A DNA stretch of 63,432 nt from an uncultured Acidobacteriota bacterium (GCA_963702425.1 CAVPCQ010000031.1:1-63432), one strand, 5' to 3'; positions 1 through 63,432 are shown, numbered from the stretch's first letter. A program made the numbers and translations. The notes: a model not told the origin generated them from the sequence alone.

Positions 1-595
1 TGCGCCAGCCGCAGCAGCGCGCGCGACACCGCCTTGCGCGCTGCCTCGGCGCTCGGCAGCCCCAGCGCCTCGGCCACCTCGGCGTGACTCATTCCCAGCT
101 CCATCCGCTGCACGAGCGCCTCCCGGTCGCGGGGCGCCAGGTGCGCCAGCGCCGCCTCGTAGCGGTCGAAGGCGTCGTGACCGATCAGCTCCTCGAGCGG
201 CGACGCCTCGTGGCCCGCCAGCTCCGTGTCGAGTTCGCCCCGCTGCGGCACGCGCCGCGTGCGGCGCAGCTCCTCGCGGATCCGGTTGGCGAGAGCCGTG
301 CGCAGGTACGCGGCCAGCGCGCCCTCATGGGCGCCGTCGATGGTGCCGACGTGCCGCAGCGTCCGCACGAGGACCTCCTGCACGACGTCGCCCGTGTCGA
401 CCAGGCTCCGCGCGTAGCGCGGGAGCCGGCCCGCCGCCCAGCGATTGAGGCGCGGCAGCAGGCGGCGGCAGAGCGCGTCGACGGCGCCGTCGTCGCCGCT
501 GCGGGCGCGCGCGAGCAGCATCGCGGTCGTGGCCACACCGGGCGGCGGGTCCGGCGGGGCCCGGCTCACGGCGGCGCGTACGGCGCGTTCGTCGG

Positions 596-599
<4 letters not shown>
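1..599 (-). CDS. ECF sigma factor (Ser/Thr kinase-associated type), runs off window edge
   Basis: Manual translation from ATG at 599 (ATGA overlap with upstream stop): ...LLARARSGDDGAVDALCRRLLPRLNRWAAGRLP...DTGDVVQEVL...YLRTALANRIREELRR...LAPRDREALVQRMELGMSHAEVAEALG...ARKAVSRALLRL; sigma regions 2 and 4. Absent from the ORF track because the frame is open to the edge. Confidence 0.9.
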
Positions 600-3953
<3,354 letters not shown>

Positions 3954-4193
3954 CGCTCCCCCGATGCCGACCGCTTTCCCCTGGACGGAGTACGGCCGCC
4001 GCGGGACTCGCGGCAGGCCCACCGCCGAATTGACCGAAAAACGGGCGGTTCAAACACCGCCGGGCGCGCGATCGCTAATAGTTATTATTTCGGTCCCGGC
4101 GGTGAGCCCGCCCGGCAACCCGATCATCGAGACGGTCGGCCTGTCGACGCGGCCCCGCGAGCGAACGATACACCCCGGCGGGAGAAACGTCTG

Positions 4194-4981
4194 CTACTTC
4201 CCGGCGTCGCTCCCGCCCGTCGCCGTTCCCGCCGCCTCGCGCAGCACCACGGCCCCCAGCCGCCCGTCGGTGCGCCAGAGATCGCCGCCTCCGTTGCGCC
4301 CCTCGAGCTGCTTGTGGAAGCCGTCGATGTAGTACCCCCGCTCGGCCCAGCCCGCCTGCTGCAGCTCACTCATGATCCGGTCGCGTTCCGCGTCCACGTC
4401 GGGCCCGATGTGGTGCGTCACCTGGCCGGTCGCGTGGCTCAGTCCAACTTTCTCGTCGAACGTGGCCGACCCGAAGTAGACGGGCCGGTCGTCCCTGGTC
4501 TGGTCCCAGAGCCAGAAGCGAACGTGGTGCCGCTGGCGTGGGCTGTCGCCGACCGGCTGCTCGAACGCCAGGTCCTGCTTGCGGCCGAAGAGGAAGAGGT
4601 TGCTGACCGGCGCGTCCGGGTCCGGTCGCCGCAGCACCGAGTCCACCGCGATCCGCACGCTGGTGCGGAAGGTGATCGGGTCGGCCGGGTACCATCCGGC
4701 CGCGGTCATCGCGTGGACGACCTGCTCCTCCGTCCCTTCGAGGGCGATGTTGACCGGGTCGCCGGGGTGGTCGTCCCCGGTGACCGTGAGGCGCGCGACC
4801 TCGGAGACGTCGCCGTGGCGGCTGTAGTAGCGCTTCGCGATCCAGGGGATGAGCAGGTACGCGGCGACCGCCCAGACGGCGACCAGGCCGACGAGCAGGC
4901 GGAGGCGGCGGTGGCGGCGGCGTGCTCCGGCGTGCCAGCGGTACCGGCCGCCTTCTGCGGGTCGCGATCGTGAGTGGTCAT
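4194..4981 (-). CDS. LssY C-terminal domain protein (start uncertain, probable frameshift near 4920)
   Basis: GDPVNIAL, GWYPADP, APVSNLFLFGRKQDLAFEQ, RHHVRFW, NGGGD.WRTDG motifs, preceded by one TM helix. Confidence 0.75.
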
Positions 4982-5118
4982 CGCGGCAGAGGATACCGCA
5001 CCGACCGGGCTCCCGGGCCGCGACGTCGCGCCGGCTTTCCGATCGGGAGGTGAGGGTGGATCGCCCTGCGGAGGGTGAGGAGGCAGTCGAGATACCCGGC
5101 TCGGCCGCCCCCCGGAAG

Positions 5119-6479
5119 TCACCGCCTCGAGCGCTCCAGCTTGGCTGCGATCGCTTCGCGCATCGCGTCGGTGAACGGCCGCCGCGCCGGCGTGACACTG
5201 CGGCCGCCGTCGCGCCGAACGCCGCCGCCGCCGCCGTGGTGCGATCGATCATCAGGTTGTCCACGCCTTCATCCAACCAGGCGCGGCAGGCTCCGACATA
5301 GGTGTTGTGGTCCGCTCCAGTCAGGAACAGGACATCGTAGGTGGACGTCGCCCCGGACAGGTCGTTTCCGACGAAGAGGTTGTCCTTCGCGAAGCACGAT
5401 TCTTCGCCCGGGAAGCGGACCCAGAGGCCGGCCGCCCACAGCATCGAGCCCTCGACGCGGTTGCCCGTGTACGTGGCGCCCTGCACGCCGTAGTAGCCGG
5501 TGAGCGCGCCGCAGCACTCGCTGGCGACCACGACGCGATTGCCCGCCACGACCGCGGCGGTGGCCGCGTGCGGCTCGGGCCGGACGTCGAACACGATGAT
5601 CCCGTCGGCGTTCGGGTTGAGAGCGGAGACCTCGTTCCCCGCGATCAGGAGTTCGCCCAGCTCGAACGACCCACCGCCGATCGACCCGGTGCCGATCCCG
5701 TTGCCGTACGGGAACCAGCCGTCGGCGATCTGGACCGGCCCCATGTCGAGGACGTTGTTCAGGACCGACGTCCGCCCCTCGAACTCGAACAGGTGGATCC
5801 CGGCCGTGTTGATGTTGCGGAAGGTGTTGCCCGAGACCTCGAGGCGCGCGCGCCCGGAGTAGAAGTCGATCCCCGCTCCGAAGTCGGTGTCATAGACCGG
5901 GGAAAGCCCGGGCTGCGGGTTCGGCTCGACGAAGTTGTCCCGGACGACGATCTCCCCCGTCAGGCGCGAGGGGTCCGTGCCCCCGTCGAAAGTCCATCCC
6001 TGGATCTCGATCCCCACCGACGTCAGGACCGGGTATCCGTACCAGTCGCAGGCCGGCCTGACCTTCACGATCTCACACCCCTCGATCAGCGCCCCGGTCG
6101 TGCGCCGGATGTCGATTGCCCGGCCGATCGCGTCCTCGAACCGGATCCCCCGGACGACCAGCGACGCGGCGGCCTCGAAGTAGAGCGGCGGCTGCCCGCC
6201 GACGATGGTCGCGCCCGGTTTCCCGTCCGCCCGCGGCTCGCCGATCAGCGTCAGGTCCCGCGCGGCGACGATGCTGTCGTCGTCACTCAGCAGGAAGGTC
6301 CCGCGCAGCACGATCGTCCCGCCGCGATCGACGGCGTTCTGGAGCCGTACGACGTCGCTCGCCGGGTTGCCGGATCCGACGAGCAGTTGGGCCGTGCCTT
6401 TCATCGGTCCAGCCGACGCCACGGCGACGCCCGCCAGCAGGAGAACTGCCACCGGGGCCCACCTTCCGAAGCTCCTCAT
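5119..6479 (-). CDS. Secreted right-handed parallel beta-helix repeat protein (probable frameshift near 5200)
   Basis: Signal peptide MRSFGRWAPVAVLLLAGVAVASA; LQNAVDRGGTIVLRGTF opening motif; repeated (I/V)xxNxV/F strands. A plausible C-terminus (PFTDAMREAIAAKLERSRR*) lies in another frame, stop at 5119. Confidence 0.7.
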
Positions 6480-6742
6480 GGTCCACCCCCTTCCGGACGA
6501 CCCCGAACGCGAGGCCTCCTTCGCAGGGGATGTCGCGCGACAAGGCGAAAACTGAACACGCGGGGCGCGTAAATCCGAATCCCTGCGGCGACGGTGTTCG
6601 CTCGGCCCCGCGCGAACGACTTCCTCGATGGAGGGCTTCGTCGTGGACCGACCACCCAAAACGGCCGCCGGCCGTCCGCCGTGTGCGCGCGATCCGCTAT
6701 CATGGTGGCGTCCTGGGAGCGGTGGGGCCGAGGGGGGCCTCG

Positions 6743-7348
6743 ATGGGGGAACGCCGGCATCCGGACGTCCCTTCGTCCGGCGACGACTCGTCGGTGGCGC
6801 TGCTGCATCGCGCGCAGGCCGGCGACGCCGAGGCTCGCGAGCGACTCTACCGGCGGCTGCTCCCGATCATGCGCCGCTGGGCCCGCGGCCAGGTCCCCGA
6901 GAAGGCGCGCGCCGCCCTGGACTCCGACGACCTGGTCCAGGCCACGCTGACCGAGACGCTCGCCCAGGTCCAGGCCTTCGAGCCGCGCCGCGATCACGGG
7001 TTGCACCTGTACCTGCGGGAGGCGCTGCGCAACCAGATTCGCGACGAGCTGCGCCGCATCTACCGCAGCCCCGAGCAGGCCGCGGAGCTGAGCGACAGCC
7101 TGCCGGACGACGCGCCCTCGCCCTTCGAGCGCGCGGCCGGCGACGAGGCCCGCGCGCGCTACGAGAAGGCGCTGGAGGACCTGCCGGAGGACGAGCGGAC
7201 GATGGTCGTCTCCCGGGTGGAGTTCGGACTCTCGTGGCGCGACATCGCGGAGCTGTCCGGCAGACCCTCCGCGGACGCTGCGCGCATGGCCGTCAGCCGG
7301 GCGCTGGTGCACCTCGCCCACGTCATGGGCGGCGATGAGCGGCGCTGA
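6743..7348 (+). CDS. ECF sigma factor (Ser/Thr kinase-associated type)
   Basis: LLHRAQAGDAEARERLYRR...DSDDLVQATL...YLREALRNQIRDELRR...GLSWRDIAELSG...ARMAVSRAL; overlaps the start of the kinase gene. Confidence 0.92.
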   Translation: MGERRHPDVPSSGDDSSVALLHRAQAGDAEARERLYRRLLPIMRRWARGQVPEKARAALDSDDLVQATLTETLAQVQAFEPRRDHGLHLYLREALRNQIRDELRRIYRSPEQAAELSDSLPDDAPSPFERAAGDEARARYEKALEDLPEDERTMVVSRVEFGLSWRDIAELSGRPSADAARMAVSRALVHLAHVMGGDERR

Positions 7349-10300
7349 CCGGCGGCTGCTGGAGCTGGCCGCCCGGGTCGCGGACGGCGCGGCGATCGAC
7401 TGGGACAGCGAGCAGGGACCGGCGACGTCGGACGAAGACGCCCGCGTCCTGCGCGGCCTGCGGATGCTGGAGACGTTGGTGGAACCGGCGGTTCCTCCCG
7501 CCGCGAGCGGAACGGGCGCCGCGGGCGACGCGAGCGCCACGGGCATGGCGACACAGGCCGCACGGCCTCCTTCGTCTGATCCCGCCGCTCTCCCCGCCCG
7601 GCGCCTCGGCGACTTCGAGCTGGTGCGGGAGATCGGCCGCGGTGGGATGGGCGTGGTCTACGAGGCGCGGCAGAGCTCGCTGCAGCGCCGCGTCGCGCTG
7701 AAGGTGCTGCCGCCGGGTCTCGGCCTCTCCCGCGAGGGGCTGGCGCGTTTCGAGCGCGAGGCCCGTGCTGCGGCCGCACTGCACCACACCAACATCGTCC
7801 CGGTCTATGCGATCGGCGAGGACCAGGGGTTCCACTTCTATGCGATGGAATTGATCGAAGGGGCGTCGCTGTCGCGCATCCTCGAGGAGGTGAGCGGGCC
7901 ACGCCCGGCCGACTCGACGCGGGCGCTGCTGGCGACGGTCGGAGTCGAGGCGTTGCCGGCCCCCGCGACCGACTCGACCGCCGACGCAGCGGCCAGCCTC
8001 TCGACGAGCGACACTACGGGACGGCGCTGGTTCGACACCGTCGCGCGCCTGCTGGCCGACGTCGCGGACGCGCTGCACCACGCCCACGCCCGCGGAATCG
8101 TCCACCGCGACGTCAAGCCCGCCAACCTGCTGCTGGCGAAGGACGGCCGGCTCTGCCTGACCGACTTCGGCCTGGCCCGCGTCACCGAGGAGCCGCGGCT
8201 GACCGTCAGCGGCGCCTTCCTCGGCACGCCGGCCTACATGTCGCCCGAGCAGATCGCCTCGGGGAAGGTGCCGCTCGACCACCGGACCGACATCTACTCG
8301 CTGGGCGCCGTGCTCTACGAGATGCTGACGCTGCAGCGCCCGTTCCCGGGCGATTCCCGCGAGCAGGTGATCGCCGGGATCCTGACGACCGAGCCGCGAC
8401 GGCCGCGGAAGATCAACCGCCGGATCCCGGCCGATCTCGAGACGATCTGCGCCAAGGCAATGGAGAAGGGTCCGGCGCGGCGCTACCAGAGCGCGGCCAC
8501 GCTGGCCGACGACCTGCGGAGCTACCTGCACCACGGGCTGATCGCCGCGAAGCGCGCCGGCCCGCTGCGGCGGCTCGCGAAGTGGACGCGGCGCCACCCG
8601 GTGGCGACGACGGTGGTGACGGCGGCGGTGGTCGTCGCAGCGCTCGGCGCGTGGGGCCTTCGCGCACGGAGCGCGAGCCGCGAGGCCGGGGCCGCGCAGG
8701 CGCTGTCGGAGGCGCAGTTCCTCGCGGCGCAGGGCTCGTCGCTCGAGGCGCTGCGGCGGGTCGACGCCGCGCTGGCCGCCGCCCCGGCGCTGACGGAAGC
8801 GGGCCTGCTCCGTGCGCGCCTGCTGATCGAGGCTCACCGGCCGGAGGAAGCGCTGGCCGACGCCGACCGGCTGCTGGCACGCGACGCCAACGACTGGGCG
8901 GCGCACCTGATCAAGGCGGTGGCGCTGCGCGGGAGGGGCGGTGTCGAAGCCCAGGCTGGCCGGTCGATCGCCGAGCACCTCGCCGTGGTCGAGGCGCGGG
9001 CTCCGGAGACCGCCGACGCTTTCTACCTGCGCGCACTGGCCGAGACGGATCACCTTCGGGCGCTCGAGCTGCTCGACCGCGCGCTCGACCTCGACCCGGC
9101 GCAGGGGGATGCGCTGGCGAGCCGGATCCGCCACCGGATCGCGCTCAAGCAGTACGCCGCCGCGGCGCTCGACGCGGAGCGGCTCAAGGTGGCGCGGCCG
9201 CGCTCCAGCGCCGGCCGCCGGATGCTCGCGCAGGTGTACCTCGACCGCCTCGACTGCCCGGCCGCGCTCGTCGAGATCGAGACCGCGATCGCCCGCGAGC
9301 CGGGCGAGGCAGAGAACTGGTGGATGCGGGGCGAGATCCTGTTGCGCCGCCACGGGGACCGGGCTCAGATCCTCGCGGCCTATGCCCGGGCGGTCGAACT
9401 GAGGCCCGACAGCGCCCTCTTCCACGTGGGCAAGGGACGCGCCCACGCCGCCCACGGCGAGCACGACGCCGCGCTCGCGGAGTACGAGGCCGCCCTCCGG
9501 CTGGACCCTGCGCACCTCGAGGCAAGCGACGGGCGGATCAATGAGCTGCGGGCCCTCGCGCGCGTCGACGAGGCGCGCCGGACGGCGCTCGACCTCGTGG
9601 ACCGTACCGCCGCGTGGAGCGATCCGCGCGATCGGGCCCGCGCGGTCCGCGTCGCGGTGCGCGGGCTCGTCCGGCTCGGCGACCCGGCCGCGGCGCGGCC
9701 GCTCGCGGACCAGGCGGTCGCGCTCGATCCAGCGAGCTTCGACGGCTTCGTGGCACGGGCACAGGTCCGCATGGACCTCGGCGACGCCGACGGCGCCCTT
9801 GCCGACTGCGCGGCCGCCGCCCAGCGCCCGGTCGCGGGGATCGACGAACTCGTGGATCGCCTCATCGGGCTCATCGACCAGTGCGGGCGCGCCGATCTCG
9901 CAATGGCTGACGCCGAGCGGCTGGTGAAAGAGGTACCCGAATGGCCGACGGCCTGGGAGGCGTCCACCCTGGTCTTCCTCGCGCTCGGTCGCGCCGACGA
10001 GGCGATTGCGCGGGCCCGTCGCGCCGTGGAACTTGCGCCGCACGACTACAGCGTGCGCAATACCCTGGCCGCCACCCTGGGAGGGAAGTACCAGTGGGAG
10101 GAAGCGGCTGCCGAGCAGGGCCGGGCGCTCGAGATCTACCCTCGGGCCGTCTGGTCGCGATTCAACCGCGGGGGGTTCGCGTATCGCTACCTGGGACGCG
10201 TCGAGGAGGGGCTGGCCGACCTCGATCGAGCCGACACCCTGTCCCCGGGAGACGAGTACATCGGTTGGGCGCGGTCGATCCTCCTCGCGCACCTCGGGCG

Positions 10301-10783
10301 CTGCGAGGAGGCCGACGCGGTCTGGCGGGGAATGGCAGCGCGGGGACTGTACAGCTCGACGAACTTCGAGGACCGGGCCCAGGTCTACGCGATCAGTTTC
10401 TGGCCGCGCTGCCGGTCGCTCGTCGATCTGGCCCGCGTCGTGGAGGACGGCCGAGAGGCGGTGGCGCGGGCCAGCGCGTCACGCATGGGAACCGCCCAAC
10501 TCGCGCTCGGTGCCGATCTCTACCGGTACGGAGCTTCGCAGAGTCGTTCACGGGCTGGGTAAGAGGATAGCTCACTCGCGTCCTCCTGCGTCAGAACTCG
10601 ATCGAGGACAACCAGGACGAGAACGCGGGGCGCTACCTGCTGGCGATGGCCGCGGCGCGCCTCGGCCGGATCGATGACGCCCGGGAGGAGTTTGCGCGCG
10701 CTCTCGAACGCGACCGCGTGACGCACCGCGAGAAGGACCCCGACCTGGTCGCACTGCGGCGCGAGGCCGGGGAGCTGCTCTGA
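7335..10783 (+). CDS. Ser/Thr protein kinase with TM segment and TPR repeats; frame disrupted at ~10530-10580
   Basis: GRGGMG, VALK, HRDVKPAN, DFG, GTPAYMSPE; TM VATTVVTAAVVVAALGAWGL; TPRs. The ORF stops at 10562, but a TPR tail (RYLLAMAAARLGRIDDAREEFARAL...DPDLVALRREAGELL*) continues in another frame to 10783 and matches the paralog's tail. Confidence 0.88.
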
Positions 10784-10984
10784 CGACTGCCGGGGCGTGA
10801 GCGCCGCCACCCGATGCTCGGATAGGAGTTACACGGAACCACTGTCGGTGCATGCGAACAGGCCGCGGCCCCGCTTGCATGCCCCGGGCCAGCGCGGTAT
10901 CCCAAGCGTCGAGCTAGCTCCGGCAACCGGATTCGAGCGGCGCCGCGGCCCGTTTCCCGCCCGGTCCGAACGCGGAGGTCGGCC

Positions 10985-13900
10985 ATGGCGAGCGGTGCTG
11001 TAGTTCTCTCGGTTGCGTTCCGATGGACCCGCGAGCGAGCGTTCGCAAGACTCGCCGCGGTCGTCGCTCTCGTCGCTCCCGCTGCATTCCCGGGCTCCGT
11101 AGCGCACGCGCCGGCCGGCTCACTGCCGGGCGACGACTGGTGGAGCCGCGCCGCAGCAGCCGCCGCGAGCGAGGAGTACGCGGTCACCTGGCAGAACGAC
11201 ACGGCGCTCGGCGATCCCGGCGGCGCCTGGCAGGCGCCGAACCGCGCGCAGGGATTCCGCACCGTCTTCTCGGCCCGCGGCATCCTCGTCGTGCCGCGTT
11301 CCGGCACGGCATCGCCGTGGCGCTGGGGCCTCGCGCTCGCCGGCCATGGGCGGGGCGCGCGCATCGACCCGGTGCCCGCGGCGGTGCTGCGTGCGCACGG
11401 CAACCGGATCGACCTCGATCGCGGGCCGATCGTCGAGTGGTATCTCAACGACGCGCGCGGGCTCGAGCAGGGGTTCACCCTCGCCGCGCCGCCCCCGGGC
11501 GACGATCGGCGCGAGGAGCTCGTGCTCGTGCTCGAACTCGAAGGGACCCTCTCGCCGAGCGTTGCCGCCGACGGCCAGGCGATCGAGTTCCGCGGCGCCG
11601 GCGGCCCGCCGCGCCTGCGCTACGCGGCGCTCGCGGCGCACGATGCGCGCGGTCGGCTGCTTCCGGCGCGCATGGCGACGACGGCGGCCACGACCGCGAC
11701 CGGCGACCGCCCCGCGATCCTGCTGCTCATCGACGATCGCGACGCGGTCTACCCGCTGACGATCGACCCGCTCGCGACCAGCCCGTCGTGGAACGCCGAG
11801 AGCAACCAGGCCTCGGCCCGCTTCGGGGCGGCGCTCGCGACGGCCGGCGACGTCAACGGCGACGGCTTCTCGGACGTGATCGTCGGCGCGCCGCTCTACG
11901 ACAACGGCCAGGCCGACGAGGGGCGGGTCTTCGTCTACCACGGCTCCGCCTCCGGCCTCTCGACCGTCGCGAGCTGGACGGCCGAGGGCGAGCAGGTCGG
12001 GGCGCGCTTCGGCGCAGCGGTCGCCACGGCCGGCGACGTGAACGGCGACGGTTACTCCGACGTGATCGTCGGGGCGCCGTTGATCGACAACGGGCAGGCC
12101 GATGAGGGACGTGCGGTCGTCTACCACGGCGGCGTCGGCGGGCTCGCCCTGGCGCCCGCCTGGGTGGCCGAGTCCAACCAGGTGGGCGCGCAGTTCGGCT
12201 TCTCGGTCTTCACGGCGGCCGACGTCAACGGCGACGGCTTCGACGATGTCGTCGTCGGTGCGCCGCTCTTCGACGACCCGGAGATCGACGAGGGCGCGGC
12301 CTTCGTTTACCACGGCTCGGCCGCCGGCCTGTCGCTGGGCTTCAGCGCCCTGCTCGAGCGGAACCAGGCCGGAGCGCAGGTTGGATACGCCGTCGCGATG
12401 GGTGGGGACATCACCGGCGACGGCTACGGCGACCTGCTCGTCGGGGCGCCGTACTACGACTACAACTACACCGACGAGGGATCGGTCTGGGTCTATCGCG
12501 GCTCCGCGTCGGGGCTGGACATCTGGAGCCCGCGCGGCTTCATCGGCGGTCAGGCCGGCGGGCACATGGGCTCGGCGGTCGCTCCGGCGGGTGATCGCGA
12601 CGGCGACGGGTTCGCGGAGGCGCTGTACGGCGCGCCGCAGTGGGACGAGCCGGAGATCGACGAGGGAATGGTCGGGACGATCAACGGCGACTCGACCGGC
12701 GGCCACTGGGGTGCGCAGGAATGGTTCGCGGACCAGGCCGGCGCCGAGCTGGGCACCGCAGTCTCGACCGCCGGCGACGTCAACGGCGACGGCTTCCCGG
12801 ACTTCCTGCTCGCCGCCCCGAAATACGACGGCGGTCAGACGGACGAGGGGAAGGTGATCCTGATCTACGGCTCCCACCCCGGGATCGTGCAGTGGTCGCT
12901 CGAAGGGGACCAGGCGAACGCGCACCTGGGCCAGGCCGTGGCGCTCGCGGGGGACGTCGACGGCGACGGCCTGTCCGACATCCTGGTCGGCGCCCCGGAC
13001 CACGACAACGGGCAGACCGACGAGGGGCGCGCTCTGCTCTATCGCGGCGGCACCGACGCGCTCGTCGACCCGGTGACGACGCGCGAGGCGGACCTGGGGA
13101 CGGCGCAGTTCGCGGCCGCGCTGGCGATGGTCGGCGACGTCGACGGCGACGGATACGGCGACCTGCTGGTCGGCGCTCCGTACTACGACGGCGGGCAGAC
13201 CGACGAGGGGCGCGCGCTGCTCTATCGCGGCGGACCCGGCGGGCTCGAGGCGACCGCGAGCTGGACCGTCGAGTCGAACCAGGCCAACGCCCGCTTCGGC
13301 CAGGCGGTCGGCGGCGCGGGGGACGTCAACGGCGACGGCTTCACCGACCTGGTCGTCGGCGCACCGGCCTACGACAACGGGCAGACCGACGAGGGACGCG
13401 CCTTCGTCTACCACGGGTCGGCGAGCGGTCCCGCGGGCTCCGCGGCCTTCACGTTCGAGTGCAACCAGGCCTCGGCCCAGTGCGGCCATGCCGTGGCCGG
13501 CGCGGGGGACGTCAACGGCGACGGCTTCGCGGACGTGATCGTCGGCGCCCCCTACTACGACGGTGGCCAGACCGACGAGGGTCGGGCCCACGTCTTCCAC
13601 GGCTCGGCGACGGGACTCGCGGCCACGGCGGCGTGGACGGTCGAGAGCAACCAGGCCACCGCGCGCTACGGCTGGTCGGTCGCGAGCGCGGGCGACGTCA
13701 ACCGGGACGGGTTCTCCGACGTGGCCGTCGCGGCGCCGTACTACGACAACGGCCAAACCGACGAGGGCCGCGCCTTCGTCTACCACGGCTCGGCCTCCGG
13801 CCTGGCGACGACGGCGAATTGGACCGCCGAGGGGAACCAGGTCGAAGTGTCGCCGGCGCCCGCGTTCGGCTACGCGGTGGCCGGTGCGGGGGACGTCAAC

Positions 13901-15169
13901 GGCGACGGGTACGCCGACCTGCTCGTCGGCGCCCCGTACTACGACGCCGGCGAGGACAACGAGGGGCGGGTCTTTCTTTACTACGGCTCCGTCGCTGGGC
14001 TTGCGGCCACGGCCGGGTGGACGACCGAGTCGGAGCAGAACGGCGGCCAGCTCGGCTTCGCCGTCTCGTCTGCCGGCGACGTCAACGGCGACGGTTTCGC
14101 GGACGTCGTCGCGGGCGGCAACCTCTTCGACGGCGGCTCGCCGAAGATCACCAGCTCGGGGATGGTCGTCGTCTGCTACGGTTCAGCGACCGGGCCGCGT
14201 CCCGCCGAGTGGGACTTCTTCACCTGGTCGGACCAGGCGAATGCGCGCCTCGGCCAGGCCGTGGCGGGCGGTGGTGACCTCAACGGCGACGGGTTCGGCG
14301 ACGTCGTCGCCGGCGCGCCGCTCTACGACGCCGGGCAGTCCGACGAGGGCCGGCTGTCGTTCTATCGCGGCGGCGGGTGGGGCAGCGACACGGCCCTCGT
14401 GCTGCGGCAGCGCCGCGCGAGCGACGCGGCACCGATCGCACCGCTCGGCGTTTCGGACAGCGCGAGCGGCTTTCGGCTGGCGCTCTCCGCGCGCTCACCG
14501 CTCGGGCCGACCCGCCTGGCGCTGGAGTGGGAGGTCAAGCCGCTCGGGACGGCGTTCAACGGCACCGGCCTGGGGCGCGGGGCGTGGGTGGAGTCGTGGG
14601 ACGACCCCTCGGGCCGCGCGGCGGTCAGCGAACTCGTCTCAGGGCTGACGGCCGCGACCCCCTATCACTGGCGCGTGAGACTGCGCTACCAGGCGGTCAC
14701 CTCGCCGCTCCAACCGCATGGCCGCTGGATCGCGCTGCCCTGGAAAGGGTGGGGGGAAGCGGACCTCAGGACCGCGACGGCGTCCGACGCCGACGGTGAC
14801 GGCCGCACGAGCGCCGTCGACTGCGACGACGGCAACGCGAGCGTGTGGAGCACGCCGGGAGAGGCGAGAGAGCTCCGTCTCGGTCCCGCGACGAGCGCGC
14901 TGGCGTGGAGCGCACCACTGGATCCGGGCGGGACGCTCTCCGCGCTGTCCTACGACACGATTCGCTCGAGCGTCGCGTCCAACTTCGGCGCGGGGGCGAC
15001 GTGCGTGGAGTCCGACGGAGGCGACACCGCGTCCGCCGACGCGGCCAAGCCGTCCGCTGGAGCCGGCTTCTTCTACCTCGTCCGGGCCCAGAACGCGTGC
15101 CCGTCGGGGATGGGACCGCTCGGGAACCGCAGCGACGGCACGCCGCGCAGCGCGCGGAGCTGTCCGTAG
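10985..15169 (+). CDS. Secreted FG-GAP/integrin-alpha repeat protein (14 repeats, probably two 7-bladed beta-propellers) with a Cys-containing C-terminal domain
   Basis: 14 counted GDxxGDG.xD...GAP Ca-binding repeats; N-terminal hydrophobic signal; DADGDG...DCDD motif; C-terminus FFYLVRAQNACPSGMGPLGNRSDGTPRSARSCP. Confidence 0.9.
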   Translation: MASGAVVLSVAFRWTRERAFARLAAVVALVAPAAFPGSVAHAPAGSLPGDDWWSRAAAAAASEEYAVTWQNDTALGDPGGAWQAPNRAQGFRTVFSARGILVVPRSGTASPWRWGLALAGHGRGARIDPVPAAVLRAHGNRIDLDRGPIVEWYLNDARGLEQGFTLAAPPPGDDRREELVLVLELEGTLSPSVAADGQAIEFRGAGGPPRLRYAALAAHDARGRLLPARMATTAATTATGDRPAILLLIDDRDAVYPLTIDPLATSPSWNAESNQASARFGAALATAGDVNGDGFSDVIVGAPLYDNGQADEGRVFVYHGSASGLSTVASWTAEGEQVGARFGAAVATAGDVNGDGYSDVIVGAPLIDNGQADEGRAVVYHGGVGGLALAPAWVAESNQVGAQFGFSVFTAADVNGDGFDDVVVGAPLFDDPEIDEGAAFVYHGSAAGLSLGFSALLERNQAGAQVGYAVAMGGDITGDGYGDLLVGAPYYDYNYTDEGSVWVYRGSASGLDIWSPRGFIGGQAGGHMGSAVAPAGDRDGDGFAEALYGAPQWDEPEIDEGMVGTINGDSTGGHWGAQEWFADQAGAELGTAVSTAGDVNGDGFPDFLLAAPKYDGGQTDEGKVILIYGSHPGIVQWSLEGDQANAHLGQAVALAGDVDGDGLSDILVGAPDHDNGQTDEGRALLYRGGTDALVDPVTTREADLGTAQFAAALAMVGDVDGDGYGDLLVGAPYYDGGQTDEGRALLYRGGPGGLEATASWTVESNQANARFGQAVGGAGDVNGDGFTDLVVGAPAYDNGQTDEGRAFVYHGSASGPAGSAAFTFECNQASAQCGHAVAGAGDVNGDGFADVIVGAPYYDGGQTDEGRAHVFHGSATGLAATAAWTVESNQATARYGWSVASAGDVNRDGFSDVAVAAPYYDNGQTDEGRAFVYHGSASGLATTANWTAEGNQVEVSPAPAFGYAVAGAGDVNGDGYADLLVGAPYYDAGEDNEGRVFLYYGSVAGLAATAGWTTESEQNGGQLGFAVSSAGDVNGDGFADVVAGGNLFDGGSPKITSSGMVVVCYGSATGPRPAEWDFFTWSDQANARLGQAVAGGGDLNGDGFGDVVAGAPLYDAGQSDEGRLSFYRGGGWGSDTALVLRQRRASDAAPIAPLGVSDSASGFRLALSARSPLGPTRLALEWEVKPLGTAFNGTGLGRGAWVESWDDPSGRAAVSELVSGLTAATPYHWRVRLRYQAVTSPLQPHGRWIALPWKGWGEADLRTATASDADGDGRTSAVDCDDGNASVWSTPGEARELRLGPATSALAWSAPLDPGGTLSALSYDTIRSSVASNFGAGATCVESDGGDTASADAAKPSAGAGFFYLVRAQNACPSGMGPLGNRSDGTPRSARSCP

Positions 15170-15206
15170 CGGGGCGTCGCGGATCGCGATCGGCGGCGAG
15201 GTCCGC

Positions 15207-15998
15207 TCAGCGCGGCGACGCGAGCGGCCCCCCCGCGCGCGTGAGACGCCGCCGCATCGTCCAGAGCCGGAGCCCCATCCGCAGCGGGTCGACGAACGGG
15301 ATCACCTTCGATCCGCCCGGGTCGCACCAGTCGATCGGCTGCTCGACCATGCGGGCGCCGCCGCGCGCGAGGATCGCCAGCACCTCGACGTCGAGCAGCC
15401 AGCGGTCCTCGGCCAGCAGCGGCAGGATCGGCCGGAGACAGCCGCCGCGGAAGAACTTGGCGCCGCACTGCGTGTCGTAGAACCCCAGGTGATAGAGCTG
15501 CTCGACGATCGTCGCGAACACGCGTCCCTGCAGGTGCCGGACCAGGCTGCGCTCGATCACCCGCCCGGCCATCCGGATGCGCGTCGCGGCCAGCACGTCG
15601 ACCGGGGGATCGTCGGCGAGCATCCGCGTCAGCCGCCAGACCTCGTCCGCGCTCACCGCGCCGTCGGCGTCGACGAACCCCAGCCAGCGCGCGCCGGGGT
15701 GCGCCAGCGACCAGCCGCGCCGCACCGCGGTCCCCTTGCCGGCGTTGCGGTCGGCTGCGACGAGCCGGATCCGGTGCGATGCGCCGGCCTCGGCCACGCG
15801 CCGCGCGGCCGCTTCGACCGCGGCGCGCTCGGCCTCGAGCTCCGCGGCCGGGCTCCCGTCGTCGACGACGATCAGCTCGATCGCGTGCGCGTGCTCCGCG
15901 AGCGCCAGCTCCGCCCAGCGCGCGACGAGCGCCGGAAGGCGACGGCTCTCGCGGTAGGCCGGGACGACGAGCGTGACGAGCGGAGCGGCGTCGTTCAT
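15207..15998 (-). CDS. GT2 glycosyltransferase, polyprenol-phosphate sugar synthase-like
   Basis: VVPAYRE, VVDDGS, NAGKGTAVRRG, FVDADG, DTQCGAKFF, WLLDVEVL; ATGA-coupled to the upstream TMTC-like gene. Confidence 0.88.
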   Translation of the reverse strand: MNDAAPLVTLVVPAYRESRRLPALVARWAELALAEHAHAIELIVVDDGSPAAELEAERAAVEAAARRVAEAGASHRIRLVAADRNAGKGTAVRRGWSLAHPGARWLGFVDADGAVSADEVWRLTRMLADDPPVDVLAATRIRMAGRVIERSLVRHLQGRVFATIVEQLYHLGFYDTQCGAKFFRGGCLRPILPLLAEDRWLLDVEVLAILARGGARMVEQPIDWCDPGGSKVIPFVDPLRMGLRLWTMRRRLTRAGGPLASPR

Positions 15999-17545
15999 CG
16001 GGACCGGCCTCCCTGCAATCGGCGCAGCTGTTCCGCCGCCGCCGCGTTGTCCGGCTGCATCGCGAGCGCGGCCTGCAGGGCGATGAGCGCGTCGTCCGTC
16101 CGTCCCATTTGCCGGTAGAGCGCGCCCAAGCTGGTCCACGCCACGGGGCTGGGCTGAATCCGCAGGGCCGACCGGTACGACTGCTCCGCCTCCGGCAGCC
16201 GGCCTTCCGACTGCAGCGCGACGGCGAGGTTGTAGTGCGCGACGGCGGCGCCCGGAGACTTCTGCGCGGCATCGGTCCAGAGTGTCCGGTCGCTGGCCCA
16301 GACGGCCTGCCGCGCCACGGTGCCCCAGGCGTACGCGGCGAAGAGCAGCGCGCTGGCCGCGACCAGCGCGGGCGCCAGCCGCGGTCGCGCCGCGACGACC
16401 CGGTGAGCGCCGAGCACCAGCAGCCACACGAAGCCGACCGAGGGCAAGTAGAGGTAACGCTCTGCGAACGGGTTGTCGCCCAGCGCGGGGATGTAGAGCA
16501 CCGGTAGCAGCGGGAGCAGCACCACGCTCCAGGCGAGGAGGCCGAAGCCGCTCGTCCGCCAGAGCAGAACTCCGAGCGCTGCGAAAGCCAGGACCGCGAC
16601 GCCGCCCGCGAGGACGCGGACGTCGCCGGCCGAGGTGACCGGGTCGAAAGCGTGGAAGACGGTCAGCCCGGCCGGGAGGAGCAGCTTCAACAGGTACTGT
16701 CCGAGCAGCGGGAAGACGTTCAGCAGGACCTCGAACGGGCCGAGTTCGGCGTGCCGCCGCACCGGGGCCAGCGCGCCGAGCGCGTTCACGCGCAGCGCGA
16801 AGTAGACCAGGAACGCGACCGCGAAGGGGATGGCGGTGAGAGCCTCCCGGCGGAGCCCGCGCCGGCGCCAGGCCCCGAAGGCGAGGTCGTGGGCCAGCAG
16901 GATCCCCGGGAAGACGAGCGCTACCTCCTTGCTGAGCAGCGCCAGCAGGAAGCACGCCGCCGAGCCGAGCAGACCCAGCCGCGCCCGGAGCGAGCCGTCA
17001 TCCGGGCGCGTCGAGTAGAGGTGCAGCGCGGCGAGCACGAACAGCGCGACCAGCAGGTCCGGGACCCCGCCGATCCAGTACACGACCTCGGTGTGGATCG
17101 GGTCGACCGCGAAGAGCAGCGCGGCACCGGCCGCGAGCAGCGCGGGCGTCCGCCCCGGGAGCCCCGTGCGGCGCAGCAGGCCGCGGGTGCAGACGAACAG
17201 CACGAGGCAGACGGCGGCGTGGAGCAGGACGTTGACCGCGTGGAACCCCGCGGGGTCCAGGCCGAACAGCGCGTAGGTCGCGGTGTAGACCACGTGCATC
17301 ATCGGCCGGTAGTAGTTGCTCGTCGTCCCGGCGTAGTCCCAGGCGCCGGTGGTGAAGACGGTCGGGAGCTGGCCGGCGTCGCGGATCCACGGGTTGCGCA
17401 CGACCTGCGGGATGTCGTCGTAGACGAAGCCGTTGCGGAGCGAGCCGGCGGAGGCGAGAATCGCGACGACGGCGACGGCGAGCGGGAGGAGCCAGCGATG
17501 CGCGAGACGGTCCGCGGGGGCGCGATCGTGGAGCTCCGCCGTCAT
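15995..17545 (-). CDS. TMTC-like (DUF1736, GT-C fold) membrane glycosyltransferase with C-terminal TPRs
   Basis: FVYDD...VVRNP, YYRP, FHAVNVLLH, LFAVDPIHTEVV, LLSKE, FAERYLYLP, W.SDRTLW, then TPRs. Confidence 0.85.
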   Translation of the reverse strand: MTAELHDRAPADRLAHRWLLPLAVAVVAILASAGSLRNGFVYDDIPQVVRNPWIRDAGQLPTVFTTGAWDYAGTTSNYYRPMMHVVYTATYALFGLDPAGFHAVNVLLHAAVCLVLFVCTRGLLRRTGLPGRTPALLAAGAALLFAVDPIHTEVVYWIGGVPDLLVALFVLAALHLYSTRPDDGSLRARLGLLGSAACFLLALLSKEVALVFPGILLAHDLAFGAWRRRGLRREALTAIPFAVAFLVYFALRVNALGALAPVRRHAELGPFEVLLNVFPLLGQYLLKLLLPAGLTVFHAFDPVTSAGDVRVLAGGVAVLAFAALGVLLWRTSGFGLLAWSVVLLPLLPVLYIPALGDNPFAERYLYLPSVGFVWLLVLGAHRVVAARPRLAPALVAASALLFAAYAWGTVARQAVWASDRTLWTDAAQKSPGAAVAHYNLAVALQSEGRLPEAEQSYRSALRIQPSPVAWTSLGALYRQMGRTDDALIALQAALAMQPDNAAAAEQLRRLQGGRSR

Positions 17546-17709
17546 CCGGCGGGGGGGAGGGTGGGGGTGTGGTGTGGGTGGGAGTGATGGGACAGGGGAA
17601 TGATGGGTCACGGGGAGCCACGGTCGGATCGATCGGCCTGACTGGGTCATCCGCCTCGCGGGAGATCCCCGAATGGCTGATCGCAGGCGTACCCCGTATA
17701 CTTCACTTC

Positions 17710-18001
17710 ATGCGCCGCGACGAGGCCATTTCGACCCTGCGCAGCCATCTGCCGACGATGTGGCGCGACTATTGCGTTGGCAGGCTCGCGCTGTTGGGGT
17801 GCACGGCGCGCGACGAGGCTCAGGACGACAGCGACATCGACATGCTGGTGGACTTCGAGATGGGCCCGACATTCGACTCCTTCATGGGTCTCAAGCTCTT
17901 CCTGGAGGATCATCTCGGTGGAGGGTGGACCTCGTACAGAGGACGCGCTGAAGGGGCGCATGCGCGCTGTGGTGGAGGGTGAGGGGGTGGATGTAGCCTA
18001 G
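17710..18001 (+). pseudogene. Minimal nucleotidyltransferase (MntA-like antitoxin), frameshifted/degenerate
   Basis: LALLGCTARDEAQDDSDIDMLVDF (normally FGS...DSDxD); C-terminus VDLV.EDALK.RMR..VE.E.VDVA in a shifted frame. Confidence 0.75.
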
Positions 18002-18290
18002 TGCGAGGGACTGGCGACTGTATGTGGATGACATGCTTGACGTGTGCAACAAGATGGGGCGCTAAGTGAGGGCATGAGCTACGAGACGTTGCCGCCGAAG
18101 AGCGCACGGTAGACGCAGTCATCCGGAACCTCGAGATCATAGGTGAGGCCGCCAAAAAGCTGCCCGACGAGGTGGTCGACGCGGCTCCTGAGGTGGAGTG
18201 GCGCAAGATAGAGGAATGCGCGACGTACTCGCGCACCTACTTCGGCCTCGACACCAGGCTAGTGTGAGCAAGGAGTAGAAGAAGCTGGAA
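17990..18290 (+). pseudogene. HEPN/DUF86 RNase toxin (HepT-like), degenerate
   Basis: Fragments RDWRLYVDDML, DAVIRNLEIIGEAAKKLP, EVEWRKI, MRDVLAH (RxxxxH), YFGLD spread over several frames; end approximate. Confidence 0.75.
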
Positions 18291-18384
18291 GAGATTGAGA
18301 GAGAGGTGAGGAGGATAATGAAATGAGAGAGGTGAGTTGGGTGAATTTAGAGGAATGTGGGGAAGGAAGGTGGGGTAGGTGGTC

Positions 18385-19515
18385 CTACCCCCGCCCGACC
18401 CGCGCCCGGTGCAGCAGGAACAGGAAGAACGGCACCCCCATCAGCGTCGTGACGATCCCGACCGGCAGGTCGACCGTCACCGACACGACCCGCCCCAGCA
18501 GGTCCGCCAGCACCAGGAACGCCGCCCCCGCGAGCATTGACGCCGGGAGCAGGGCGCGTGCCGAGGGCCCGGTCCAGGCGCGCACCATGTGCGGCACCAT
18601 CAGCCCCACGAACGCGACGGGCCCCGTGACGCTCACCGCGCCGCCGGCCGCCAGCGCCACCGCGGCGAAGACCGCGGCGCGGGCGCGCAGCAGGTCGACG
18701 CCGATCGACAGCGCGTGCTCCTCGCCCAGCGCCAGCGCGTCGACCACCCGTCGCAGCAGGAACAGCCCGGCGATCCCGGCCGCGACCGGGAGGACCGCCA
18801 GCCGCACGTCGCGCCAGGTCCGCCCCTCGGCCGATCCCAGCAGCCAGCCGAAGATCTCGTGCACCCGGTGCTGCGCGGTGGCGAGGATCAGCACGGAAAC
18901 CAGCGCCGCGGCGAGGCTGCCGACGGCGACGCCGGTGAGCAGCAGCGCGCCGGTCGTCGGCCGGCCCGCGGCATAGGCGATCACGTAGACCGCGACGACC
19001 GCGACCAGCGCCCCCGCGAACGCCGCCAGCGGCACGCTGAAGAGCCAGCGATCGGCCAGCCCGCTGGTGTACGCGAGCACCGCGCCGAGCGACGCGCCGC
19101 CCGAGACGCCGACCAGGCTGGGGTCGACGAGACCGTTCTGCAGCGAGGCCTGCAGCGCCGCGCCGGCCACGGCGAGCGCCGCGCCGGCGAGGGCCATGAT
19201 CAGCACGCGCGGCAACCGGAAGACCCAGACCAGCGGCTCGACCAGCGCGGGGTCGGCGTGCCGCGGCGCGAGGCCGACCAGTGCGCGCAGCGCGTCGAGC
19301 GGCCCGACCCCCGCCGCGCCGCCGAACGCGACGCCGGCCAGCAGCGCGAGCGCGAGCAGGCCGACGAGCGCCAGCCAGCGCCACACCAGGCGGGCCGCAG
19401 GAGGCGCCGCCCGCGCGCCGATCGCTCCGCCGCCGACCGGTCGCGCGGCCCCGCCGCCACCGCCGACCGGCTCCGCCGCCCCACCGCCGGGTCCCGCCAC
19501 CCCGCCGCCCCTCAC
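18385..19515 (-). CDS. btuC: FecCD/BtuC-family ABC permease (probably cobalamin)
   Basis: RLPRVL, LQNGLVDPSLVGVSGGA, VTGPVAFVGLMVPHMVR, LPVGIVTTLMGVPFF; context with PduO. Confidence 0.85.
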   Translation of the reverse strand: MRGGGVAGPGGGAAEPVGGGGGAARPVGGGAIGARAAPPAARLVWRWLALVGLLALALLAGVAFGGAAGVGPLDALRALVGLAPRHADPALVEPLVWVFRLPRVLIMALAGAALAVAGAALQASLQNGLVDPSLVGVSGGASLGAVLAYTSGLADRWLFSVPLAAFAGALVAVVAVYVIAYAAGRPTTGALLLTGVAVGSLAAALVSVLILATAQHRVHEIFGWLLGSAEGRTWRDVRLAVLPVAAGIAGLFLLRRVVDALALGEEHALSIGVDLLRARAAVFAAVALAAGGAVSVTGPVAFVGLMVPHMVRAWTGPSARALLPASMLAGAAFLVLADLLGRVVSVTVDLPVGIVTTLMGVPFFLFLLHRARVGRG

Positions 19516-20378
19516 CGGAACGCCTCCGGGTGGAGCTGCCGCGCCAGCTGCTCCGCCCCGTCGACGAGGTACGGCGTCACGGTCGTCAGCAGCTTCGGCG
19601 GCAGCAGGATCACGCGCCCGCTCTTCGCCGCCCGCGTCGCCTCGAGCAACGGGTAGGCGCGCAGCACGGCCGCTGCGTCGGTGTCGAGTCCCTGGCCGAG
19701 CAGCAGCACGTCGGGATCGAGGGCCAGGATCTGCTCGGTCGCCAGCTTGCGGTGCCCTTCGACCCCGGCCGCGGCCGCGGCGTTGATGCCGCCCGCCCGG
19801 CGGATCAGCGCGTCGACGGTCGTCCCCGACCCGGCGACGACCAGGTGCGAGAGCGACAGCACGCGCGGCCGCTTCGCTTCGGGCACCGCGGCCAGCGCGC
19901 GATCGAGCGCGGCGAGCCGCGCGTCCATCGCCGCCGCCTGCTCCCGCGCCTTCGCCTCGGCCTCCGGCCCCAGCACGTGCCCGAGCGCCACGAGCGCGCG
20001 CTCGATCCCGGCGAAGTCCTCGGCCGGCTCGATCGTCACCGACGGCACCCCCAGCGCGGCCAGCCCCGCGAGGAACGCGCGGTCGTTCCAGGGCGCGGCG
20101 ACGATCAGGTCGGGACGCGTCGCGATCACCGGCTCCGTCCGTGCGACGAGCCGCGGGATCGTCGCCGGATAGCGCCCCGCCACGTTGCTCACCTCGGGGT
20201 CGTCGGCGAACGACGAGACGCAGACGACGCGCGCGGGCGGCACGAGCAGGAACAGCATCTCGTCGCCGGCGAGGCTGACCGAGCAGACGCGTTGCGGAGC
20301 GGGAGTGACGGGGGGCGCCGCAGTGGGGGCCACGGCCAGCGCCAGCGCGGCGGCGAGCAGCGCGGCCAGCCCGGACAT
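19512..20378 (-). CDS. btuF: Class III (helical-backbone) periplasmic binding protein, BtuF-like
   Basis: Signal peptide; PQRVCSVSLAGDEML, EPVIATRPDLIV, EQILALDPDVLL. Confidence 0.8.
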   Translation of the reverse strand: MSGLAALLAAALALAVAPTAAPPVTPAPQRVCSVSLAGDEMLFLLVPPARVVCVSSFADDPEVSNVAGRYPATIPRLVARTEPVIATRPDLIVAAPWNDRAFLAGLAALGVPSVTIEPAEDFAGIERALVALGHVLGPEAEAKAREQAAAMDARLAALDRALAAVPEAKRPRVLSLSHLVVAGSGTTVDALIRRAGGINAAAAAGVEGHRKLATEQILALDPDVLLLGQGLDTDAAAVLRAYPLLEATRAAKSGRVILLPPKLLTTVTPYLVDGAEQLARQLHPEAFR

Positions 20379-20380
20379 CG

Positions 20381-20944
20381 TCAGACCCGCGTGTCCCAGA
20401 GCACGTCGCCGATCCCGCGAACCTTGTTCTCGTACCGCGCGAGGATGAAGAGCAGGTCCGACAGGCGATTGAGGTAGTGGAGCAGGGCCAGCGGCACCTC
20501 GGCCGCGTGCGCCAGCGACACGGTGCGTCGCTCGGCGCGGCGGCAGATCGTGCGCGCCAGGTGGAGCTGGGCGGCGCCGGACGTTCCGCCGGGAAGGATG
20601 AAGTTGGCCAGCGGCCCGAGCGTCTCGTTGAAGCGGTCGCACTCGGACTCGAGCTGCTCGACGTGCCGGTCCTGGATCAGCGGCTGGGGGGGCCGCCGGC
20701 CGCCGGTGCCGATCAGGCACAGCTCGCCGCCGGCGTTCAGCAGCTCGCTCTGGATCCGCGTCAGCGTCTTCGCGACCTCCGCGTCGAGTCCGGCGGCCAG
20801 TGCGACCCCCAGCGCGGAGTTCAGCTCGTCGACGGTGCCGTAGGCCTCGACCTGGGCGTCGTCCTTGGAGACCCGCTTGCCGTCGGCGAGGCCGGTCGTG
20901 CCATCGTCGCCGGTCCGGGTGTAGATCTTGGTCAGGCGGGCCAT
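20381..20944 (-). CDS. pduO: ATP:cob(I)alamin adenosyltransferase, PduO-type
   Basis: KIYTRTGDDGTTGL, EAYGTVDELNS, FILPGG, ARTICRRAER, YLNRLSDLLF. Confidence 0.95.
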   Translation of the reverse strand: MARLTKIYTRTGDDGTTGLADGKRVSKDDAQVEAYGTVDELNSALGVALAAGLDAEVAKTLTRIQSELLNAGGELCLIGTGGRRPPQPLIQDRHVEQLESECDRFNETLGPLANFILPGGTSGAAQLHLARTICRRAERRTVSLAHAAEVPLALLHYLNRLSDLLFILARYENKVRGIGDVLWDTRV

Positions 20945-21056
20945 CGGTCCTCCGGGCGCGCATTGTAGCGGGGGGCGGGGGGGGTGCCATGGCCCCCGGG
21001 GGATCGCGTCAACCCCCGGCCCGGCGGGCCGTCTTAGGGGAAAGGAGCCAGGATCC

Positions 21057-21626
21057 GTGCCGTGCGAGCGAGACCTGCCGGACGAAGAGCTCGTAGCGCG
21101 CGCCCGGCGCGGCGACCGCGAGGCCTTCGCCGGGCTGGTCGCCCGCTACCAGCGGCCGCTCACCGGCCGGGCCCTTTCCAGCACGAGGCGGATCGAGGAT
21201 GCCGACGACGCGGTCCAGGAGACGTTCTTCCGGGCGTGGCAGGGTCTGCCCCGCTTCCGAGAGGATGCGCGCTTCGGCCCCTGGCTGTTCCGGATCCTCG
21301 ACAACCACCTGGCCGACCGCGGCCGCCGTCGCGGCCGCGAGGTCCCGGGTGCGGAGATCCTCGCCGAGACCATTGCCGACGGCGCGCCCCTGGCCGACGA
21401 ACGGATGCTCTCGGACGAGCTGGCGTCGGCGGTGCGGAGCGCGGTCGAACGGCTGCCGCCCGGCCGCCAGCGCGAGGTCTTCCAGCTGCGTTACGAGGAG
21501 GGGCTGCCGGTGAACGAGATCGCCCAGCGGCTCGGCCTGCACAGCGGGACCGTCAAGGTGCACCTGTTCCGAGGAGCGCGGGAGCTGCGCCGGCTCCTCG
21601 GCGGTGCGATGGAGAGCACGCGATGA
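21057..21626 (+). CDS. ECF sigma factor (canonical DADD type)
   Basis: DEELVARARRGDREAFAGLV, DADDAVQETF, FGPWLFRI, EIAQRLGLHSGTVKVHLFR; AAGGAG RBS before GTG. Confidence 0.92.
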   Translation: MPCERDLPDEELVARARRGDREAFAGLVARYQRPLTGRALSSTRRIEDADDAVQETFFRAWQGLPRFREDARFGPWLFRILDNHLADRGRRRGREVPGAEILAETIADGAPLADERMLSDELASAVRSAVERLPPGRQREVFQLRYEEGLPVNEIAQRLGLHSGTVKVHLFRGARELRRLLGGAMESTR

Positions 21627-22036
21627 GCACGGAACGACGCGACGCGCACGCCGGCGACTTCGGCGCGCCCGGCGATGGCGCCCCCCAGATCGCCGACTTC
21701 GAAATGGAGCGCTTCTTCGTGCGCCAGCGGCGCGAGATCATGGCGCGGATCGACGCCCACGAGGCGCGGCGCCGCGCGCGCCGCTGGCTGGCCGCAGCCT
21801 CCGCCGCGGCGGCGGGGATCGCGGTGGCGGTGCTGGGTGTCGCTGGGCTGTCGGGGCCGGACGCACCCGTGGTCGGCACCGCGTGGCTCGACCTGCCGGT
21901 GTTCGCCGAGCCCGCGAACGACGTGGCCGACCCCCTCGACGCGTTCGGAGCCTGGCCGGCCGACGAGTCGGCGGCGGGCAGCACCGAGGAGAGCGAGAGC
22001 CTCGGCATCCTGGAATGGGACGAGCCGCTCTCGTGA
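21623..22036 (+). CDS. Putative single-pass anti-sigma factor
   Basis: ATGA-coupled to the sigma gene; basic stretch then one TM helix; acidic C-terminus. Confidence 0.6.
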   Translation: MSTERRDAHAGDFGAPGDGAPQIADFEMERFFVRQRREIMARIDAHEARRRARRWLAAASAAAAGIAVAVLGVAGLSGPDAPVVGTAWLDLPVFAEPANDVADPLDAFGAWPADESAAGSTEESESLGILEWDEPLS

Positions 22037-22080
22037 TGCGACGCGGGCGGCCGCAACGGAAGTCGAAGAGAGGACCGACG

Positions 22081-22629
22081 ATGGCGAACTGGACGATCCG
22101 GACGACGACGAAGCGGGCCGCGCTGGCCGCGACGATCCTCGCACTGCTCCTGGCGCTGGTCGCGCTGCCCGCTGTAGCGCAGGCGCCGCCGCTCCCGTCG
22201 GGCGACGAGCCGGGGGAGGGTCCCGGGGGGCCGGGCGGATTCGGCCCCGGCGGCCCCGGCGGCCCCGACTTCGAATGGTGGGGCTCGCCGCGTCTGAAGA
22301 CCCAGCTGGGCCTCAGCGCCGAGCAGGAGAAGGCGGTCGAATCGATCGTGTTCAGCGCGGGCGAGAAGATGATCGACGTGCGCGCGGCGATCGACAAGGC
22401 GCGGCTCGAGATGGCCCGCGTCTTGTCCGCCGCCACGATCGACGACGCGGCGGCGAAGAAGGCGATCGATCGGCTCGTCGACGCGGAGTGCACGGGTGCG
22501 CGCCTGCGCCACGCCTCGCGCATCGACGTGGCCAAGGTCCTCACGAAGGACCAGCGCGTCCAGCTGATGCAACTGATGGAGCGCCGCCAGCGCGACCGGC
22601 CGCGCGGCGAGCGTCCGCGCGCGCGGTAA
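22081..22629 (+). CDS. Periplasmic Spy/CpxP/heavy-metal-resistance family protein
   Basis: Signal peptide, Gly/Pro-rich linker, WW...LGLSAEQ and VLTKDQR (LTxxQ) motifs. Confidence 0.8.
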   Translation: MANWTIRTTTKRAALAATILALLLALVALPAVAQAPPLPSGDEPGEGPGGPGGFGPGGPGGPDFEWWGSPRLKTQLGLSAEQEKAVESIVFSAGEKMIDVRAAIDKARLEMARVLSAATIDDAAAKKAIDRLVDAECTGARLRHASRIDVAKVLTKDQRVQLMQLMERRQRDRPRGERPRAR

Positions 22630-22664
22630 CCGGCGGCGCGCCCGCCGGTCCCGAGCCGTGCATT

Positions 22665-22691
22665 CGGGCCGGCACAGAGGCCGGCCCCTAC
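22665..22691 (-). repeat. GTAG-type REP palindrome
   Basis: CGGGCCGGCACAGAGGCCGGCCCCTAC, 1 mismatch to the copies at 53256-53365; lies between convergent genes. Confidence 0.8.
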
Positions 22692-23341
22692 CGGGCGGCG
22701 GCGAGCTTCGCGAGGTCCATCGAGGAGGCGGCCGCCGCGAGTTCCTTCCCGGTCACGCCGTAGCCCTTCATCGTGACGCGGATCCGGCCGCCGGGGCAGA
22801 CCTGCAGAACGCTCGGCGCCCCGCCCGCGCCATCCGCAACGGCCGCCGGGAATCCGCCGATCTCCACGCGGCGCAGCGTCCATCCCGCGAACTCCGCCGT
22901 CTCGCCGGCGGCGGGAACCGGGATGATCTCCCCGAACTTCGGAAGCCCCGCGGGGTCGAGCAGCGTCACCTCGACGGTGCGCGCCGCACCGGTCGCGCCG
23001 TAGCGCGCAGTTGCGGTCGACAGCAAGATCGGCCCGAAGGGCTGCACTGACTTGTTCGATTCGGTCCGCGCAAGTCCCGCGACCTTCGCCGGGAGCGCGC
23101 GCTCGAGCACCTCGGGCGGCACCGGCTTGATCTTCGCGGCTTCGATCAGGTCGGGGCGCGAGGCAAGGTCAGGCGTCGCGAGGCTCTGCGCCTTCGGTGC
23201 GCTGTCGGCTTGGTCGCGCGACGCGGGGGGCGTCGACTGGCCGGACGAGGGCTGCGCGCGAACAGCGGGAAGCGCAGTCAGGCCGGCGAGGACCGACAGC
23301 GCGGCGGCGAGGGGAGCGGCGATCCTCTTCTTCAACATCAT
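22688..23341 (-). CDS. Hypothetical secreted protein
   Basis: Signal peptide MMLKKRIAAPLAAALSVLAGLTALPAVRA; co-oriented downstream of the TMTC-like gene. Confidence 0.65.
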   Translation of the reverse strand: MMLKKRIAAPLAAALSVLAGLTALPAVRAQPSSGQSTPPASRDQADSAPKAQSLATPDLASRPDLIEAAKIKPVPPEVLERALPAKVAGLARTESNKSVQPFGPILLSTATARYGATGAARTVEVTLLDPAGLPKFGEIIPVPAAGETAEFAGWTLRRVEIGGFPAAVADGAGGAPSVLQVCPGGRIRVTMKGYGVTGKELAAAASSMDLAKLAAAR

Positions 23342-23403
23342 GGCCGCGAGGTTCGCACGGACCGCTGCCGGGCGCACGGCTGCCGCAGCCGCGCGGGCCG
23401 GGA

Positions 23404-25587
23404 TCAGCGGGCGGCCTGCCGCCGCGCCTCTGCGAGCAGCGCCCGCGCCCGCTCGTCGTCCTGCAGCGCGAGCCCGCGCTCGAGCAGCGGAATCGCCTGC
23501 GCCGGCCGGCCCAGGAGCATCAGGCTGCGCCCCAGGTTGAAGAGCGTCGGAACGTGGTCCGGGTTGGCCGTCAGCAGCGCCGCAAACGCGGCCGCCGCCT
23601 CCTCGTACTTGCCGTCCTTGTCGAACTGCATCGCGGCACTGAAGCGGCTGCGCAGCACGTTCTGGTCCATGGCAGCCGCCTGACGGAAGGCCGCGGCGGC
23701 CGATTCCGGGCGTCCGGCCCGCGCGAAGACCTCTCCCGCGGTCCAGGTCCCCTCGGCCCTCAGTGCGCCGCTGTCGATCCCGCGTTGCGCGAGTTCGATC
23801 GCCTCCTCCGCCCGCCCCTCGAGCATCCGCTTCTGCGCCAGTCGGACCAGCGCCCGCGCCTGGAGCGCCGCCACGCCCGGCTCCTGGGGCATCAGCTCCC
23901 GGGCCTTGGCGAGCGAGCGCAGAGCGGCCTCGAACTGGCCGTCCTCCAGCTCCGCCTCGCCGAGGCCCGCGTACAGGATCCCGAGATCGACGGGCGCGGT
24001 CCGGATCGCCTCGCGGTAGGCCTTGGCCGACTCGCCGAAGTGGCCGAGGCGCTTCTCGGCCAGCGCCAGGCTGCGCCAGATCCGCGGCTGGCGGCTCTCG
24101 ACCGCGAGCGACTTCCGGATCGCCTCGGCGGCCGCGGCGTGCTCCGCCTTCGCCGCTTCGGCCTGTCCCTTGGACTCCAGGTCCTGGGCCCGTTTCGCGT
24201 GCGCGAGCCCGATCTCGTACCAGGCCCGCGCGTTGTCCGGGTACCAGCGCAGCGAGGCCTGCGCCAGGGCTTCGGTCGACCGCCAGTCACCCACGCGGTT
24301 CATCGTCAGGACGAGAAACACGAGCACGATCCCGGTCGTGATGATCCGGCCCGCGCGCACTCCCGCGGCGCCCGTGGCATACCGCGTCAGCAGCCAGCTC
24401 ACGCCAAGCACGAAGCCCGCGAGCGGCAGGTAGAGGAAGCGCTCGGCGTAGAGCACTCCGGCCACGCTGACCGTGTTGAGCGACGGGGCGAGCGGGAACA
24501 GGAAGAGCGCTACCGCGAGCGCCGGGACCGGGTCGAGGCGGCGCGCGACGGCGCGCACGGCCCACGCCACGAGCAGGCCCACCAGCAGCATCCCGGCGAG
24601 AGCGCGGGGTTCGAGGAAGCCCCGGACGATCGCCACCGTCCCGGCGCCATAGAAGTAGTCGTGGGCGACGGGAAAGACCATGAACCGAGCGGAGACGACG
24701 ACCAGCCACAGTGCCGTCGCGAGCCGCACGCCGAGGGGCTGGTCGAACAGCGGCTGGTCGCCGTCGCCCAGCATCGGCACGCCGCCGAGCGCCCCCATCA
24801 GCGCGTAGCGCAGGCCCAGGTAGCCGACGAGGAGCGCAACGGACAGCCCCAGGACCAGCGTCTGGCGTCGTTCGTCGGCGCGTACGGTGCGGCCGGTGGC
24901 GCGGAACGCCAGGTCGGTGACCGCGAGGATGAACGGGAACGAGACCGCGTACTCCTTGCTGAGCATCCCGGCCCCGACGAGGGCCAGGGCCCCCGCCTCC
25001 CAGGCCCACGGGGACGCCTTGCTGCCGGCGAGAAGGTGAAGGATCAGGGCGCCGATCAGCGCCGCCGCCGCCATCATGTCGGCGCGGCCGACGATCGACG
25101 AGACGGCTTCCGTTGCCACGGGGTGGACCGCGAACAGCGCGCCGGCCGCGAGCGCCCACGGGCTGCCGGCCAGGAGCAACGCCACCAGCAGAGTGACCAG
25201 CACGGCGGTCCCGGCGTGGAGCAGCATGTCGGTGACGTGATAGACCTGTGGCGCGTTGCCGAACGCCCGGGCCTCGATCGCATAGGTCAGGGACACCAGT
25301 GGGCGGTAGGAGCGCGTGCCGTAGCTGGCGTCGGCCGGGACCCCCCAGAAATCGTTCGTGAGGAGCCCGGAAAGGGGCTTTTCCTGGACGATCGGGTTGA
25401 GCGTCACGGCCCGTATCGCGTCGCTGATGATGGGTTTCGGGGCGAGCATCAGGTAGGCGAAGAAGGCCAGCGCGGCGATCGCGGCGAGCGCCTTCCAGGA
25501 CGGAAGAGGCGGAGAAAGCGGCGGCGGCGCGGCCGGATCAGGCAGCGGCGACCCCTCTCGTGACGCGCTGGAACGACGCTTCGACAT
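23404..25587 (-). CDS. Second TMTC-like (DUF1736) membrane protein with a long TPR tail
   Basis: NDFWG...SYRPL, YHVTDMLLH, LFAVHPVATEAVSSIVGRAD, MLSKE, YAERFLYLP, WRSTEAL, multiple TPRs. Confidence 0.85.
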   Translation of the reverse strand: MSKRRSSASREGSPLPDPAAPPPLSPPLPSWKALAAIAALAFFAYLMLAPKPIISDAIRAVTLNPIVQEKPLSGLLTNDFWGVPADASYGTRSYRPLVSLTYAIEARAFGNAPQVYHVTDMLLHAGTAVLVTLLVALLLAGSPWALAAGALFAVHPVATEAVSSIVGRADMMAAAALIGALILHLLAGSKASPWAWEAGALALVGAGMLSKEYAVSFPFILAVTDLAFRATGRTVRADERRQTLVLGLSVALLVGYLGLRYALMGALGGVPMLGDGDQPLFDQPLGVRLATALWLVVVSARFMVFPVAHDYFYGAGTVAIVRGFLEPRALAGMLLVGLLVAWAVRAVARRLDPVPALAVALFLFPLAPSLNTVSVAGVLYAERFLYLPLAGFVLGVSWLLTRYATGAAGVRAGRIITTGIVLVFLVLTMNRVGDWRSTEALAQASLRWYPDNARAWYEIGLAHAKRAQDLESKGQAEAAKAEHAAAAEAIRKSLAVESRQPRIWRSLALAEKRLGHFGESAKAYREAIRTAPVDLGILYAGLGEAELEDGQFEAALRSLAKARELMPQEPGVAALQARALVRLAQKRMLEGRAEEAIELAQRGIDSGALRAEGTWTAGEVFARAGRPESAAAAFRQAAAMDQNVLRSRFSAAMQFDKDGKYEEAAAAFAALLTANPDHVPTLFNLGRSLMLLGRPAQAIPLLERGLALQDDERARALLAEARRQAAR

Positions 25588-25673
25588 GATGGCGGGAAAC
25601 CCGATGCTAGCCCGAATCCGCGCCACGCGCCGCGCGGCCGGGGGCCGAAGGGCAGAAAACCGCCGCCAGACCC

Positions 25674-25731
25674 AAAAAAAACGCGTTTCCCGCTTGAATC
25701 TCCCGCGCGGGTAATGCTACCTATAAGCATT
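25674..25731 (+). promoter_or_regulatory. Candidate promoter region of the histone gene
   Basis: A8 tract, TTGAAT (25694-99), AT-rich segment with TATAAG, inverted repeat AATGCT-N7-AGCATT (25713-25731); -35/-10 spacing is not canonical. Confidence 0.45.
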
Positions 25732-25793
25732 GCTTTCGCGTGTGCGGCGCGCGACGTGCCGCCGGATCGTCGAAAGAAGAGGAGCCGAGACAC

Positions 25794-26030
25794 ATGGCGA
25801 AGAAGGCTGCCAAGAAGACCGCCGCGCCGAAGACCGGCAAGGCGAAGGCCGTCGAAATGCTGCTCGTGATGAGCAAGGTCAAGGGCGCCCTCCGCGACCA
25901 CGGGATGAACGTTGCGTCCGACGCCCCCGAGGCGCTGAACAAGGTGCTGTACGACCTCTGCGTGCGGGCAGCGAAGCTCGCCCAGGCCAACGGCCGCAAG
26001 ACCATCCGCCCCTACGATTTCTACGTCTGA
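25794..26030 (+). CDS. Bacterial histone (alpha3 / Bd0055-like histone fold) with Lys/Ala-rich N-terminal tail, 78 aa
   Basis: MAKKAAKKTAAPKTGKAKA + VEMLLVMSKVKGALRDHGMNVASDAPEALNKVLYDLCVRAAKLAQANGRKTIRPYDF: LVxSKVK in alpha1, MNxxxD loop 1, long alpha2, GRKTI-xxx-D loop 2; GAGGAG RBS. Confidence 0.9.
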   Translation: MAKKAAKKTAAPKTGKAKAVEMLLVMSKVKGALRDHGMNVASDAPEALNKVLYDLCVRAAKLAQANGRKTIRPYDFYV

Positions 26031-26044
26031 GGCAGGGGTCTTGA

Positions 26045-26068
26045 GGGGGCGGCCGAAAGGCCGCCCCC
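26045..26068 (+). terminator. Hairpin terminator after the histone gene (possibly bidirectional)
   Basis: GGGGGCGGCC-GAAA-GGCCGCCCCC perfect 10-bp stem, followed by AGCGTTTT; between convergent genes. Confidence 0.75.
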
Positions 26069-26106
26069 AGCGTTTTCGGCCCGCAGGCGCCCGTTTGGGG
26101 CGCCCG

Positions 26107-27195
26107 TCAGGACGCCGTCACCTCCGCGAATCGCTGGAAGAGGTAGCGCAGTCGCGCCCGGTCCGCGGGCAGGACCAGGAACGAGTCCGCCGTGCCGGCG
26201 CGGGCCGCGCGGACGAGGTCGATCGTCGGCCGGTCGGAGCAGGCGACCACCAGCCCGGCGCGGCGCTTCGCGATCGCCGACTCCAGCCGTGACCGCAGGT
26301 CGATCGGTGAGCGACTGACTACGAACAGGGCACTGGCCTGCTGGCCGGCGCCTCCCGAGGAGTAGACCGGGAGCAGCTGGCACCCCGCTTCGGCGAGTGT
26401 CGCCCGCAGAGCCGCCATCGCGCGGTCCGAAGGATTCCCGACGACCTGCACCTTGATTCCCCGCGGGATCTCCGACATCGGGCTCGCTGGATCGTGCGGG
26501 AGGGAAGCCGCCGCGGAGGCACCGTCCGGCTCGACCCGCTCCGCGCCGCCGTCCCCCTTCTCCTCGGCGAGAACCTCGTTGGTGTCGACATCCTCTCCGG
26601 GGGCCAGACGGATCGGTCCTTCGCTGCGATCGCTCGACCCCAGGAGCAGCGCACCGGACTCGGCTCCCTCGATCGTGAGCCGGAAGCCGAGCACGTCCCA
26701 CGGCAGCCCGCGGTCGATCTCCCCGACCAGTGCCGGCCAGGCGCCGGGGGTGAGCCGGCGCACGTCGTCCCCGCGGCTGAAGGCCTGCGTTCCCTCCGGA
26801 GCGCGGGAGCGGACGATCTTCCCGGCGCTGCCGGCGACGATCCCCGCGACCTCTCCGATCGCGTCGCGCAGCACCTCCGGCACCTCGCCGGAGGCCAGGA
26901 CCTCGCGGGCCTGTTCGGCATTCATCAGGCTGAAGGCGGCCCCGGTCGCGACCGCGGCGGGAAGGTCGAGCGCGAGGAACATCGGCAGCGGTCCCCCGTC
27001 CGCATCCACGAACGGGAAGACGAACAGCTCGCGGCCGCCGAAGAGCCCCGGCAGTTCGGCGTGGTCAGCAGGCAGTGCTTCGAGCTGCACCGGCCGGCCG
27101 ACCAGCGCTTCCAGCGATTCCCGCAGCAGCCCGGCGAGCGCCTCGGTCTCGCTGCGCAACACGCGCGCGAGGATGCTGGGCGGGGCCTTGTCCAC
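26107..27195 (-). CDS. CheC/CheX-like domain plus degenerate receiver-like domain
   Basis: GTG start with GGAG RBS; LEALVGRPVQL, DAIGEVAGIVAG (CheC/X-like); C-terminal beta/alpha pattern ending AARAGTADSFLVLP. Confidence 0.55.
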   Translation of the reverse strand: MDKAPPSILARVLRSETEALAGLLRESLEALVGRPVQLEALPADHAELPGLFGGRELFVFPFVDADGGPLPMFLALDLPAAVATGAAFSLMNAEQAREVLASGEVPEVLRDAIGEVAGIVAGSAGKIVRSRAPEGTQAFSRGDDVRRLTPGAWPALVGEIDRGLPWDVLGFRLTIEGAESGALLLGSSDRSEGPIRLAPGEDVDTNEVLAEEKGDGGAERVEPDGASAAASLPHDPASPMSEIPRGIKVQVVGNPSDRAMAALRATLAEAGCQLLPVYSSGGAGQQASALFVVSRSPIDLRSRLESAIAKRRAGLVVACSDRPTIDLVRAARAGTADSFLVLPADRARLRYLFQRFAEVTAS

Positions 27196-27334
27196 GCGAT
27201 CGCTCCGCGAGGCTCGCCGGCGCCGCGCCGGCGGAGGCCTCCTCGAAGGTCGTTTCGGACGGGCAGGGGGTTGCTTGAGCGGGGGCGACCGAGAAGCGCC
27301 GGAGTCCGGCGCGGGGGCGCGGTCGGCGGCAGCG

Positions 27335-27353
27335 CCCGGCAATTTCTGCCGGG
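27335..27353. promoter_or_regulatory. Candidate enhancer (UAS) palindrome
   Basis: CCCGGCA-ATTTC-TGCCGGG, ~110 bp upstream of a sigma54 site; related copies at 28952 and 41627. Confidence 0.55.
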
Positions 27354-27452
27354 GGGAAGCGGTCGCTGCCGCCTGGATCGGCCCGCTGCCGGGGCCGCAC
27401 CGCGAGAAGGCCGGAACGGCGAGCCTGCGGCGGCCCGCGCGGGCGCGTACGT

Positions 27453-27468
27453 CGGCACGCTCCTTGCC
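27453..27468 (+). promoter_or_regulatory. sigma54 promoter (fliK)
   Basis: CGGCACGCTCCTTGCC; GG-N10-GC. Confidence 0.7.
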
Positions 27469-27482
27469 TTTGCCTTCGTGCC

Positions 27483-28949
27483 ATGCGTGTCGACCCCATT
27501 CCGATCGCGCCCCCCGTGCACCCGTCCGAAGCCGGCCCCGCGCGGGGCGGCGAGACTGCGTCACGGGCAGCCGCCCCGGGCCAAGGCTTCGAGAGCGCGA
27601 TCGACGCCGCCGAACGGACCGGGGGTGCGGAAGCCCGGCGCGGGGAGACGCGCGAGACGCGCGAGAAGCACGCCGCCAACCGGGAGAGGCCGGCGACCGA
27701 ACGGGCGCATGCCGGGCCGGAACAGGCGGACCCGCCGCCGCCATCCGTCGCCGCAGCGTCCGGTGCCACACCGGAGCAGGCCGCACTCCAGGCGGCTCCG
27801 AGCCTACGCCTGCGCGGTCACGCCGCGCCGTTGGCGCGGCGCGGCGCGCTGCCCGGAGCGGTGGGTGCGCCCGAGTCCGGTGCCGTGCGCGCCACCGGCG
27901 CCGCCGGCGAAGCGCCCGTCGACGCGTCGCGCGAACGCTCCGCGCGCACGACCGCCCCGGCCGTGCTCGCGGCGATCCGGGGCGAGAGCTGGCGCGGTAC
28001 GGAGCCCGGCGTGCTCGGTGCAGATGCGAGGCCGAGGCAGGCGGCCCGGGCCGAGGGGAGTTCCGCGGACGCCGCGCTCGGCGACGCTGCCACGGCGAAC
28101 GCAACGCTACGGGCCCGAATGGCCGGAACGCTTCTCGACGGGACACGCCATGCGTCCGGCTCCGCCGCCGCGCCCGGGACGGCGGCAGCGGCGCGCGCGG
28201 ATGCCGCGCCCGCTGCAGGCCCGGCCCCGGATGCAGCGCGGCGCGCCGAGCGTGACACTTCTTCCCAGCCGGATGCGGCCGCGCCCGCGAACGACACGCA
28301 CGCCGCGGGTGAAGCGCGGGCGCCGGCGCGCGCGACGGCGAGCCCGGCGGCGGGAGACGATGCCGGCGGCGCGCAGGGGAACGCGCGCCGTTTCGCGACG
28401 CGGGCGGAGGACGCGGCCCTGGCCGGGGGCGCCGCGCGCAGCGGCCCGACCGGCGCGGCCGGCAGCGCGGCCGCTGTCCCGGGTGCCGCCCGCGGAGCGT
28501 CCGCGGCGATCGTCGAGCAGGTCGCGACCCGTCTCGCGCAGGCAGTTCCCGGGGGGGCGGTCACGATCCAGCTGGAGCCTGCCGACCAGGGTCGCGTGCA
28601 TGTCACCTTCCGCTGGAGCGGCCGCGAGCTGACGGTGCGGGTCGCCGCGGAGCAGGGCGAGGTGGCGGCGCTGCTCGCCGCGGACCTCGGCAAGCTCGAG
28701 ACTTCCCTGTCACGCCTCGCCGACCCGGTGAAGGTCGAGGTCCCGGTCGACGGCTTCGCCGACCCGCGCTCCGGCGCCGGCGGCGGTCAGCACGGCGCCC
28801 CGGCCGGCGAGCGCGCTCCCGACGGCTCGCCTGCGGCGCGACGCGACGGTGCGGAGCCGCGCCCGGAGCGGCGCGGGCTCCCGTCCGGCCCCGACCCCGC
28901 GCGCCGCGGCACTCCGGCGGGCGCCGCGCGGCTGGACGTTCTCACCTAG
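27483..28949 (+). CDS. fliK: Flagellar hook-length control protein
   Basis: Low-complexity Ala-rich N-terminus; C-terminal VTIQLEPADQGRVHV...L..L..SL domain; upstream of flgD. Confidence 0.75.
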   Translation: MRVDPIPIAPPVHPSEAGPARGGETASRAAAPGQGFESAIDAAERTGGAEARRGETRETREKHAANRERPATERAHAGPEQADPPPPSVAAASGATPEQAALQAAPSLRLRGHAAPLARRGALPGAVGAPESGAVRATGAAGEAPVDASRERSARTTAPAVLAAIRGESWRGTEPGVLGADARPRQAARAEGSSADAALGDAATANATLRARMAGTLLDGTRHASGSAAAPGTAAAARADAAPAAGPAPDAARRAERDTSSQPDAAAPANDTHAAGEARAPARATASPAAGDDAGGAQGNARRFATRAEDAALAGGAARSGPTGAAGSAAAVPGAARGASAAIVEQVATRLAQAVPGGAVTIQLEPADQGRVHVTFRWSGRELTVRVAAEQGEVAALLAADLGKLETSLSRLADPVKVEVPVDGFADPRSGAGGGQHGAPAGERAPDGSPAARRDGAEPRPERRGLPSGPDPARRGTPAGAARLDVLT

Positions 28950-29018
28950 CACCCGGCAATTCCTTCCCACCGCGCGCGCGCGGCCCCGCCGATCCCCCGC
29001 TCTCCGCACCGTCGACGC

Positions 29019-29034
29019 TGGCACGCCCGTTGCT
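29019..29034 (+). promoter_or_regulatory. sigma54 promoter (flgDE)
   Basis: TGGCACGCCCGTTGCT, near-perfect -24/-12 consensus. Confidence 0.85.
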
Positions 29035-29061
29035 CTTCACCTCCGCGAGGAGAAACAAAGT

Positions 29062-29760
29062 ATGGACAGCGGTGCCAACGTCCTGCTCGACCCCAACGTC
29101 TACCGCGTCGTCCAGGGGGACAACCCCTACGCGACGGGGAGCGAGTCGCTCGGCCGGAACGACTTCATCAGGCTGCTGGTCACGCAGCTCGAGAACCAGA
29201 ATCCACTCGATCCGCCCAAGGACACGGAGTTCGTCGCGCAGCTCGCGACCTTCTCCAGCCTCGAGCAGCTGATCGACCTCAACCAGCGGATCGACGCCGT
29301 GGCGCAGGGGCAGGCGCAACTGGTCAACAGCCAGTCGCTGAACCTCGTCGGCAAGGCGGTGCTCGCGCCAGGCGACGGGAAGATCCGGCTGGGCGAGGGG
29401 GGCGCGGACCGGATCGTCTACGACGCGCCGGACGGCACCGCGCAGGTCAAGATCGAGATCTTCGACAGCTCCGGCGCGATGGTCCGCACGCTCGACGGGT
29501 CGGCCGGTGCGGGGCGCCAGAGCGCGACCTGGGACGGCCATGACGAGGCCGGGACCGCGCTCGCGACGGGGACCTACTCGTACCGCGTGCGCGCGATTGG
29601 GAGCGACGGCAGCGAGAAGCTCCTGCCCGGCATGGTGAAGCTGACGGTGGACGGGATCCACCTCGGCGAGGACGGACTGTCCCTGATCTGCGGCGATCGG
29701 CTGATTCCGTTCGACCAGGTGGCGGAGATCCTCCGCGCCGACGACGAAGCGACGAACTGA
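29062..29760 (+). CDS. flgD: Flagellar hook cap protein
   Basis: LGRNDFIRLLVTQLENQNPLDP...FVAQLATFSSLEQ; Ig-like WDG domain. Confidence 0.95.
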   Translation: MDSGANVLLDPNVYRVVQGDNPYATGSESLGRNDFIRLLVTQLENQNPLDPPKDTEFVAQLATFSSLEQLIDLNQRIDAVAQGQAQLVNSQSLNLVGKAVLAPGDGKIRLGEGGADRIVYDAPDGTAQVKIEIFDSSGAMVRTLDGSAGAGRQSATWDGHDEAGTALATGTYSYRVRAIGSDGSEKLLPGMVKLTVDGIHLGEDGLSLICGDRLIPFDQVAEILRADDEATN

Positions 29761-29794
29761 CGCAGCTGGGCGAAAAGACGAGGAGAACGGGACG

Positions 29795-31144
29795 ATGGGT
29801 GCGAGTGCCTTCTACGCGGGACTCACGGGGCTGAACGCCAACGCGGCGGCCCTGGCCACGATCGGCAACAACCTTGCGAACACCAACACGATCGGGTTCA
29901 AGACGGGGCGGACCAACTTCGCCCAGCTGTTCGCGCCCGGCGCAGCGGCGGTCAACGGCGCCGGCGTGCCGCAGCAGATCGGCCTCGGCGTGACCGTGTC
30001 GGGCGTCCAGACGCTGTTCACCGCCGGCTCGCTGCAGCCGACCGACGTCGTCACCGACATGGCGCTGCAGGGGGGCGGGTTCTTCACGCTCGAGACGCAG
30101 GAAGGGCTGTCGGTCTTCTCCCGGGCCGGCAACTTCTCCTTCAACTCCCAGGGAAACCTGGTCAACGACAACGGCTTCCGCGTCCAGGGCTACACGCAGA
30201 AGGACGCGGACGGCAAGGTCGTCACGACCGGCGTGCCGCAGGACATCGTGATCCCGGCCGGGCTGACCGCGCCGCCGCAGGCCTCGGGCTACTTCCAGGC
30301 CTCGATGAACCTCCAGAACGGCGCGACCCAGCCGTTCGTCACCGGGATCAACGTCTTCGACTCGCTCGGCGCGCAGCACGACGTCACGCTGGTGATGACG
30401 CCCACCTCCTTCGCGCCGACCGGCGCGGTGTGGGGCTGGGAGGCGCGGGTGCCCGCGGCCGACATCGCGGGCGCCCCGACCGGGCCGACCGACCCCGAGT
30501 ACATCGTCGTCGCCACCGGCACGATGACCTTCGACGGCAACGGCCAGCTGGTCGCGAACACGATGACCGGCTGGACGCCGCCGACGACCGAGACCCCGCC
30601 GATCTACGACCTGCCGCTGGTCTTCGACGCCGCCAACAACACCGGCTGGGCGAACGGCGCTTCGGCCCAGACCGTGACCTGGAACGTCGTCGACCCGAAC
30701 ATCGCCGCGCCCCAGCGCGTCGGCCTGATCACCGGCTACGACGCCCCATCGGAGATGGATGGCCTGTCCACGGACGGTTACGGCGTCGGGCAGCTGCAGA
30801 GCCTGGCGGTCAGCGCCGACGGGCTGATCGCGGGCGTCTTCACCAACGGCCAGACGCTCGAGCTGGGCCAGCTCGCGGTCGCCTCGTTCAACAACTCGGC
30901 CGGGCTGCAGAACTACTACGGCAACACCTACATCTCATCCCTCGGGTCGGGTCCGCCGGCCCTGGGGATCGCCGGGACCGGCGGCCGGGGCACGGTCGTC
31001 TCCAAGGCGCTCGAGCTGTCGAACGTCGACATCACCGACCAGTTCACCCAGATGATCGTCGCCGAGCGCGGCTACCAGGCGAACACCAAGATCATCACCA
31101 CGATGGACCAGTTGGCGCAGGAGACGATCAACATCAAGCGCTAG
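29795..31144 (+). CDS. flgE: Flagellar hook protein
   Basis: IGNNLANTNTIGFK, SRAGNF, LELSNVDITDQFTQMIVAERGYQAN. Confidence 0.95.
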   Translation: MGASAFYAGLTGLNANAAALATIGNNLANTNTIGFKTGRTNFAQLFAPGAAAVNGAGVPQQIGLGVTVSGVQTLFTAGSLQPTDVVTDMALQGGGFFTLETQEGLSVFSRAGNFSFNSQGNLVNDNGFRVQGYTQKDADGKVVTTGVPQDIVIPAGLTAPPQASGYFQASMNLQNGATQPFVTGINVFDSLGAQHDVTLVMTPTSFAPTGAVWGWEARVPAADIAGAPTGPTDPEYIVVATGTMTFDGNGQLVANTMTGWTPPTTETPPIYDLPLVFDAANNTGWANGASAQTVTWNVVDPNIAAPQRVGLITGYDAPSEMDGLSTDGYGVGQLQSLAVSADGLIAGVFTNGQTLELGQLAVASFNNSAGLQNYYGNTYISSLGSGPPALGIAGTGGRGTVVSKALELSNVDITDQFTQMIVAERGYQANTKIITTMDQLAQETINIKR

Positions 31145-31286
31145 CCGGAAAAAACGGAGGGGCCGGGCGGCGCGCCGTCAAACATCCGACGGGGCGCCGC
31201 CGGCACCCCGCCGGGAAACCCCGGTCCGGTTTCCGGACAATCGTCGCAACTGTCGTCCGATCAGTCGGATAGCCGCGCCCTCCGCG

Positions 31287-31302
31287 CGGCACACGGCTTG
31301 CT
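31287..31302 (+). promoter_or_regulatory. sigma54 promoter (fliN-fliO-fliP operon)
   Basis: CGGCACACGGCTTGCT; GG-N10-GC. Confidence 0.75.
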
Positions 31303-31374
31303 GAAAAGGCCTTCGCACGGGAAGTGTGCGGTCCGTCGCCGCGACGGTGGCGGGACCGCTCCGGGAGCGCTGCG

Positions 31375-31716
31375 ATGGCCGAGACCCAGGCGGGACGCAA
31401 GGACGAGAAGACGGCCGCGACCGGCGCGGGCCCGGCCCCGGGCTCCGCGCCCTCCGACGCCGCGCGCGCCGCGGCGTTCGTGCGCCGCGAGTTCAGCGCG
31501 TTGCCGATCGAGCTGTCAGCGCGGATCGCGGCCGGCCGGGCGAGCCTGTCCGAGCTGCGCGGCCTCGCGCCCGGCAAGGTGCTGCCGCTCGAGACGCCGA
31601 TCGGCGAGCCCTGCCGGCTGATCGCCGAGGGGGCCGTGATCGGCGCGGGGGAAATCGTCGAGGTCAAGGGACAGCTTGCGCTGCGTGTCACGCGGCTCGG
31701 CAAGGACAATGGCTGA
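31375..31716 (+). CDS. fliN: FliN/SpoA-domain switch protein
   Basis: LPIELSARI...L.PGKVLPL...GEP...IGAGEIVEVKGQLALRVT. Confidence 0.8.
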   Translation: MAETQAGRKDEKTAATGAGPAPGSAPSDAARAAAFVRREFSALPIELSARIAAGRASLSELRGLAPGKVLPLETPIGEPCRLIAEGAVIGAGEIVEVKGQLALRVTRLGKDNG

Positions 31717-32110
31717 AGCCGGCGCGCCCGGCCTGCTCGATCTGCTGCGCCTGGCGGGCGCGCTGGCCGCGGTCGTCGGCCTCGTCTGGCTGTTCGGCAG
31801 GCTAGCGCAGCGCGGCGGCGCGGCAGCCCGGTCGGCGGGGTCACTGGCCGTTCGCGAGCGGATCGCGGTCAGCCGCGGCGTGCAGCTGCTGGTCGTGGGC
31901 GTGGACGGGCGCAGCCTGCTGGTCGGCGTCACCGGGCAACAGGTGAACCTTGTCGCGGACCTTTCGCGGCCGGGCGAGGTCGGCACGGCGGCCGCTCCAG
32001 CCCCGGTCGCACGGCCCCTGGCGCACGCTGCACCCGGCGGGCCGGGCGCGCCGGCGTCACCGACCTTCGCCGAGCGGCTCGCGGCCGCGCTGCGCGGGAG
32101 GAGCGCGTGA
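31709..32110 (+). CDS. fliO: Flagellar export protein FliO
   Basis: One TM helix followed by LLVVGVDGRSLLVGVTGQQVNLV; position before fliP. Confidence 0.8.
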   Translation: MAEAGAPGLLDLLRLAGALAAVVGLVWLFGRLAQRGGAAARSAGSLAVRERIAVSRGVQLLVVGVDGRSLLVGVTGQQVNLVADLSRPGEVGTAAAPAPVARPLAHAAPGGPGAPASPTFAERLAAALRGRSA

Positions 32111-32898
32111 GCACCCCGCGCGCGCGGCGCGCGCTGCTGGCGCTGCTCGTGGCGCTGACCGCCTTCGCGGTGCTGCCCGCGGTGGCGTCGCCCGCCCCGC
32201 CCCCGGCGTCGCCCGCCCCCGCCGGGCCCGGCGGTCTCGAGCTGCGCATCACCGACCCCGTCGGCGGTGCCCCGGGTTCCACCGCGCTACGGATCGTCCT
32301 GATGCTGACGGTGCTCGCCGTCGCGCCCGCGATCCTGCTGATGATGACCTCGTTCGTGCGGTTCGTCGTGGCGCTGCACTTCCTGCGCCAGGCGCTCGGC
32401 ACGCCTCAGATGCCGCCCAACCAGGTCGTCGTCGGCCTGGCGCTGTTCCTGACCTTCTTCGTGATGGGCCCGACCCTCGAGCAGGTCCGCGCCGAGGCCT
32501 GGGTTCCCTACACCGCGGGGCAGATGGACGCCCAGCAGGGGCTCGACGCAGCGTCGGGCCCGATGCGCGAGTTCATGCTGCGCAACACGCGCGAGGCCGA
32601 CCTCGGGCTGTTCGTCAAAATGGCGAAGATCCCGCGCCCCGCGACCTCCGCCGACGTGCCGCTGCGGGTGGTGGTGCCGGCCTTCGTGATCTCCGAGCTG
32701 CGGGCCGGGTTCGAGATCGGGTTCCTGCTGTTCCTGCCGTTCCTGGTCGTCGATCTCGTCGTGTCGTCGGTCCTGCTGTCGATGGGCATGATGATGCTGC
32801 CGCCGTCGATGGTCTCGCTGCCGTTCAAGATCCTGCTCTTCGTGCTGGTCGACGGCTGGAGCCTGCTCGCGGGCTCGCTCGTCGCCGGCATCCGCTGA
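32107..32898 (+). CDS. fliP: Flagellar export gate FliP
   Basis: MMTSF, LRQALGTPQMPPNQ, PAFVISEL, MGMMMLPP, LPFKILLFVLVDGW. Confidence 0.97.
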   Translation: MSTPRARRALLALLVALTAFAVLPAVASPAPPPASPAPAGPGGLELRITDPVGGAPGSTALRIVLMLTVLAVAPAILLMMTSFVRFVVALHFLRQALGTPQMPPNQVVVGLALFLTFFVMGPTLEQVRAEAWVPYTAGQMDAQQGLDAASGPMREFMLRNTREADLGLFVKMAKIPRPATSADVPLRVVVPAFVISELRAGFEIGFLLFLPFLVVDLVVSSVLLSMGMMMLPPSMVSLPFKILLFVLVDGWSLLAGSLVAGIR

Positions 32899-32914
32899 CC
32901 GGAGGAAGCCGCCG

Positions 32915-33184
32915 ATGGACGAGATGACGGTCCTGACGATCGGCCGCGAGGCGATCCGCACCGCGCTGCTGGTCGGCGCGCCGATCCTGCTGGTCGGGAT
33001 GGCCGTCGGCCTGATCGTCAGCGTGATCCAGGTCGCGACCTCGATCCAGGACGTGACCGTGACGTTCATTCCCAAGATCCTCGCGGTCTTCCTGGCGACG
33101 CTGCTCACCCTGCACTGGATGATGCGACTGATGATCGAGTTCACGCAGCGCGTGTTCGCGATGATCGCCGGCGTGAACGCGTAG
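32915..33184 (+). CDS. fliQ: FliQ
   Basis: VGLIVSVIQVATSIQDVTVTFIPKI. Confidence 0.95.
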   Translation: MDEMTVLTIGREAIRTALLVGAPILLVGMAVGLIVSVIQVATSIQDVTVTFIPKILAVFLATLLTLHWMMRLMIEFTQRVFAMIAGVNA

Positions 33185-33191
33185 ACGCGCG

Positions 33192-33986
33192 ATGCTCGCC
33201 GAGGCCGCAGGCGTCGAGGTGATCCGCCTCCCGTGGAACCAGCTCCTCGGGGGAGCGGCGCTGCTCGTGCGCATCGGAGCCTTCCTCACGGTCGCGCCGG
33301 TCTTCGGCACCGAGGCCGCACCGCCGCAACTGCGGGCGGGCTTCGCCGTGCTGCTGACGGCCCTGCTGCTGCCGGTCGTGCCCGCCCCGGACCTCTCGGC
33401 CGGGATCCTCGGGCTGGTCTTCGGCGAGGCCTTCGTCGGCTTCCTGCTCGGCTTCTCCGCGCTGACGGTGATCGAGGTCGCCGCGGTGGCCGGCGACTTC
33501 GTCGGCTACCCCACGGGGCTCTCGCTGGCGCAGCAGTTCGACCCGGTGACGCAGAGCCAGGCCACGACCGCGAGCGTCTTCTACCGCTTGCTGGGCCTGC
33601 TGGTCTTCATCACGATCGGTGGCCACCACCAGATGCTCGCCGCGCTCGGCGAGTCGTACCGCATCGTGCCGGTCGGCGGCGCGCACTTCGCGACCGGCTG
33701 GCTGCCGTCGATGGTCGCGCTGACGGGCCGGACGCTGGCGCTCGGGCTGCAGATGGCCGCGCCCGTGCTGGTCGCGGGGCTGCTCGTGGACGTCTTCCTG
33801 ATGCTCATCGCGCGCGCCGCGCCGCAGATGAATCTCCTGGTCGTCGGCGCGCCGATCCGGCTGGCGATCGGCCTGCTCGCGATCGCATTCTCGCTCCAGA
33901 TGCTCGCCCCGCTGCTGGGCGAGGCGGTCGACGCCTCGCTCCACGACGCCGGCCGCTCGCTCGAGGCGCTGGCGGGAAAGCCCTGA
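33192..33986 (+). CDS. fliR: FliR
   Basis: APVFG, AGDFVGYPTGLS...FDP, IARAAPQMN. Confidence 0.93.
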   Translation: MLAEAAGVEVIRLPWNQLLGGAALLVRIGAFLTVAPVFGTEAAPPQLRAGFAVLLTALLLPVVPAPDLSAGILGLVFGEAFVGFLLGFSALTVIEVAAVAGDFVGYPTGLSLAQQFDPVTQSQATTASVFYRLLGLLVFITIGGHHQMLAALGESYRIVPVGGAHFATGWLPSMVALTGRTLALGLQMAAPVLVAGLLVDVFLMLIARAAPQMNLLVVGAPIRLAIGLLAIAFSLQMLAPLLGEAVDASLHDAGRSLEALAGKP

Positions 33987-33993
33987 GACGGCG

Positions 33994-35091
33994 ATGGCGG
34001 CGGACCGCGACAGAAGGACCGAGAAGCCCTCCGGCCGAAAGCAGGAGAAGGCGAAGGAGAAGGGGCAGGTCGCGCGCAGCCAGGACCTCGGGCAGGCGGC
34101 GAGCCTCGGAGCCTTCCTGCTCTGGGCCTTGCTCTCCGGCGCGTCCTTCCTGGCCGGGCTCTCGGCCTACCTGGTCGCCGCGCTGCGCGCGGCCGGCCGC
34201 CCCCCTTCGGACGGGGCACTGCTCGACTCGCTCCTCAACGCGGGGACGGTCGCGATGCGGCTGATGCTCCCGCTGCTGTTCACGATCGCCGCGGCCGGGC
34301 TGCTGTCCCAGGCGATCCAGGGGCTGCACATCCGGAAGCCGCTGCTCAAGGTCGACTTCGCCAACCTCAACCCGGTCAACGGCCTCAAGCACTTCGTCAG
34401 CGTCGAGAAGCTCGTCGCCGCCGGCAAGGCGCTGCTGCGCGCCGGCTGCTACGCCGCACTTGCGGCCGCGGTCGTGCTGCCGGAGTGGGACCGCGTGGCG
34501 CAGCTCGCGCTCGCTTCTCCTGCCGGGATCCTGGCCGGAACCACCCGGATCGTCGGCCGCGTGCTGGTCCGGGCGCTCGTGCTGGGCCTCGTGATCGCGG
34601 CCGCCGACTTCGCGTTCGCCCGCTGGCGCTGGTACCGGAACCTCTACATGACCAAGCAGGAGGTGCGGGACGAGCACCGCGAGAGCGAGGGGAGCCCCGA
34701 GGTCCGCTCGCGGATCCGCGCGCGGCAGCGCGAGCTGGCGCGGCGCCGGATGATGGCCGCGATCCCCACCGCCAACGTCGTCGTCACCAACCCGACCCAC
34801 GTCGCGGTCGCCCTGAAGTACGACCGCGCGAAGATGGCCGCGCCGGTCGTGGTCGCGAAGGGGAAGGGGCTGATCGCGCAGCGGATCAAGGAGATCGCGC
34901 GCGAGCACCGCGTGCCGATCGTCGAGGACCCGCCGCTGGCGCGGATGCTCGAAAAGGTCTGCAAGCTCGGCGCGCCGATCCCCGAGACCCTGTTCCGCGC
35001 CGTGGCCGAGGTCCTGGCCTACGTGATGAACCCGCAGCGTCGCGCGCTCCGCCCGCACCCTGAAGTCGAGCCGGCCGGGACCACGCCGTGA
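33994..35091 (+). CDS. flhB: FlhB export switch
   Basis: RTEKPS, GQVARSQD, MTKQEVRDE..ESEGSP, NPTH autocleavage site. Confidence 0.96.
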   Translation: MAADRDRRTEKPSGRKQEKAKEKGQVARSQDLGQAASLGAFLLWALLSGASFLAGLSAYLVAALRAAGRPPSDGALLDSLLNAGTVAMRLMLPLLFTIAAAGLLSQAIQGLHIRKPLLKVDFANLNPVNGLKHFVSVEKLVAAGKALLRAGCYAALAAAVVLPEWDRVAQLALASPAGILAGTTRIVGRVLVRALVLGLVIAAADFAFARWRWYRNLYMTKQEVRDEHRESEGSPEVRSRIRARQRELARRRMMAAIPTANVVVTNPTHVAVALKYDRAKMAAPVVVAKGKGLIAQRIKEIAREHRVPIVEDPPLARMLEKVCKLGAPIPETLFRAVAEVLAYVMNPQRRALRPHPEVEPAGTTP

Positions 35092-37157
35092 GCACGGTCG
35101 CGATCAACCGCCCGGTCCACCCGCTGGCCTCGCTCGGCCTGCCCGCGCTGGTCATCGCCGGCGTGGCGATCATCGTCGTCCCGCTGCCGACGATCCTGAT
35201 CGACCTGCTGGTCACACTCGACCTGGCGCTCTCGATCGTGATCCTGATGACCGCGATGTACGTCCCGGGTCCGACGAAGTTCAGCGCCTTCCCATCGCTG
35301 CTGCTGGTGATCACCTTCTTCCGGCTGGCGCTCAACATCGCCTGCACGCGCGCCATCCTGCTGCACGGCAGCGAGGGGACCGACGCCGCGGGCAAGGTGA
35401 TCGAGGCCTTCGGGCAGTTCGTCGTCGGTGGGAGCTTCGTCGTCGGAATCGTCGTCTTCCTGGTGATCCTGATCGTCCAGTTCGTGGTCATCGCGCACGG
35501 CTCGACCCGCATCTCGGAGGTCATCGCGCGCTTCACCCTGGACGCGATGCCCGGCAAGCAGATGGCGATCGACGCCGACCTCAACGCCGGGCTGATCACC
35601 GAGCGCGAAGCGATCGGGCGGCGGCTCTCGATCCAGAAGGAGGCCGAGTTCTTCGGCGCGATGGACGGCGCGGTGCGGTTCACGCAGCGCGACGCGATTG
35701 CGGCCTTCCTGCTGGTGGCGATCAACATCACCGCCGGGCTGACGATCGGGATCGTCCAGCTCGGGATGGTCCCCGGCGAGGCCATGCGGACCTACACCGT
35801 GCTGACGATCGGCGACGGCCTGGCGACGGCGATCCCGGCGCTGCTGGTCGCGCTGGCCGGCGGCATCATCACGACCCGCGCGGCGCAGGAGCAGGCGCTG
35901 GGCGAGGTGCTCTACGCGCAGCTGATGCTGCAGCCCAGGCCGCTCAAGATCGCGGCCGGCACGCTGCTCTCGCTGGCGCTGATCCCGGGGCTGCCGAAGG
36001 TGGCCTTCGTGCTGCTGGCCGCGGCGGTCTACGGCGGCGCGCGCGTGGCCGCCGACCGCGTCGCGGAGGCAGCCGAACAGGGGCCCGAGCTGCCGGCGAC
36101 CGCGCCGGACAAGGCGGCCGAGGACGAGGTCGAGTCGCTGCTCGGGGTCGACCCGCTCTGCATCGAGGTGGGGTACGACCTGATCGCGCCGATCGGCGCG
36201 GACCGGGCCGGCGGGATCCTGGACAAGATCAAGGGGCTGAGGCGCCAGATCGCGACCGAGGAGGGGTTCGTCCTCCCGCCGGTCCGGGTGCGCGACAACC
36301 TCTCGCTCCCCGCCGACGCGTACCAGATCCTGATGCGCGGCGTGAAGATCGCCGGCAGCCGGATCCCGCGCGGCCGGCTGCTGGCGCTCGACGCCGGCGC
36401 GTCGCGGCCCGTCGAGGGGGAGCCGACGAAGGACCCCGCGTTCGGGCTGCCGGCGGTCTGGATCGCGCCGGACAAGGCGGACGACGCGCGCGGCGCGGGC
36501 TACACGGTCGTCGACCCGGCGTCGGTCCTCTCGACCCACCTGATGGAGGTGATCCACCGCAACGCGGCCGAGCTGGTCTCGCGCGACGACGTGGCGCGCC
36601 TGCTCGACCACCTGCAGAAGACCCACCCCAAGGCGCTGGCCGAGCTGGTGCCGGAGCGGCTCACGGTGGGCGAGGTCCACCGCACGCTGCAGGGGCTGCT
36701 GCGCGAGGGGATCCCGGTCCGCGACCTCGCGCTGATCGTCGAGGCGATGGCCGACGCCGCAGGCTCGTCGCGCGATCCGCAGGTGATCGTCGAGTCGGTC
36801 CGGCGCGCCCTGGCGCGGCCGGTCACGGCGCCGCTGGTCGACGGCGCGGGGATTCTCAAGGCGGTCGTGCTCTCCCCGGAACTCGAGGAGGAGTTGACCG
36901 CCGGGCTGGTCCCGGAAGCGGCCGATCGCGCCCCCGGCGGGATGCTGCCGGCGCGGGCGCGCGAGATCGTGCAGCGGCTGGCAACGGCGGTGGCCTCGGC
37001 CTCGGCCGCGGGGAGCGACGTGGCGATCGTCACCGGGCCGCGGCTCCGGCCCTCCCTGGCGCAGCTCGTCCGCGCCGTGCTGCCCCACACCAAGGTGCTC
37101 TCCACGCTCGAGATTCCGCCGGAGGTGACGCTCCGGGCGGTGGGGACGGTGTCCTGA
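35088..37157 (+). CDS. flhA: FlhA export gate
   Basis: FPSLLL, ARFTLDAMPGKQMAIDADL, FFGAMDGA, LTIGDGL, PPVRVRDN. Confidence 0.97.
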   Translation: MSTVAINRPVHPLASLGLPALVIAGVAIIVVPLPTILIDLLVTLDLALSIVILMTAMYVPGPTKFSAFPSLLLVITFFRLALNIACTRAILLHGSEGTDAAGKVIEAFGQFVVGGSFVVGIVVFLVILIVQFVVIAHGSTRISEVIARFTLDAMPGKQMAIDADLNAGLITEREAIGRRLSIQKEAEFFGAMDGAVRFTQRDAIAAFLLVAINITAGLTIGIVQLGMVPGEAMRTYTVLTIGDGLATAIPALLVALAGGIITTRAAQEQALGEVLYAQLMLQPRPLKIAAGTLLSLALIPGLPKVAFVLLAAAVYGGARVAADRVAEAAEQGPELPATAPDKAAEDEVESLLGVDPLCIEVGYDLIAPIGADRAGGILDKIKGLRRQIATEEGFVLPPVRVRDNLSLPADAYQILMRGVKIAGSRIPRGRLLALDAGASRPVEGEPTKDPAFGLPAVWIAPDKADDARGAGYTVVDPASVLSTHLMEVIHRNAAELVSRDDVARLLDHLQKTHPKALAELVPERLTVGEVHRTLQGLLREGIPVRDLALIVEAMADAAGSSRDPQVIVESVRRALARPVTAPLVDGAGILKAVVLSPELEEELTAGLVPEAADRAPGGMLPARAREIVQRLATAVASASAAGSDVAIVTGPRLRPSLAQLVRAVLPHTKVLSTLEIPPEVTLRAVGTVS

Positions 37158-37158
37158 G

Positions 37159-38166
37159 ATGCTGGTGAAGACGTTCTCCGGGAAGACGGGAGCCGAGGCG
37201 CTGGCGCGCGTGCGCGAGCACCTGGGCCCCGAGGCCTGCGTGCTCGAGATGCGCCGCCGCGCGGACGGCGTGGAAGTCGTCGCCGCGGCCGAGCGCCCCG
37301 GCCCGCGCCTCGCAGCGCCGGGCTCGGCCCTCGCGACGGCGGCGGGCGCCCCGCCCGCCGCCGCGGAGCGGCTGCGCGACGACCTCGTGGCCTGGGGTTT
37401 CTCGCTCCCGTTCGCCGAGCGGATCGCCGCCGCCGCGCAGAGCAATCTCGATACCGAGCAGCTGGAGGACCGGATCGCGGCGCTGTCGTACGCGCGCGAG
37501 CTGGTCGCGCTGTGGGTGCCGGCCAGCCCCGCGCCCGCGCCGCCGGTGCTGGCGCTGGTCGGGCCACCGGGGGTCGGCAAGACGACGACCCTCGCCAAGC
37601 TCGCCGCGCTGGAGCTCTACCGCGGCGAGCGGGCGGTGACGCTGGCCTCCGCCGACGGGCGCCGCCTGGGCGGTGCCGAACAGCTCGAGAGCTACGCGCG
37701 GATCCTCGGCGTGCCGTTCGCCGCGGTGAGCGACCGGCGCGGGCTGGACCGCGTGCGCGAGCGCGCCGGCCGGCACGCGATCCTGCTGCTCGACACGCCG
37801 GGCGTGCCGCGCGGCGACCTGCCGGCGATGGACCGCCTGGCCGACCTGCTGGCGGGTGTGCGGCGCGAGGAGATCGAGCTGCTGCTGGCGGCCGACCGCG
37901 ATGCCGATTCGCTGGCCGACAGCGTCAAGCGGTTCGCACGGCTGCGCCCCGGCGCGCTCGGCGCGACGCGGATCGACGAGGCGGTGCGGCCGGGAGGGCT
38001 GGTCACGGCGCTGGCGCGGGCCGGGCTGCCGCTGCGCCACCTCGGCACCGGTCCCGACGTTCCCGACGACATCGCCGTCGCCGACGCGCGCCGCCTGGCG
38101 GCGTGGGCGGTGCCGCTGCCCGGCGATCCGGCAGCGCCGTGGCGCGGTGACGGGGCCGTACGATGA
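37159..38166 (+). CDS. flhF: FlhF SRP-family GTPase
   Basis: GPPGVGKTTTLAKLAA, EQLESYA, DTPG, TRIDE, GTGPDVPDDI. Confidence 0.88.
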   Translation: MLVKTFSGKTGAEALARVREHLGPEACVLEMRRRADGVEVVAAAERPGPRLAAPGSALATAAGAPPAAAERLRDDLVAWGFSLPFAERIAAAAQSNLDTEQLEDRIAALSYARELVALWVPASPAPAPPVLALVGPPGVGKTTTLAKLAALELYRGERAVTLASADGRRLGGAEQLESYARILGVPFAAVSDRRGLDRVRERAGRHAILLLDTPGVPRGDLPAMDRLADLLAGVRREEIELLLAADRDADSLADSVKRFARLRPGALGATRIDEAVRPGGLVTALARAGLPLRHLGTGPDVPDDIAVADARRLAAWAVPLPGDPAAPWRGDGAVR

Positions 38167-39032
38167 GAGCAGGCGCCGGGGCGGTCGGAAGCGTGTCGCG
38201 CGGCGCGACGCGCCGGGCGCGGCGTGCGCTGGTGCTGGCCGTCACCTCGGGCAAGGGCGGCGTCGGCAAGACCTTCGTCGCCGCCAACCTGGCGATCGCT
38301 CTCGCCCGCGCCGGCCTCTCCACCACGCTGCTCGACGCCGACCTCTCGCTGGCCAACGCCGACGTGCTGCTGGGACTCGCCCCGTCGCGCACGATCGAGC
38401 ACTTCTTCCGCGAGCAGGTGCCGCTGACCGAGATCGCGATCGAGGGCCCCGGGGGGGTCCGCGTCATCCCCGCCGGCTCGGGAATCCCGGAGCTGGCGCA
38501 CCTGCCGCCCGAGGAGATGCTGCGCTTCGTCGAGGGGCTGCGCACCGTCGGCGAGAGCTGTGAGGTGCTGCTGATCGACACCGCGGCCGGGATCGGCGAC
38601 CAGGTCTCGCGGATGCTGATGCTCGCCGATCGGACACTGCTCGTCACCTGGCCGGAGCCGGCCGCGCTGGTCGACGCCTACGCCGCGCTCAAGGTCGCGC
38701 TGCGGCGCGACCCGGGGCAGGAGATCGGCCTGGTCGTCAACGGCGTCGCCGACGAGGGCGAGGCCGGCCGCGTGCACCGGCGCCTGCTCGCCGCGGCCCA
38801 GCGCTTCCTCGGCCGCGGGATCGACCTCGACGCCTTCATCCCCCGGGACGAGGCCGTCGCCGACGCCGCGCGGCGCCAGAGCGCACTCGTGATCGCCCAC
38901 CCCCACACCCCTGCCAGCCGCTCGATCGAGCGCCTGGCCGCCAAGGTCGCGGCGCGCGCACGCACGCGCCGCCTTTCGGGAGCATCGGAACGATGGCACG
39001 GGAACGAACCGCAGCCGGGAATCCAGCACTGA
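38163..39032 (+). CDS. flhG: FlhG/FleN MinD-like ATPase
   Basis: TSGKGGVGKT, DADLSLANADVLLG, IDTAAGI, DAYA.LK. Confidence 0.92.
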   Translation: MRAGAGAVGSVSRGATRRARRALVLAVTSGKGGVGKTFVAANLAIALARAGLSTTLLDADLSLANADVLLGLAPSRTIEHFFREQVPLTEIAIEGPGGVRVIPAGSGIPELAHLPPEEMLRFVEGLRTVGESCEVLLIDTAAGIGDQVSRMLMLADRTLLVTWPEPAALVDAYAALKVALRRDPGQEIGLVVNGVADEGEAGRVHRRLLAAAQRFLGRGIDLDAFIPRDEAVADAARRQSALVIAHPHTPASRSIERLAAKVAARARTRRLSGASERWHGNEPQPGIQH

Positions 39033-39814
39033 TGCGCGCCGCACCCCACGCCGACACGCCGCTCGTCGACCCGTCGGTCGAATGGACGGCCGCGGCCCGC
39101 GTCCCGGGATCCGCTGCGCGCGACCGCCTGCTGGTCGGGCACACCGGGCTCGTGAAGTACCTCGCCCACCGGATCGGCTCGCGGCTGGCCGGATCGATCG
39201 ACTACGACGACCTGGTCGGCGACGGGATCCTCGGCCTGATGGAGGCGATCGACCGCTTCGACCCGGCGCACGGGGTGCTGTTCAAGACCTACGCCGAGTC
39301 GCGGATCCGCGGCGCGATCCTGGACGGCGTGCGGGGCCGCGACTGGGCCCCCCGCTCGCTCCGCCGCGCCGCACGCCGGCTCGAGACGGCGATCGTCGCC
39401 GTCGAGCACCGCACCCGCCGCACCGCCCAGGACGAGGAGATCGCGGCCGAGCTCGAGATCTCCGTCGACGAGCTGCACGCGCTCTACCAGCAGGCCCGCG
39501 GCGTGCGCCTGGGCCACATGCCGGCCAGCGAGGAGGAGGGGAACGACCCGGCCGACCCCGGCGCCAGCCCGCTGTTCCGGGTCGAGGAGAAGGAGCGGCG
39601 CGAGGTCCTGGCGCAGGAGATCGACCAGCTTCCCGAGCGCGAGCGGATGGTCCTCTCGCTGTACTACGAGCGCGGGCTGACGCTGAAGGAGATCGGCGCG
39701 GTGCTCGACGTCACCGAGTCGCGGGTCTGCCAGATCCACACCCGGGCCGTCAGCCGGCTGCGCGCGCGCGTCGGCGAGCGGCTCACGGCGCCCGCGGTGG
39801 AGGCCCTCCGATGA
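39032..39814 (+). CDS. fliA: RNA polymerase sigma28
   Basis: FKTYAESRIRGAILD..R..DW.PRS, LTLKEIGAVLDVTESRVCQIH. Confidence 0.95.
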   Translation: MRAAPHADTPLVDPSVEWTAAARVPGSAARDRLLVGHTGLVKYLAHRIGSRLAGSIDYDDLVGDGILGLMEAIDRFDPAHGVLFKTYAESRIRGAILDGVRGRDWAPRSLRRAARRLETAIVAVEHRTRRTAQDEEIAAELEISVDELHALYQQARGVRLGHMPASEEEGNDPADPGASPLFRVEEKERREVLAQEIDQLPERERMVLSLYYERGLTLKEIGAVLDVTESRVCQIHTRAVSRLRARVGERLTAPAVEALR

Positions 39815-40746
39815 GCCGCCTGCTGTCCCAGGAAGAGGTCGATACCCTGCTCGCCTCGTTCGGACCGGACGAAGCCGACCTGCCGCCCGACGACGCGATC
39901 CCGTTCGACCTGCGGGCCCCGCTGCTGCTGGCGGGCGAGCGGTTGTCGCTGGTCCAGGCCGCGTGCGAGAAGATCGCCGACGAGGTCGCCGACGCGCTGA
40001 CGGTGATCCTCGTCGCCGACAAGCCGATCAAGGGGGAGTTCTCCGGCCTGGTCCAGCAGCCGGCCAGCACCGTGCTCTCGACGCTGGCCAACGGCGAGCC
40101 GCTCGGGCTGTTCGTCGACGAGGCGGGCGATCCGGTCGGGGGGATCTCGTTCCAGGGCGAGCTGGCGCTCTCGATGGTCGACCGGCTGCAGGGCGGCGAA
40201 GGCAGCCTCGTCGCCGTCCGCGCGCTGTCGTCCGTCGAGAACCGGCTGCTCGAGAGCGCCTTCCACCGCCTGACTCGGTTCCTCGACGAGCGCTGCGCGC
40301 TGGCGCCGGTGCGCTCCGGCGGTCTCGACCACGACCCGATCTTCGGCCGGCTCGCGCAGCGCGGCGGGATGCTCGCGACGGCCGCGATCCGGATCGAGCT
40401 GGGAGGTGGCGATACCGTCTGCCGTCTGCTGATGACCCCCCTGCTGACCAACCGGCTGGTGGCCGAGGCCATCCCTCCGCCCGATCGCAACGCGCCGCCG
40501 GAGCTGATCGAGGCGCTGCGCAAGGTCCCGGTGACGGTCGAGCCGGTGATCACCGGGGCCAGCCTGCGCGTCACCGACCTGCACCGGATGCGCCCGGGTC
40601 ACGTGCTGCAGCTCGACGTGCCGGAGCACGACGGGCTGGGGCTGCGCCTCAACGGAACGCTGCTCGCGCAGGGCGTGCTGCGGCGGCAGGAGAAGATGCG
40701 CCTGTTCGAGATCAGGCAGCTCGCGCCGGTGAAGGCCGGCGACTGA
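39811..40746 (+). CDS. fliM: Divergent FliM switch protein
   Basis: N-terminal LLSQEEVDTLL CheY-binding motif; middle domain; C-terminal SpoA domain. Confidence 0.82.
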   Translation: MSRLLSQEEVDTLLASFGPDEADLPPDDAIPFDLRAPLLLAGERLSLVQAACEKIADEVADALTVILVADKPIKGEFSGLVQQPASTVLSTLANGEPLGLFVDEAGDPVGGISFQGELALSMVDRLQGGEGSLVAVRALSSVENRLLESAFHRLTRFLDERCALAPVRSGGLDHDPIFGRLAQRGGMLATAAIRIELGGGDTVCRLLMTPLLTNRLVAEAIPPPDRNAPPELIEALRKVPVTVEPVITGASLRVTDLHRMRPGHVLQLDVPEHDGLGLRLNGTLLAQGVLRRQEKMRLFEIRQLAPVKAGD

Positions 40747-40759
40747 GCAGGAGAGACCG

Positions 40760-41068
40760 ATGACCATCCGCGACCTGAACGACCTCGAGACCCCGGAAAC
40801 GCTGCGGGCCGGCGCGCCGTCGCTGGCGGGCGGATCGCTGCTCGACCAGCTCGAGCTGCCGCTCGAGGTGCGGCTCGGCAAGCAGGTCTGGAGCCTCGAG
40901 CGCGTGCTCGGGCTGCGCGCCGGCGACGCCGTGCCGGTCGGCCTCGAGGGGGACGACATCGTCACGCTCTACGTCCAGGACCGCCCGTTCGCGATCGGCG
41001 ACCTCGTCGTGGTCGACGGGCGCTTCGCCTTCCGCGTGCGCGAGATGGCCGAAGGGGGGACGCCGTGA
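40760..41068 (+). CDS. fliN: FliN/SpoA-domain protein (second copy)
   Basis: LPLEVRLG...L.AGDAV.V...FAIGDLVVVDGRFAFRV. Confidence 0.85.
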   Translation: MTIRDLNDLETPETLRAGAPSLAGGSLLDQLELPLEVRLGKQVWSLERVLGLRAGDAVPVGLEGDDIVTLYVQDRPFAIGDLVVVDGRFAFRVREMAEGGTP

Positions 41069-41415
41069 TGCGCGAGCTCCTGTGGGTTCAGCTCTGCTTC
41101 GACCTGGCGATGCTGTTCGCGCTGCTTGCGCTCGAGCGCAGCACCGTGCGGCGCAGGGCGGCGCGGACGGCGCACGGCGCGCGCGAGGCCGCGCCCCCGT
41201 TGCTCGCAGCGGAACCGCGCCGCGCGCGGTTCGCGCTGCTGCGCCGCGGGCCGCGCGAGGCGGTCCCCGAGGAACCGGCTGCCACGGCGGCCGGAGCGGC
41301 CGCGCCCCCGCCGGCCGGCCTGGCCGAGCTGGTCGAGCGCGCGGAGCACCAGGAACTGGTGGCCGAGGCGGCGCTGCGCCAGCGCCTGACGCGGTTCCGC
41401 GAGAGCGCCGGCTGA
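41068..41415 (+). CDS. Hypothetical protein with N-terminal TM helix
   Basis: Translationally coupled within the operon. Confidence 0.55.
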   Translation: MRELLWVQLCFDLAMLFALLALERSTVRRRAARTAHGAREAAPPLLAAEPRRARFALLRRGPREAVPEEPAATAAGAAAPPPAGLAELVERAEHQELVAEAALRQRLTRFRESAG

Positions 41416-41744
41416 TGCTCCCGGCGCTCGCTGTGGGGGGCGTCTACCGCGCCGAGGTCGTGCGGCTGATGGCCGACGGCCGGGCCCGGATACGCGTCGG
41501 TGGGCGCGAGGTGCAAGCCCACGCGCGGACCGCACTGGTCGAGGGCGAGACGGTGTGGGTCGAGGTGGAGCGGCTTCAACCGGAGGTGGTGCTGCGGATC
41601 CGGGCCCGGCAAGGAGCGACCGTCGGGCGGCAGGAATTGCCGCGCCCGGAGGAAGCGGCGGAGGGAGCGCGAAGCGGGGCAGTCGCCGCCGAGCGGAACG
41701 GAACTTGCAGCAACGGTGCGACCAGGCGGACCGCGGAGCGCTGA
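41415..41744 (+). CDS. Hypothetical small beta-rich protein
   Basis: TGATG coupling; VYRAEVV...GRARIRVGG...GETVWVEV pattern; 3' part overlaps the flgF promoter. Confidence 0.55.
   Translation: MLPALAVGGVYRAEVVRLMADGRARIRVGGREVQAHARTALVEGETVWVEVERLQPEVVLRIRARQGATVGRQELPRPEEAAEGARSGAVAAERNGTCSNGATRRTAER
41694..41709 (+). promoter_or_regulatory. sigma54 promoter (flgF operon)
   Basis: CGGAACGGAACTTGCA; GG-N10-GC; palindrome GCGGCAGGAATTGCCGC ~60 bp upstream. Confidence 0.7.
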
Positions 41745-41775
41745 CCGCGGATCGACCGAGGACGGAGGTGACCGG

Positions 41776-42516
41776 ATGTACCCGCTGCTCTACACGGGTG
41801 CCTCGGGGCTGGTGGCGGGGGAGAAGAACCTCGACACCATCTCCAACAACCTGGCGAACGCCGGCACGACGGCCTACCGGCCGGAGCGGGCGCTCTTCGC
41901 CTCCTACCTCGACCGCGCGGTCGTCGCCGGGACCCCCGGTGGCAACCCCGCCGGCCCCCGGGGCGTGGCTTTCGCCGGGGCCTGGCGCGACGACACCCCC
42001 GGCCCGCTGCGCGAGACCGGGAACCTCTTCGATGTCGCGATCGCCGGCCGCGGCTGGTTCCGCGTCGAGACCCCCGCCGGCGAGCGGCTGACCCGGGCCG
42101 GCAACTTCCAGCGCGACGCGAAGGACCGCCTCGTCACCGCCGAGGGGTTCCCCGTGCTCGACGACAAGGGGAAGCCGATCACCATCGGCGCCGAGGGCGA
42201 GGTCGCCCTCGTGCCCGACGGGACCTTGACGGTCGACGGCGAAGCGGTGGCGCGGATCGGGGTGGTCGACGCCCGCCTGGCCGACCTCTCCCGCGAGGGC
42301 GGGAACCTCTGGAAGGCTCAGGGGACCCCCACGCCGATTCCGGCCGAGGAGACCGTGCTCCGGCAGGGCTTCCTCGAGCAGTCGGGCGTCGTCGCCGTCG
42401 AGCAACTGGTCGCGATGATCGCCACCCAGCGAATGTTCGAGATGAACCAGAAGGTGGTCGACGTGGCCGCCAACACGATCGCGCGCCGGGCCCTCGAACT
42501 GGCCGGCGTGCGCTGA
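41776..42516 (+). CDS. flgF: Flagellar rod protein FlgF
   Basis: ISNNLANAGT, TGNLFDVAI.GRGWF, LTRAGNF, QGFLEQS. Confidence 0.9.
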   Translation: MYPLLYTGASGLVAGEKNLDTISNNLANAGTTAYRPERALFASYLDRAVVAGTPGGNPAGPRGVAFAGAWRDDTPGPLRETGNLFDVAIAGRGWFRVETPAGERLTRAGNFQRDAKDRLVTAEGFPVLDDKGKPITIGAEGEVALVPDGTLTVDGEAVARIGVVDARLADLSREGGNLWKAQGTPTPIPAEETVLRQGFLEQSGVVAVEQLVAMIATQRMFEMNQKVVDVAANTIARRALELAGVR

Positions 42517-42530
42517 CAGGAGGCTCGCCG

Positions 42531-43316
42531 ATGGAACGCTCGCTCTGGACCGCCGCGACCGGCATGGCCGCGCAGCAGGTCAACATGGACACGATCGCCA
42601 ACAACCTGGCGAACCTGAGCACGAACGGTTTCAAGCGCAGCCGGCCGGTCTTCGTCGACCTGCTCTACCAGACGCTCAACGCGCCCGGGACCGCCTCGAG
42701 CTCGAGCACCAACCTCCCCTCCGGCGTCCAGCTCGGCCTCGGCGCGCGGACGTCGTCGGTGCAGAAGATGTTCGAGCAGGGGGAGTTCAAGCCGACCGAG
42801 AACCCGCTCGACATCATCATCGCCGGGCGAGGCTTCCTGAAGTTCACCCAGCCCGACGGGACGGAGGTCTACTCCCGCGACGGCGCGCTGACGCTCGACG
42901 AGAACGGCAACCTCGTCAACTCGATGGGCTACCCGATGAACCCGCCGATGGTCATCCCGCAGGACGCGAACTCGATCACGATCGCGCCCGACGGGACCGT
43001 CTCGGTCCAGCTCTCGGACAACACGGTGACCCAGCTCGGCAACATCGAGATCGCCAACTTCATCAACCCCGGCGGGCTTCAGACGCTGGGCGACAACCTG
43101 TTCGTCAACACCGTCGCCAGCGGCGACGCGATCAGCGGGACGCCCGGCCAGGACGGCCTGGGCGAGCTACGGCAGGGGTTCCTCGAGACCTCGAACGTCA
43201 ACATCGTCGGCGAGCTGGTCGACATGATCACGGCCCAGCGGGCGTACGAGCTGAACTCGCGCTCGATCCGCTCGGTCGACGACATGCTGCGCCTGCTCGG
43301 CCAGCTGGTCCGTTAG
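42531..43316 (+). CDS. flgG: Distal rod protein FlgG
   Basis: SLWTAATGMAAQQ, IANNLAN, DLLYQ, LETSNVNIVGELVDMITAQRAYELNS. Confidence 0.97.
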   Translation: MERSLWTAATGMAAQQVNMDTIANNLANLSTNGFKRSRPVFVDLLYQTLNAPGTASSSSTNLPSGVQLGLGARTSSVQKMFEQGEFKPTENPLDIIIAGRGFLKFTQPDGTEVYSRDGALTLDENGNLVNSMGYPMNPPMVIPQDANSITIAPDGTVSVQLSDNTVTQLGNIEIANFINPGGLQTLGDNLFVNTVASGDAISGTPGQDGLGELRQGFLETSNVNIVGELVDMITAQRAYELNSRSIRSVDDMLRLLGQLVR

Positions 43317-43325
43317 GCACCGGCG

Positions 43326-44090
43326 ATGACCGCCGCCGTGCTCGCGCTCGCCGTCGCGCTGCTCGCCGCGCTGGGGAACCCCCCGGCCGAGGCCGCGACG
43401 GCGGAGCCGCGGCTCGAGGCGGCGGTCCGTGCGCTGGTCACTGCGCGCTTCCCCGACGGCTCGGCCGAGATCGTCTCGATGCGCAGCGTGGCGGATCCGG
43501 GGGAGATCCCGCTGGCGGCGTCGATCGAGGCCCAGGAGCCAGTCAACGGGCTCGCCGCAGGGACGTCCCTGCTGTCGCTTCGGATCCAGGATCGGCCGGA
43601 GGCGGCGGTGCGGTTCGTGCCGATGGCCGTGACGCTGCGCCTCTACGGGCCGGTGGTCGTCGCGGCCAGGGACCTGTTGCGCGGCGAGCTGGTCGACGCC
43701 GCGGCGCTGACGATCGAGCGGCGCCTGCTCAAGCGCGGCGACCGGGTGCTGAACGACCCGCAGCCGGCGCTCGGGCTGGCGGCGAAGGGAACGATCCGGA
43801 AGGGCGACGTCGTGCGCCTGGGCGCGCTCACCCGCCCGGCGGCCGTCGAGCCCGGCCAGACCGTGGTGCTGCAGATCGAGCAGGGCGGGGTCGCGCTGGC
43901 GATGGAGACGACGGCGCGCGGGCGCGGCGAGGTGGGGCAGGTGGTGCTGGTCGAGGGAATGGACCGCAAGCCGATCCGCGCGCGCATCGTCGCGCCGGGG
44001 CGGGTCGAGGTCTGGAAGGCCGCGCGGACCGCGCCCGACGCCGAGCCGGCGCCTGTCGGGCCGGCCGCTGGAAAGAAGGAGGCATCGTGA
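43326..44090 (+). CDS. flgA: P-ring chaperone FlgA
   Basis: Signal peptide; SAF domain VVVAARDLLRGE; position between flgG and flgH. Confidence 0.85.
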   Translation: MTAAVLALAVALLAALGNPPAEAATAEPRLEAAVRALVTARFPDGSAEIVSMRSVADPGEIPLAASIEAQEPVNGLAAGTSLLSLRIQDRPEAAVRFVPMAVTLRLYGPVVVAARDLLRGELVDAAALTIERRLLKRGDRVLNDPQPALGLAAKGTIRKGDVVRLGALTRPAAVEPGQTVVLQIEQGGVALAMETTARGRGEVGQVVLVEGMDRKPIRARIVAPGRVEVWKAARTAPDAEPAPVGPAAGKKEAS

Positions 44091-44793
44091 ACGCTCATCG
44101 GCCCGCGGTCCCGGCCGCGCCGCTCCTGCTGCTGCTCGCCGCCGTCGCGGCGCTGTTCGGCTGCGCTTCGACGCCGTTCATGCCCCCCTCGGTCTACGAG
44201 CAACCGATGCCGACGCTCGAGCAGGTGCCGCCGGCGGGACCGGTCTCGCCCGGCTCGCTCTTCACCGACACCAACGCGGCCGACCTGGCCGGCGACTTCC
44301 GGGCGCGCCACACCGGCGACGTGCTGATCGTGAAGGTCCGCGAGAACTCGCTCGGCAAAGTCCGCGTCCGACAAGAAGCTCGACCGGCAGTCGGCGAGCA
44401 CGCTCGACGCGCCGGTCGTCTTCGGCTGGCAGGACAGCGTCAACTTCGCGCGTCGACCCGGCGCTCCAGACCAGCACCGACCTGCAGTTCAACGGCAAGG
44501 GCGAGACGACGCGCGAGTCCGAGCTGACCGCGACGATCGCGGTCCGCGTGATGGCGGTCGGCAGCGGCGGCCGGATGCTCGTGGTCGGCCAGAAGGACGT
44601 CAAGGTCAACCAGGAGCGCCAGCGCCTGACGCTGGCGGGGATCGTCCGGCCCGAGGACATCGCCCGCACCAACGTGATCGACTCCTCGCGGATCGCCGAC
44701 CTGACGATCACGTACGGCGGGTTCGGCGACATCAACGACACGACGCGCCAGCCCTGGTTCCAGCGGCTGCTGGCCGTGCTCTGGCCGTTCTGA
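44087..44793 (+). CDS. flgH: L-ring lipoprotein FlgH, frameshifted near 44358 and 44450
   Basis: Lipobox LFGC; PGSLF...D.RARHTGDVLIV; FNGKGETTRE; LAGIVRPEDI..TNVIDSSRIAD; split over three frames. Confidence 0.88.
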
Positions 44794-44807
44794 GCCGGGG
44801 AGGCGGG

Positions 44808-46013
44808 ATGTCACTGGCACGCATCGTGAGGTTTTCGGCCGCGGCGCTGCTCGCGGCCGCAGTCCTGCCCGTTTCGGCCGCACAGACCCCGGAACTCCCG
44901 GCCGCCGCTCCGGCACCGGCCTCGGCGCCGGTCCCGGCGCCGTCCCCGGCGCCCGTCCCCGCCTCGCGGACGATGGTTCCGCTGCGCGAAGTGGTCGAGG
45001 TGCAGGGAGTGCGCGACAACCAGCTCGTCGGCTACGGGCTGGTGGTCGGGCTCAACAACACCGGCGACGGGACGCAGGCCCGCTTCACCGTGCAGAGCAT
45101 CGCCAACGCGCTGCAGCGGATGGGGATCGTGATCGACCCGATCGCCATCCGCGTGCGCAACGTGGCGGCGGTGATGGTGACCGGAACGCTGCCGGGCTTC
45201 GCGCAGCCCGGGACGCGGATCGACATCAACGTCGCCTCGCTCGGCGACGCCAAGTCGCTCGCCGGCGGCGTGCTGCTGATGACGCCGCTCAAGGCGGCCG
45301 ACGGCCTGATCTACGCGGTCGGGCAGGGGCCGCTCACGGTCGGCGGCGCGTTCAGCGCCGGCGGCGGCGGCAACACGGTCGTGAAGAACCACCCGACCGC
45401 CGGGGCGATCCCGGGCGGGGCGCTCGTCGAGCGGTCGGCCGGGGTGGACCTCTCGCAGGAAGCGGTGCTCACGCTACAGGTCAAGACCCCCTCCTTCGGG
45501 GTCGCGCAGCGCGTTCAGCGCGCGCTGGAGACGGCGTTCGGGCCGGGCAGCGCGCGTGCCGTCGACTCCGGCACGGTCCGCGCCGCGATCCCGGCCTCGA
45601 TGAAGGGTGACCCGGTCGAGTACCTGGCGCGGGCGATGGAGCTTCCGGTCGAGCCGGACATCCCGGCGCGGGTCGTGATGAACGAGCGCTCGGGGACCGT
45701 CGTCCTCGGTGGCGACATCAAGATCTCGCGCGTCGCGGTCAGCCACGGCGATCTCACCGTCTCGGTCTCCACGCGCTACGAGGTCAGCCAGCCCGCCCCG
45801 TTCTCTTACAAGGGCGACACCAAGGTCGTTCCCCAGACCGACGTCGTCGCCGAGGAAGGGGATGCGAAGGGACTGGTGCTGGGCGAGGGGGCGAGCGTGG
45901 ACGACCTCGTCGCCGCGCTGCGCCGGATCGGCGCCACGCCGCGCGACATGATCGCGATCCTCGAGGCGATGCACGCCGCCGGGGCGCTGCACGCCGAACT
46001 GGTGGTGATCTGA
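44808..46013 (+). CDS. flgI: P-ring protein FlgI
   Basis: GVRDNQLVGYGLVVGL..TGD, NVAAVMVT, SLGDAKSL.GG, AGALHAEL. Confidence 0.97.
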   Translation: MSLARIVRFSAAALLAAAVLPVSAAQTPELPAAAPAPASAPVPAPSPAPVPASRTMVPLREVVEVQGVRDNQLVGYGLVVGLNNTGDGTQARFTVQSIANALQRMGIVIDPIAIRVRNVAAVMVTGTLPGFAQPGTRIDINVASLGDAKSLAGGVLLMTPLKAADGLIYAVGQGPLTVGGAFSAGGGGNTVVKNHPTAGAIPGGALVERSAGVDLSQEAVLTLQVKTPSFGVAQRVQRALETAFGPGSARAVDSGTVRAAIPASMKGDPVEYLARAMELPVEPDIPARVVMNERSGTVVLGGDIKISRVAVSHGDLTVSVSTRYEVSQPAPFSYKGDTKVVPQTDVVAEEGDAKGLVLGEGASVDDLVAALRRIGATPRDMIAILEAMHAAGALHAELVVI

Positions 46014-46426
46014 TGCTGACCCGCGCTGTCGGTGCGGCGGGCGCCGAGAAGGCGGCCGACGGCGCCGCCGAGACCCAGGCGATCCGCAAGGCGGCCCGCG
46101 GCTTCGAAGCGATGCTGCTGCGCGAGCTGATGTCGGCGATGGAGAAGGCCCAGCTCGAGGAGGGGGGGTTCTTCGGGGCCTCGTCCGGCTTCGCCGCCCA
46201 CCAGACGACGATGGAGCTCTACCTGACCGAGGCCCTGGCCGAGCGGGAGCCGCTGGGCCTGGCCGACGACATCGCCCGGCAGCTCTCCCGTACGGATTCG
46301 TTCGATCTTTCCCGCGGCGGGGCTCAAGTCTCGGCGGCCGCGGCCGAAAAGACACTTGGAGCGGCGTGTATCGCGGGCCTCGCCCTCGGTAAGACGCCTG
46401 AGGATGGACGCCATGAAGATCCATAA
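46013..46426 (+). CDS. flgJ: Short rod-binding FlgJ (no muramidase domain); 3' end uncertain
   Basis: IRKAARGFEAMLLRELMSAM...LGLADDIARQL. Confidence 0.75.
   Translation: MLTRAVGAAGAEKAADGAAETQAIRKAARGFEAMLLRELMSAMEKAQLEEGGFFGASSGFAAHQTTMELYLTEALAEREPLGLADDIARQLSRTDSFDLSRGGAQVSAAAAEKTLGAACIAGLALGKTPEDGRHEDP
46324..46350 (+). promoter_or_regulatory. sigma28 promoter (flgM)
   Basis: TCAA-N15-GCCGAAAA. Confidence 0.75.
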
Positions 46427-46779
46427 CGAGAACCCGGTCAACAGGTTGCAGGGACTCCTCGACCGCCTCGACGAGACCGAGCGGGGTGAGCGGACCGGCC
46501 GGACCGGCGAGACGGGGGGCTCCCGCGGGGCCGGCGAGACCACCGGGTCCGGGCGGGGACGGCTTCGAGGTCTCCAACCGGGCGCGGGAGATCGCCGGGC
46601 TGCGGGGGACGATCGAGGGGCTGCCCGACGTGCGCGAGCGGCTCGTCGAGCGTCTGCGGGAGGAGATCGCCAGCGGCCTCTACCGCGCCGACGGCCGGCG
46701 GATCGCCGACGCGATGCTCGACGAGGAGCGCGCCTTCGCGGACCGCGTGGGCCGGACCGGATCGCCTCGTGAGAACTGA
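46413..46779 (+). CDS. flgM: Anti-sigma28 FlgM, frameshift near 46555
   Basis: MKI start; C-terminal PDVRERLVERLREEIASGLY.ADGRRIADAML in a second frame. Confidence 0.85.
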
Positions 46780-47215
46780 GCCGGCCATCCGGCCGGCCTC
46801 GGCGCTCGCCGGGGTCCTCGAGGCCGAAGCGGAGCTCTTCGCCGAGCTGGCGGAGATGTCGGTCGAGCAGCGCCACGCGCTGCTCGCCGCCGACAGCGCC
46901 CGACTGGGCGAGCTGGCCGCGCTGGCCGAGACCCTCGCGCTGCGCTTCACGCTGCTCGATCGCGAGCGGCAGCGGCTGGAGGCCGACGCGGCCGGCTCCG
47001 GTCCGGCGGTCGAGCGCGCGCGCGCCGGCGCGCTCTCCGCGTTCCAACGCATGCTGCGCGAGACCGCCGTGTCGGGGATGGTGCTGGAGCGCTGGGGCGA
47101 CACTTTCGCCGCGCGCCAGGCGGCGGTGAGCTCGATCGTCGCCTCGACCTACCTCCCGGACGGACGCGCCCCCGGCATGCCCGCGTCCGGTGCCCGGCTG
47201 TCGACGGAGGGCTGA
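46769..47215 (+). CDS. flgN: FlgN-like export chaperone
   Basis: All-helical, between flgM and flgK, C-terminal TY..DG motif. Confidence 0.7.
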   Translation: MRTEPAIRPASALAGVLEAEAELFAELAEMSVEQRHALLAADSARLGELAALAETLALRFTLLDRERQRLEADAAGSGPAVERARAGALSAFQRMLRETAVSGMVLERWGDTFAARQAAVSSIVASTYLPDGRAPGMPASGARLSTEG

Positions 47216-47217
47216 CG

Positions 47218-48621
47218 ATGAGCGGCTTCTCGCACTTCGCGATCGGCCTGTCCGCGCTGCGGGCGGCCCGGCTGGGGATCAACGTCGCCGGGCTCAACGT
47301 CGCCAACGCGAACACGCCAGGCTTCTCGCGCCGCCGGATCGAGCTGCAGATGGGGCCGATCCTGGACGTTCCCGGCGGCCAGAGCTCGATCGGCGTGGAC
47401 ATCGCGAGCCTGCACCGGGTGCGTGACGTCTTCCGCGACTTCGGCACCCGGCAGGAGATGAGCCGGCTCGGCAACGACCAGGGCCGCACCGAGATCCTGT
47501 CCGCACTGGAGCCGATGCTGGGCGAGGTCGACAGCGCGCCGCTGCGCCTGTCGATCTCCAACCTGTTCGACGCGATCGACCGGCTCGCGGCGCAGCCCGA
47601 CGACGTCGCGCTGCGCGGCGACGTGATCTCCGCGGCGAAGGAAGTCGCGGCGTCGATGCACCGCACCGACAACTACGTGGTGGAGTCGCAGCGGACGGCG
47701 GACCTCAAGGTCCGCGAGACCGCCGGCCGCGCCAACGAGATCCTCGGCCGGCTGGAGGCGATCAACCGTCAGGTCGTCGCCCAGGAAGCGGACGGCGACG
47801 AGGGCTCCGACCTGCGCGACGAGCGCGACCTGCTGGTCGACGAGCTGTCGCAGCTGGTCGGCGTGCGCACGGTCGAGTCGCCGAACGGTCAGCTCTCGGT
47901 CTTTCTCGAGTCGTCGGGCGACACGCTGCTGAGCGGCGTCAGCGCGCGCCCCTTCACCTTCGCCTACAACGTGGATGGCCTGGCGCACGTCACGGTCAGC
48001 CGCGCCGGCGAGAAGATCGACCTCTCGACCCTCGGCGCGGGGGGCAAGCTGGGCGGCTACGTCGCCGTGCGCGACCAGGACCTGGCGGGCTACCGCGACC
48101 GGCTGGACACGCTGGCGGCGGCGCTGATCGACCGCTTCAACACCGTCCACTCCGCCGGCTATGGGCTCGACGGCTCGACCGGCCAGAACTTCTTCGCCGC
48201 GACCACGCCCGGCACGCGCGCCGCCCAGACGATGGCGGTCGACGCGGCGCTGGCGGCCGACCCGCGCCGGCTCGCCGCCGCGTCGGCTGCAGGCGAGCCC
48301 GGCAACAACGTCAACATCCTCGCGCTGCTCGACCTGCGCGAGGCCGACGTCGACGCGCTCGAGGGCCGCACCCTGATCGAGTACACCGCGGACCTGATCT
48401 CGGAGGTCGGCCGCGACACGCTGCTGTCGTCGGCGTCCGAAGAGGCGAGCCGCACGATCGTCGACGCGCTCGTCTCGCAGCGGCAGCAGATCTCGGGCGT
48501 CGACCTCGACGAAGAGGCTGCCGACCTGATGAAGTGGCAGCGGGCCTATGAGGCGGCGGCACGGTTCATGCAGACCGCCGACAAGCTGACGCAACTCGCG
48601 ATCGAGATGTTCGGAGGCTGA
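47218..48621 (+). CDS. flgK: Hook-associated protein 1
   Basis: NVANANTPGFSRRR, DLRDERDLLVDELS, SGVDLDEEAADLMKWQRAYEAAAR. Confidence 0.96.
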   Translation: MSGFSHFAIGLSALRAARLGINVAGLNVANANTPGFSRRRIELQMGPILDVPGGQSSIGVDIASLHRVRDVFRDFGTRQEMSRLGNDQGRTEILSALEPMLGEVDSAPLRLSISNLFDAIDRLAAQPDDVALRGDVISAAKEVAASMHRTDNYVVESQRTADLKVRETAGRANEILGRLEAINRQVVAQEADGDEGSDLRDERDLLVDELSQLVGVRTVESPNGQLSVFLESSGDTLLSGVSARPFTFAYNVDGLAHVTVSRAGEKIDLSTLGAGGKLGGYVAVRDQDLAGYRDRLDTLAAALIDRFNTVHSAGYGLDGSTGQNFFAATTPGTRAAQTMAVDAALAADPRRLAAASAAGEPGNNVNILALLDLREADVDALEGRTLIEYTADLISEVGRDTLLSSASEEASRTIVDALVSQRQQISGVDLDEEAADLMKWQRAYEAAARFMQTADKLTQLAIEMFGG

Positions 48622-48626
48622 CGGCG

Positions 48627-49535
48627 ATGCGCGTGAGCCAGGCGTACACCCAGGACATCTTCCTGCGCAACCTGCGCAAGGTGAAGGCGCAGCTCGACGA
48701 GGCGCTGGCGCGCTCGTCGTCCGGCAAGCGCGTGCGCTTCGCGTCCGACGACCCGGCGGCGGCCGGCGAGCTGCTGCGCCTGGCCGACGAGGCCCAGAAA
48801 CTCACGGCGCGGCAGCACGGACTGTCGCAGGCCCGGCCGTGGCTGCAGCTCACCGAACAGGCCGTCAGCGAGCTGTCCACCGTGCTGATCTCGGCGCAGC
48901 AGACGGCGATCCAGGGCGCGTCCGAAACGATGCAGCCGGATCAGATGAAGGCCCTCGCCGAGGCGATCCGCGGGCTCCGGCAGCAGGTCTCCGGCCTGAC
49001 CGAACTGCGCGTCTCCGGGCGGTTCATCTTCTCCGGGACCCAGACCACGACCAATCCCTACGACGCGGCTGGCGTCTACCAGGGCAACGACCGGCGGATC
49101 GAGGTCCCGATCGACGACGTGACGGTCGCGATCAGCCTCCCGGCGGACGAAGTGTTCGGCGAGATCACGAACCCGGGGGACGCGACCACCCCGCCGGCCG
49201 GCGCCGGCGCGATGGGGATGCTCGCGCAGCTGGAGTGGGCGCTGGACCACGGCGACCAGGCGATGGTGCAGTCGCTGCTGGACCCGCTGCGCGGCGTGAT
49301 CACCGACAACTCGGCGATGCTCGCGCACATCGGCACGCAGCGGAAGATTCTCGAAGACGGCGATCTCCGGCTGGCCGACCGCCGGCTGGCGGTCGAGTCG
49401 CGCGCCGCGGACCTCGGTGCCGCCGACATGGCCGAAGCGCTGTCGGACGTGGCGATGTTCCAGACCAACTACAGCGTCACGCTGCAGGCCGGAGCCCAGC
49501 TCTACGGCCCGAACTTCTTCGACTACCTGGGATGA
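48627..49535 (+). CDS. flgL: Hook-associated protein 3
   Basis: SSGKRV..ASDDP, GRFIFSG, YQGN, NFFDYL. Confidence 0.93.
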   Translation: MRVSQAYTQDIFLRNLRKVKAQLDEALARSSSGKRVRFASDDPAAAGELLRLADEAQKLTARQHGLSQARPWLQLTEQAVSELSTVLISAQQTAIQGASETMQPDQMKALAEAIRGLRQQVSGLTELRVSGRFIFSGTQTTTNPYDAAGVYQGNDRRIEVPIDDVTVAISLPADEVFGEITNPGDATTPPAGAGAMGMLAQLEWALDHGDQAMVQSLLDPLRGVITDNSAMLAHIGTQRKILEDGDLRLADRRLAVESRAADLGAADMAEALSDVAMFQTNYSVTLQAGAQLYGPNFFDYLG

Positions 49536-49542
49536 GACGCCC

Positions 49543-50034
49543 TTGAGCCACGCCGTCGCCGACCGCGAGTGCCAGTCCGCGCTGCAGAGGAGCGCGCCCT
49601 CGGTCCTCTACTTCGCCCAGGGGCTGCCCGGCTTCGACGAGCTGCGCCGCTGGGAGCTGCTCGAGCACGCGGAGGCCCGGCCGTTCCTGTGGCTGCGCGC
49701 CGTCGAGCGGCCGCAGGTCGCGCTGCTGGTCGTCGACCCGCGCGAGATCGTCGTCGGGTACCGGCCGGCGATCGCGGCGGGCGTCTGGTCGCGGCTCGGC
49801 GACGGGAGCGAAGCGCGCAGTCTGACGTTCGTCGTCGTCAGCCTGGCGGGATCGGAGGCGAGCGCGAACCTGCGCGCACCGCTCGTGATCGACCCGCAGA
49901 CGATGCGCGGCGAGCAGGTGATCCTGGAGGACGGCGAGTGGCCGGTGCACTTCGGCCTTGCGCCGCAGGAAGAGTGCGAGACGCAACCCGGGACAGGGAG
50001 GTCCCCCACATGCTCGTCCTCAGCCGCAAGATAG
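49543..50034 (+). CDS. fliW: FliW (CsrA antagonist); start uncertain
   Basis: F.QGLPGF, PFLWL, VVDP, ANLRAPLVI...GEQVIL. Confidence 0.9.
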   Translation: MSHAVADRECQSALQRSAPSVLYFAQGLPGFDELRRWELLEHAEARPFLWLRAVERPQVALLVVDPREIVVGYRPAIAAGVWSRLGDGSEARSLTFVVVSLAGSEASANLRAPLVIDPQTMRGEQVILEDGEWPVHFGLAPQEECETQPGTGRSPTCSSSAAR

Positions 50035-50276
50035 GGCAGTCGCTCCTCATCGGGAACGACATCCGGATCAAGGTCGTCGAGATCCGCGGCCAGCAGGTGC
50101 GGCTCGGGCTCGAAGCTCCGGACGACGTGCCCGTGATCCGCGAGGAGCTGCACCGCGAAGTGGCCGAGTCCAACGTCCGCTCCGCGGTGCGGGACGCCGG
50201 CGCGGTGGCCCAGCTGGCGGCCCGGCTGCGGCGCCAGGCGCCCAAGGCCGAGCCCCCGGACGGGGAGGTCCCGTGA
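50010..50276 (+). CDS. csrA: Carbon storage regulator CsrA (long, FliW-regulated type)
   Basis: MLVLSRKIGQSLLIGNDIRIKV...QVRLGLEAP...IREEL; C-terminal extension with EVAESN. Confidence 0.95.
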   Translation: MLVLSRKIGQSLLIGNDIRIKVVEIRGQQVRLGLEAPDDVPVIREELHREVAESNVRSAVRDAGAVAQLAARLRRQAPKAEPPDGEVP

Positions 50277-51103
50277 GGAGCGCGACGGGCGGAACCGTGG
50301 CGCATCGCTTCCCCGGCCAGCTGCCGACGATGCCGCGGGCGGCGCAGCGCGCGCTGGGCCTGCTGGCCGACCCCGAGGTGTCGAGCGAGCAGCTTCGCCA
50401 GGTCATCGAGACCGACCAGAGCCTGACCGCGGCGGTGCTGCGGCTGGCCAACTCGGCGCTGTTCGGGTTCATGCAGCCGATCGCGACCCTCTCGCACGCG
50501 ATCACGCTGATCGGGTTCATCCGGCTGCGCTCGCTGATCATGGCCTCGATCGTCGCCGGCATGCGCGACCGGATCCCGGCCGGCGCGGCGGCCGAGGCGG
50601 CGTTGATCTGGGAGCACTCGATCACCACCGCGCTCGGGGCGCGCCTGCTGGCCAAGCAGGTCGGGATGGCGCACGCCGAGGAGGTCTTCGTCGCCGGCCT
50701 GCTGCACGACTGCGGCCGGATGCTCCTCCTGACGCAGAGTACGCCGGCCTACCTCGAGCTGATCGAGGCCGCCGGAGGCCTGCTCCCGACGGCGTCCGAG
50801 GAGGAGGCCAAGCTCGGGACCTGTCACCAGCAGGTCGGCGCCGAGCTGCTCGAGTCGTGGAGCTTCGCCGCCCAGCTCGTCGAGGCCGCGTCCAGTCATC
50901 ACGGGCCGGATTTCGGCCGCGGACCGCACGCGGCGCTGGTCGCGCTGGTCGCGCTGGCCGAGCGCCTGCCCGACCCGCTGCGCCGCGAGGATCCCGCGCC
51001 CGTGCTGGCGGTCCTGGGCCTGCAGGACCGCGACCTGGCGGCCCTCGCGTCGGACCTCCGGGCGGGGATCTCCGAGGGGCTGGGCGCGCTCCGCGGCCTG
51101 TAG
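50273..51103 (+). CDS. HDOD domain protein
   Basis: LPTMP, DQSLTAAVLRLANSA, WEHS, AGLLHDCG, HQQVGAELLESW. Confidence 0.92.
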   Translation: MRSATGGTVAHRFPGQLPTMPRAAQRALGLLADPEVSSEQLRQVIETDQSLTAAVLRLANSALFGFMQPIATLSHAITLIGFIRLRSLIMASIVAGMRDRIPAGAAAEAALIWEHSITTALGARLLAKQVGMAHAEEVFVAGLLHDCGRMLLLTQSTPAYLELIEAAGGLLPTASEEEAKLGTCHQQVGAELLESWSFAAQLVEAASSHHGPDFGRGPHAALVALVALAERLPDPLRREDPAPVLAVLGLQDRDLAALASDLRAGISEGLGALRGL

Positions 51104-51155
51104 GCCGGGCCCGCTTCCCGTCCCGCCGCGCGCCGCCCCGGCGCGCGGCATCCCG

Positions 51156-51183
51156 TCAAGTCCGCGCCCATCCGGGCCGATAC
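51156..51183 (+). promoter_or_regulatory. sigma28 promoter (motAB-fliL)
   Basis: TCAAG-N15-GCCGATAC. Confidence 0.72.
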
Positions 51184-51220
51184 GACTCGCGGGGGCTCTT
51201 GTCCCCAGCGGGACCAGCGC

Positions 51221-52000
51221 GTGGACGCATCGACCGTCATCGGACTGATCGTGGCCGTCACCCTGATCGGCGCCGCCGTCGCCCTCGGCGACCGGCCCGT
51301 GCAGTTCGTCGACGCCGCGTCGCTGCTGATCGTGCTCGGCGGCACGCTCGGCGTGACCTTCATCAAGAACCCGCTCGGGCGCGTCTTCTCGACCTTCGCG
51401 GTCGTGCGAAACGCCTTCATGCGCAAGGCGCCGCGCCCGGACGACCTGATCGACGAGCTGGTCGCGCTCTCGCGCACCGCGCGCCGCGAGAGCCTGCTGG
51501 CGCTCGAGCGCCTCGAGATCAAGGACCCGTTCCTCGCGCGCGCGGTCGGCCTCGCGGTCGACGGCTACGAGCCCGAAACGATCCGCCAGATGCTCGAGAC
51601 CGAGACCGCCGCGCTCGCGCAGCGACACAAGTACGGCCAGGAGCTGCTGGAGGGGATGGCGGCTTCGGCCCCCGCCTTCGGCATGATCGGGACCCTGATC
51701 GGGCTGGTGCGGATGCTCTCGACGCTGGAGGAGCCGTCGAAGATCGGACCGGCCATGGCACTCGCGATCCTCACCACGCTCTACGGCTCGCTGATCGCCT
51801 ACCTCCTCTGCCTGCCGCTGGCCGAGAAGCTGAAGAACCGCAGCCGCGAGGAGGTGGCTGCGCGCCTGCTGGTGGTGGAGGGGATCCTGGCGATCGTCGA
51901 GGGGGACCACCCGGCGTCGGTGCAGCAGAAGCTGACGGCCCACGTCGCCCCGGCGCTGCGGCGCGCGGCGAACCGGCGGCCGGGAACGGAGGCGGCGTGA
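51221..52000 (+). CDS. motA: Stator A subunit (PomA/MotP-like)
   Basis: SLLIVLGGT, ARRESLLALE, APAFGMIGTLIGL, IGPAMALAILTTLYG. Confidence 0.95.
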   Translation: MDASTVIGLIVAVTLIGAAVALGDRPVQFVDAASLLIVLGGTLGVTFIKNPLGRVFSTFAVVRNAFMRKAPRPDDLIDELVALSRTARRESLLALERLEIKDPFLARAVGLAVDGYEPETIRQMLETETAALAQRHKYGQELLEGMAASAPAFGMIGTLIGLVRMLSTLEEPSKIGPAMALAILTTLYGSLIAYLLCLPLAEKLKNRSREEVAARLLVVEGILAIVEGDHPASVQQKLTAHVAPALRRAANRRPGTEAA

Positions 52001-52710
52001 AGCGGGAGCCCCTGACGATCGCGCTCGAGGACGACGCGCCGCGACCCGGCGCACCGGCCTGGATGCTCACCTACGGCGACCTGATGTCGCTCCTGCTGTG
52101 CTTCTTCATCATGCTGCTGGCGTTCAGCACGATGGAACGGGAGCGCTTCAAGGTGGTCTCGGGGTTCATCCGCGACGCCTTCGGCGTGCAGACCGCCCGC
52201 CGTACGACGGACGTCCCGGTCGGCGCCGCGATCCTCGACAACACGACCTCGATGCCGGCCTACGCCAAGGCGCAGCTCCTCGAGCAGGCGAAGGACGCGC
52301 TGCGCGACGCGGCGCCGGAACTGGGCGCCGAAGTGATGCTCGAGGACGCGGGAGTGCGGATCCGGATGAACAACGGACCGCTCTTCAAGCCGGCCAGTGC
52401 CGAGCTGGAGTCCGCCGCCGGCGCGCCGCTGGCGCGGATCGCAGCGCTGATCCGCGAGGTCGGCGCGCGGGCGACGGTGGAAGGGCACAGCGACAACGTG
52501 CCGATGCGCGGCGCGGCGTTCCCGAGCAATTGGGAACTGTCCGCGGCACGCGCGGGTGCCGTGGTGCGGTTCATGACTGCGCATGGACTGGCGCCGGTGC
52601 GGCTGGAGGCGGTGGGACACGCCGACACGCGGCCGGTCGGAGACAACACGACGGAGGAAGGCCGGCGCCGGAACCGAAGAGTCGAGATCCTGGTCCGGAC
52701 CGAGCGTTGA
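51997..52710 (+). CDS. motB: Stator B subunit (PomB/MotS-like)
   Basis: WMLTYGDLMSLLLCFFIMLL; OmpA-like VEGHSD, NWELSAARA, NRRVEI. Confidence 0.95.
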   Translation: MKREPLTIALEDDAPRPGAPAWMLTYGDLMSLLLCFFIMLLAFSTMERERFKVVSGFIRDAFGVQTARRTTDVPVGAAILDNTTSMPAYAKAQLLEQAKDALRDAAPELGAEVMLEDAGVRIRMNNGPLFKPASAELESAAGAPLARIAALIREVGARATVEGHSDNVPMRGAAFPSNWELSAARAGAVVRFMTAHGLAPVRLEAVGHADTRPVGDNTTEEGRRRNRRVEILVRTER

Positions 52711-52735
52711 TCGCCCGGATTCGAGAGGTGCAGAG

Positions 52736-53248
52736 ATGGCGGAAGAGACCAAGCCCGCGGAAGGCAAGAAGAGCAAGCTGAAGCTGTTCATCATCATCGG
52801 CGTCGTGCTCGTCGTCCTCGCGGGTGGCGGCACCGCGGCGCTGCTGATCTTCGGCGGCGGCGGCAAAAAGGCCGAGGCGGCCGAGGGGAAGGATGGTGAG
52901 GGGGGGCACGGCGGCGAGAAGGGCGAGGGAAAGCCGGGCGAGTCGCTGGTCTCCTTCGACACCTTCGTCGTCAATCTCGCCGATCCCAAGGGGGACCGTT
53001 TCCTCAAGGCGACGCTCCGCGCCGTGCTGAGCGACCCCGAGGTCGCGGCCGAGCTGCAGAAGGACGAGCTGACGCGCACGCGGGTCCGTGATCGGATCAT
53101 CTCGGTGCTGACCTCGAAGTCCTTCGAGGAGGTGGCGAGCCCCGGCGGCAAGGACTCGCTGCGCCAGCAACTGCTGCGCGAGATCAACCAGTCGCTGCCC
53201 GACGACGTGGTCTCGGAGGTGTTGTTCGTGGAGTTCGTCGTGCAGTGA
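52736..53248 (+). CDS. fliL: FliL
   Basis: KKSKLKL + TM helix; FVVNLAD..GDRFLK; GKDSLRQQL; VLFVEFVVQ. Confidence 0.94.
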   Translation: MAEETKPAEGKKSKLKLFIIIGVVLVVLAGGGTAALLIFGGGGKKAEAAEGKDGEGGHGGEKGEGKPGESLVSFDTFVVNLADPKGDRFLKATLRAVLSDPEVAAELQKDELTRTRVRDRIISVLTSKSFEEVASPGGKDSLRQQLLREINQSLPDDVVSEVLFVEFVVQ

Positions 53249-53255
53249 CGCAGGA

Positions 53256-53365
53256 CGGGCCGGCACGGAGGCCGGCCCCTACGGGTCCCGCACGGCGAGC
53301 TGTAGGGGCCGGCCTCCGTGCCGGCCCGCACGGCCGTTGTAGGGGCCGGCCTCCGTGCCGGCCCG
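53256..53365. repeat. Cluster of three GTAG-type REP palindromes (one inverted, two direct)
   Basis: GTAGGGGCCGGCCTCCGTGCCGGCCCG at 53302-53328 and 53339-53365; reverse complement at 53256-53282. Confidence 0.88.
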
Positions 53366-53387
53366 CACGGCCGCAGGAGGAGCCGAC

Positions 53388-53660
53388 ATGGACGTCACCA
53401 TCGGCGCGGTCACCCGCGTCGGCGACAAGGCGGAGGCCAGGGAGGGCGCGGGCGCCCAGCTCGAGGCCCGTCTGCTCCACGTCCGCAGCCCGCGCCGGAC
53501 GCGCCGCTCCAAAGCCGCCGAGGAGCGCGCGGCCGGCTCCCCCGCGGCCGACCCGCCCGGAGCCCGGGTCCTCGTGCTGCTCGTCCCCGACGCCTTCCGC
53601 CTGCCGCCCGACCTCGACCAGGGGCGTTACCGCGTCTTCCTGCGCTTCGTCCGCCGGTAA
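53388..53660 (+). CDS. Small hypothetical protein
   Basis: Strong AGGAGG RBS; 90 aa; C-terminal RVLVLLVPD...GRYRVFLRF. Confidence 0.6.
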   Translation: MDVTIGAVTRVGDKAEAREGAGAQLEARLLHVRSPRRTRRSKAAEERAAGSPAADPPGARVLVLLVPDAFRLPPDLDQGRYRVFLRFVRR

Positions 53661-53723
53661 ACCGCGAGCGGCTTGCCGCCGAGGGGGAGCGGTCTTACTC
53701 TGTTCTCGTCAACGCGCACCCGT

Positions 53724-54074
53724 GGGGGCGAAAGGACTCGACGGGGATCGGAAAGCGCGGGTGGCACGCCGAGGCTCCCGGTCCTCGCTAAAAGCGGGAA
53801 GCTCAATAAACGCCAACACCAACTACGCAATCGCTGCCTAACTAAAGGCGGTGCGTCCTCTCCGATCCGCCCGTGGGTTGGAGTCAGGGCGTCAACGTAC
53901 GCGGGCTGGCTCGAGGCGGGCGGCCCACCCACCGAGAGCGAGATCAATGGGCTGGCCGGACGCGATCCTGCCCTTCGGAGCGCGCGAGGCGAGATCCAAA
54001 AGAAGCGGCTAAGCGTGTAGAAGCCCGTCGTAGACCATCCTCGGACGTGGGTTCGATTCCCACCGCCTCCACCA
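53724..54074 (+). ncRNA. ssrA: tmRNA; tag peptide (A)ANTNYAIAA
   Basis: 5' GGGGGCG pairs with 3' CGCCTCC-ACCA (G.U at pair 3); GACTCGAC D-loop analog; T-arm GTGGGTTCGATTCCCAC; tag frame 53812-53841 ends in AA-stop. Confidence 0.97.
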
Positions 54075-54177
54075 GGCTTCGTTCCCGGCTTCGCCGGGAA
54101 CTACGCCCTGGCGAGCTACCTGAAGCCGGGGACGAAGCCTGGTGCCACGGCGTAGCCCGGCGCAGCCGGGCGAAGCC
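54075..54177. repeat. Inverted pair of REP-like hairpin units
   Basis: GGCTTC-GTTCCCGGC/TTC/GCCGGGAAC-TACGCC (54075-54107) and GGCGTA-GCCCGGC/GCA/GCCGGGC-GAAGCC (54149-54177); the flanks are reverse complements. Confidence 0.7.
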
Positions 54178-54277
54178 GGGCTGCCTCGACCACGCGGTCT
54201 CAGATCTGATCCCGCTTTCGGGACGCGTGCTCCGGTCCGCCGCGCGCCATGGGGCCCCGTGGCCCTACGATCGCGAC

Positions 54278-54526
54278 ATGGGAGCCTTCCAGTACGTCTA
54301 CATACTCGTCAGCGAGCCGGATCCACAGAGGCACTACACCGGCGTGACCGCGGACCTGAAGGCGCGCCTCCGCACGCACAATGCGGGCCGGAGCGCTCAC
54401 ACGTCCCAGGGACGCCCGTGGCGCATCGAGACGGTGGTGGCGTTCCGCTCGCGCGAGAAAGCTGAGGCCTTCGAGCGTTACCTCAAGACCCACTCGGGCC
54501 GCGCGTTCGCCACGAAGCACTTCTGA
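54278..54526 (+). CDS. Small stand-alone GIY-YIG nuclease (UPF0213-like)
   Basis: YVYIL...HYTGVTADLKARLRTHNAG...T...RPW...A..FERYLK..SGRAF. Confidence 0.92.
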   Translation: MGAFQYVYILVSEPDPQRHYTGVTADLKARLRTHNAGRSAHTSQGRPWRIETVVAFRSREKAEAFERYLKTHSGRAFATKHF

Positions 54527-54751
54527 AGGTCCCGGCGGCCGGAGTGACCGTGTCGCTCCTCCTCGTCCGGGGGAATCGCCGCACGCAGGCGAGCGTCAAC
54601 CCGGGCTGCTCCGCGCGCGAGCTCCTCGGAGCCGGAGTCGAGGGCGCTGCCGAATGACCGGATGCTCAGGCCCGTTCCCGATCCCCGCTTGCCTGACCGC
54701 TGCGGGGACCGATAGGGTGTCCGCGCTCGAGATCGCCCGGGGAGGTGGCGC

Positions 54752-55864
54752 ATGATCACGCCCGCGCTGGTGGACCGGTTCCTCGAAGGTGTCACTGGCC
54801 AGGCCCTTCGGGAGGGGACGCGCTACGCTCGCGAGGCGAGGGTCGGAGACCTCGTCGGATCCGGCGAGGGCGTGTCGACGGTCGTGCGAGGCCGGACAGG
54901 CGACTTCGAGACGGCGCTGTGGGTCGAAGGCGGCGTGCTCGAGCACCGCTGCAGCTGCCCCTCGTGGCGGGACCCGTGCAAGCACCGGGTGGCGGCCGCC
55001 CTCGTGCTGCGGCAGTGCCTGGCGAAGCCCGCAGGGCTCTCCGGTGGCCGGCGACCCGGGCGCGGCGGCACGCCGGCGCAGATCGTGCCCGACCCCGGGC
55101 AGCCGCGCCGCCAGGCTCTTGACGAGCGCCGTCTCGCCGCTCGTCGCGAGAAGCTGCGCGTGAGCCTGGACGTCGCCCCATTCCTCCGGGTCGCGAGCCC
55201 CTCGGGTTTCGCCTACCGCATCCACCTGCGGGGCGATGCGGACGGCCCTCACTCGTGCGATTGCCCGGACCTCGCAGGCCCGGCGGTGTTCGTCAGCACC
55301 GACGCGGGGGGCTTGGGGCTGAATCTCCAGGCGGCGGACGTCGTCGTCAACCTGGACCTGCCGTGGAATCCGGCCCGCCTCGAGCAGCGGATCGCCCGCG
55401 TCCACCGGATCGGCTCGAAGCGCACCGTGCAGATCGTGCTGCTCGTCTGCAAGGACAGCATCGAGGAGCGCATCCTGCGACTTCACGACACCAAGCGGAA
55501 CGTGCTGGAGAACGTCTGGGCGAAGGAGGGCGAGGATGTGATCGCCTCGCCCGGCGGCAGCGGTGCATTCCGCGAGATGCTGAAAGCGCTGCTTGCGACC
55601 CGGGCACTGGGCGTCGAGGACGAGATCGCCGCAGACGAGACCCATCCCTCGGCCACGCCCCCGGTCGCCGCGGAGGTGCCTGCGCCCGCGGCTCTGTCGC
55701 CCGCAGCTCCAGCGCCCGCGATCCCTGCGCCCGTCGTGGACCCCGCAACACTCGCGGCCGCGGTGGCCGCCGTCGCTCCGGCGCTGCCGCCGGAGCACCG
55801 CAACTCGCTGGCCGTCGTCTTCCGCGCGCTGGCAGAGGCCCTGGAGGCAGGAGGATCGTCGTGA
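54752..55864 (+). CDS. SWIM zinc finger joined directly to an SNF2 helicase C-terminal fragment (internally deleted, possible pseudogene)
   Basis: CSCP...CKH SWIM; second SWIM cut after CDCPD; then [15 protein letters not shown]...[20 protein letters not shown]; no Walker A or DEAH motif. Confidence 0.8.
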
Positions 55865-56481
55865 GTGGCGAGCAGAATGGGGAATCCCTGGAAGCTCCGG
55901 ACGAGCGCCCTGACGCGGACGACGAGTTCCCATGGGACGAAGGCGAACCTTCGACCGCCGACGTCGGAAAGGAGGGCCGGCTTCTCGAACGACGCCAGCA
56001 ACAGTTCCGGGCGGCCGCGAGACGCCTCGCCGCCGCCTTCGCGGAGATTCCATCGGTCCGGCGCATCGTGCTCTTCGGGTCGGTGGCGGTCCCCCTACGT
56101 GCCGAGATTCCGCGCTTCCGTGCGTACCGACGGGCCGGCGTTGCGCTGCCGCACGAATGCCGCGACATCGATCTCGCCGTCTGGCTGGACGATCTCGCCG
56201 ACCTCCGCCGCCTCGGGATGGCGCGAAGTCGTGCTCTGAACCAATTGCTGGCCGAAACGGACATCGGCGTCGCCCATCACCAGGTGGACGTGTTCCTGTT
56301 CGAGCCCCGGACCGATCGCTACCTCGGCCGCCTCTGCATCTTCAACCAGTGCCCCAAGGGCAAGCGCGAGTGTCTCGTGCCGGGATGTGGCGAGACGCGC
56401 TTTCTGCGACAGATCGAGGGGTTCGAGTTCCGCCCTGACGCACTGAGTCCCGAGCGGAGCATGGTGCTCCTCGAACGCTAG
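55861..56481 (+). CDS. Pol-beta-superfamily nucleotidyltransferase-like protein with C-terminal Cys4 cluster
   Basis: IVLFGSVA...DIDLAVW...QVDVF; [18 protein letters not shown]; GTGA overlap with the upstream gene. Confidence 0.65.
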
Positions 56482-56671
56482 GCCGGCACCGCGAGGACGG
56501 TAGGGTCAAGAACCGGACCGTCTGCCCGGGTGGCCCCGCTCCCCGGACTCAGGCAGAAGGCGTATTATCAGGGCGTCCTCGAGAGCGCACGGGACCGGTC
56601 CGCAAGACGGGCCGTTCGAGCGTTGTTTGGCGCGGGTTGCCGAGGGTGAAGCAGCCGCAGGAGGGCCGTCC

Positions 56672-57136
56672 ATGTACCCCTTCAAGAAGATTCTCTGCCC
56701 GACGGACTTCAGCGAGCCCGCTGACTCCGCCCTGCAGGTGGCGCGCGAGATGGCGCACGCCATGCAGTCGAAGCTGCTCCTCCTGAACGTCGTGGTGCCG
56801 GTCGCCGTCCCGGTCGCCGTTGAAATCCCGGTCGGCGCGGCCGTGACGCCGGAGGCCGCGCTCCGCCGGTACCGGGAGCAGGCGGAGGAGATGATCGGCG
56901 CGCTGGTCGAGGTGCTGAAGCCGACCGGCCTCGACGTGCAGGGGCTGGTCGTCGAGGGCGACCCGGCCGACGCGATCGTCGCCGCCGCAGAGCGCGAGGC
57001 CGCCGACCTGGTCGTGATCGCGACGCACGGGCGGACCGGCTGGCGGCGGCTGGTCTTCGGCTCGGTGGCGGAGAAGGTGATCCGCCACGCGGCCTGCCCG
57101 GTGCTGACGATCCGCGAGCCGCGCGTCGCGCATTGA
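56672..57136 (+). CDS. Universal stress protein
   Basis: KKILCPTDFS, GDPADAI, DLVVIATHGRTG...GSVAEKVIRHAACPVL. Confidence 0.95.
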   Translation: MYPFKKILCPTDFSEPADSALQVAREMAHAMQSKLLLLNVVVPVAVPVAVEIPVGAAVTPEAALRRYREQAEEMIGALVEVLKPTGLDVQGLVVEGDPADAIVAAAEREAADLVVIATHGRTGWRRLVFGSVAEKVIRHAACPVLTIREPRVAH

Positions 57137-57160
57137 GTCGACGCTTCGGGGATCCCGTCG

Positions 57161-57952
57161 CTAGCCCGCTCGCTCCGCTGACCCCGGCAGCGGCGCCACC
57201 GGGCTGAGCCCGCGCGCGTTGACCTCCGCCAGCACGCGCGGCAGCACCTCCAGCACCGCGCGCTGCGCCGGCCCGTCGTGCAGCAGCAGGATCGCGCCGG
57301 GACGGACCGCGGGCGCGAGCCGCTGCCAGACCCGTTCCGGGTCCTTCCGCACCGCGTCGAAGCCCCGCCGCGTCCACGAGACGAGCGACAGCTCGAGCGT
57401 CGCCAGCACCGGGTCGAGCAGGGGGGAGCGCAGCCCCGCCGGGGGGCGGAAGAAGCGCGGCCGCCGCCCCGTGAGCGACTCGACCAGCGCGTTGGCGTGC
57501 GCCAGCTCGCGCGTCAGGTGCCGCACTCCGTACCACGGGAAGTGCGGACTGTGAACGAGGGTGTGGTTCTCGACCGCGTGGCCGCGGTGCGCCATCTCGA
57601 TCACCAGCCGCGAGTGCCGGTCGGCCCGCTCGCCGACGACGAAGAACGATCCCTTCGCGCCCGCCGCGTCGAGCAGGTCGAGCACGCGCGGCGTGATCTC
57701 GGGGTCGGGGCCGTCGTCGAAGGTCAGCGCGAGCTCGCCGCGCGCCGCGGCCTCGGTCGGCAGCGCGCGCAGGTTGGGGCCGAGCAGGCGCGAGCGCGGC
57801 CACATCCCGGCCGCCGCCAGCGCGGCGTGGTCGCCGACGAGCGTCCCGAGCGCCCAGGGCCAGGTCGGCGGGTCGAGCGCGATCAGGCCAAGCAGGCCCC
57901 CGTGCAGTACGGCCGAGCCCCAGACGAACGGCGACGGCTGCCAGCGCGCCAT
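57161..57952 (-). CDS. Membrane-anchored polysaccharide deacetylase (NodB/CE4)
   Basis: LTFDDGP, ENHTLVH, FFRPPAG, ILLLHDG. Confidence 0.92.
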   Translation of the reverse strand: MARWQPSPFVWGSAVLHGGLLGLIALDPPTWPWALGTLVGDHAALAAAGMWPRSRLLGPNLRALPTEAAARGELALTFDDGPDPEITPRVLDLLDAAGAKGSFFVVGERADRHSRLVIEMAHRGHAVENHTLVHSPHFPWYGVRHLTRELAHANALVESLTGRRPRFFRPPAGLRSPLLDPVLATLELSLVSWTRRGFDAVRKDPERVWQRLAPAVRPGAILLLHDGPAQRAVLEVLPRVLAEVNARGLSPVAPLPGSAERAG

Positions 57953-59400
57953 CAGCGGTCCCCGTCCTGCGCGACCCCGCCGTCCGCGAACCGCTCGAGG
58001 ATCGCGCGCCGGTCGACCTTCCCGCGTGCGCTGCGCGGCAGCGCGTCGAAGAAGGTGATCGCGCGCGGGGCCTTGTGCGCCGCGAGCCGCTCGACGCACC
58101 AGGTGCGCACCGCGTTCCAGCCCAGCCCGGCGCGGGTCGCGACCGCGGCCGCGACGCGCTCGGTCCCCGTCACCGGGTCGCGCAGCGCGAGCACGACGAC
58201 CTCCTCCACGCCCGGCATCGCGGCGATCACGCGCTCGACCTCCGCCGGGTCGACCTTCTTGCCGCGCACGTTGATCCAGCCGTCGGCGCGGCCGACCAGG
58301 TGCAGCTCGCCATCGACGAGGCGCCCGTAGTCGCCGGTGCGGAAGACCCCGCCCGCCAGGCGCGGATCGGGCTCGGGGAGGTAACCCGCCGTTACCGCGG
58401 CCGAGCGGACGACCACGCGTCCCGTTCCTTCCGGCACCCCGTCTTCGTCTTCCAGCTCGATCGCCACGCCCTCCACCGGCGCGCCGATCGCCCCGCGCTC
58501 GGCGGCGTCGCCGCGCCGGTCGAAAGCGATCCCGCCGCACTCCGACGCCCCATAGAACGCGTGCACGCCGCGGCCGTAGATCGCGCGGAAGCGACGCGCG
58601 ACCTCGGGCGCCAGCGGCGCACCGGCGGTGATCACGAGCCGCAGCGACGGCGGCCACGGCGGCGGCGTTCCCAGCGCGACGAGCGCGGCGATGAAGGCCG
58701 GCACCGTCGGGAGGAACGTCGCGTCCAGCGCGCGTGCGGCATCGAGTGTGGCGAACAGCCCCTCGGGTCCGGGGAAGATCAGCGGCGTGCCGCGCCGCAG
58801 CGGCGGCAGCGCGACCGAGGCCAGGCCGTAGGAGTGCGACAGCGGGACCGCGGCGACGATCCGGTCCTCGGCGACCAGCCCCATCGAGCGCGTCAGCTGC
58901 TCGTCGTCGGCGATCAACGCCGCCGCGGGCGCGATCACGCCCTTCGGTTCGCCCGTTGTGCCGGAGGAGAGCTTGACGACGGCGGCGCCGGCGCACGCGG
59001 GCGGTGCTCCGGCTCCCCGCACCGCGGTCACGGTGAGGGCGCCGGGTTCGGCCAGCGAGACCGGCCACGGCCCCTCGACCCGTACCACCGCGGCCGCACC
59101 GAGGGCCTCTGCGACGCGGATCAGCTCGGTCTCGGGCGCGCCGCTGTCGGCGAGCGCCGGCACGAGCCCCCGCTCCCAGAGCGCGAGCAGCCCGGCCAGG
59201 AAGCCGCTGCCGTTCGGTGCCGAGTAGACGACCAGCGCGCCCGCGGGCAGCCCGGCTGCAGCCAGCCGTCCCGCGGCTCCCGCCGCCAGCACGGAAAGGA
59301 CGGCGCGCGTCGTCGCCGGCGCCCCTGTCCGCAGCAGGAGCGGCGCGTCGGGCGCGGCTTGAAGCGTTCGCCGCCAGTCAAGTAAGATCGGGTTAGTCAT
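57952..59400 (-). CDS. Adenylate-forming acyl-CoA/acyl-ACP ligase
   Basis: SSGTTGEPKG, YGASECGG, FRTGDYG, GR.DGWINVRGKKV, RGKVDR. Confidence 0.92.
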   Translation of the reverse strand: MTNPILLDWRRTLQAAPDAPLLLRTGAPATTRAVLSVLAAGAAGRLAAAGLPAGALVVYSAPNGSGFLAGLLALWERGLVPALADSGAPETELIRVAEALGAAAVVRVEGPWPVSLAEPGALTVTAVRGAGAPPACAGAAVVKLSSGTTGEPKGVIAPAAALIADDEQLTRSMGLVAEDRIVAAVPLSHSYGLASVALPPLRRGTPLIFPGPEGLFATLDAARALDATFLPTVPAFIAALVALGTPPPWPPSLRLVITAGAPLAPEVARRFRAIYGRGVHAFYGASECGGIAFDRRGDAAERGAIGAPVEGVAIELEDEDGVPEGTGRVVVRSAAVTAGYLPEPDPRLAGGVFRTGDYGRLVDGELHLVGRADGWINVRGKKVDPAEVERVIAAMPGVEEVVVLALRDPVTGTERVAAAVATRAGLGWNAVRTWCVERLAAHKAPRAITFFDALPRSARGKVDRRAILERFADGGVAQDGDR

Positions 59401-59488
59401 CGACTTAGCCGACAGGTTACCGGAATCCGCGAACACCGGTCACCGGCCCTCGGCTCGCTTTCCCCCCCCCACGCGCGGAGAGACGCCC

Positions 59489-60736
59489 GTGAACACGCCC
59501 AGAGAGACAGCCGGCCGGCCGGTCGTCGTCGTCACCGGCACGGGCGCGGTGACCGGTTTCGGCTGGGGGCAGGGCCCGCTCCTGGCAGCGCTCGCCCGCG
59601 GGGATCGCGCCTTCCGGCCGATCGGTCGCTTCGACCACGCGCGCCACCGGACCCACCTGGCGGCCGAGGTCCCCGAAGCGGGGCGTCCGGCAGCGCTCGC
59701 GGGCCTGCCGCTGGCCGACGCCTTCGCCGTCTTCGCGGCCGAAGAGGCGCTGGCCGGGGCCGGCCTCGAGCGCACTCGGCTCGGCGCGGGGACCGGCGTC
59801 TTCTTCGCCAGCTCCACCGGCAACATGGTCGAGGCCGAACGGTTCTTCGCCGAGCTGACCGCCGCCGCGCACCGTCGCGTGCGGACCGGCCTGCTGGCCT
59901 CGCAGCCCTGCAGCGGACCGGCGGAGGCGATCGCCCGCCGCACCGGCGCCGCCGGCCCGACCGAGTCTGTCTCCGCCGCCTGCGCCTCCGGCTCGATGTC
60001 GGTCGCGCGCGCGCTCGATGCGCTGCGCCTCGGGGAGTGCGACGTGGCGCTCGCCGGCGGCTCCGACTCGCTCTGCCAGCTGACCTACGGCGGCTTCAAC
60101 GCGCTGCGCGCCGTCGACCCCGGCATGACGCGGCCGTTCCGCGACGGACGCCTCGGGCTCTCGATGGGCGAGGGTGCGGGGGTGCTGGTCCTGGAGACGC
60201 TCGAGCACGCCGACGAGCGTGGGGCGACGCCCCTGGCGATCCTCGCCGGCGCCGCGGTCAGCTGCGACGCGAGCCACATGACGGCACCGCACCCCGAGGG
60301 TGCGGGAGCGGTGCGCGCGATGCGCGACGCGCTCGCCGACGCCGGGCTGCGGGCGGACGAGATCGACTTCGTCAACCTGCACGGCACCGGCACGGCGCTC
60401 AACGACGCCGCCGAGTGGGCCGCGCTCGTCACGGTCTTCGGCGCCCGCGCGGGAGAGATCCCGGTGGCGTCGACGAAGGCCCTGATCGGGCACCTGCTCG
60501 GCTCGGCCGGCGCCGTCGAGGCGGTGGTCACGATCTGCGCCCTGCGCGAAGGTTTGCTGCACCCGACCCCGGGCGGCGGGCCGCCTTCCGAGCCGCCGTC
60601 GGCGGAGACGCCGGTCCGCATCGGACTCGACGCGCCGCTCGCGGTGCCGGGGGCGCGTTTCGCGCTTTCGGTCAACTTCGGCTTCGGCGGCGCCAACGCC
60701 GCGCTGGTCTTCGAGCGGCCGGCGGAGGGCGCGTGA
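59489..60736 (+). CDS. Beta-ketoacyl-ACP synthase (FabF/FabB-type), catalytic triad intact
   Basis: ACASG (Cys), HGTGT, STKALIGH, NFGFGG. Confidence 0.93.
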   Translation: MNTPRETAGRPVVVVTGTGAVTGFGWGQGPLLAALARGDRAFRPIGRFDHARHRTHLAAEVPEAGRPAALAGLPLADAFAVFAAEEALAGAGLERTRLGAGTGVFFASSTGNMVEAERFFAELTAAAHRRVRTGLLASQPCSGPAEAIARRTGAAGPTESVSAACASGSMSVARALDALRLGECDVALAGGSDSLCQLTYGGFNALRAVDPGMTRPFRDGRLGLSMGEGAGVLVLETLEHADERGATPLAILAGAAVSCDASHMTAPHPEGAGAVRAMRDALADAGLRADEIDFVNLHGTGTALNDAAEWAALVTVFGARAGEIPVASTKALIGHLLGSAGAVEAVVTICALREGLLHPTPGGGPPSEPPSAETPVRIGLDAPLAVPGARFALSVNFGFGGANAALVFERPAEGA

Positions 60737-62016
60737 ACGCCTCCCGCGGCGACGCCGACGCGATCCGCGTCCGCGACCCGAACCCCGAGCTGCGCGACGT
60801 CGTGGTCACCGGCTTCGGGACGCTGGGTGCGTTCGGCGCCGGACGCGAGGCGCTGGCCGCGGGGCTGCGCGCCGGCGCTCCGCGGCTGTCGCCGGTCGAG
60901 CGGCCGCCCGGCTATCACCGCGCGCGCTCCGCACGGGCCGCGGCGCTGGTGACCGAGAAGGACCTCTCCCGCTGGGTGGCGCCCGCCGCCGCTCGGCGGA
61001 TGGGGTTGCCGTCGCGCTTCGCCGTCGCGGCGTCGATGATGGCGCTCGAGGACGCCGGGCTCGCGAAGGCCGACCTCGCGCCGGAGATCGGCGCCCGCGG
61101 CGCGGTCTTCCTAGGAACCGCCTTCGGCGCCGCGCTCTTTTCCGAGCAGCTCCTCTCCGAGATCCTCCGCGACCCCGAGCAGGCCTCGCCGTTCCGCTTC
61201 GCGGAATCGGTGGCCAACGCCCCGACCGCGCAGGTCGCGCTGGCGCTGGGGATCACGGGCGCCAACGTCACGCTGACGCTGCGCGAGGCCGGCCCGCTGG
61301 CGGCGATCGCCGGCGCGGCGCGGGAGATCGCGCTCGGGCGCGCCGACTGGGCGCTCGCCGGCGGGGTCGAGGAGCTGTCGCCGCTGCTGCACGCCGCGCT
61401 CGACCGCTTCCGCGCGCTGGCGCGGCCCCACGGCGGCGAGCCGGAGACCGCGCGCCCGTTCGACGCGCGCCGCGACGGCTTCGTCGCCGCGGAGGGGGCG
61501 ACGATCCTGCTGCTGGAGAGCGCCGACCGCGCGGCGCAGCGCGGCGCGACGGTGTGCGCGCGCGTACGCGGCGCGATCCAGGCCAACGATCCGACCGCGC
61601 CTCCGGCGAGCTGGGGCTGCGGCGTGGACGAGCTGGCCGAGGCGCTGGCCGCCGGCCTGGCGCGCCACCGCGTGCTGCCCGAGGAGATCGGGCTCGTCGT
61701 CAGCGGCGCTTCCGGGGCGCGGCGCGGCGACCTGCTCGAAGGGCAGGTGCTGCGCGCGGGGTGGGAAGGGGCGGAACTCCCGCCGGTCACGGCGCCCAAG
61801 GGTGCGACGGGCGAGTACGGCGGCTTCATCGCCGGGGCGGCCGTGCTCGCGGTCGAGACGGGGCTGGTCGCGCCGCCGCGCTGGTTCGCGGAGGAGGACG
61901 AGGGGGTCGGCATCGCGCCGGCGGCGGCGCTCGACGCGCCGCCCACCCGGACCGTGCTCGTCTCCACGCTCGCCGCGGCCGGGGCGGCGACCTGGCTGCT
62001 GCTGGACCCGGCTTGA
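60733..62016 (+). CDS. Non-catalytic KS homolog (chain-length-factor-like)
   Basis: KS fold (VVVTGFG, RPFDARRDGF..AEGA) but REAG replaces ACASG, SGASG replaces HGTGT, GE replaces GH. Confidence 0.82.
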   Translation: MNASRGDADAIRVRDPNPELRDVVVTGFGTLGAFGAGREALAAGLRAGAPRLSPVERPPGYHRARSARAAALVTEKDLSRWVAPAAARRMGLPSRFAVAASMMALEDAGLAKADLAPEIGARGAVFLGTAFGAALFSEQLLSEILRDPEQASPFRFAESVANAPTAQVALALGITGANVTLTLREAGPLAAIAGAAREIALGRADWALAGGVEELSPLLHAALDRFRALARPHGGEPETARPFDARRDGFVAAEGATILLLESADRAAQRGATVCARVRGAIQANDPTAPPASWGCGVDELAEALAAGLARHRVLPEEIGLVVSGASGARRGDLLEGQVLRAGWEGAELPPVTAPKGATGEYGGFIAGAAVLAVETGLVAPPRWFAEEDEGVGIAPAAALDAPPTRTVLVSTLAAAGAATWLLLDPA

Positions 62017-62024
62017 CCGCCGCG

Positions 62025-62729
62025 ATGAATCCCCGCCGCGTCGCGGTCGCGATCCCGGCCTACCAGGCCGCGCCGAGCATTGCCGACGTCGCGCGGCGCG
62101 CGCTGGGGCAGATCCCGCAGGTGCTCGTCGTCGACGACGGATCGACCGACGGCACCGCCGACGCCGCGCGGGCCGCCGGCGTGCGCGTGATCTCCCACCC
62201 GCGGAACCGCGGCAAGGGGGCCGCAATGCGGACCGCCTTCGACGACCTTTTCCCGCGCGGCTTCGAGGCCGTCGTCACGGTCGACGCCGACGCGCAGCAC
62301 CCGCCGGAGGAGATCCCGAAGCTGCTCGAGGCGTGGGAGCTGGGCGCGGACCTGGTGATGGGCGTTCGTGACCACCAGTTCGCGGAGATGTTCTGGGTGC
62401 GGCGGCTGTCGAACCGGCTGTCGTCGCGGGGGATCTCGTTCCTGGCCGGCCAGCTGCTGCCCGACGTGCAGACCGGCTTCCGGCTCTACACCCGTGCGCT
62501 CTACGCGCAGCTCGGGATGCCGGAGGACCGCTTCGAGGCCGAGAGCGCGATCGTGGTCCGCGCGGTGCGCGCCGGCTTCCCGGTCGCCTGTACGCCGGTC
62601 CACCTGGCCTGCGCCGACGGCCGCACCACCAGCCACTACCGCCCGCTGATCGACAGCCTGCGGATCGCCCGCGCCGTGATCCGTGCGCGGATGGAGGCCC
62701 GTTCGTGGACCAGGGCGTCGTCCTCGTAA
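62025..62729 (+). CDS. GT2 glycosyltransferase
   Basis: IPAYQ, VVDDGSTD, NRGKGAA, DADAQH, DVQTGFRLY, SHYRP. Confidence 0.92.
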   Translation: MNPRRVAVAIPAYQAAPSIADVARRALGQIPQVLVVDDGSTDGTADAARAAGVRVISHPRNRGKGAAMRTAFDDLFPRGFEAVVTVDADAQHPPEEIPKLLEAWELGADLVMGVRDHQFAEMFWVRRLSNRLSSRGISFLAGQLLPDVQTGFRLYTRALYAQLGMPEDRFEAESAIVVRAVRAGFPVACTPVHLACADGRTTSHYRPLIDSLRIARAVIRARMEARSWTRASSS

Positions 62730-63432
62730 CCGGCGGCAGCCGCGGCATCGGCCGCGCGCTCGTCGAACGGCTCGCCGGAGCGGGCGGGCGCGTGGCGTTC
62801 ACCTATCACAGCGGCGAGGCCGAGGCGCGCGCGCTCGAGGCCGCGCTCGGTCTGGGAGTGCGCGGCTTCCCGCTGGACCTGCTCGACCGCGGCGCGCCGG
62901 CGCGCGTCGTCGAGGCGGCGGAGTCGGCGCTCGGTCCGGTGCTGGGCCTGGTCAACAACGCCGCGGTGCGGCGCGAGGCGCTCGTCGGCTTCTGCGGCGA
63001 CGAGGAGTGGGACACGGTGATCGACGCCAACCTCGGCGGCGCGTTCCGCTGCGCGCGGGCGGCGCTGCGCGGGATGATCGGTGCGCGGCGCGGTGCGATC
63101 GTCAACGTCGCCTCGCTGTCGGCCTATCGCGGCGTCGCGGGGCAGGCCGCCTACGCGGCCTCGAAGGCCGGCCTGCTGGCGCTCACCCGTTGCCTCGCGC
63201 GCGAGCTGGGGCGGTCGGGGGTGCGCGTCAACGCCGTCGTGCCGGGCCTCGTCGACACGACGATGACCGCCGACCTGACCGACGCGCGCCGCGCGCAGCT
63301 GCGCGCCGACCAGTGCCTGCGCGCGCCGGTTCCGCCCGACGGGGTGGCGCGCGTGATCGCGTTCCTCCTGTCCGACGACGCAGCGCACGTCACCGGACAG
63401 GAGGTCATCGTCGACGCCGGGACCTCGGCCTG
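62705..63432 (+). CDS. fabG: 3-oxoacyl-ACP reductase (FabG-like SDR); stop codon probably cut at the window edge
   Basis: Manual translation: VLVTGGSRGIG, VNNAA, YAASKAG, VNAVVPG; sequence ends ...GTSA-TG. Confidence 0.9.
   Translation, partial: MDQGVVLVTGGSRGIGRALVERLAGAGGRVAFTYHSGEAEARALEAALGLGVRGFPLDLLDRGAPARVVEAAESALGPVLGLVNNAAVRREALVGFCGDEEWDTVIDANLGGAFRCARAALRGMIGARRGAIVNVASLSAYRGVAGQAAYAASKAGLLALTRCLARELGRSGVRVNAVVPGLVDTTMTADLTDARRAQLRADQCLRAPVPPDGVARVIAFLLSDDAAHVTGQEVIVDAGTSA

What the first reader, a model, noticed from the sequence alone, without database searches (positions are those of the whole stretch)
25674..26068. Stand-alone bacterial histone with a eukaryote-like lysine-rich N-terminal tail
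Seen: a 78-aa gene with its own RBS, AT-rich upstream region and strong hairpin, so probably monocistronic. Residues ~20-78 show the pattern LVMSKVK...MNVASDA.EAL...LC..A...A.ANGRKTIRPYDF. Residues 2-19 (AKKAAKKTAAPKTGKAKA) are a low-complexity basic tail with 7 Lys and 2 Thr. Established: the fold pattern matches short-alpha3 prokaryotic histones such as Bdellovibrio Bd0055, which keep the RKT and R-D clamp. Bd0055 and HMf have no such tail, while eukaryotic tails are the main modification targets. Inference: the RKTxRPxD ending suggests the face-to-face tetramer type. This may be a histone-based bacterial chromatin with a modifiable tail. Pipelines would likely call it hypothetical or choose an overlapping shadow ORF.
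Basis: partly seen in the sequence, partly recalled or inferred. Interest (0 to 1): 0.88.

Follow-up and report, generated by a model that had tools for sequence, protein, structure and literature searches.

The report
Tailed bacterial histone, a known kind
This small gene of an uncultured Acidobacteriota bacterium encodes a true bacterial histone with a floppy lysine-rich N-terminal tail, but tailed histones of this type are widespread in bacteria and were described in 2024, so it is a new member of a known kind.

Summary
Window 25794-26030 (+) encodes a 78-aa protein with a disordered Lys/Ala-rich tail (residues 1-20) and an alpha3-truncated histone fold. The fold matches Leptospira HLp at TM 0.95 and Bdellovibrio HBb at 0.84-0.88.

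The tail is very likely translated. A Shine-Dalgarno site plus ATG is kept across genera, tail GC3 is 0.95 against 0.67 upstream, and 12 of 13 variable sites within the genus are synonymous.

The tail is not unusual. All 119 of the 120 best homologues whose core start could be located carry a basic tail of at least 10 aa. So do 47 of 102 single-fold cluster representatives. Schwab et al. 2024 state that positively charged tails are common in bacterial face-to-face (FtF) histones.

The family profile prefers the FtF tetramer HLp (83 bits) over HBb (59 bits). A four-copy model gives the FtF interface.

Three modest additions:
- The lineage is Acidobacteriota.
- This genus has Leu where FtF histones keep an interface Arg.
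- Metatranscriptome contigs from four studies cover tail and core.

Lysine modification was not tested. Verdict: new member of a known kind; interest about 0.3.

The parts
25694..25727 (+). Upstream block (TTGAAT at 25694-25699, TATAAG at 25722-25727) that is nearly invariant within the genus. It may be a promoter, but this is not established.
   Evidence: Alignment of 6 same-genus loci. The 22-nt gap between the hexamers does not fit sigma-70, and the consensus scan found 0 promoters.
25744..25793 (+). Probable 5' untranslated leader. Contigs from RNA libraries of three studies begin at 25744 or 25745.
   Evidence: table 8: X15 and X16 start at 25745 and X20 at 25744, each at the contig's own end with no loose end. 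This is a weak hint only, because contigs cannot prove an RNA start.
25778..25783 (+). Shine-Dalgarno sequence GAGGAG, 10 nt before the ATG.
   Evidence: Window sequence. An SD-like GGAG or GGAGG precedes the Lys-rich-tail ATG (mostly MAKK or MARK) in most of the 13 loci examined, across several genera; L021 was not resolved and L017 was judged by eye.
25794..25853 (+). Codons 1-20: disordered Lys/Ala/Thr/Pro-rich N-terminal tail (7 Lys, no acidic residue).
   Evidence: Translation. pLDDT is below 50 for residues 1-16. GC3 is 0.95 against 0.67 in the 54 nt upstream. Within the genus there are 2 synonymous changes and 1 replacement (T14A).
25854..26030 (+). Codons 21-78 plus stop: alpha3-truncated histone fold. 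It has alpha1 26-34, alpha2 44-65 and a short alpha3 73-75, with S27-K28, N66, R68-K69-T70 and D75.
   Evidence: AF2 model. Foldseek gives HLp TM 0.94-0.95 at rmsd 0.6-0.7 A and HBb TM 0.84-0.88. Nearly invariant columns are listed.
26045..26076 (+). G+C hairpin (26045-26068) followed by AGCGTTTT; a likely intrinsic terminator.
   Evidence: Fold of -33 kcal/mol, z -1.73. The stem is kept in the genus with a G-U change and loop changes. One RNA-library contig (X16) ends at 26076. The consensus terminator scan did not call it.

Best explanation
The gene encodes a nucleoid-associated histone of the alpha3-truncated, face-to-face (FtF) family of bacteria, in an uncultured Acidobacteriota bacterium.

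Shown here:
- Residues 21-78 form a histone fold nearly superimposable on Leptospira HLp.
- Residues 1-20 are a disordered basic tail that belongs to the reading frame and is a family-wide feature.
- The gene is single-copy and persists through its taxonomic family.
- It is present in contigs of RNA libraries from four studies.

Inferred from HLp and HTkC: two chains make the handshake dimer. Two dimers then close face to face, through the end of alpha2, loop 2 and alpha3, into a ring-shaped tetramer. This tetramer binds DNA without sequence preference through the L1/L2 loops (R68-K69-T70 held by the R68-D75 clamp) and the alpha1 Ser-Lys motif, and wraps roughly 60 bp.

Inferred from composition: the four tails add 28 lysines per tetramer. 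They would act as flexible DNA-binding arms that neutralise phosphate charge and raise affinity, and possibly reach a neighbouring duplex. This resembles the Lys/Ala-rich tails of H1-like bacterial proteins rather than a sequence-specific, eukaryote-style signalling platform.

In this genus the usual interface Arg is Leu (L62), and an Arg sits one helical turn earlier (R58). I read this as a re-wired but retained interface, not as a lost one.
For: Fold:
- AF2 gives mean pLDDT 81, with the core at 89-95 and residues 1-16 below 50.
- Foldseek gives HLp 9qt0_A TM 0.95 at rmsd 0.6 A, HBb 0.84-0.88, HTkC 0.86 and HMfB 0.61.

Family:
- A profile of 121 homologues hits HLp at E 9.9e-23 (83 bits), HBb at 3.3e-15 (59 bits) and HTkC at 1.6e-13.
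- N66 and R68, which match HLp N53 and R55, are each present in 120 of 121 rows.

Tetramer:
- A four-copy model of residues 20-78 scores 0.85 against a best control of 0.01. The mark was reached by 20 of 30 proteins solved as pairs of one chain and by 1 of 23 solved as single chains.
- The runs agree in at least 90% of contacts and the partner's pLDDT is at least 89.
- The second interface uses residues 58, 61-62, 65-66, 68, 72, 74 and 77-78. These map onto the HLp interface residues R49, S52, N53, R55 and T61.

Tail translated:
- SD plus ATG is kept across genera.
- GC3 is 0.95 in the tail against 0.67 upstream.
- 12 of 13 variable sites among 6 same-genus loci are synonymous.
- Tail-less homologues in other families of the phylum start with their own SD just before the core. 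The conserved Met22 is therefore a core residue, not a start.

Tail is general:
- 119 of the 120 best hits had a locatable core start, and all 119 have a tail of at least 10 aa. The median is 23 aa with a K+R fraction of 0.48.
- 47 of 102 single-fold representatives have a basic tail.
- The tails of 2 of 121 members hit Pfam HC2, the H1-like protein family.

Persistence: 4 of 4 same-genus and 19 of 22 same-family genomes carry it, in one copy in the window's own genome.

RNA libraries: contigs cover 25745-25969, 25745-26076, 25778-26009 and 25744-26032 in runs from four studies.

Published mechanism for HLp: it is a tetramer in solution and wraps about 60 bp (abstract; section 7).
Against: - L62 replaces the Arg (HLp R49; R48 in the FtF profile) that both papers call conserved in FtF tetramers. 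Only 4 of 121 rows have Leu, and all 4 belong to this clade.
- As a single sequence, the protein scores the same against HLp (34.4 bits) and the dimeric HBb (34.0 bits).
- The complex score is dominated by the handshake dimer. The calibration used two copies, my own alignment was used, and HLp and HTkC tetramers are solved. The pass may therefore be recall of those structures.
- This tail is less basic than the family median (7 of 20 against 0.48).
- The genome also has four HU/IHF genes, so the histone need not be the main organiser.
- No DNA binding, abundance or modification was measured here.
- The hairpin's energy is not beyond shuffles (z -1.73), and no consensus promoter was found.
Confidence: 0.62

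Rival explanations
1. It is a dimer-only DNA bender like Bdellovibrio HBb. Loss of the interface Arg (L62) would have abolished the face-to-face tetramer, and the tail would compensate for lost avidity.
For: L62 sits at the HLp R49 position, and HBb also lacks an Arg there (alignments). Schwab 2024 reports that bacterial dimer histones lack R48 and N52. The single sequence scores equally against HBb and HLp.
Against: N66 is kept, whereas HBb has Asp at that position. The family profile and the structural fit favour HLp. The four-copy model places L62 and R58 in a confident second interface. All 4 Leu62 rows carry R58, against 12 of 117 other rows with R or K at 58; this is one clade and so one event.
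Confidence: 0.2
2. The tail is a regulated platform in the eukaryotic sense. Its lysines would be reversibly acetylated or methylated to tune chromatin compaction or to recruit readers.
For: This rests on analogy only. The tail is disordered, Lys-rich and exposed. Schwab 2024 calls bacterial FtF tails 'H3-like positively charged' and discusses, then doubts, ZZ-domain readers.
Against: Tail sequences are not conserved beyond the first residues (MAKK in 93 of 119) and overall composition. That argues against position-specific reading. No modifying enzyme lies next to the gene here, or in the 6 related loci scanned. Tail-less orthologues exist in the same phylum.
Confidence: 0.1
3. Translation starts at the internal Met22, so the tail is never made.
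For: Met22 is highly conserved in the family's core-start motif (consensus). A weak AAGG lies about 8 nt upstream of it. For HLp, the shorter annotated form was judged authentic from its SD position.
Against: A strong SD plus ATG at 25794 is conserved across genera. Tail GC3 is 0.95. Purifying selection acts in frame. The tail is kept in frame in 119 of 119 homologues with a locatable core start. Tail-less relatives start 2-10 residues before the equivalent Met, not at it.
Confidence: 0.04
4. It is a histone-fold transcription factor or a partner subunit, not a general chromatin protein.
For: Weak Pfam matches to CBF/NF-Y and TFIID-18kDa. HU/IHF genes are present in the genome.
Against: These matches are below cut-off, while the best matches are the DNA-organising HLp and HBb. 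There is a single copy and no partner histone gene in the genome.
Confidence: 0.04

Closest known systems
HLp of Leptospira perolatii (PDB 9QT0-9QT2), a bacterial face-to-face histone (Hu et al. 2025, PMC12701072)
   Same: Same alpha3-truncated fold (TM 0.95, rmsd 0.6 A, 40% identity over 55 columns). It shares the N53 and R55 equivalents, the RD clamp and the Ser-Lys motif of alpha1. It is the best profile hit, and the tetramer interface region is the same in the model.
   Different: HLp was studied as a 63-aa form in which only the first 7 residues are disordered. The protein here has a 20-aa Lys-rich tail and two extra C-terminal residues. The HLp R49 position is Leu62, and S52 and T61 are Ala65 and Tyr74. 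Leptospira is reported to lack HU, whereas this genome has four HU/IHF genes.
Tailed bacterial FtF histones as a group (Schwab et al. 2024, PMC11390915)
   Same: This is the class that fits. [quoted passage not shown] That is exactly what searches show for this family, including proteins from Halobacteriovorax and Bacteriovorax.
   Different: The main text names Spirochaetota, Planctomycetota, Bdellovibrionota (Bacteriovoracia) and Myxococcota as the main bacterial hosts. 'Acidobacteri' has 0 occurrences in the main text, and I could not see the supplements. This genus also lacks the profile's R48.
HBb / Bd0055 of Bdellovibrio bacteriovorus (PDB 8CMP, 8FVX, 9EZZ), a bacterial dimer histone
   Same: Short-alpha3 fold (TM 0.84-0.88), the RKT motif with RD clamp, and a stand-alone gene. 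There is no Arg at the R48 position.
   Different: HBb has no basic tail, since alignment starts at its residue 2-4. It has Asp where this protein keeps Asn66. It is reported to act as a DNA-bending dimer or as a filament. The family profile scores it 24 bits lower than HLp.
Lys/Ala-rich tails of H1-like bacterial nucleoid proteins (Pfam HC2, PF07382) and of eukaryotic linker and core histones
   Same: A disordered, Lys/Ala/Pro/Thr-rich basic segment attached to a DNA-binding fold. The tails of 2 of 121 family members hit PF07382 (best E 8.6e-5).
   Different: This is similarity of composition only. No homology can be shown for such low-complexity sequence, and this protein's own tail gives no Pfam hit. 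Modification of the tail was not tested.

Membership tests
alpha3-truncated prokaryotic histones (Schwab 2024) | Histone fold with an alpha3 of only 3-4 residues | tested here: met
   The AF2 model has helices 26-34 and 44-65 and a 3-residue turn at 73-75. The top Foldseek hits are HLp, HBb and HTkC.
alpha3-truncated prokaryotic histones (Schwab 2024) | An alpha2 that is 4-5 residues shorter than in nucleosomal histones | tested here: met
   The phmmer alignment to an archaeal nucleosomal histone (9qv6) needs a 4-residue gap in the query's alpha2. The TM to HMfB is only 0.61.
alpha3-truncated prokaryotic histones (Schwab 2024) | RxTxxxxD motif (RD clamp plus loop-2 Thr) | tested here: met
   R68, T70 and D75 are present, and each is nearly invariant in the 121-row alignment.
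Face-to-face (FtF) histones | Predicted ring tetramer through the alpha2 C-terminus, L2 and alpha3. The paper says the class is defined by this prediction. | tested here: met
   The four-copy model scores 0.85 against a best control of 0.01. The mark was reached by 20 of 30 proteins solved as pairs of one chain and by 1 of 23 solved as single chains. The second interface lies at residues 58, 61-62, 65-66, 68, 72, 74 and 77-78. Caveats: the score is dominated by the dimer, the calibration held two copies, and solved HLp and HTkC tetramers may have been remembered.
Face-to-face (FtF) histones | Conserved interface Arg (profile R48; HLp R49) | tested here: not met
   Position 62 is Leu. In the 121-row alignment it is R in 98 rows, K in 19 and L in 4, and the 4 Leu rows are all from this clade. 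R58, one helical turn earlier, is present in all 4.
Face-to-face (FtF) histones | Conserved interface Asn (profile N52; HLp N53) and Arg (R54; HLp R55) | tested here: met
   N66 and R68 are each present in 120 of 121 rows.
Face-to-face (FtF) histones | Sequence closer to the bacterial FtF cluster than to bacterial dimer histones | tested here: inconclusive
   The family profile gives HLp 83 bits against HBb 59 bits. The single sequence gives 34.4 against 34.0 bits.
Face-to-face (FtF) histones | Stable tetramer in solution and wrapping of about 60 bp of DNA | not testable with these tools
   This needs SEC-MALS, tethered-particle or MNase assays, as were done for HLp.
Bacterial dimer histones (HBb type) | Lacks both R48 and N52 of the FtF profile, with no confident multimer larger than a dimer | tested here: not met
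   The Arg is absent but the Asn is present (N66), and a larger assembly is modelled with confidence.
Eukaryote-type core histones with regulatory tails | Full-length alpha3, heterodimer partners, and tails with position-specific modification | tested here: not met
   The alpha3 is truncated. There is a single histone gene in the genome. Tail positions are not conserved. Modification is not testable here.

The most novel reading that the evidence does not exclude
The basic tail would be a modular, lineage-specific switch of chromatin mode whose lysines are reversibly modified. Acidobacteriota carry tailed (78-83 aa), short-tailed (72 aa), tail-less (61-67 aa) and acidic-C-tail (132 aa) versions of one core. 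A re-wired tetramer interface (R58/L62) occurs in this genus. Together these would be a natural series showing histone-tail regulation arising independently in bacteria.
Probability: 0.1. Interest if true: 0.75.

Novelty: new member of a known kind. Interest (0 to 1): 0.3.

Why it matters
Bacterial histones are a young field. In the papers I read, only HBb and HLp had structures and DNA-binding data, and HLp was studied as the 63-aa form in which only the first 7 residues are disordered. What the common basic tails of bacterial FtF histones do is therefore still open.

This locus adds little in principle, but it does offer useful material:
- A lineage (uncultured Acidobacteriota from freshwater and sediment samples) in which the histone is vertically persistent.
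- Tail-less relatives in the same phylum, for comparison.
- A natural Arg-to-Leu variant of the tetramer interface.
- Contigs in RNA libraries from four studies that cover the gene.

It also shows that Pfam and NCBIfam thresholds miss this family, so such genes are widely left as 'hypothetical'.

Tried and rejected
- Promoter and terminator scans found no site in 25500-26200, so the promoter remains unassigned.
- The only Rfam match on both strands of 25300-26400 was 'P24' at 20 bits against a gathering score of 100, which I treat as noise.
- Pfam and NCBIfam on the protein gave only sub-threshold histone hits.
- The listing of cluster members on 10 homologues gave almost no names and did not help with taxonomy.
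- RNA-library contigs gave no cover over 25000-25743 or 26077-26800 in any of the 4 runs laid. No DNA run was laid beside them, because the cap was 1 call.
- Short pieces in X19 and X20 (records 4, 6, 7, 8) match only the low-complexity tail codons and continue into other Lys/Ala-rich sequence. They come from other genes.
- Neighbour scans of the window and of six related loci found no acetyltransferase, deacetylase, methyltransferase or SMC next to the gene.
- I considered an upstream GTG start at 25740. I rejected it because GC3 there is 0.67 and the extension is not conserved in relatives.
- I considered the overlapping minus-strand ORFs 25721-26005 and 25449-25901. I rejected them in favour of the frame with homologues.
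- No phylogenetic tree was built. The core has about 58 residues and most rows carry no taxon label.

Full report
WHAT IS THERE

Window 25794-26030 (+) translates to a 78-aa protein, P0001. Residues 1-20 are a Lys/Ala/Thr/Pro-rich segment with 7 Lys and no acidic residue. GAGGAG lies at 25778-25783, 10 nt before the ATG.

The neighbours on both sides are on the minus strand. Upstream is a 740-aa membrane/TPR protein at 23404-25626. Downstream is an ORF with no family match, starting at 26107. The gene therefore stands alone.

After the stop there is a perfect 10-bp G+C stem with a GAAA loop (26045-26068), followed by AGCGTTTT. Its energy is not exceptional for this 72% G+C DNA: z is -1.73, and 11 of 200 shuffles fold as well. 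The simple scans called neither a terminator nor a sigma-70 promoter. The upstream region is only mildly less G+C-rich, at 0.64-0.65 against 0.68-0.77.

IS IT A HISTONE?

Curated libraries give only sub-threshold hits:
- DUF1931 at 19.8 bits (cut-off 21.8) and CBFD_NFYB_HMF at 16.9 bits (cut-off 21.4).
- NCBIfam archaea_histone at 21.8 bits (cut-off 50).

Against solved structures the protein matches three bacterial histone sequences by sequence:
- HLp of Leptospira perolatii (9QT0) at E 2.3e-7.
- HBb/Bd0055 of Bdellovibrio (8CMP and 8FVX) at E 3.1e-7 and 3.8e-7.

Archaeal HMfB follows far behind, at E 0.47.

An AlphaFold2 model built on 121 homologues has mean pLDDT 81. The core blocks score 89-95 and residues 1-16 fall below 50. 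The helices are 26-34 and 44-65, with a one-turn alpha3 at 73-75.

Foldseek against the PDB gives these matches:
- HLp at TM 0.94-0.95, rmsd 0.6-0.7 A.
- HBb at TM 0.84-0.88.
- HTkC at TM 0.86.
- HMfB at TM 0.61.

The refutation test 'no histone-fold match in structure searches' therefore fails. It is an alpha3-truncated histone in the sense of Schwab et al. 2024 (passages seen).

IS THE TAIL REAL?

Four lines of evidence say that it is.
1. In most of the 13 loci examined, from the same genus and from other genera of the family, an SD-like GGAG or GGAGG precedes an ATG that opens a Lys-rich tail, mostly as MAKK or MARK. L021 was not resolved by the script, and for L017 I judged the start by eye.
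2. GC3 is 0.95 in the tail codons and 0.93 in the core, but 0.67 in the 54 nt between an upstream GTG and the ATG.
3. Among six same-genus loci, 13 sites vary. Twelve are synonymous third positions and one is a replacement (T14A). Two synonymous changes and the replacement lie in the tail.
4. Other families of the same phylum have tail-less homologues of 61-67 aa. These start with their own AAGGAGG 2-10 residues before the conserved Met of the core-start motif. That Met is therefore a core residue, not a hidden start.

RNA libraries add some support. I laid four runs from four studies. Each holds a contig, 95-99% identical to the window, that covers leader, tail and core together:
- X15 covers 25745-25969.
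- X16 covers 25745-26076.
- X19 covers 25778-26009.
- X20 covers 25744-26032.

Three of these start at 25744 or 25745, at the contig's own end. One ends at 26076, the last T after the hairpin. Contigs cannot prove RNA ends, and no DNA run was laid beside them. I treat this as a weak hint of a transcript of about 330 nt.

IS THE TAIL UNUSUAL?

It is not.
- The word-indexed search found 246 homologues. Of the 120 best, the core start could be located in 119. All 119 have an N-extension of at least 10 aa, with a median of 23 aa, a maximum of 46 aa and a median K+R fraction of 0.48. Of these, 93 begin with MAKK, and only 8 tails contain any acidic residue. One of the 120 (P0071) failed my motif but also has such a tail.
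- They include named proteins of Halobacteriovorax and Bacteriovorax.
- In the exhaustive search of 50%-identity representatives there were 147 hits. Of these, 144 match the core profile, 102 with one fold and 42 with two. Of the 102 single-fold proteins, 73 have an N-extension of at least 10 aa, and 47 of those are basic.

This is already in print. Schwab et al. [quoted passage not shown] Hocher et al. 2023 said that most bacterial singlets lack long tails. For part of that analysis they kept only proteins of 65 aa or less.

This protein's tail, at 7 K in 20 residues, is if anything less basic than the family norm.

FACE-TO-FACE TETRAMER OR DIMER?

Schwab 2024 reports the same motif in bacterial dimer histones. 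The published discriminators are an Arg and an Asn at the end of alpha2: R48 and N52 in the FtF profile, which are R49 and N53 in HLp. Together with R55, these build the dimer-dimer hydrogen-bond network.

The alignment maps the HLp residues onto this protein as follows:

| HLp | This protein |
|---|---|
| R49 | L62 |
| S52 | A65 |
| N53 | N66 |
| R55 | R68 |
| T61 | Y74 |
| D62 | D75 |
| F63 | F76 |

In the 121-row alignment, position 62 is R in 98 rows, K in 19 and L in 4. The 4 Leu rows are this protein and its three closest cluster representatives. N66 and R68 are each present in 120 of 121 rows. All four Leu62 rows have Arg at 58, one helical turn earlier, where 87 rows have Gln. That is one clade and hence one event. 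It suggests the Arg moved rather than vanished, but this is inference.

The family profile clearly prefers HLp, at 83 bits and E 9.9e-23. HBb gets 59 bits and HTkC 54 bits. The single sequence does not discriminate, at 34.4 against 34.0 bits.

A four-copy prediction of residues 20-78 passed:
- The score is 0.85 and the best of 3 controls is 0.01.
- The mark was reached by 20 of 30 proteins solved as pairs of one chain and by 1 of 23 solved as single chains.
- The runs agree in at least 90% of contacts, and the partner's pLDDT is at least 89.
- Besides the handshake partner, the scored chain touches a third chain at residues 58, 61-62, 65-66, 68, 72, 74 and 77-78. This is the FtF interface region.

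The caveats are those the tool itself states. The score is dominated by the dimer. The calibration used two copies and other alignments. HLp and HTkC tetramers are solved, so the pass may show likeness and not binding.

My reading is an FtF-type tetramer with a re-wired interface at about 0.6, and an HBb-like dimer at about 0.2.

ORGANISM AND DISTRIBUTION

A MAG record with a 99%-identical gene is titled 'uncultured Acidobacteriota bacterium'. For the window's FlhA, 9 of the 120 hits listed carry an organism name. Eight say Acidobacteria or Acidobacteriota, and one says only 'bacterium'.

The genome held is 5.1 Mb in 42 contigs and 91% complete. It has one histone copy and four ordinary HU/IHF genes without basic tails.

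The histone was found in these samples:
- 4 of 4 same-genus genomes and 19 of 22 same-family genomes.
- 24 of 41 genomes in that sample of relatives, G000 included.
- 22 of 301 genomes sampled across the phylum, searched with the family profile.

So it is vertically persistent in this family and patchy elsewhere. Within the phylum the core occurs in several forms:
- a long basic tail (78-83 aa in total);
- a short basic tail (72 aa);
- no tail (61-67 aa);
- once, a long acidic C-terminal extension (132 aa).

'Acidobacteri' does not occur in the main text of the three key papers. A library search for Acidobacteriota together with 'histone fold' or 'bacterial histones' found 13 papers holding two of the three terms. 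Ten were listed, and none of them contains 'Acidobacteriota'. Supplements were closed, so the lineage may still be listed there.

HOW IT MOST LIKELY WORKS

Shown here: the fold, the disordered tail, conservation, and presence in RNA libraries.

Inferred from HLp (abstract and sections 6-7 read): dimers pair into a ring tetramer that binds DNA non-specifically and wraps about 60 bp.

Inferred from composition: the four tails, with 28 Lys per tetramer, act as flexible DNA-binding arms that neutralise charge, in the manner of H1-like Lys/Ala-rich tails. Supporting this, the tails of two family members hit Pfam HC2.

The tail keeps its composition but not its positions, and tail-less orthologues exist in the same phylum. 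This fits a bulk electrostatic role better than position-specific signalling. No modifying enzyme is a neighbour here or in six related loci. Reversible lysine modification remains possible but is unsupported.

VERDICT

It is wrong on the diagnostic motif and on the rarity of the tail, and the modification idea is untested. This is a new member of a known, recently described kind, with interest of about 0.3. The useful residue is a natural series for testing what bacterial histone tails do: tailed, tail-less and interface-variant forms of one core.

Noticed in passing
L030 (G091:C9:88606-89397): A second histone copy in another Acidobacteriota genome has the same core but a long acidic, Glu/Asp/Ala-rich C-terminal extension. 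It is 132 aa from an SD-preceded ATG. This is the opposite charge logic to the basic N-tails.
   Followed up: no
L023, L024, L025, L034, L035: These are tail-less homologues (61-67 aa) in other families of the same phylum. Each has its own SD directly before the core. They form a natural tail-less comparison set.
   Followed up: partly
window 27483-37157: A flagellar gene cluster lies on the + strand: FliK-like (27483-28949), FlgD (28849-29760), FlgE (29795-31144) and FlhA (35088-37157). The organism is therefore probably motile.
   Followed up: partly
window 10985-15169: A 1394-aa protein made largely of FG-GAP repeats (13 stretches, E 2.8e-110).
   Followed up: no
window 23404-25626 (-); L018:3-1658 (-); L020:1-975 (-): The divergent upstream neighbour is a large membrane/TPR protein in the window. 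In two other genera it is a TMTC-like (DUF1736) protein, so the arrangement may be conserved. No functional link to the histone is evident.
   Followed up: partly
proteins P0123-P0258: 42 of the 144 representative hits that match the core profile contain two histone folds in one chain (doublets of about 115-150 aa). A few hits are very long proteins (650-2782 aa) with a fold-like or low-complexity match.
   Followed up: no
window 25797-25841, runs X19 and X20: Short metatranscriptome contigs match only the tail codons and then continue into other Lys/Ala/Pro-rich coding sequence. They probably come from other tailed proteins in the same communities.
   Followed up: no
window 25634-25727: The intergenic stretch, which includes an A8 run and the TTGAAT...TATAAG block, is almost invariant across six same-genus loci. 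It is more conserved than the synonymous sites of the gene. It may hold divergent promoters or a regulatory site.
   Followed up: partly
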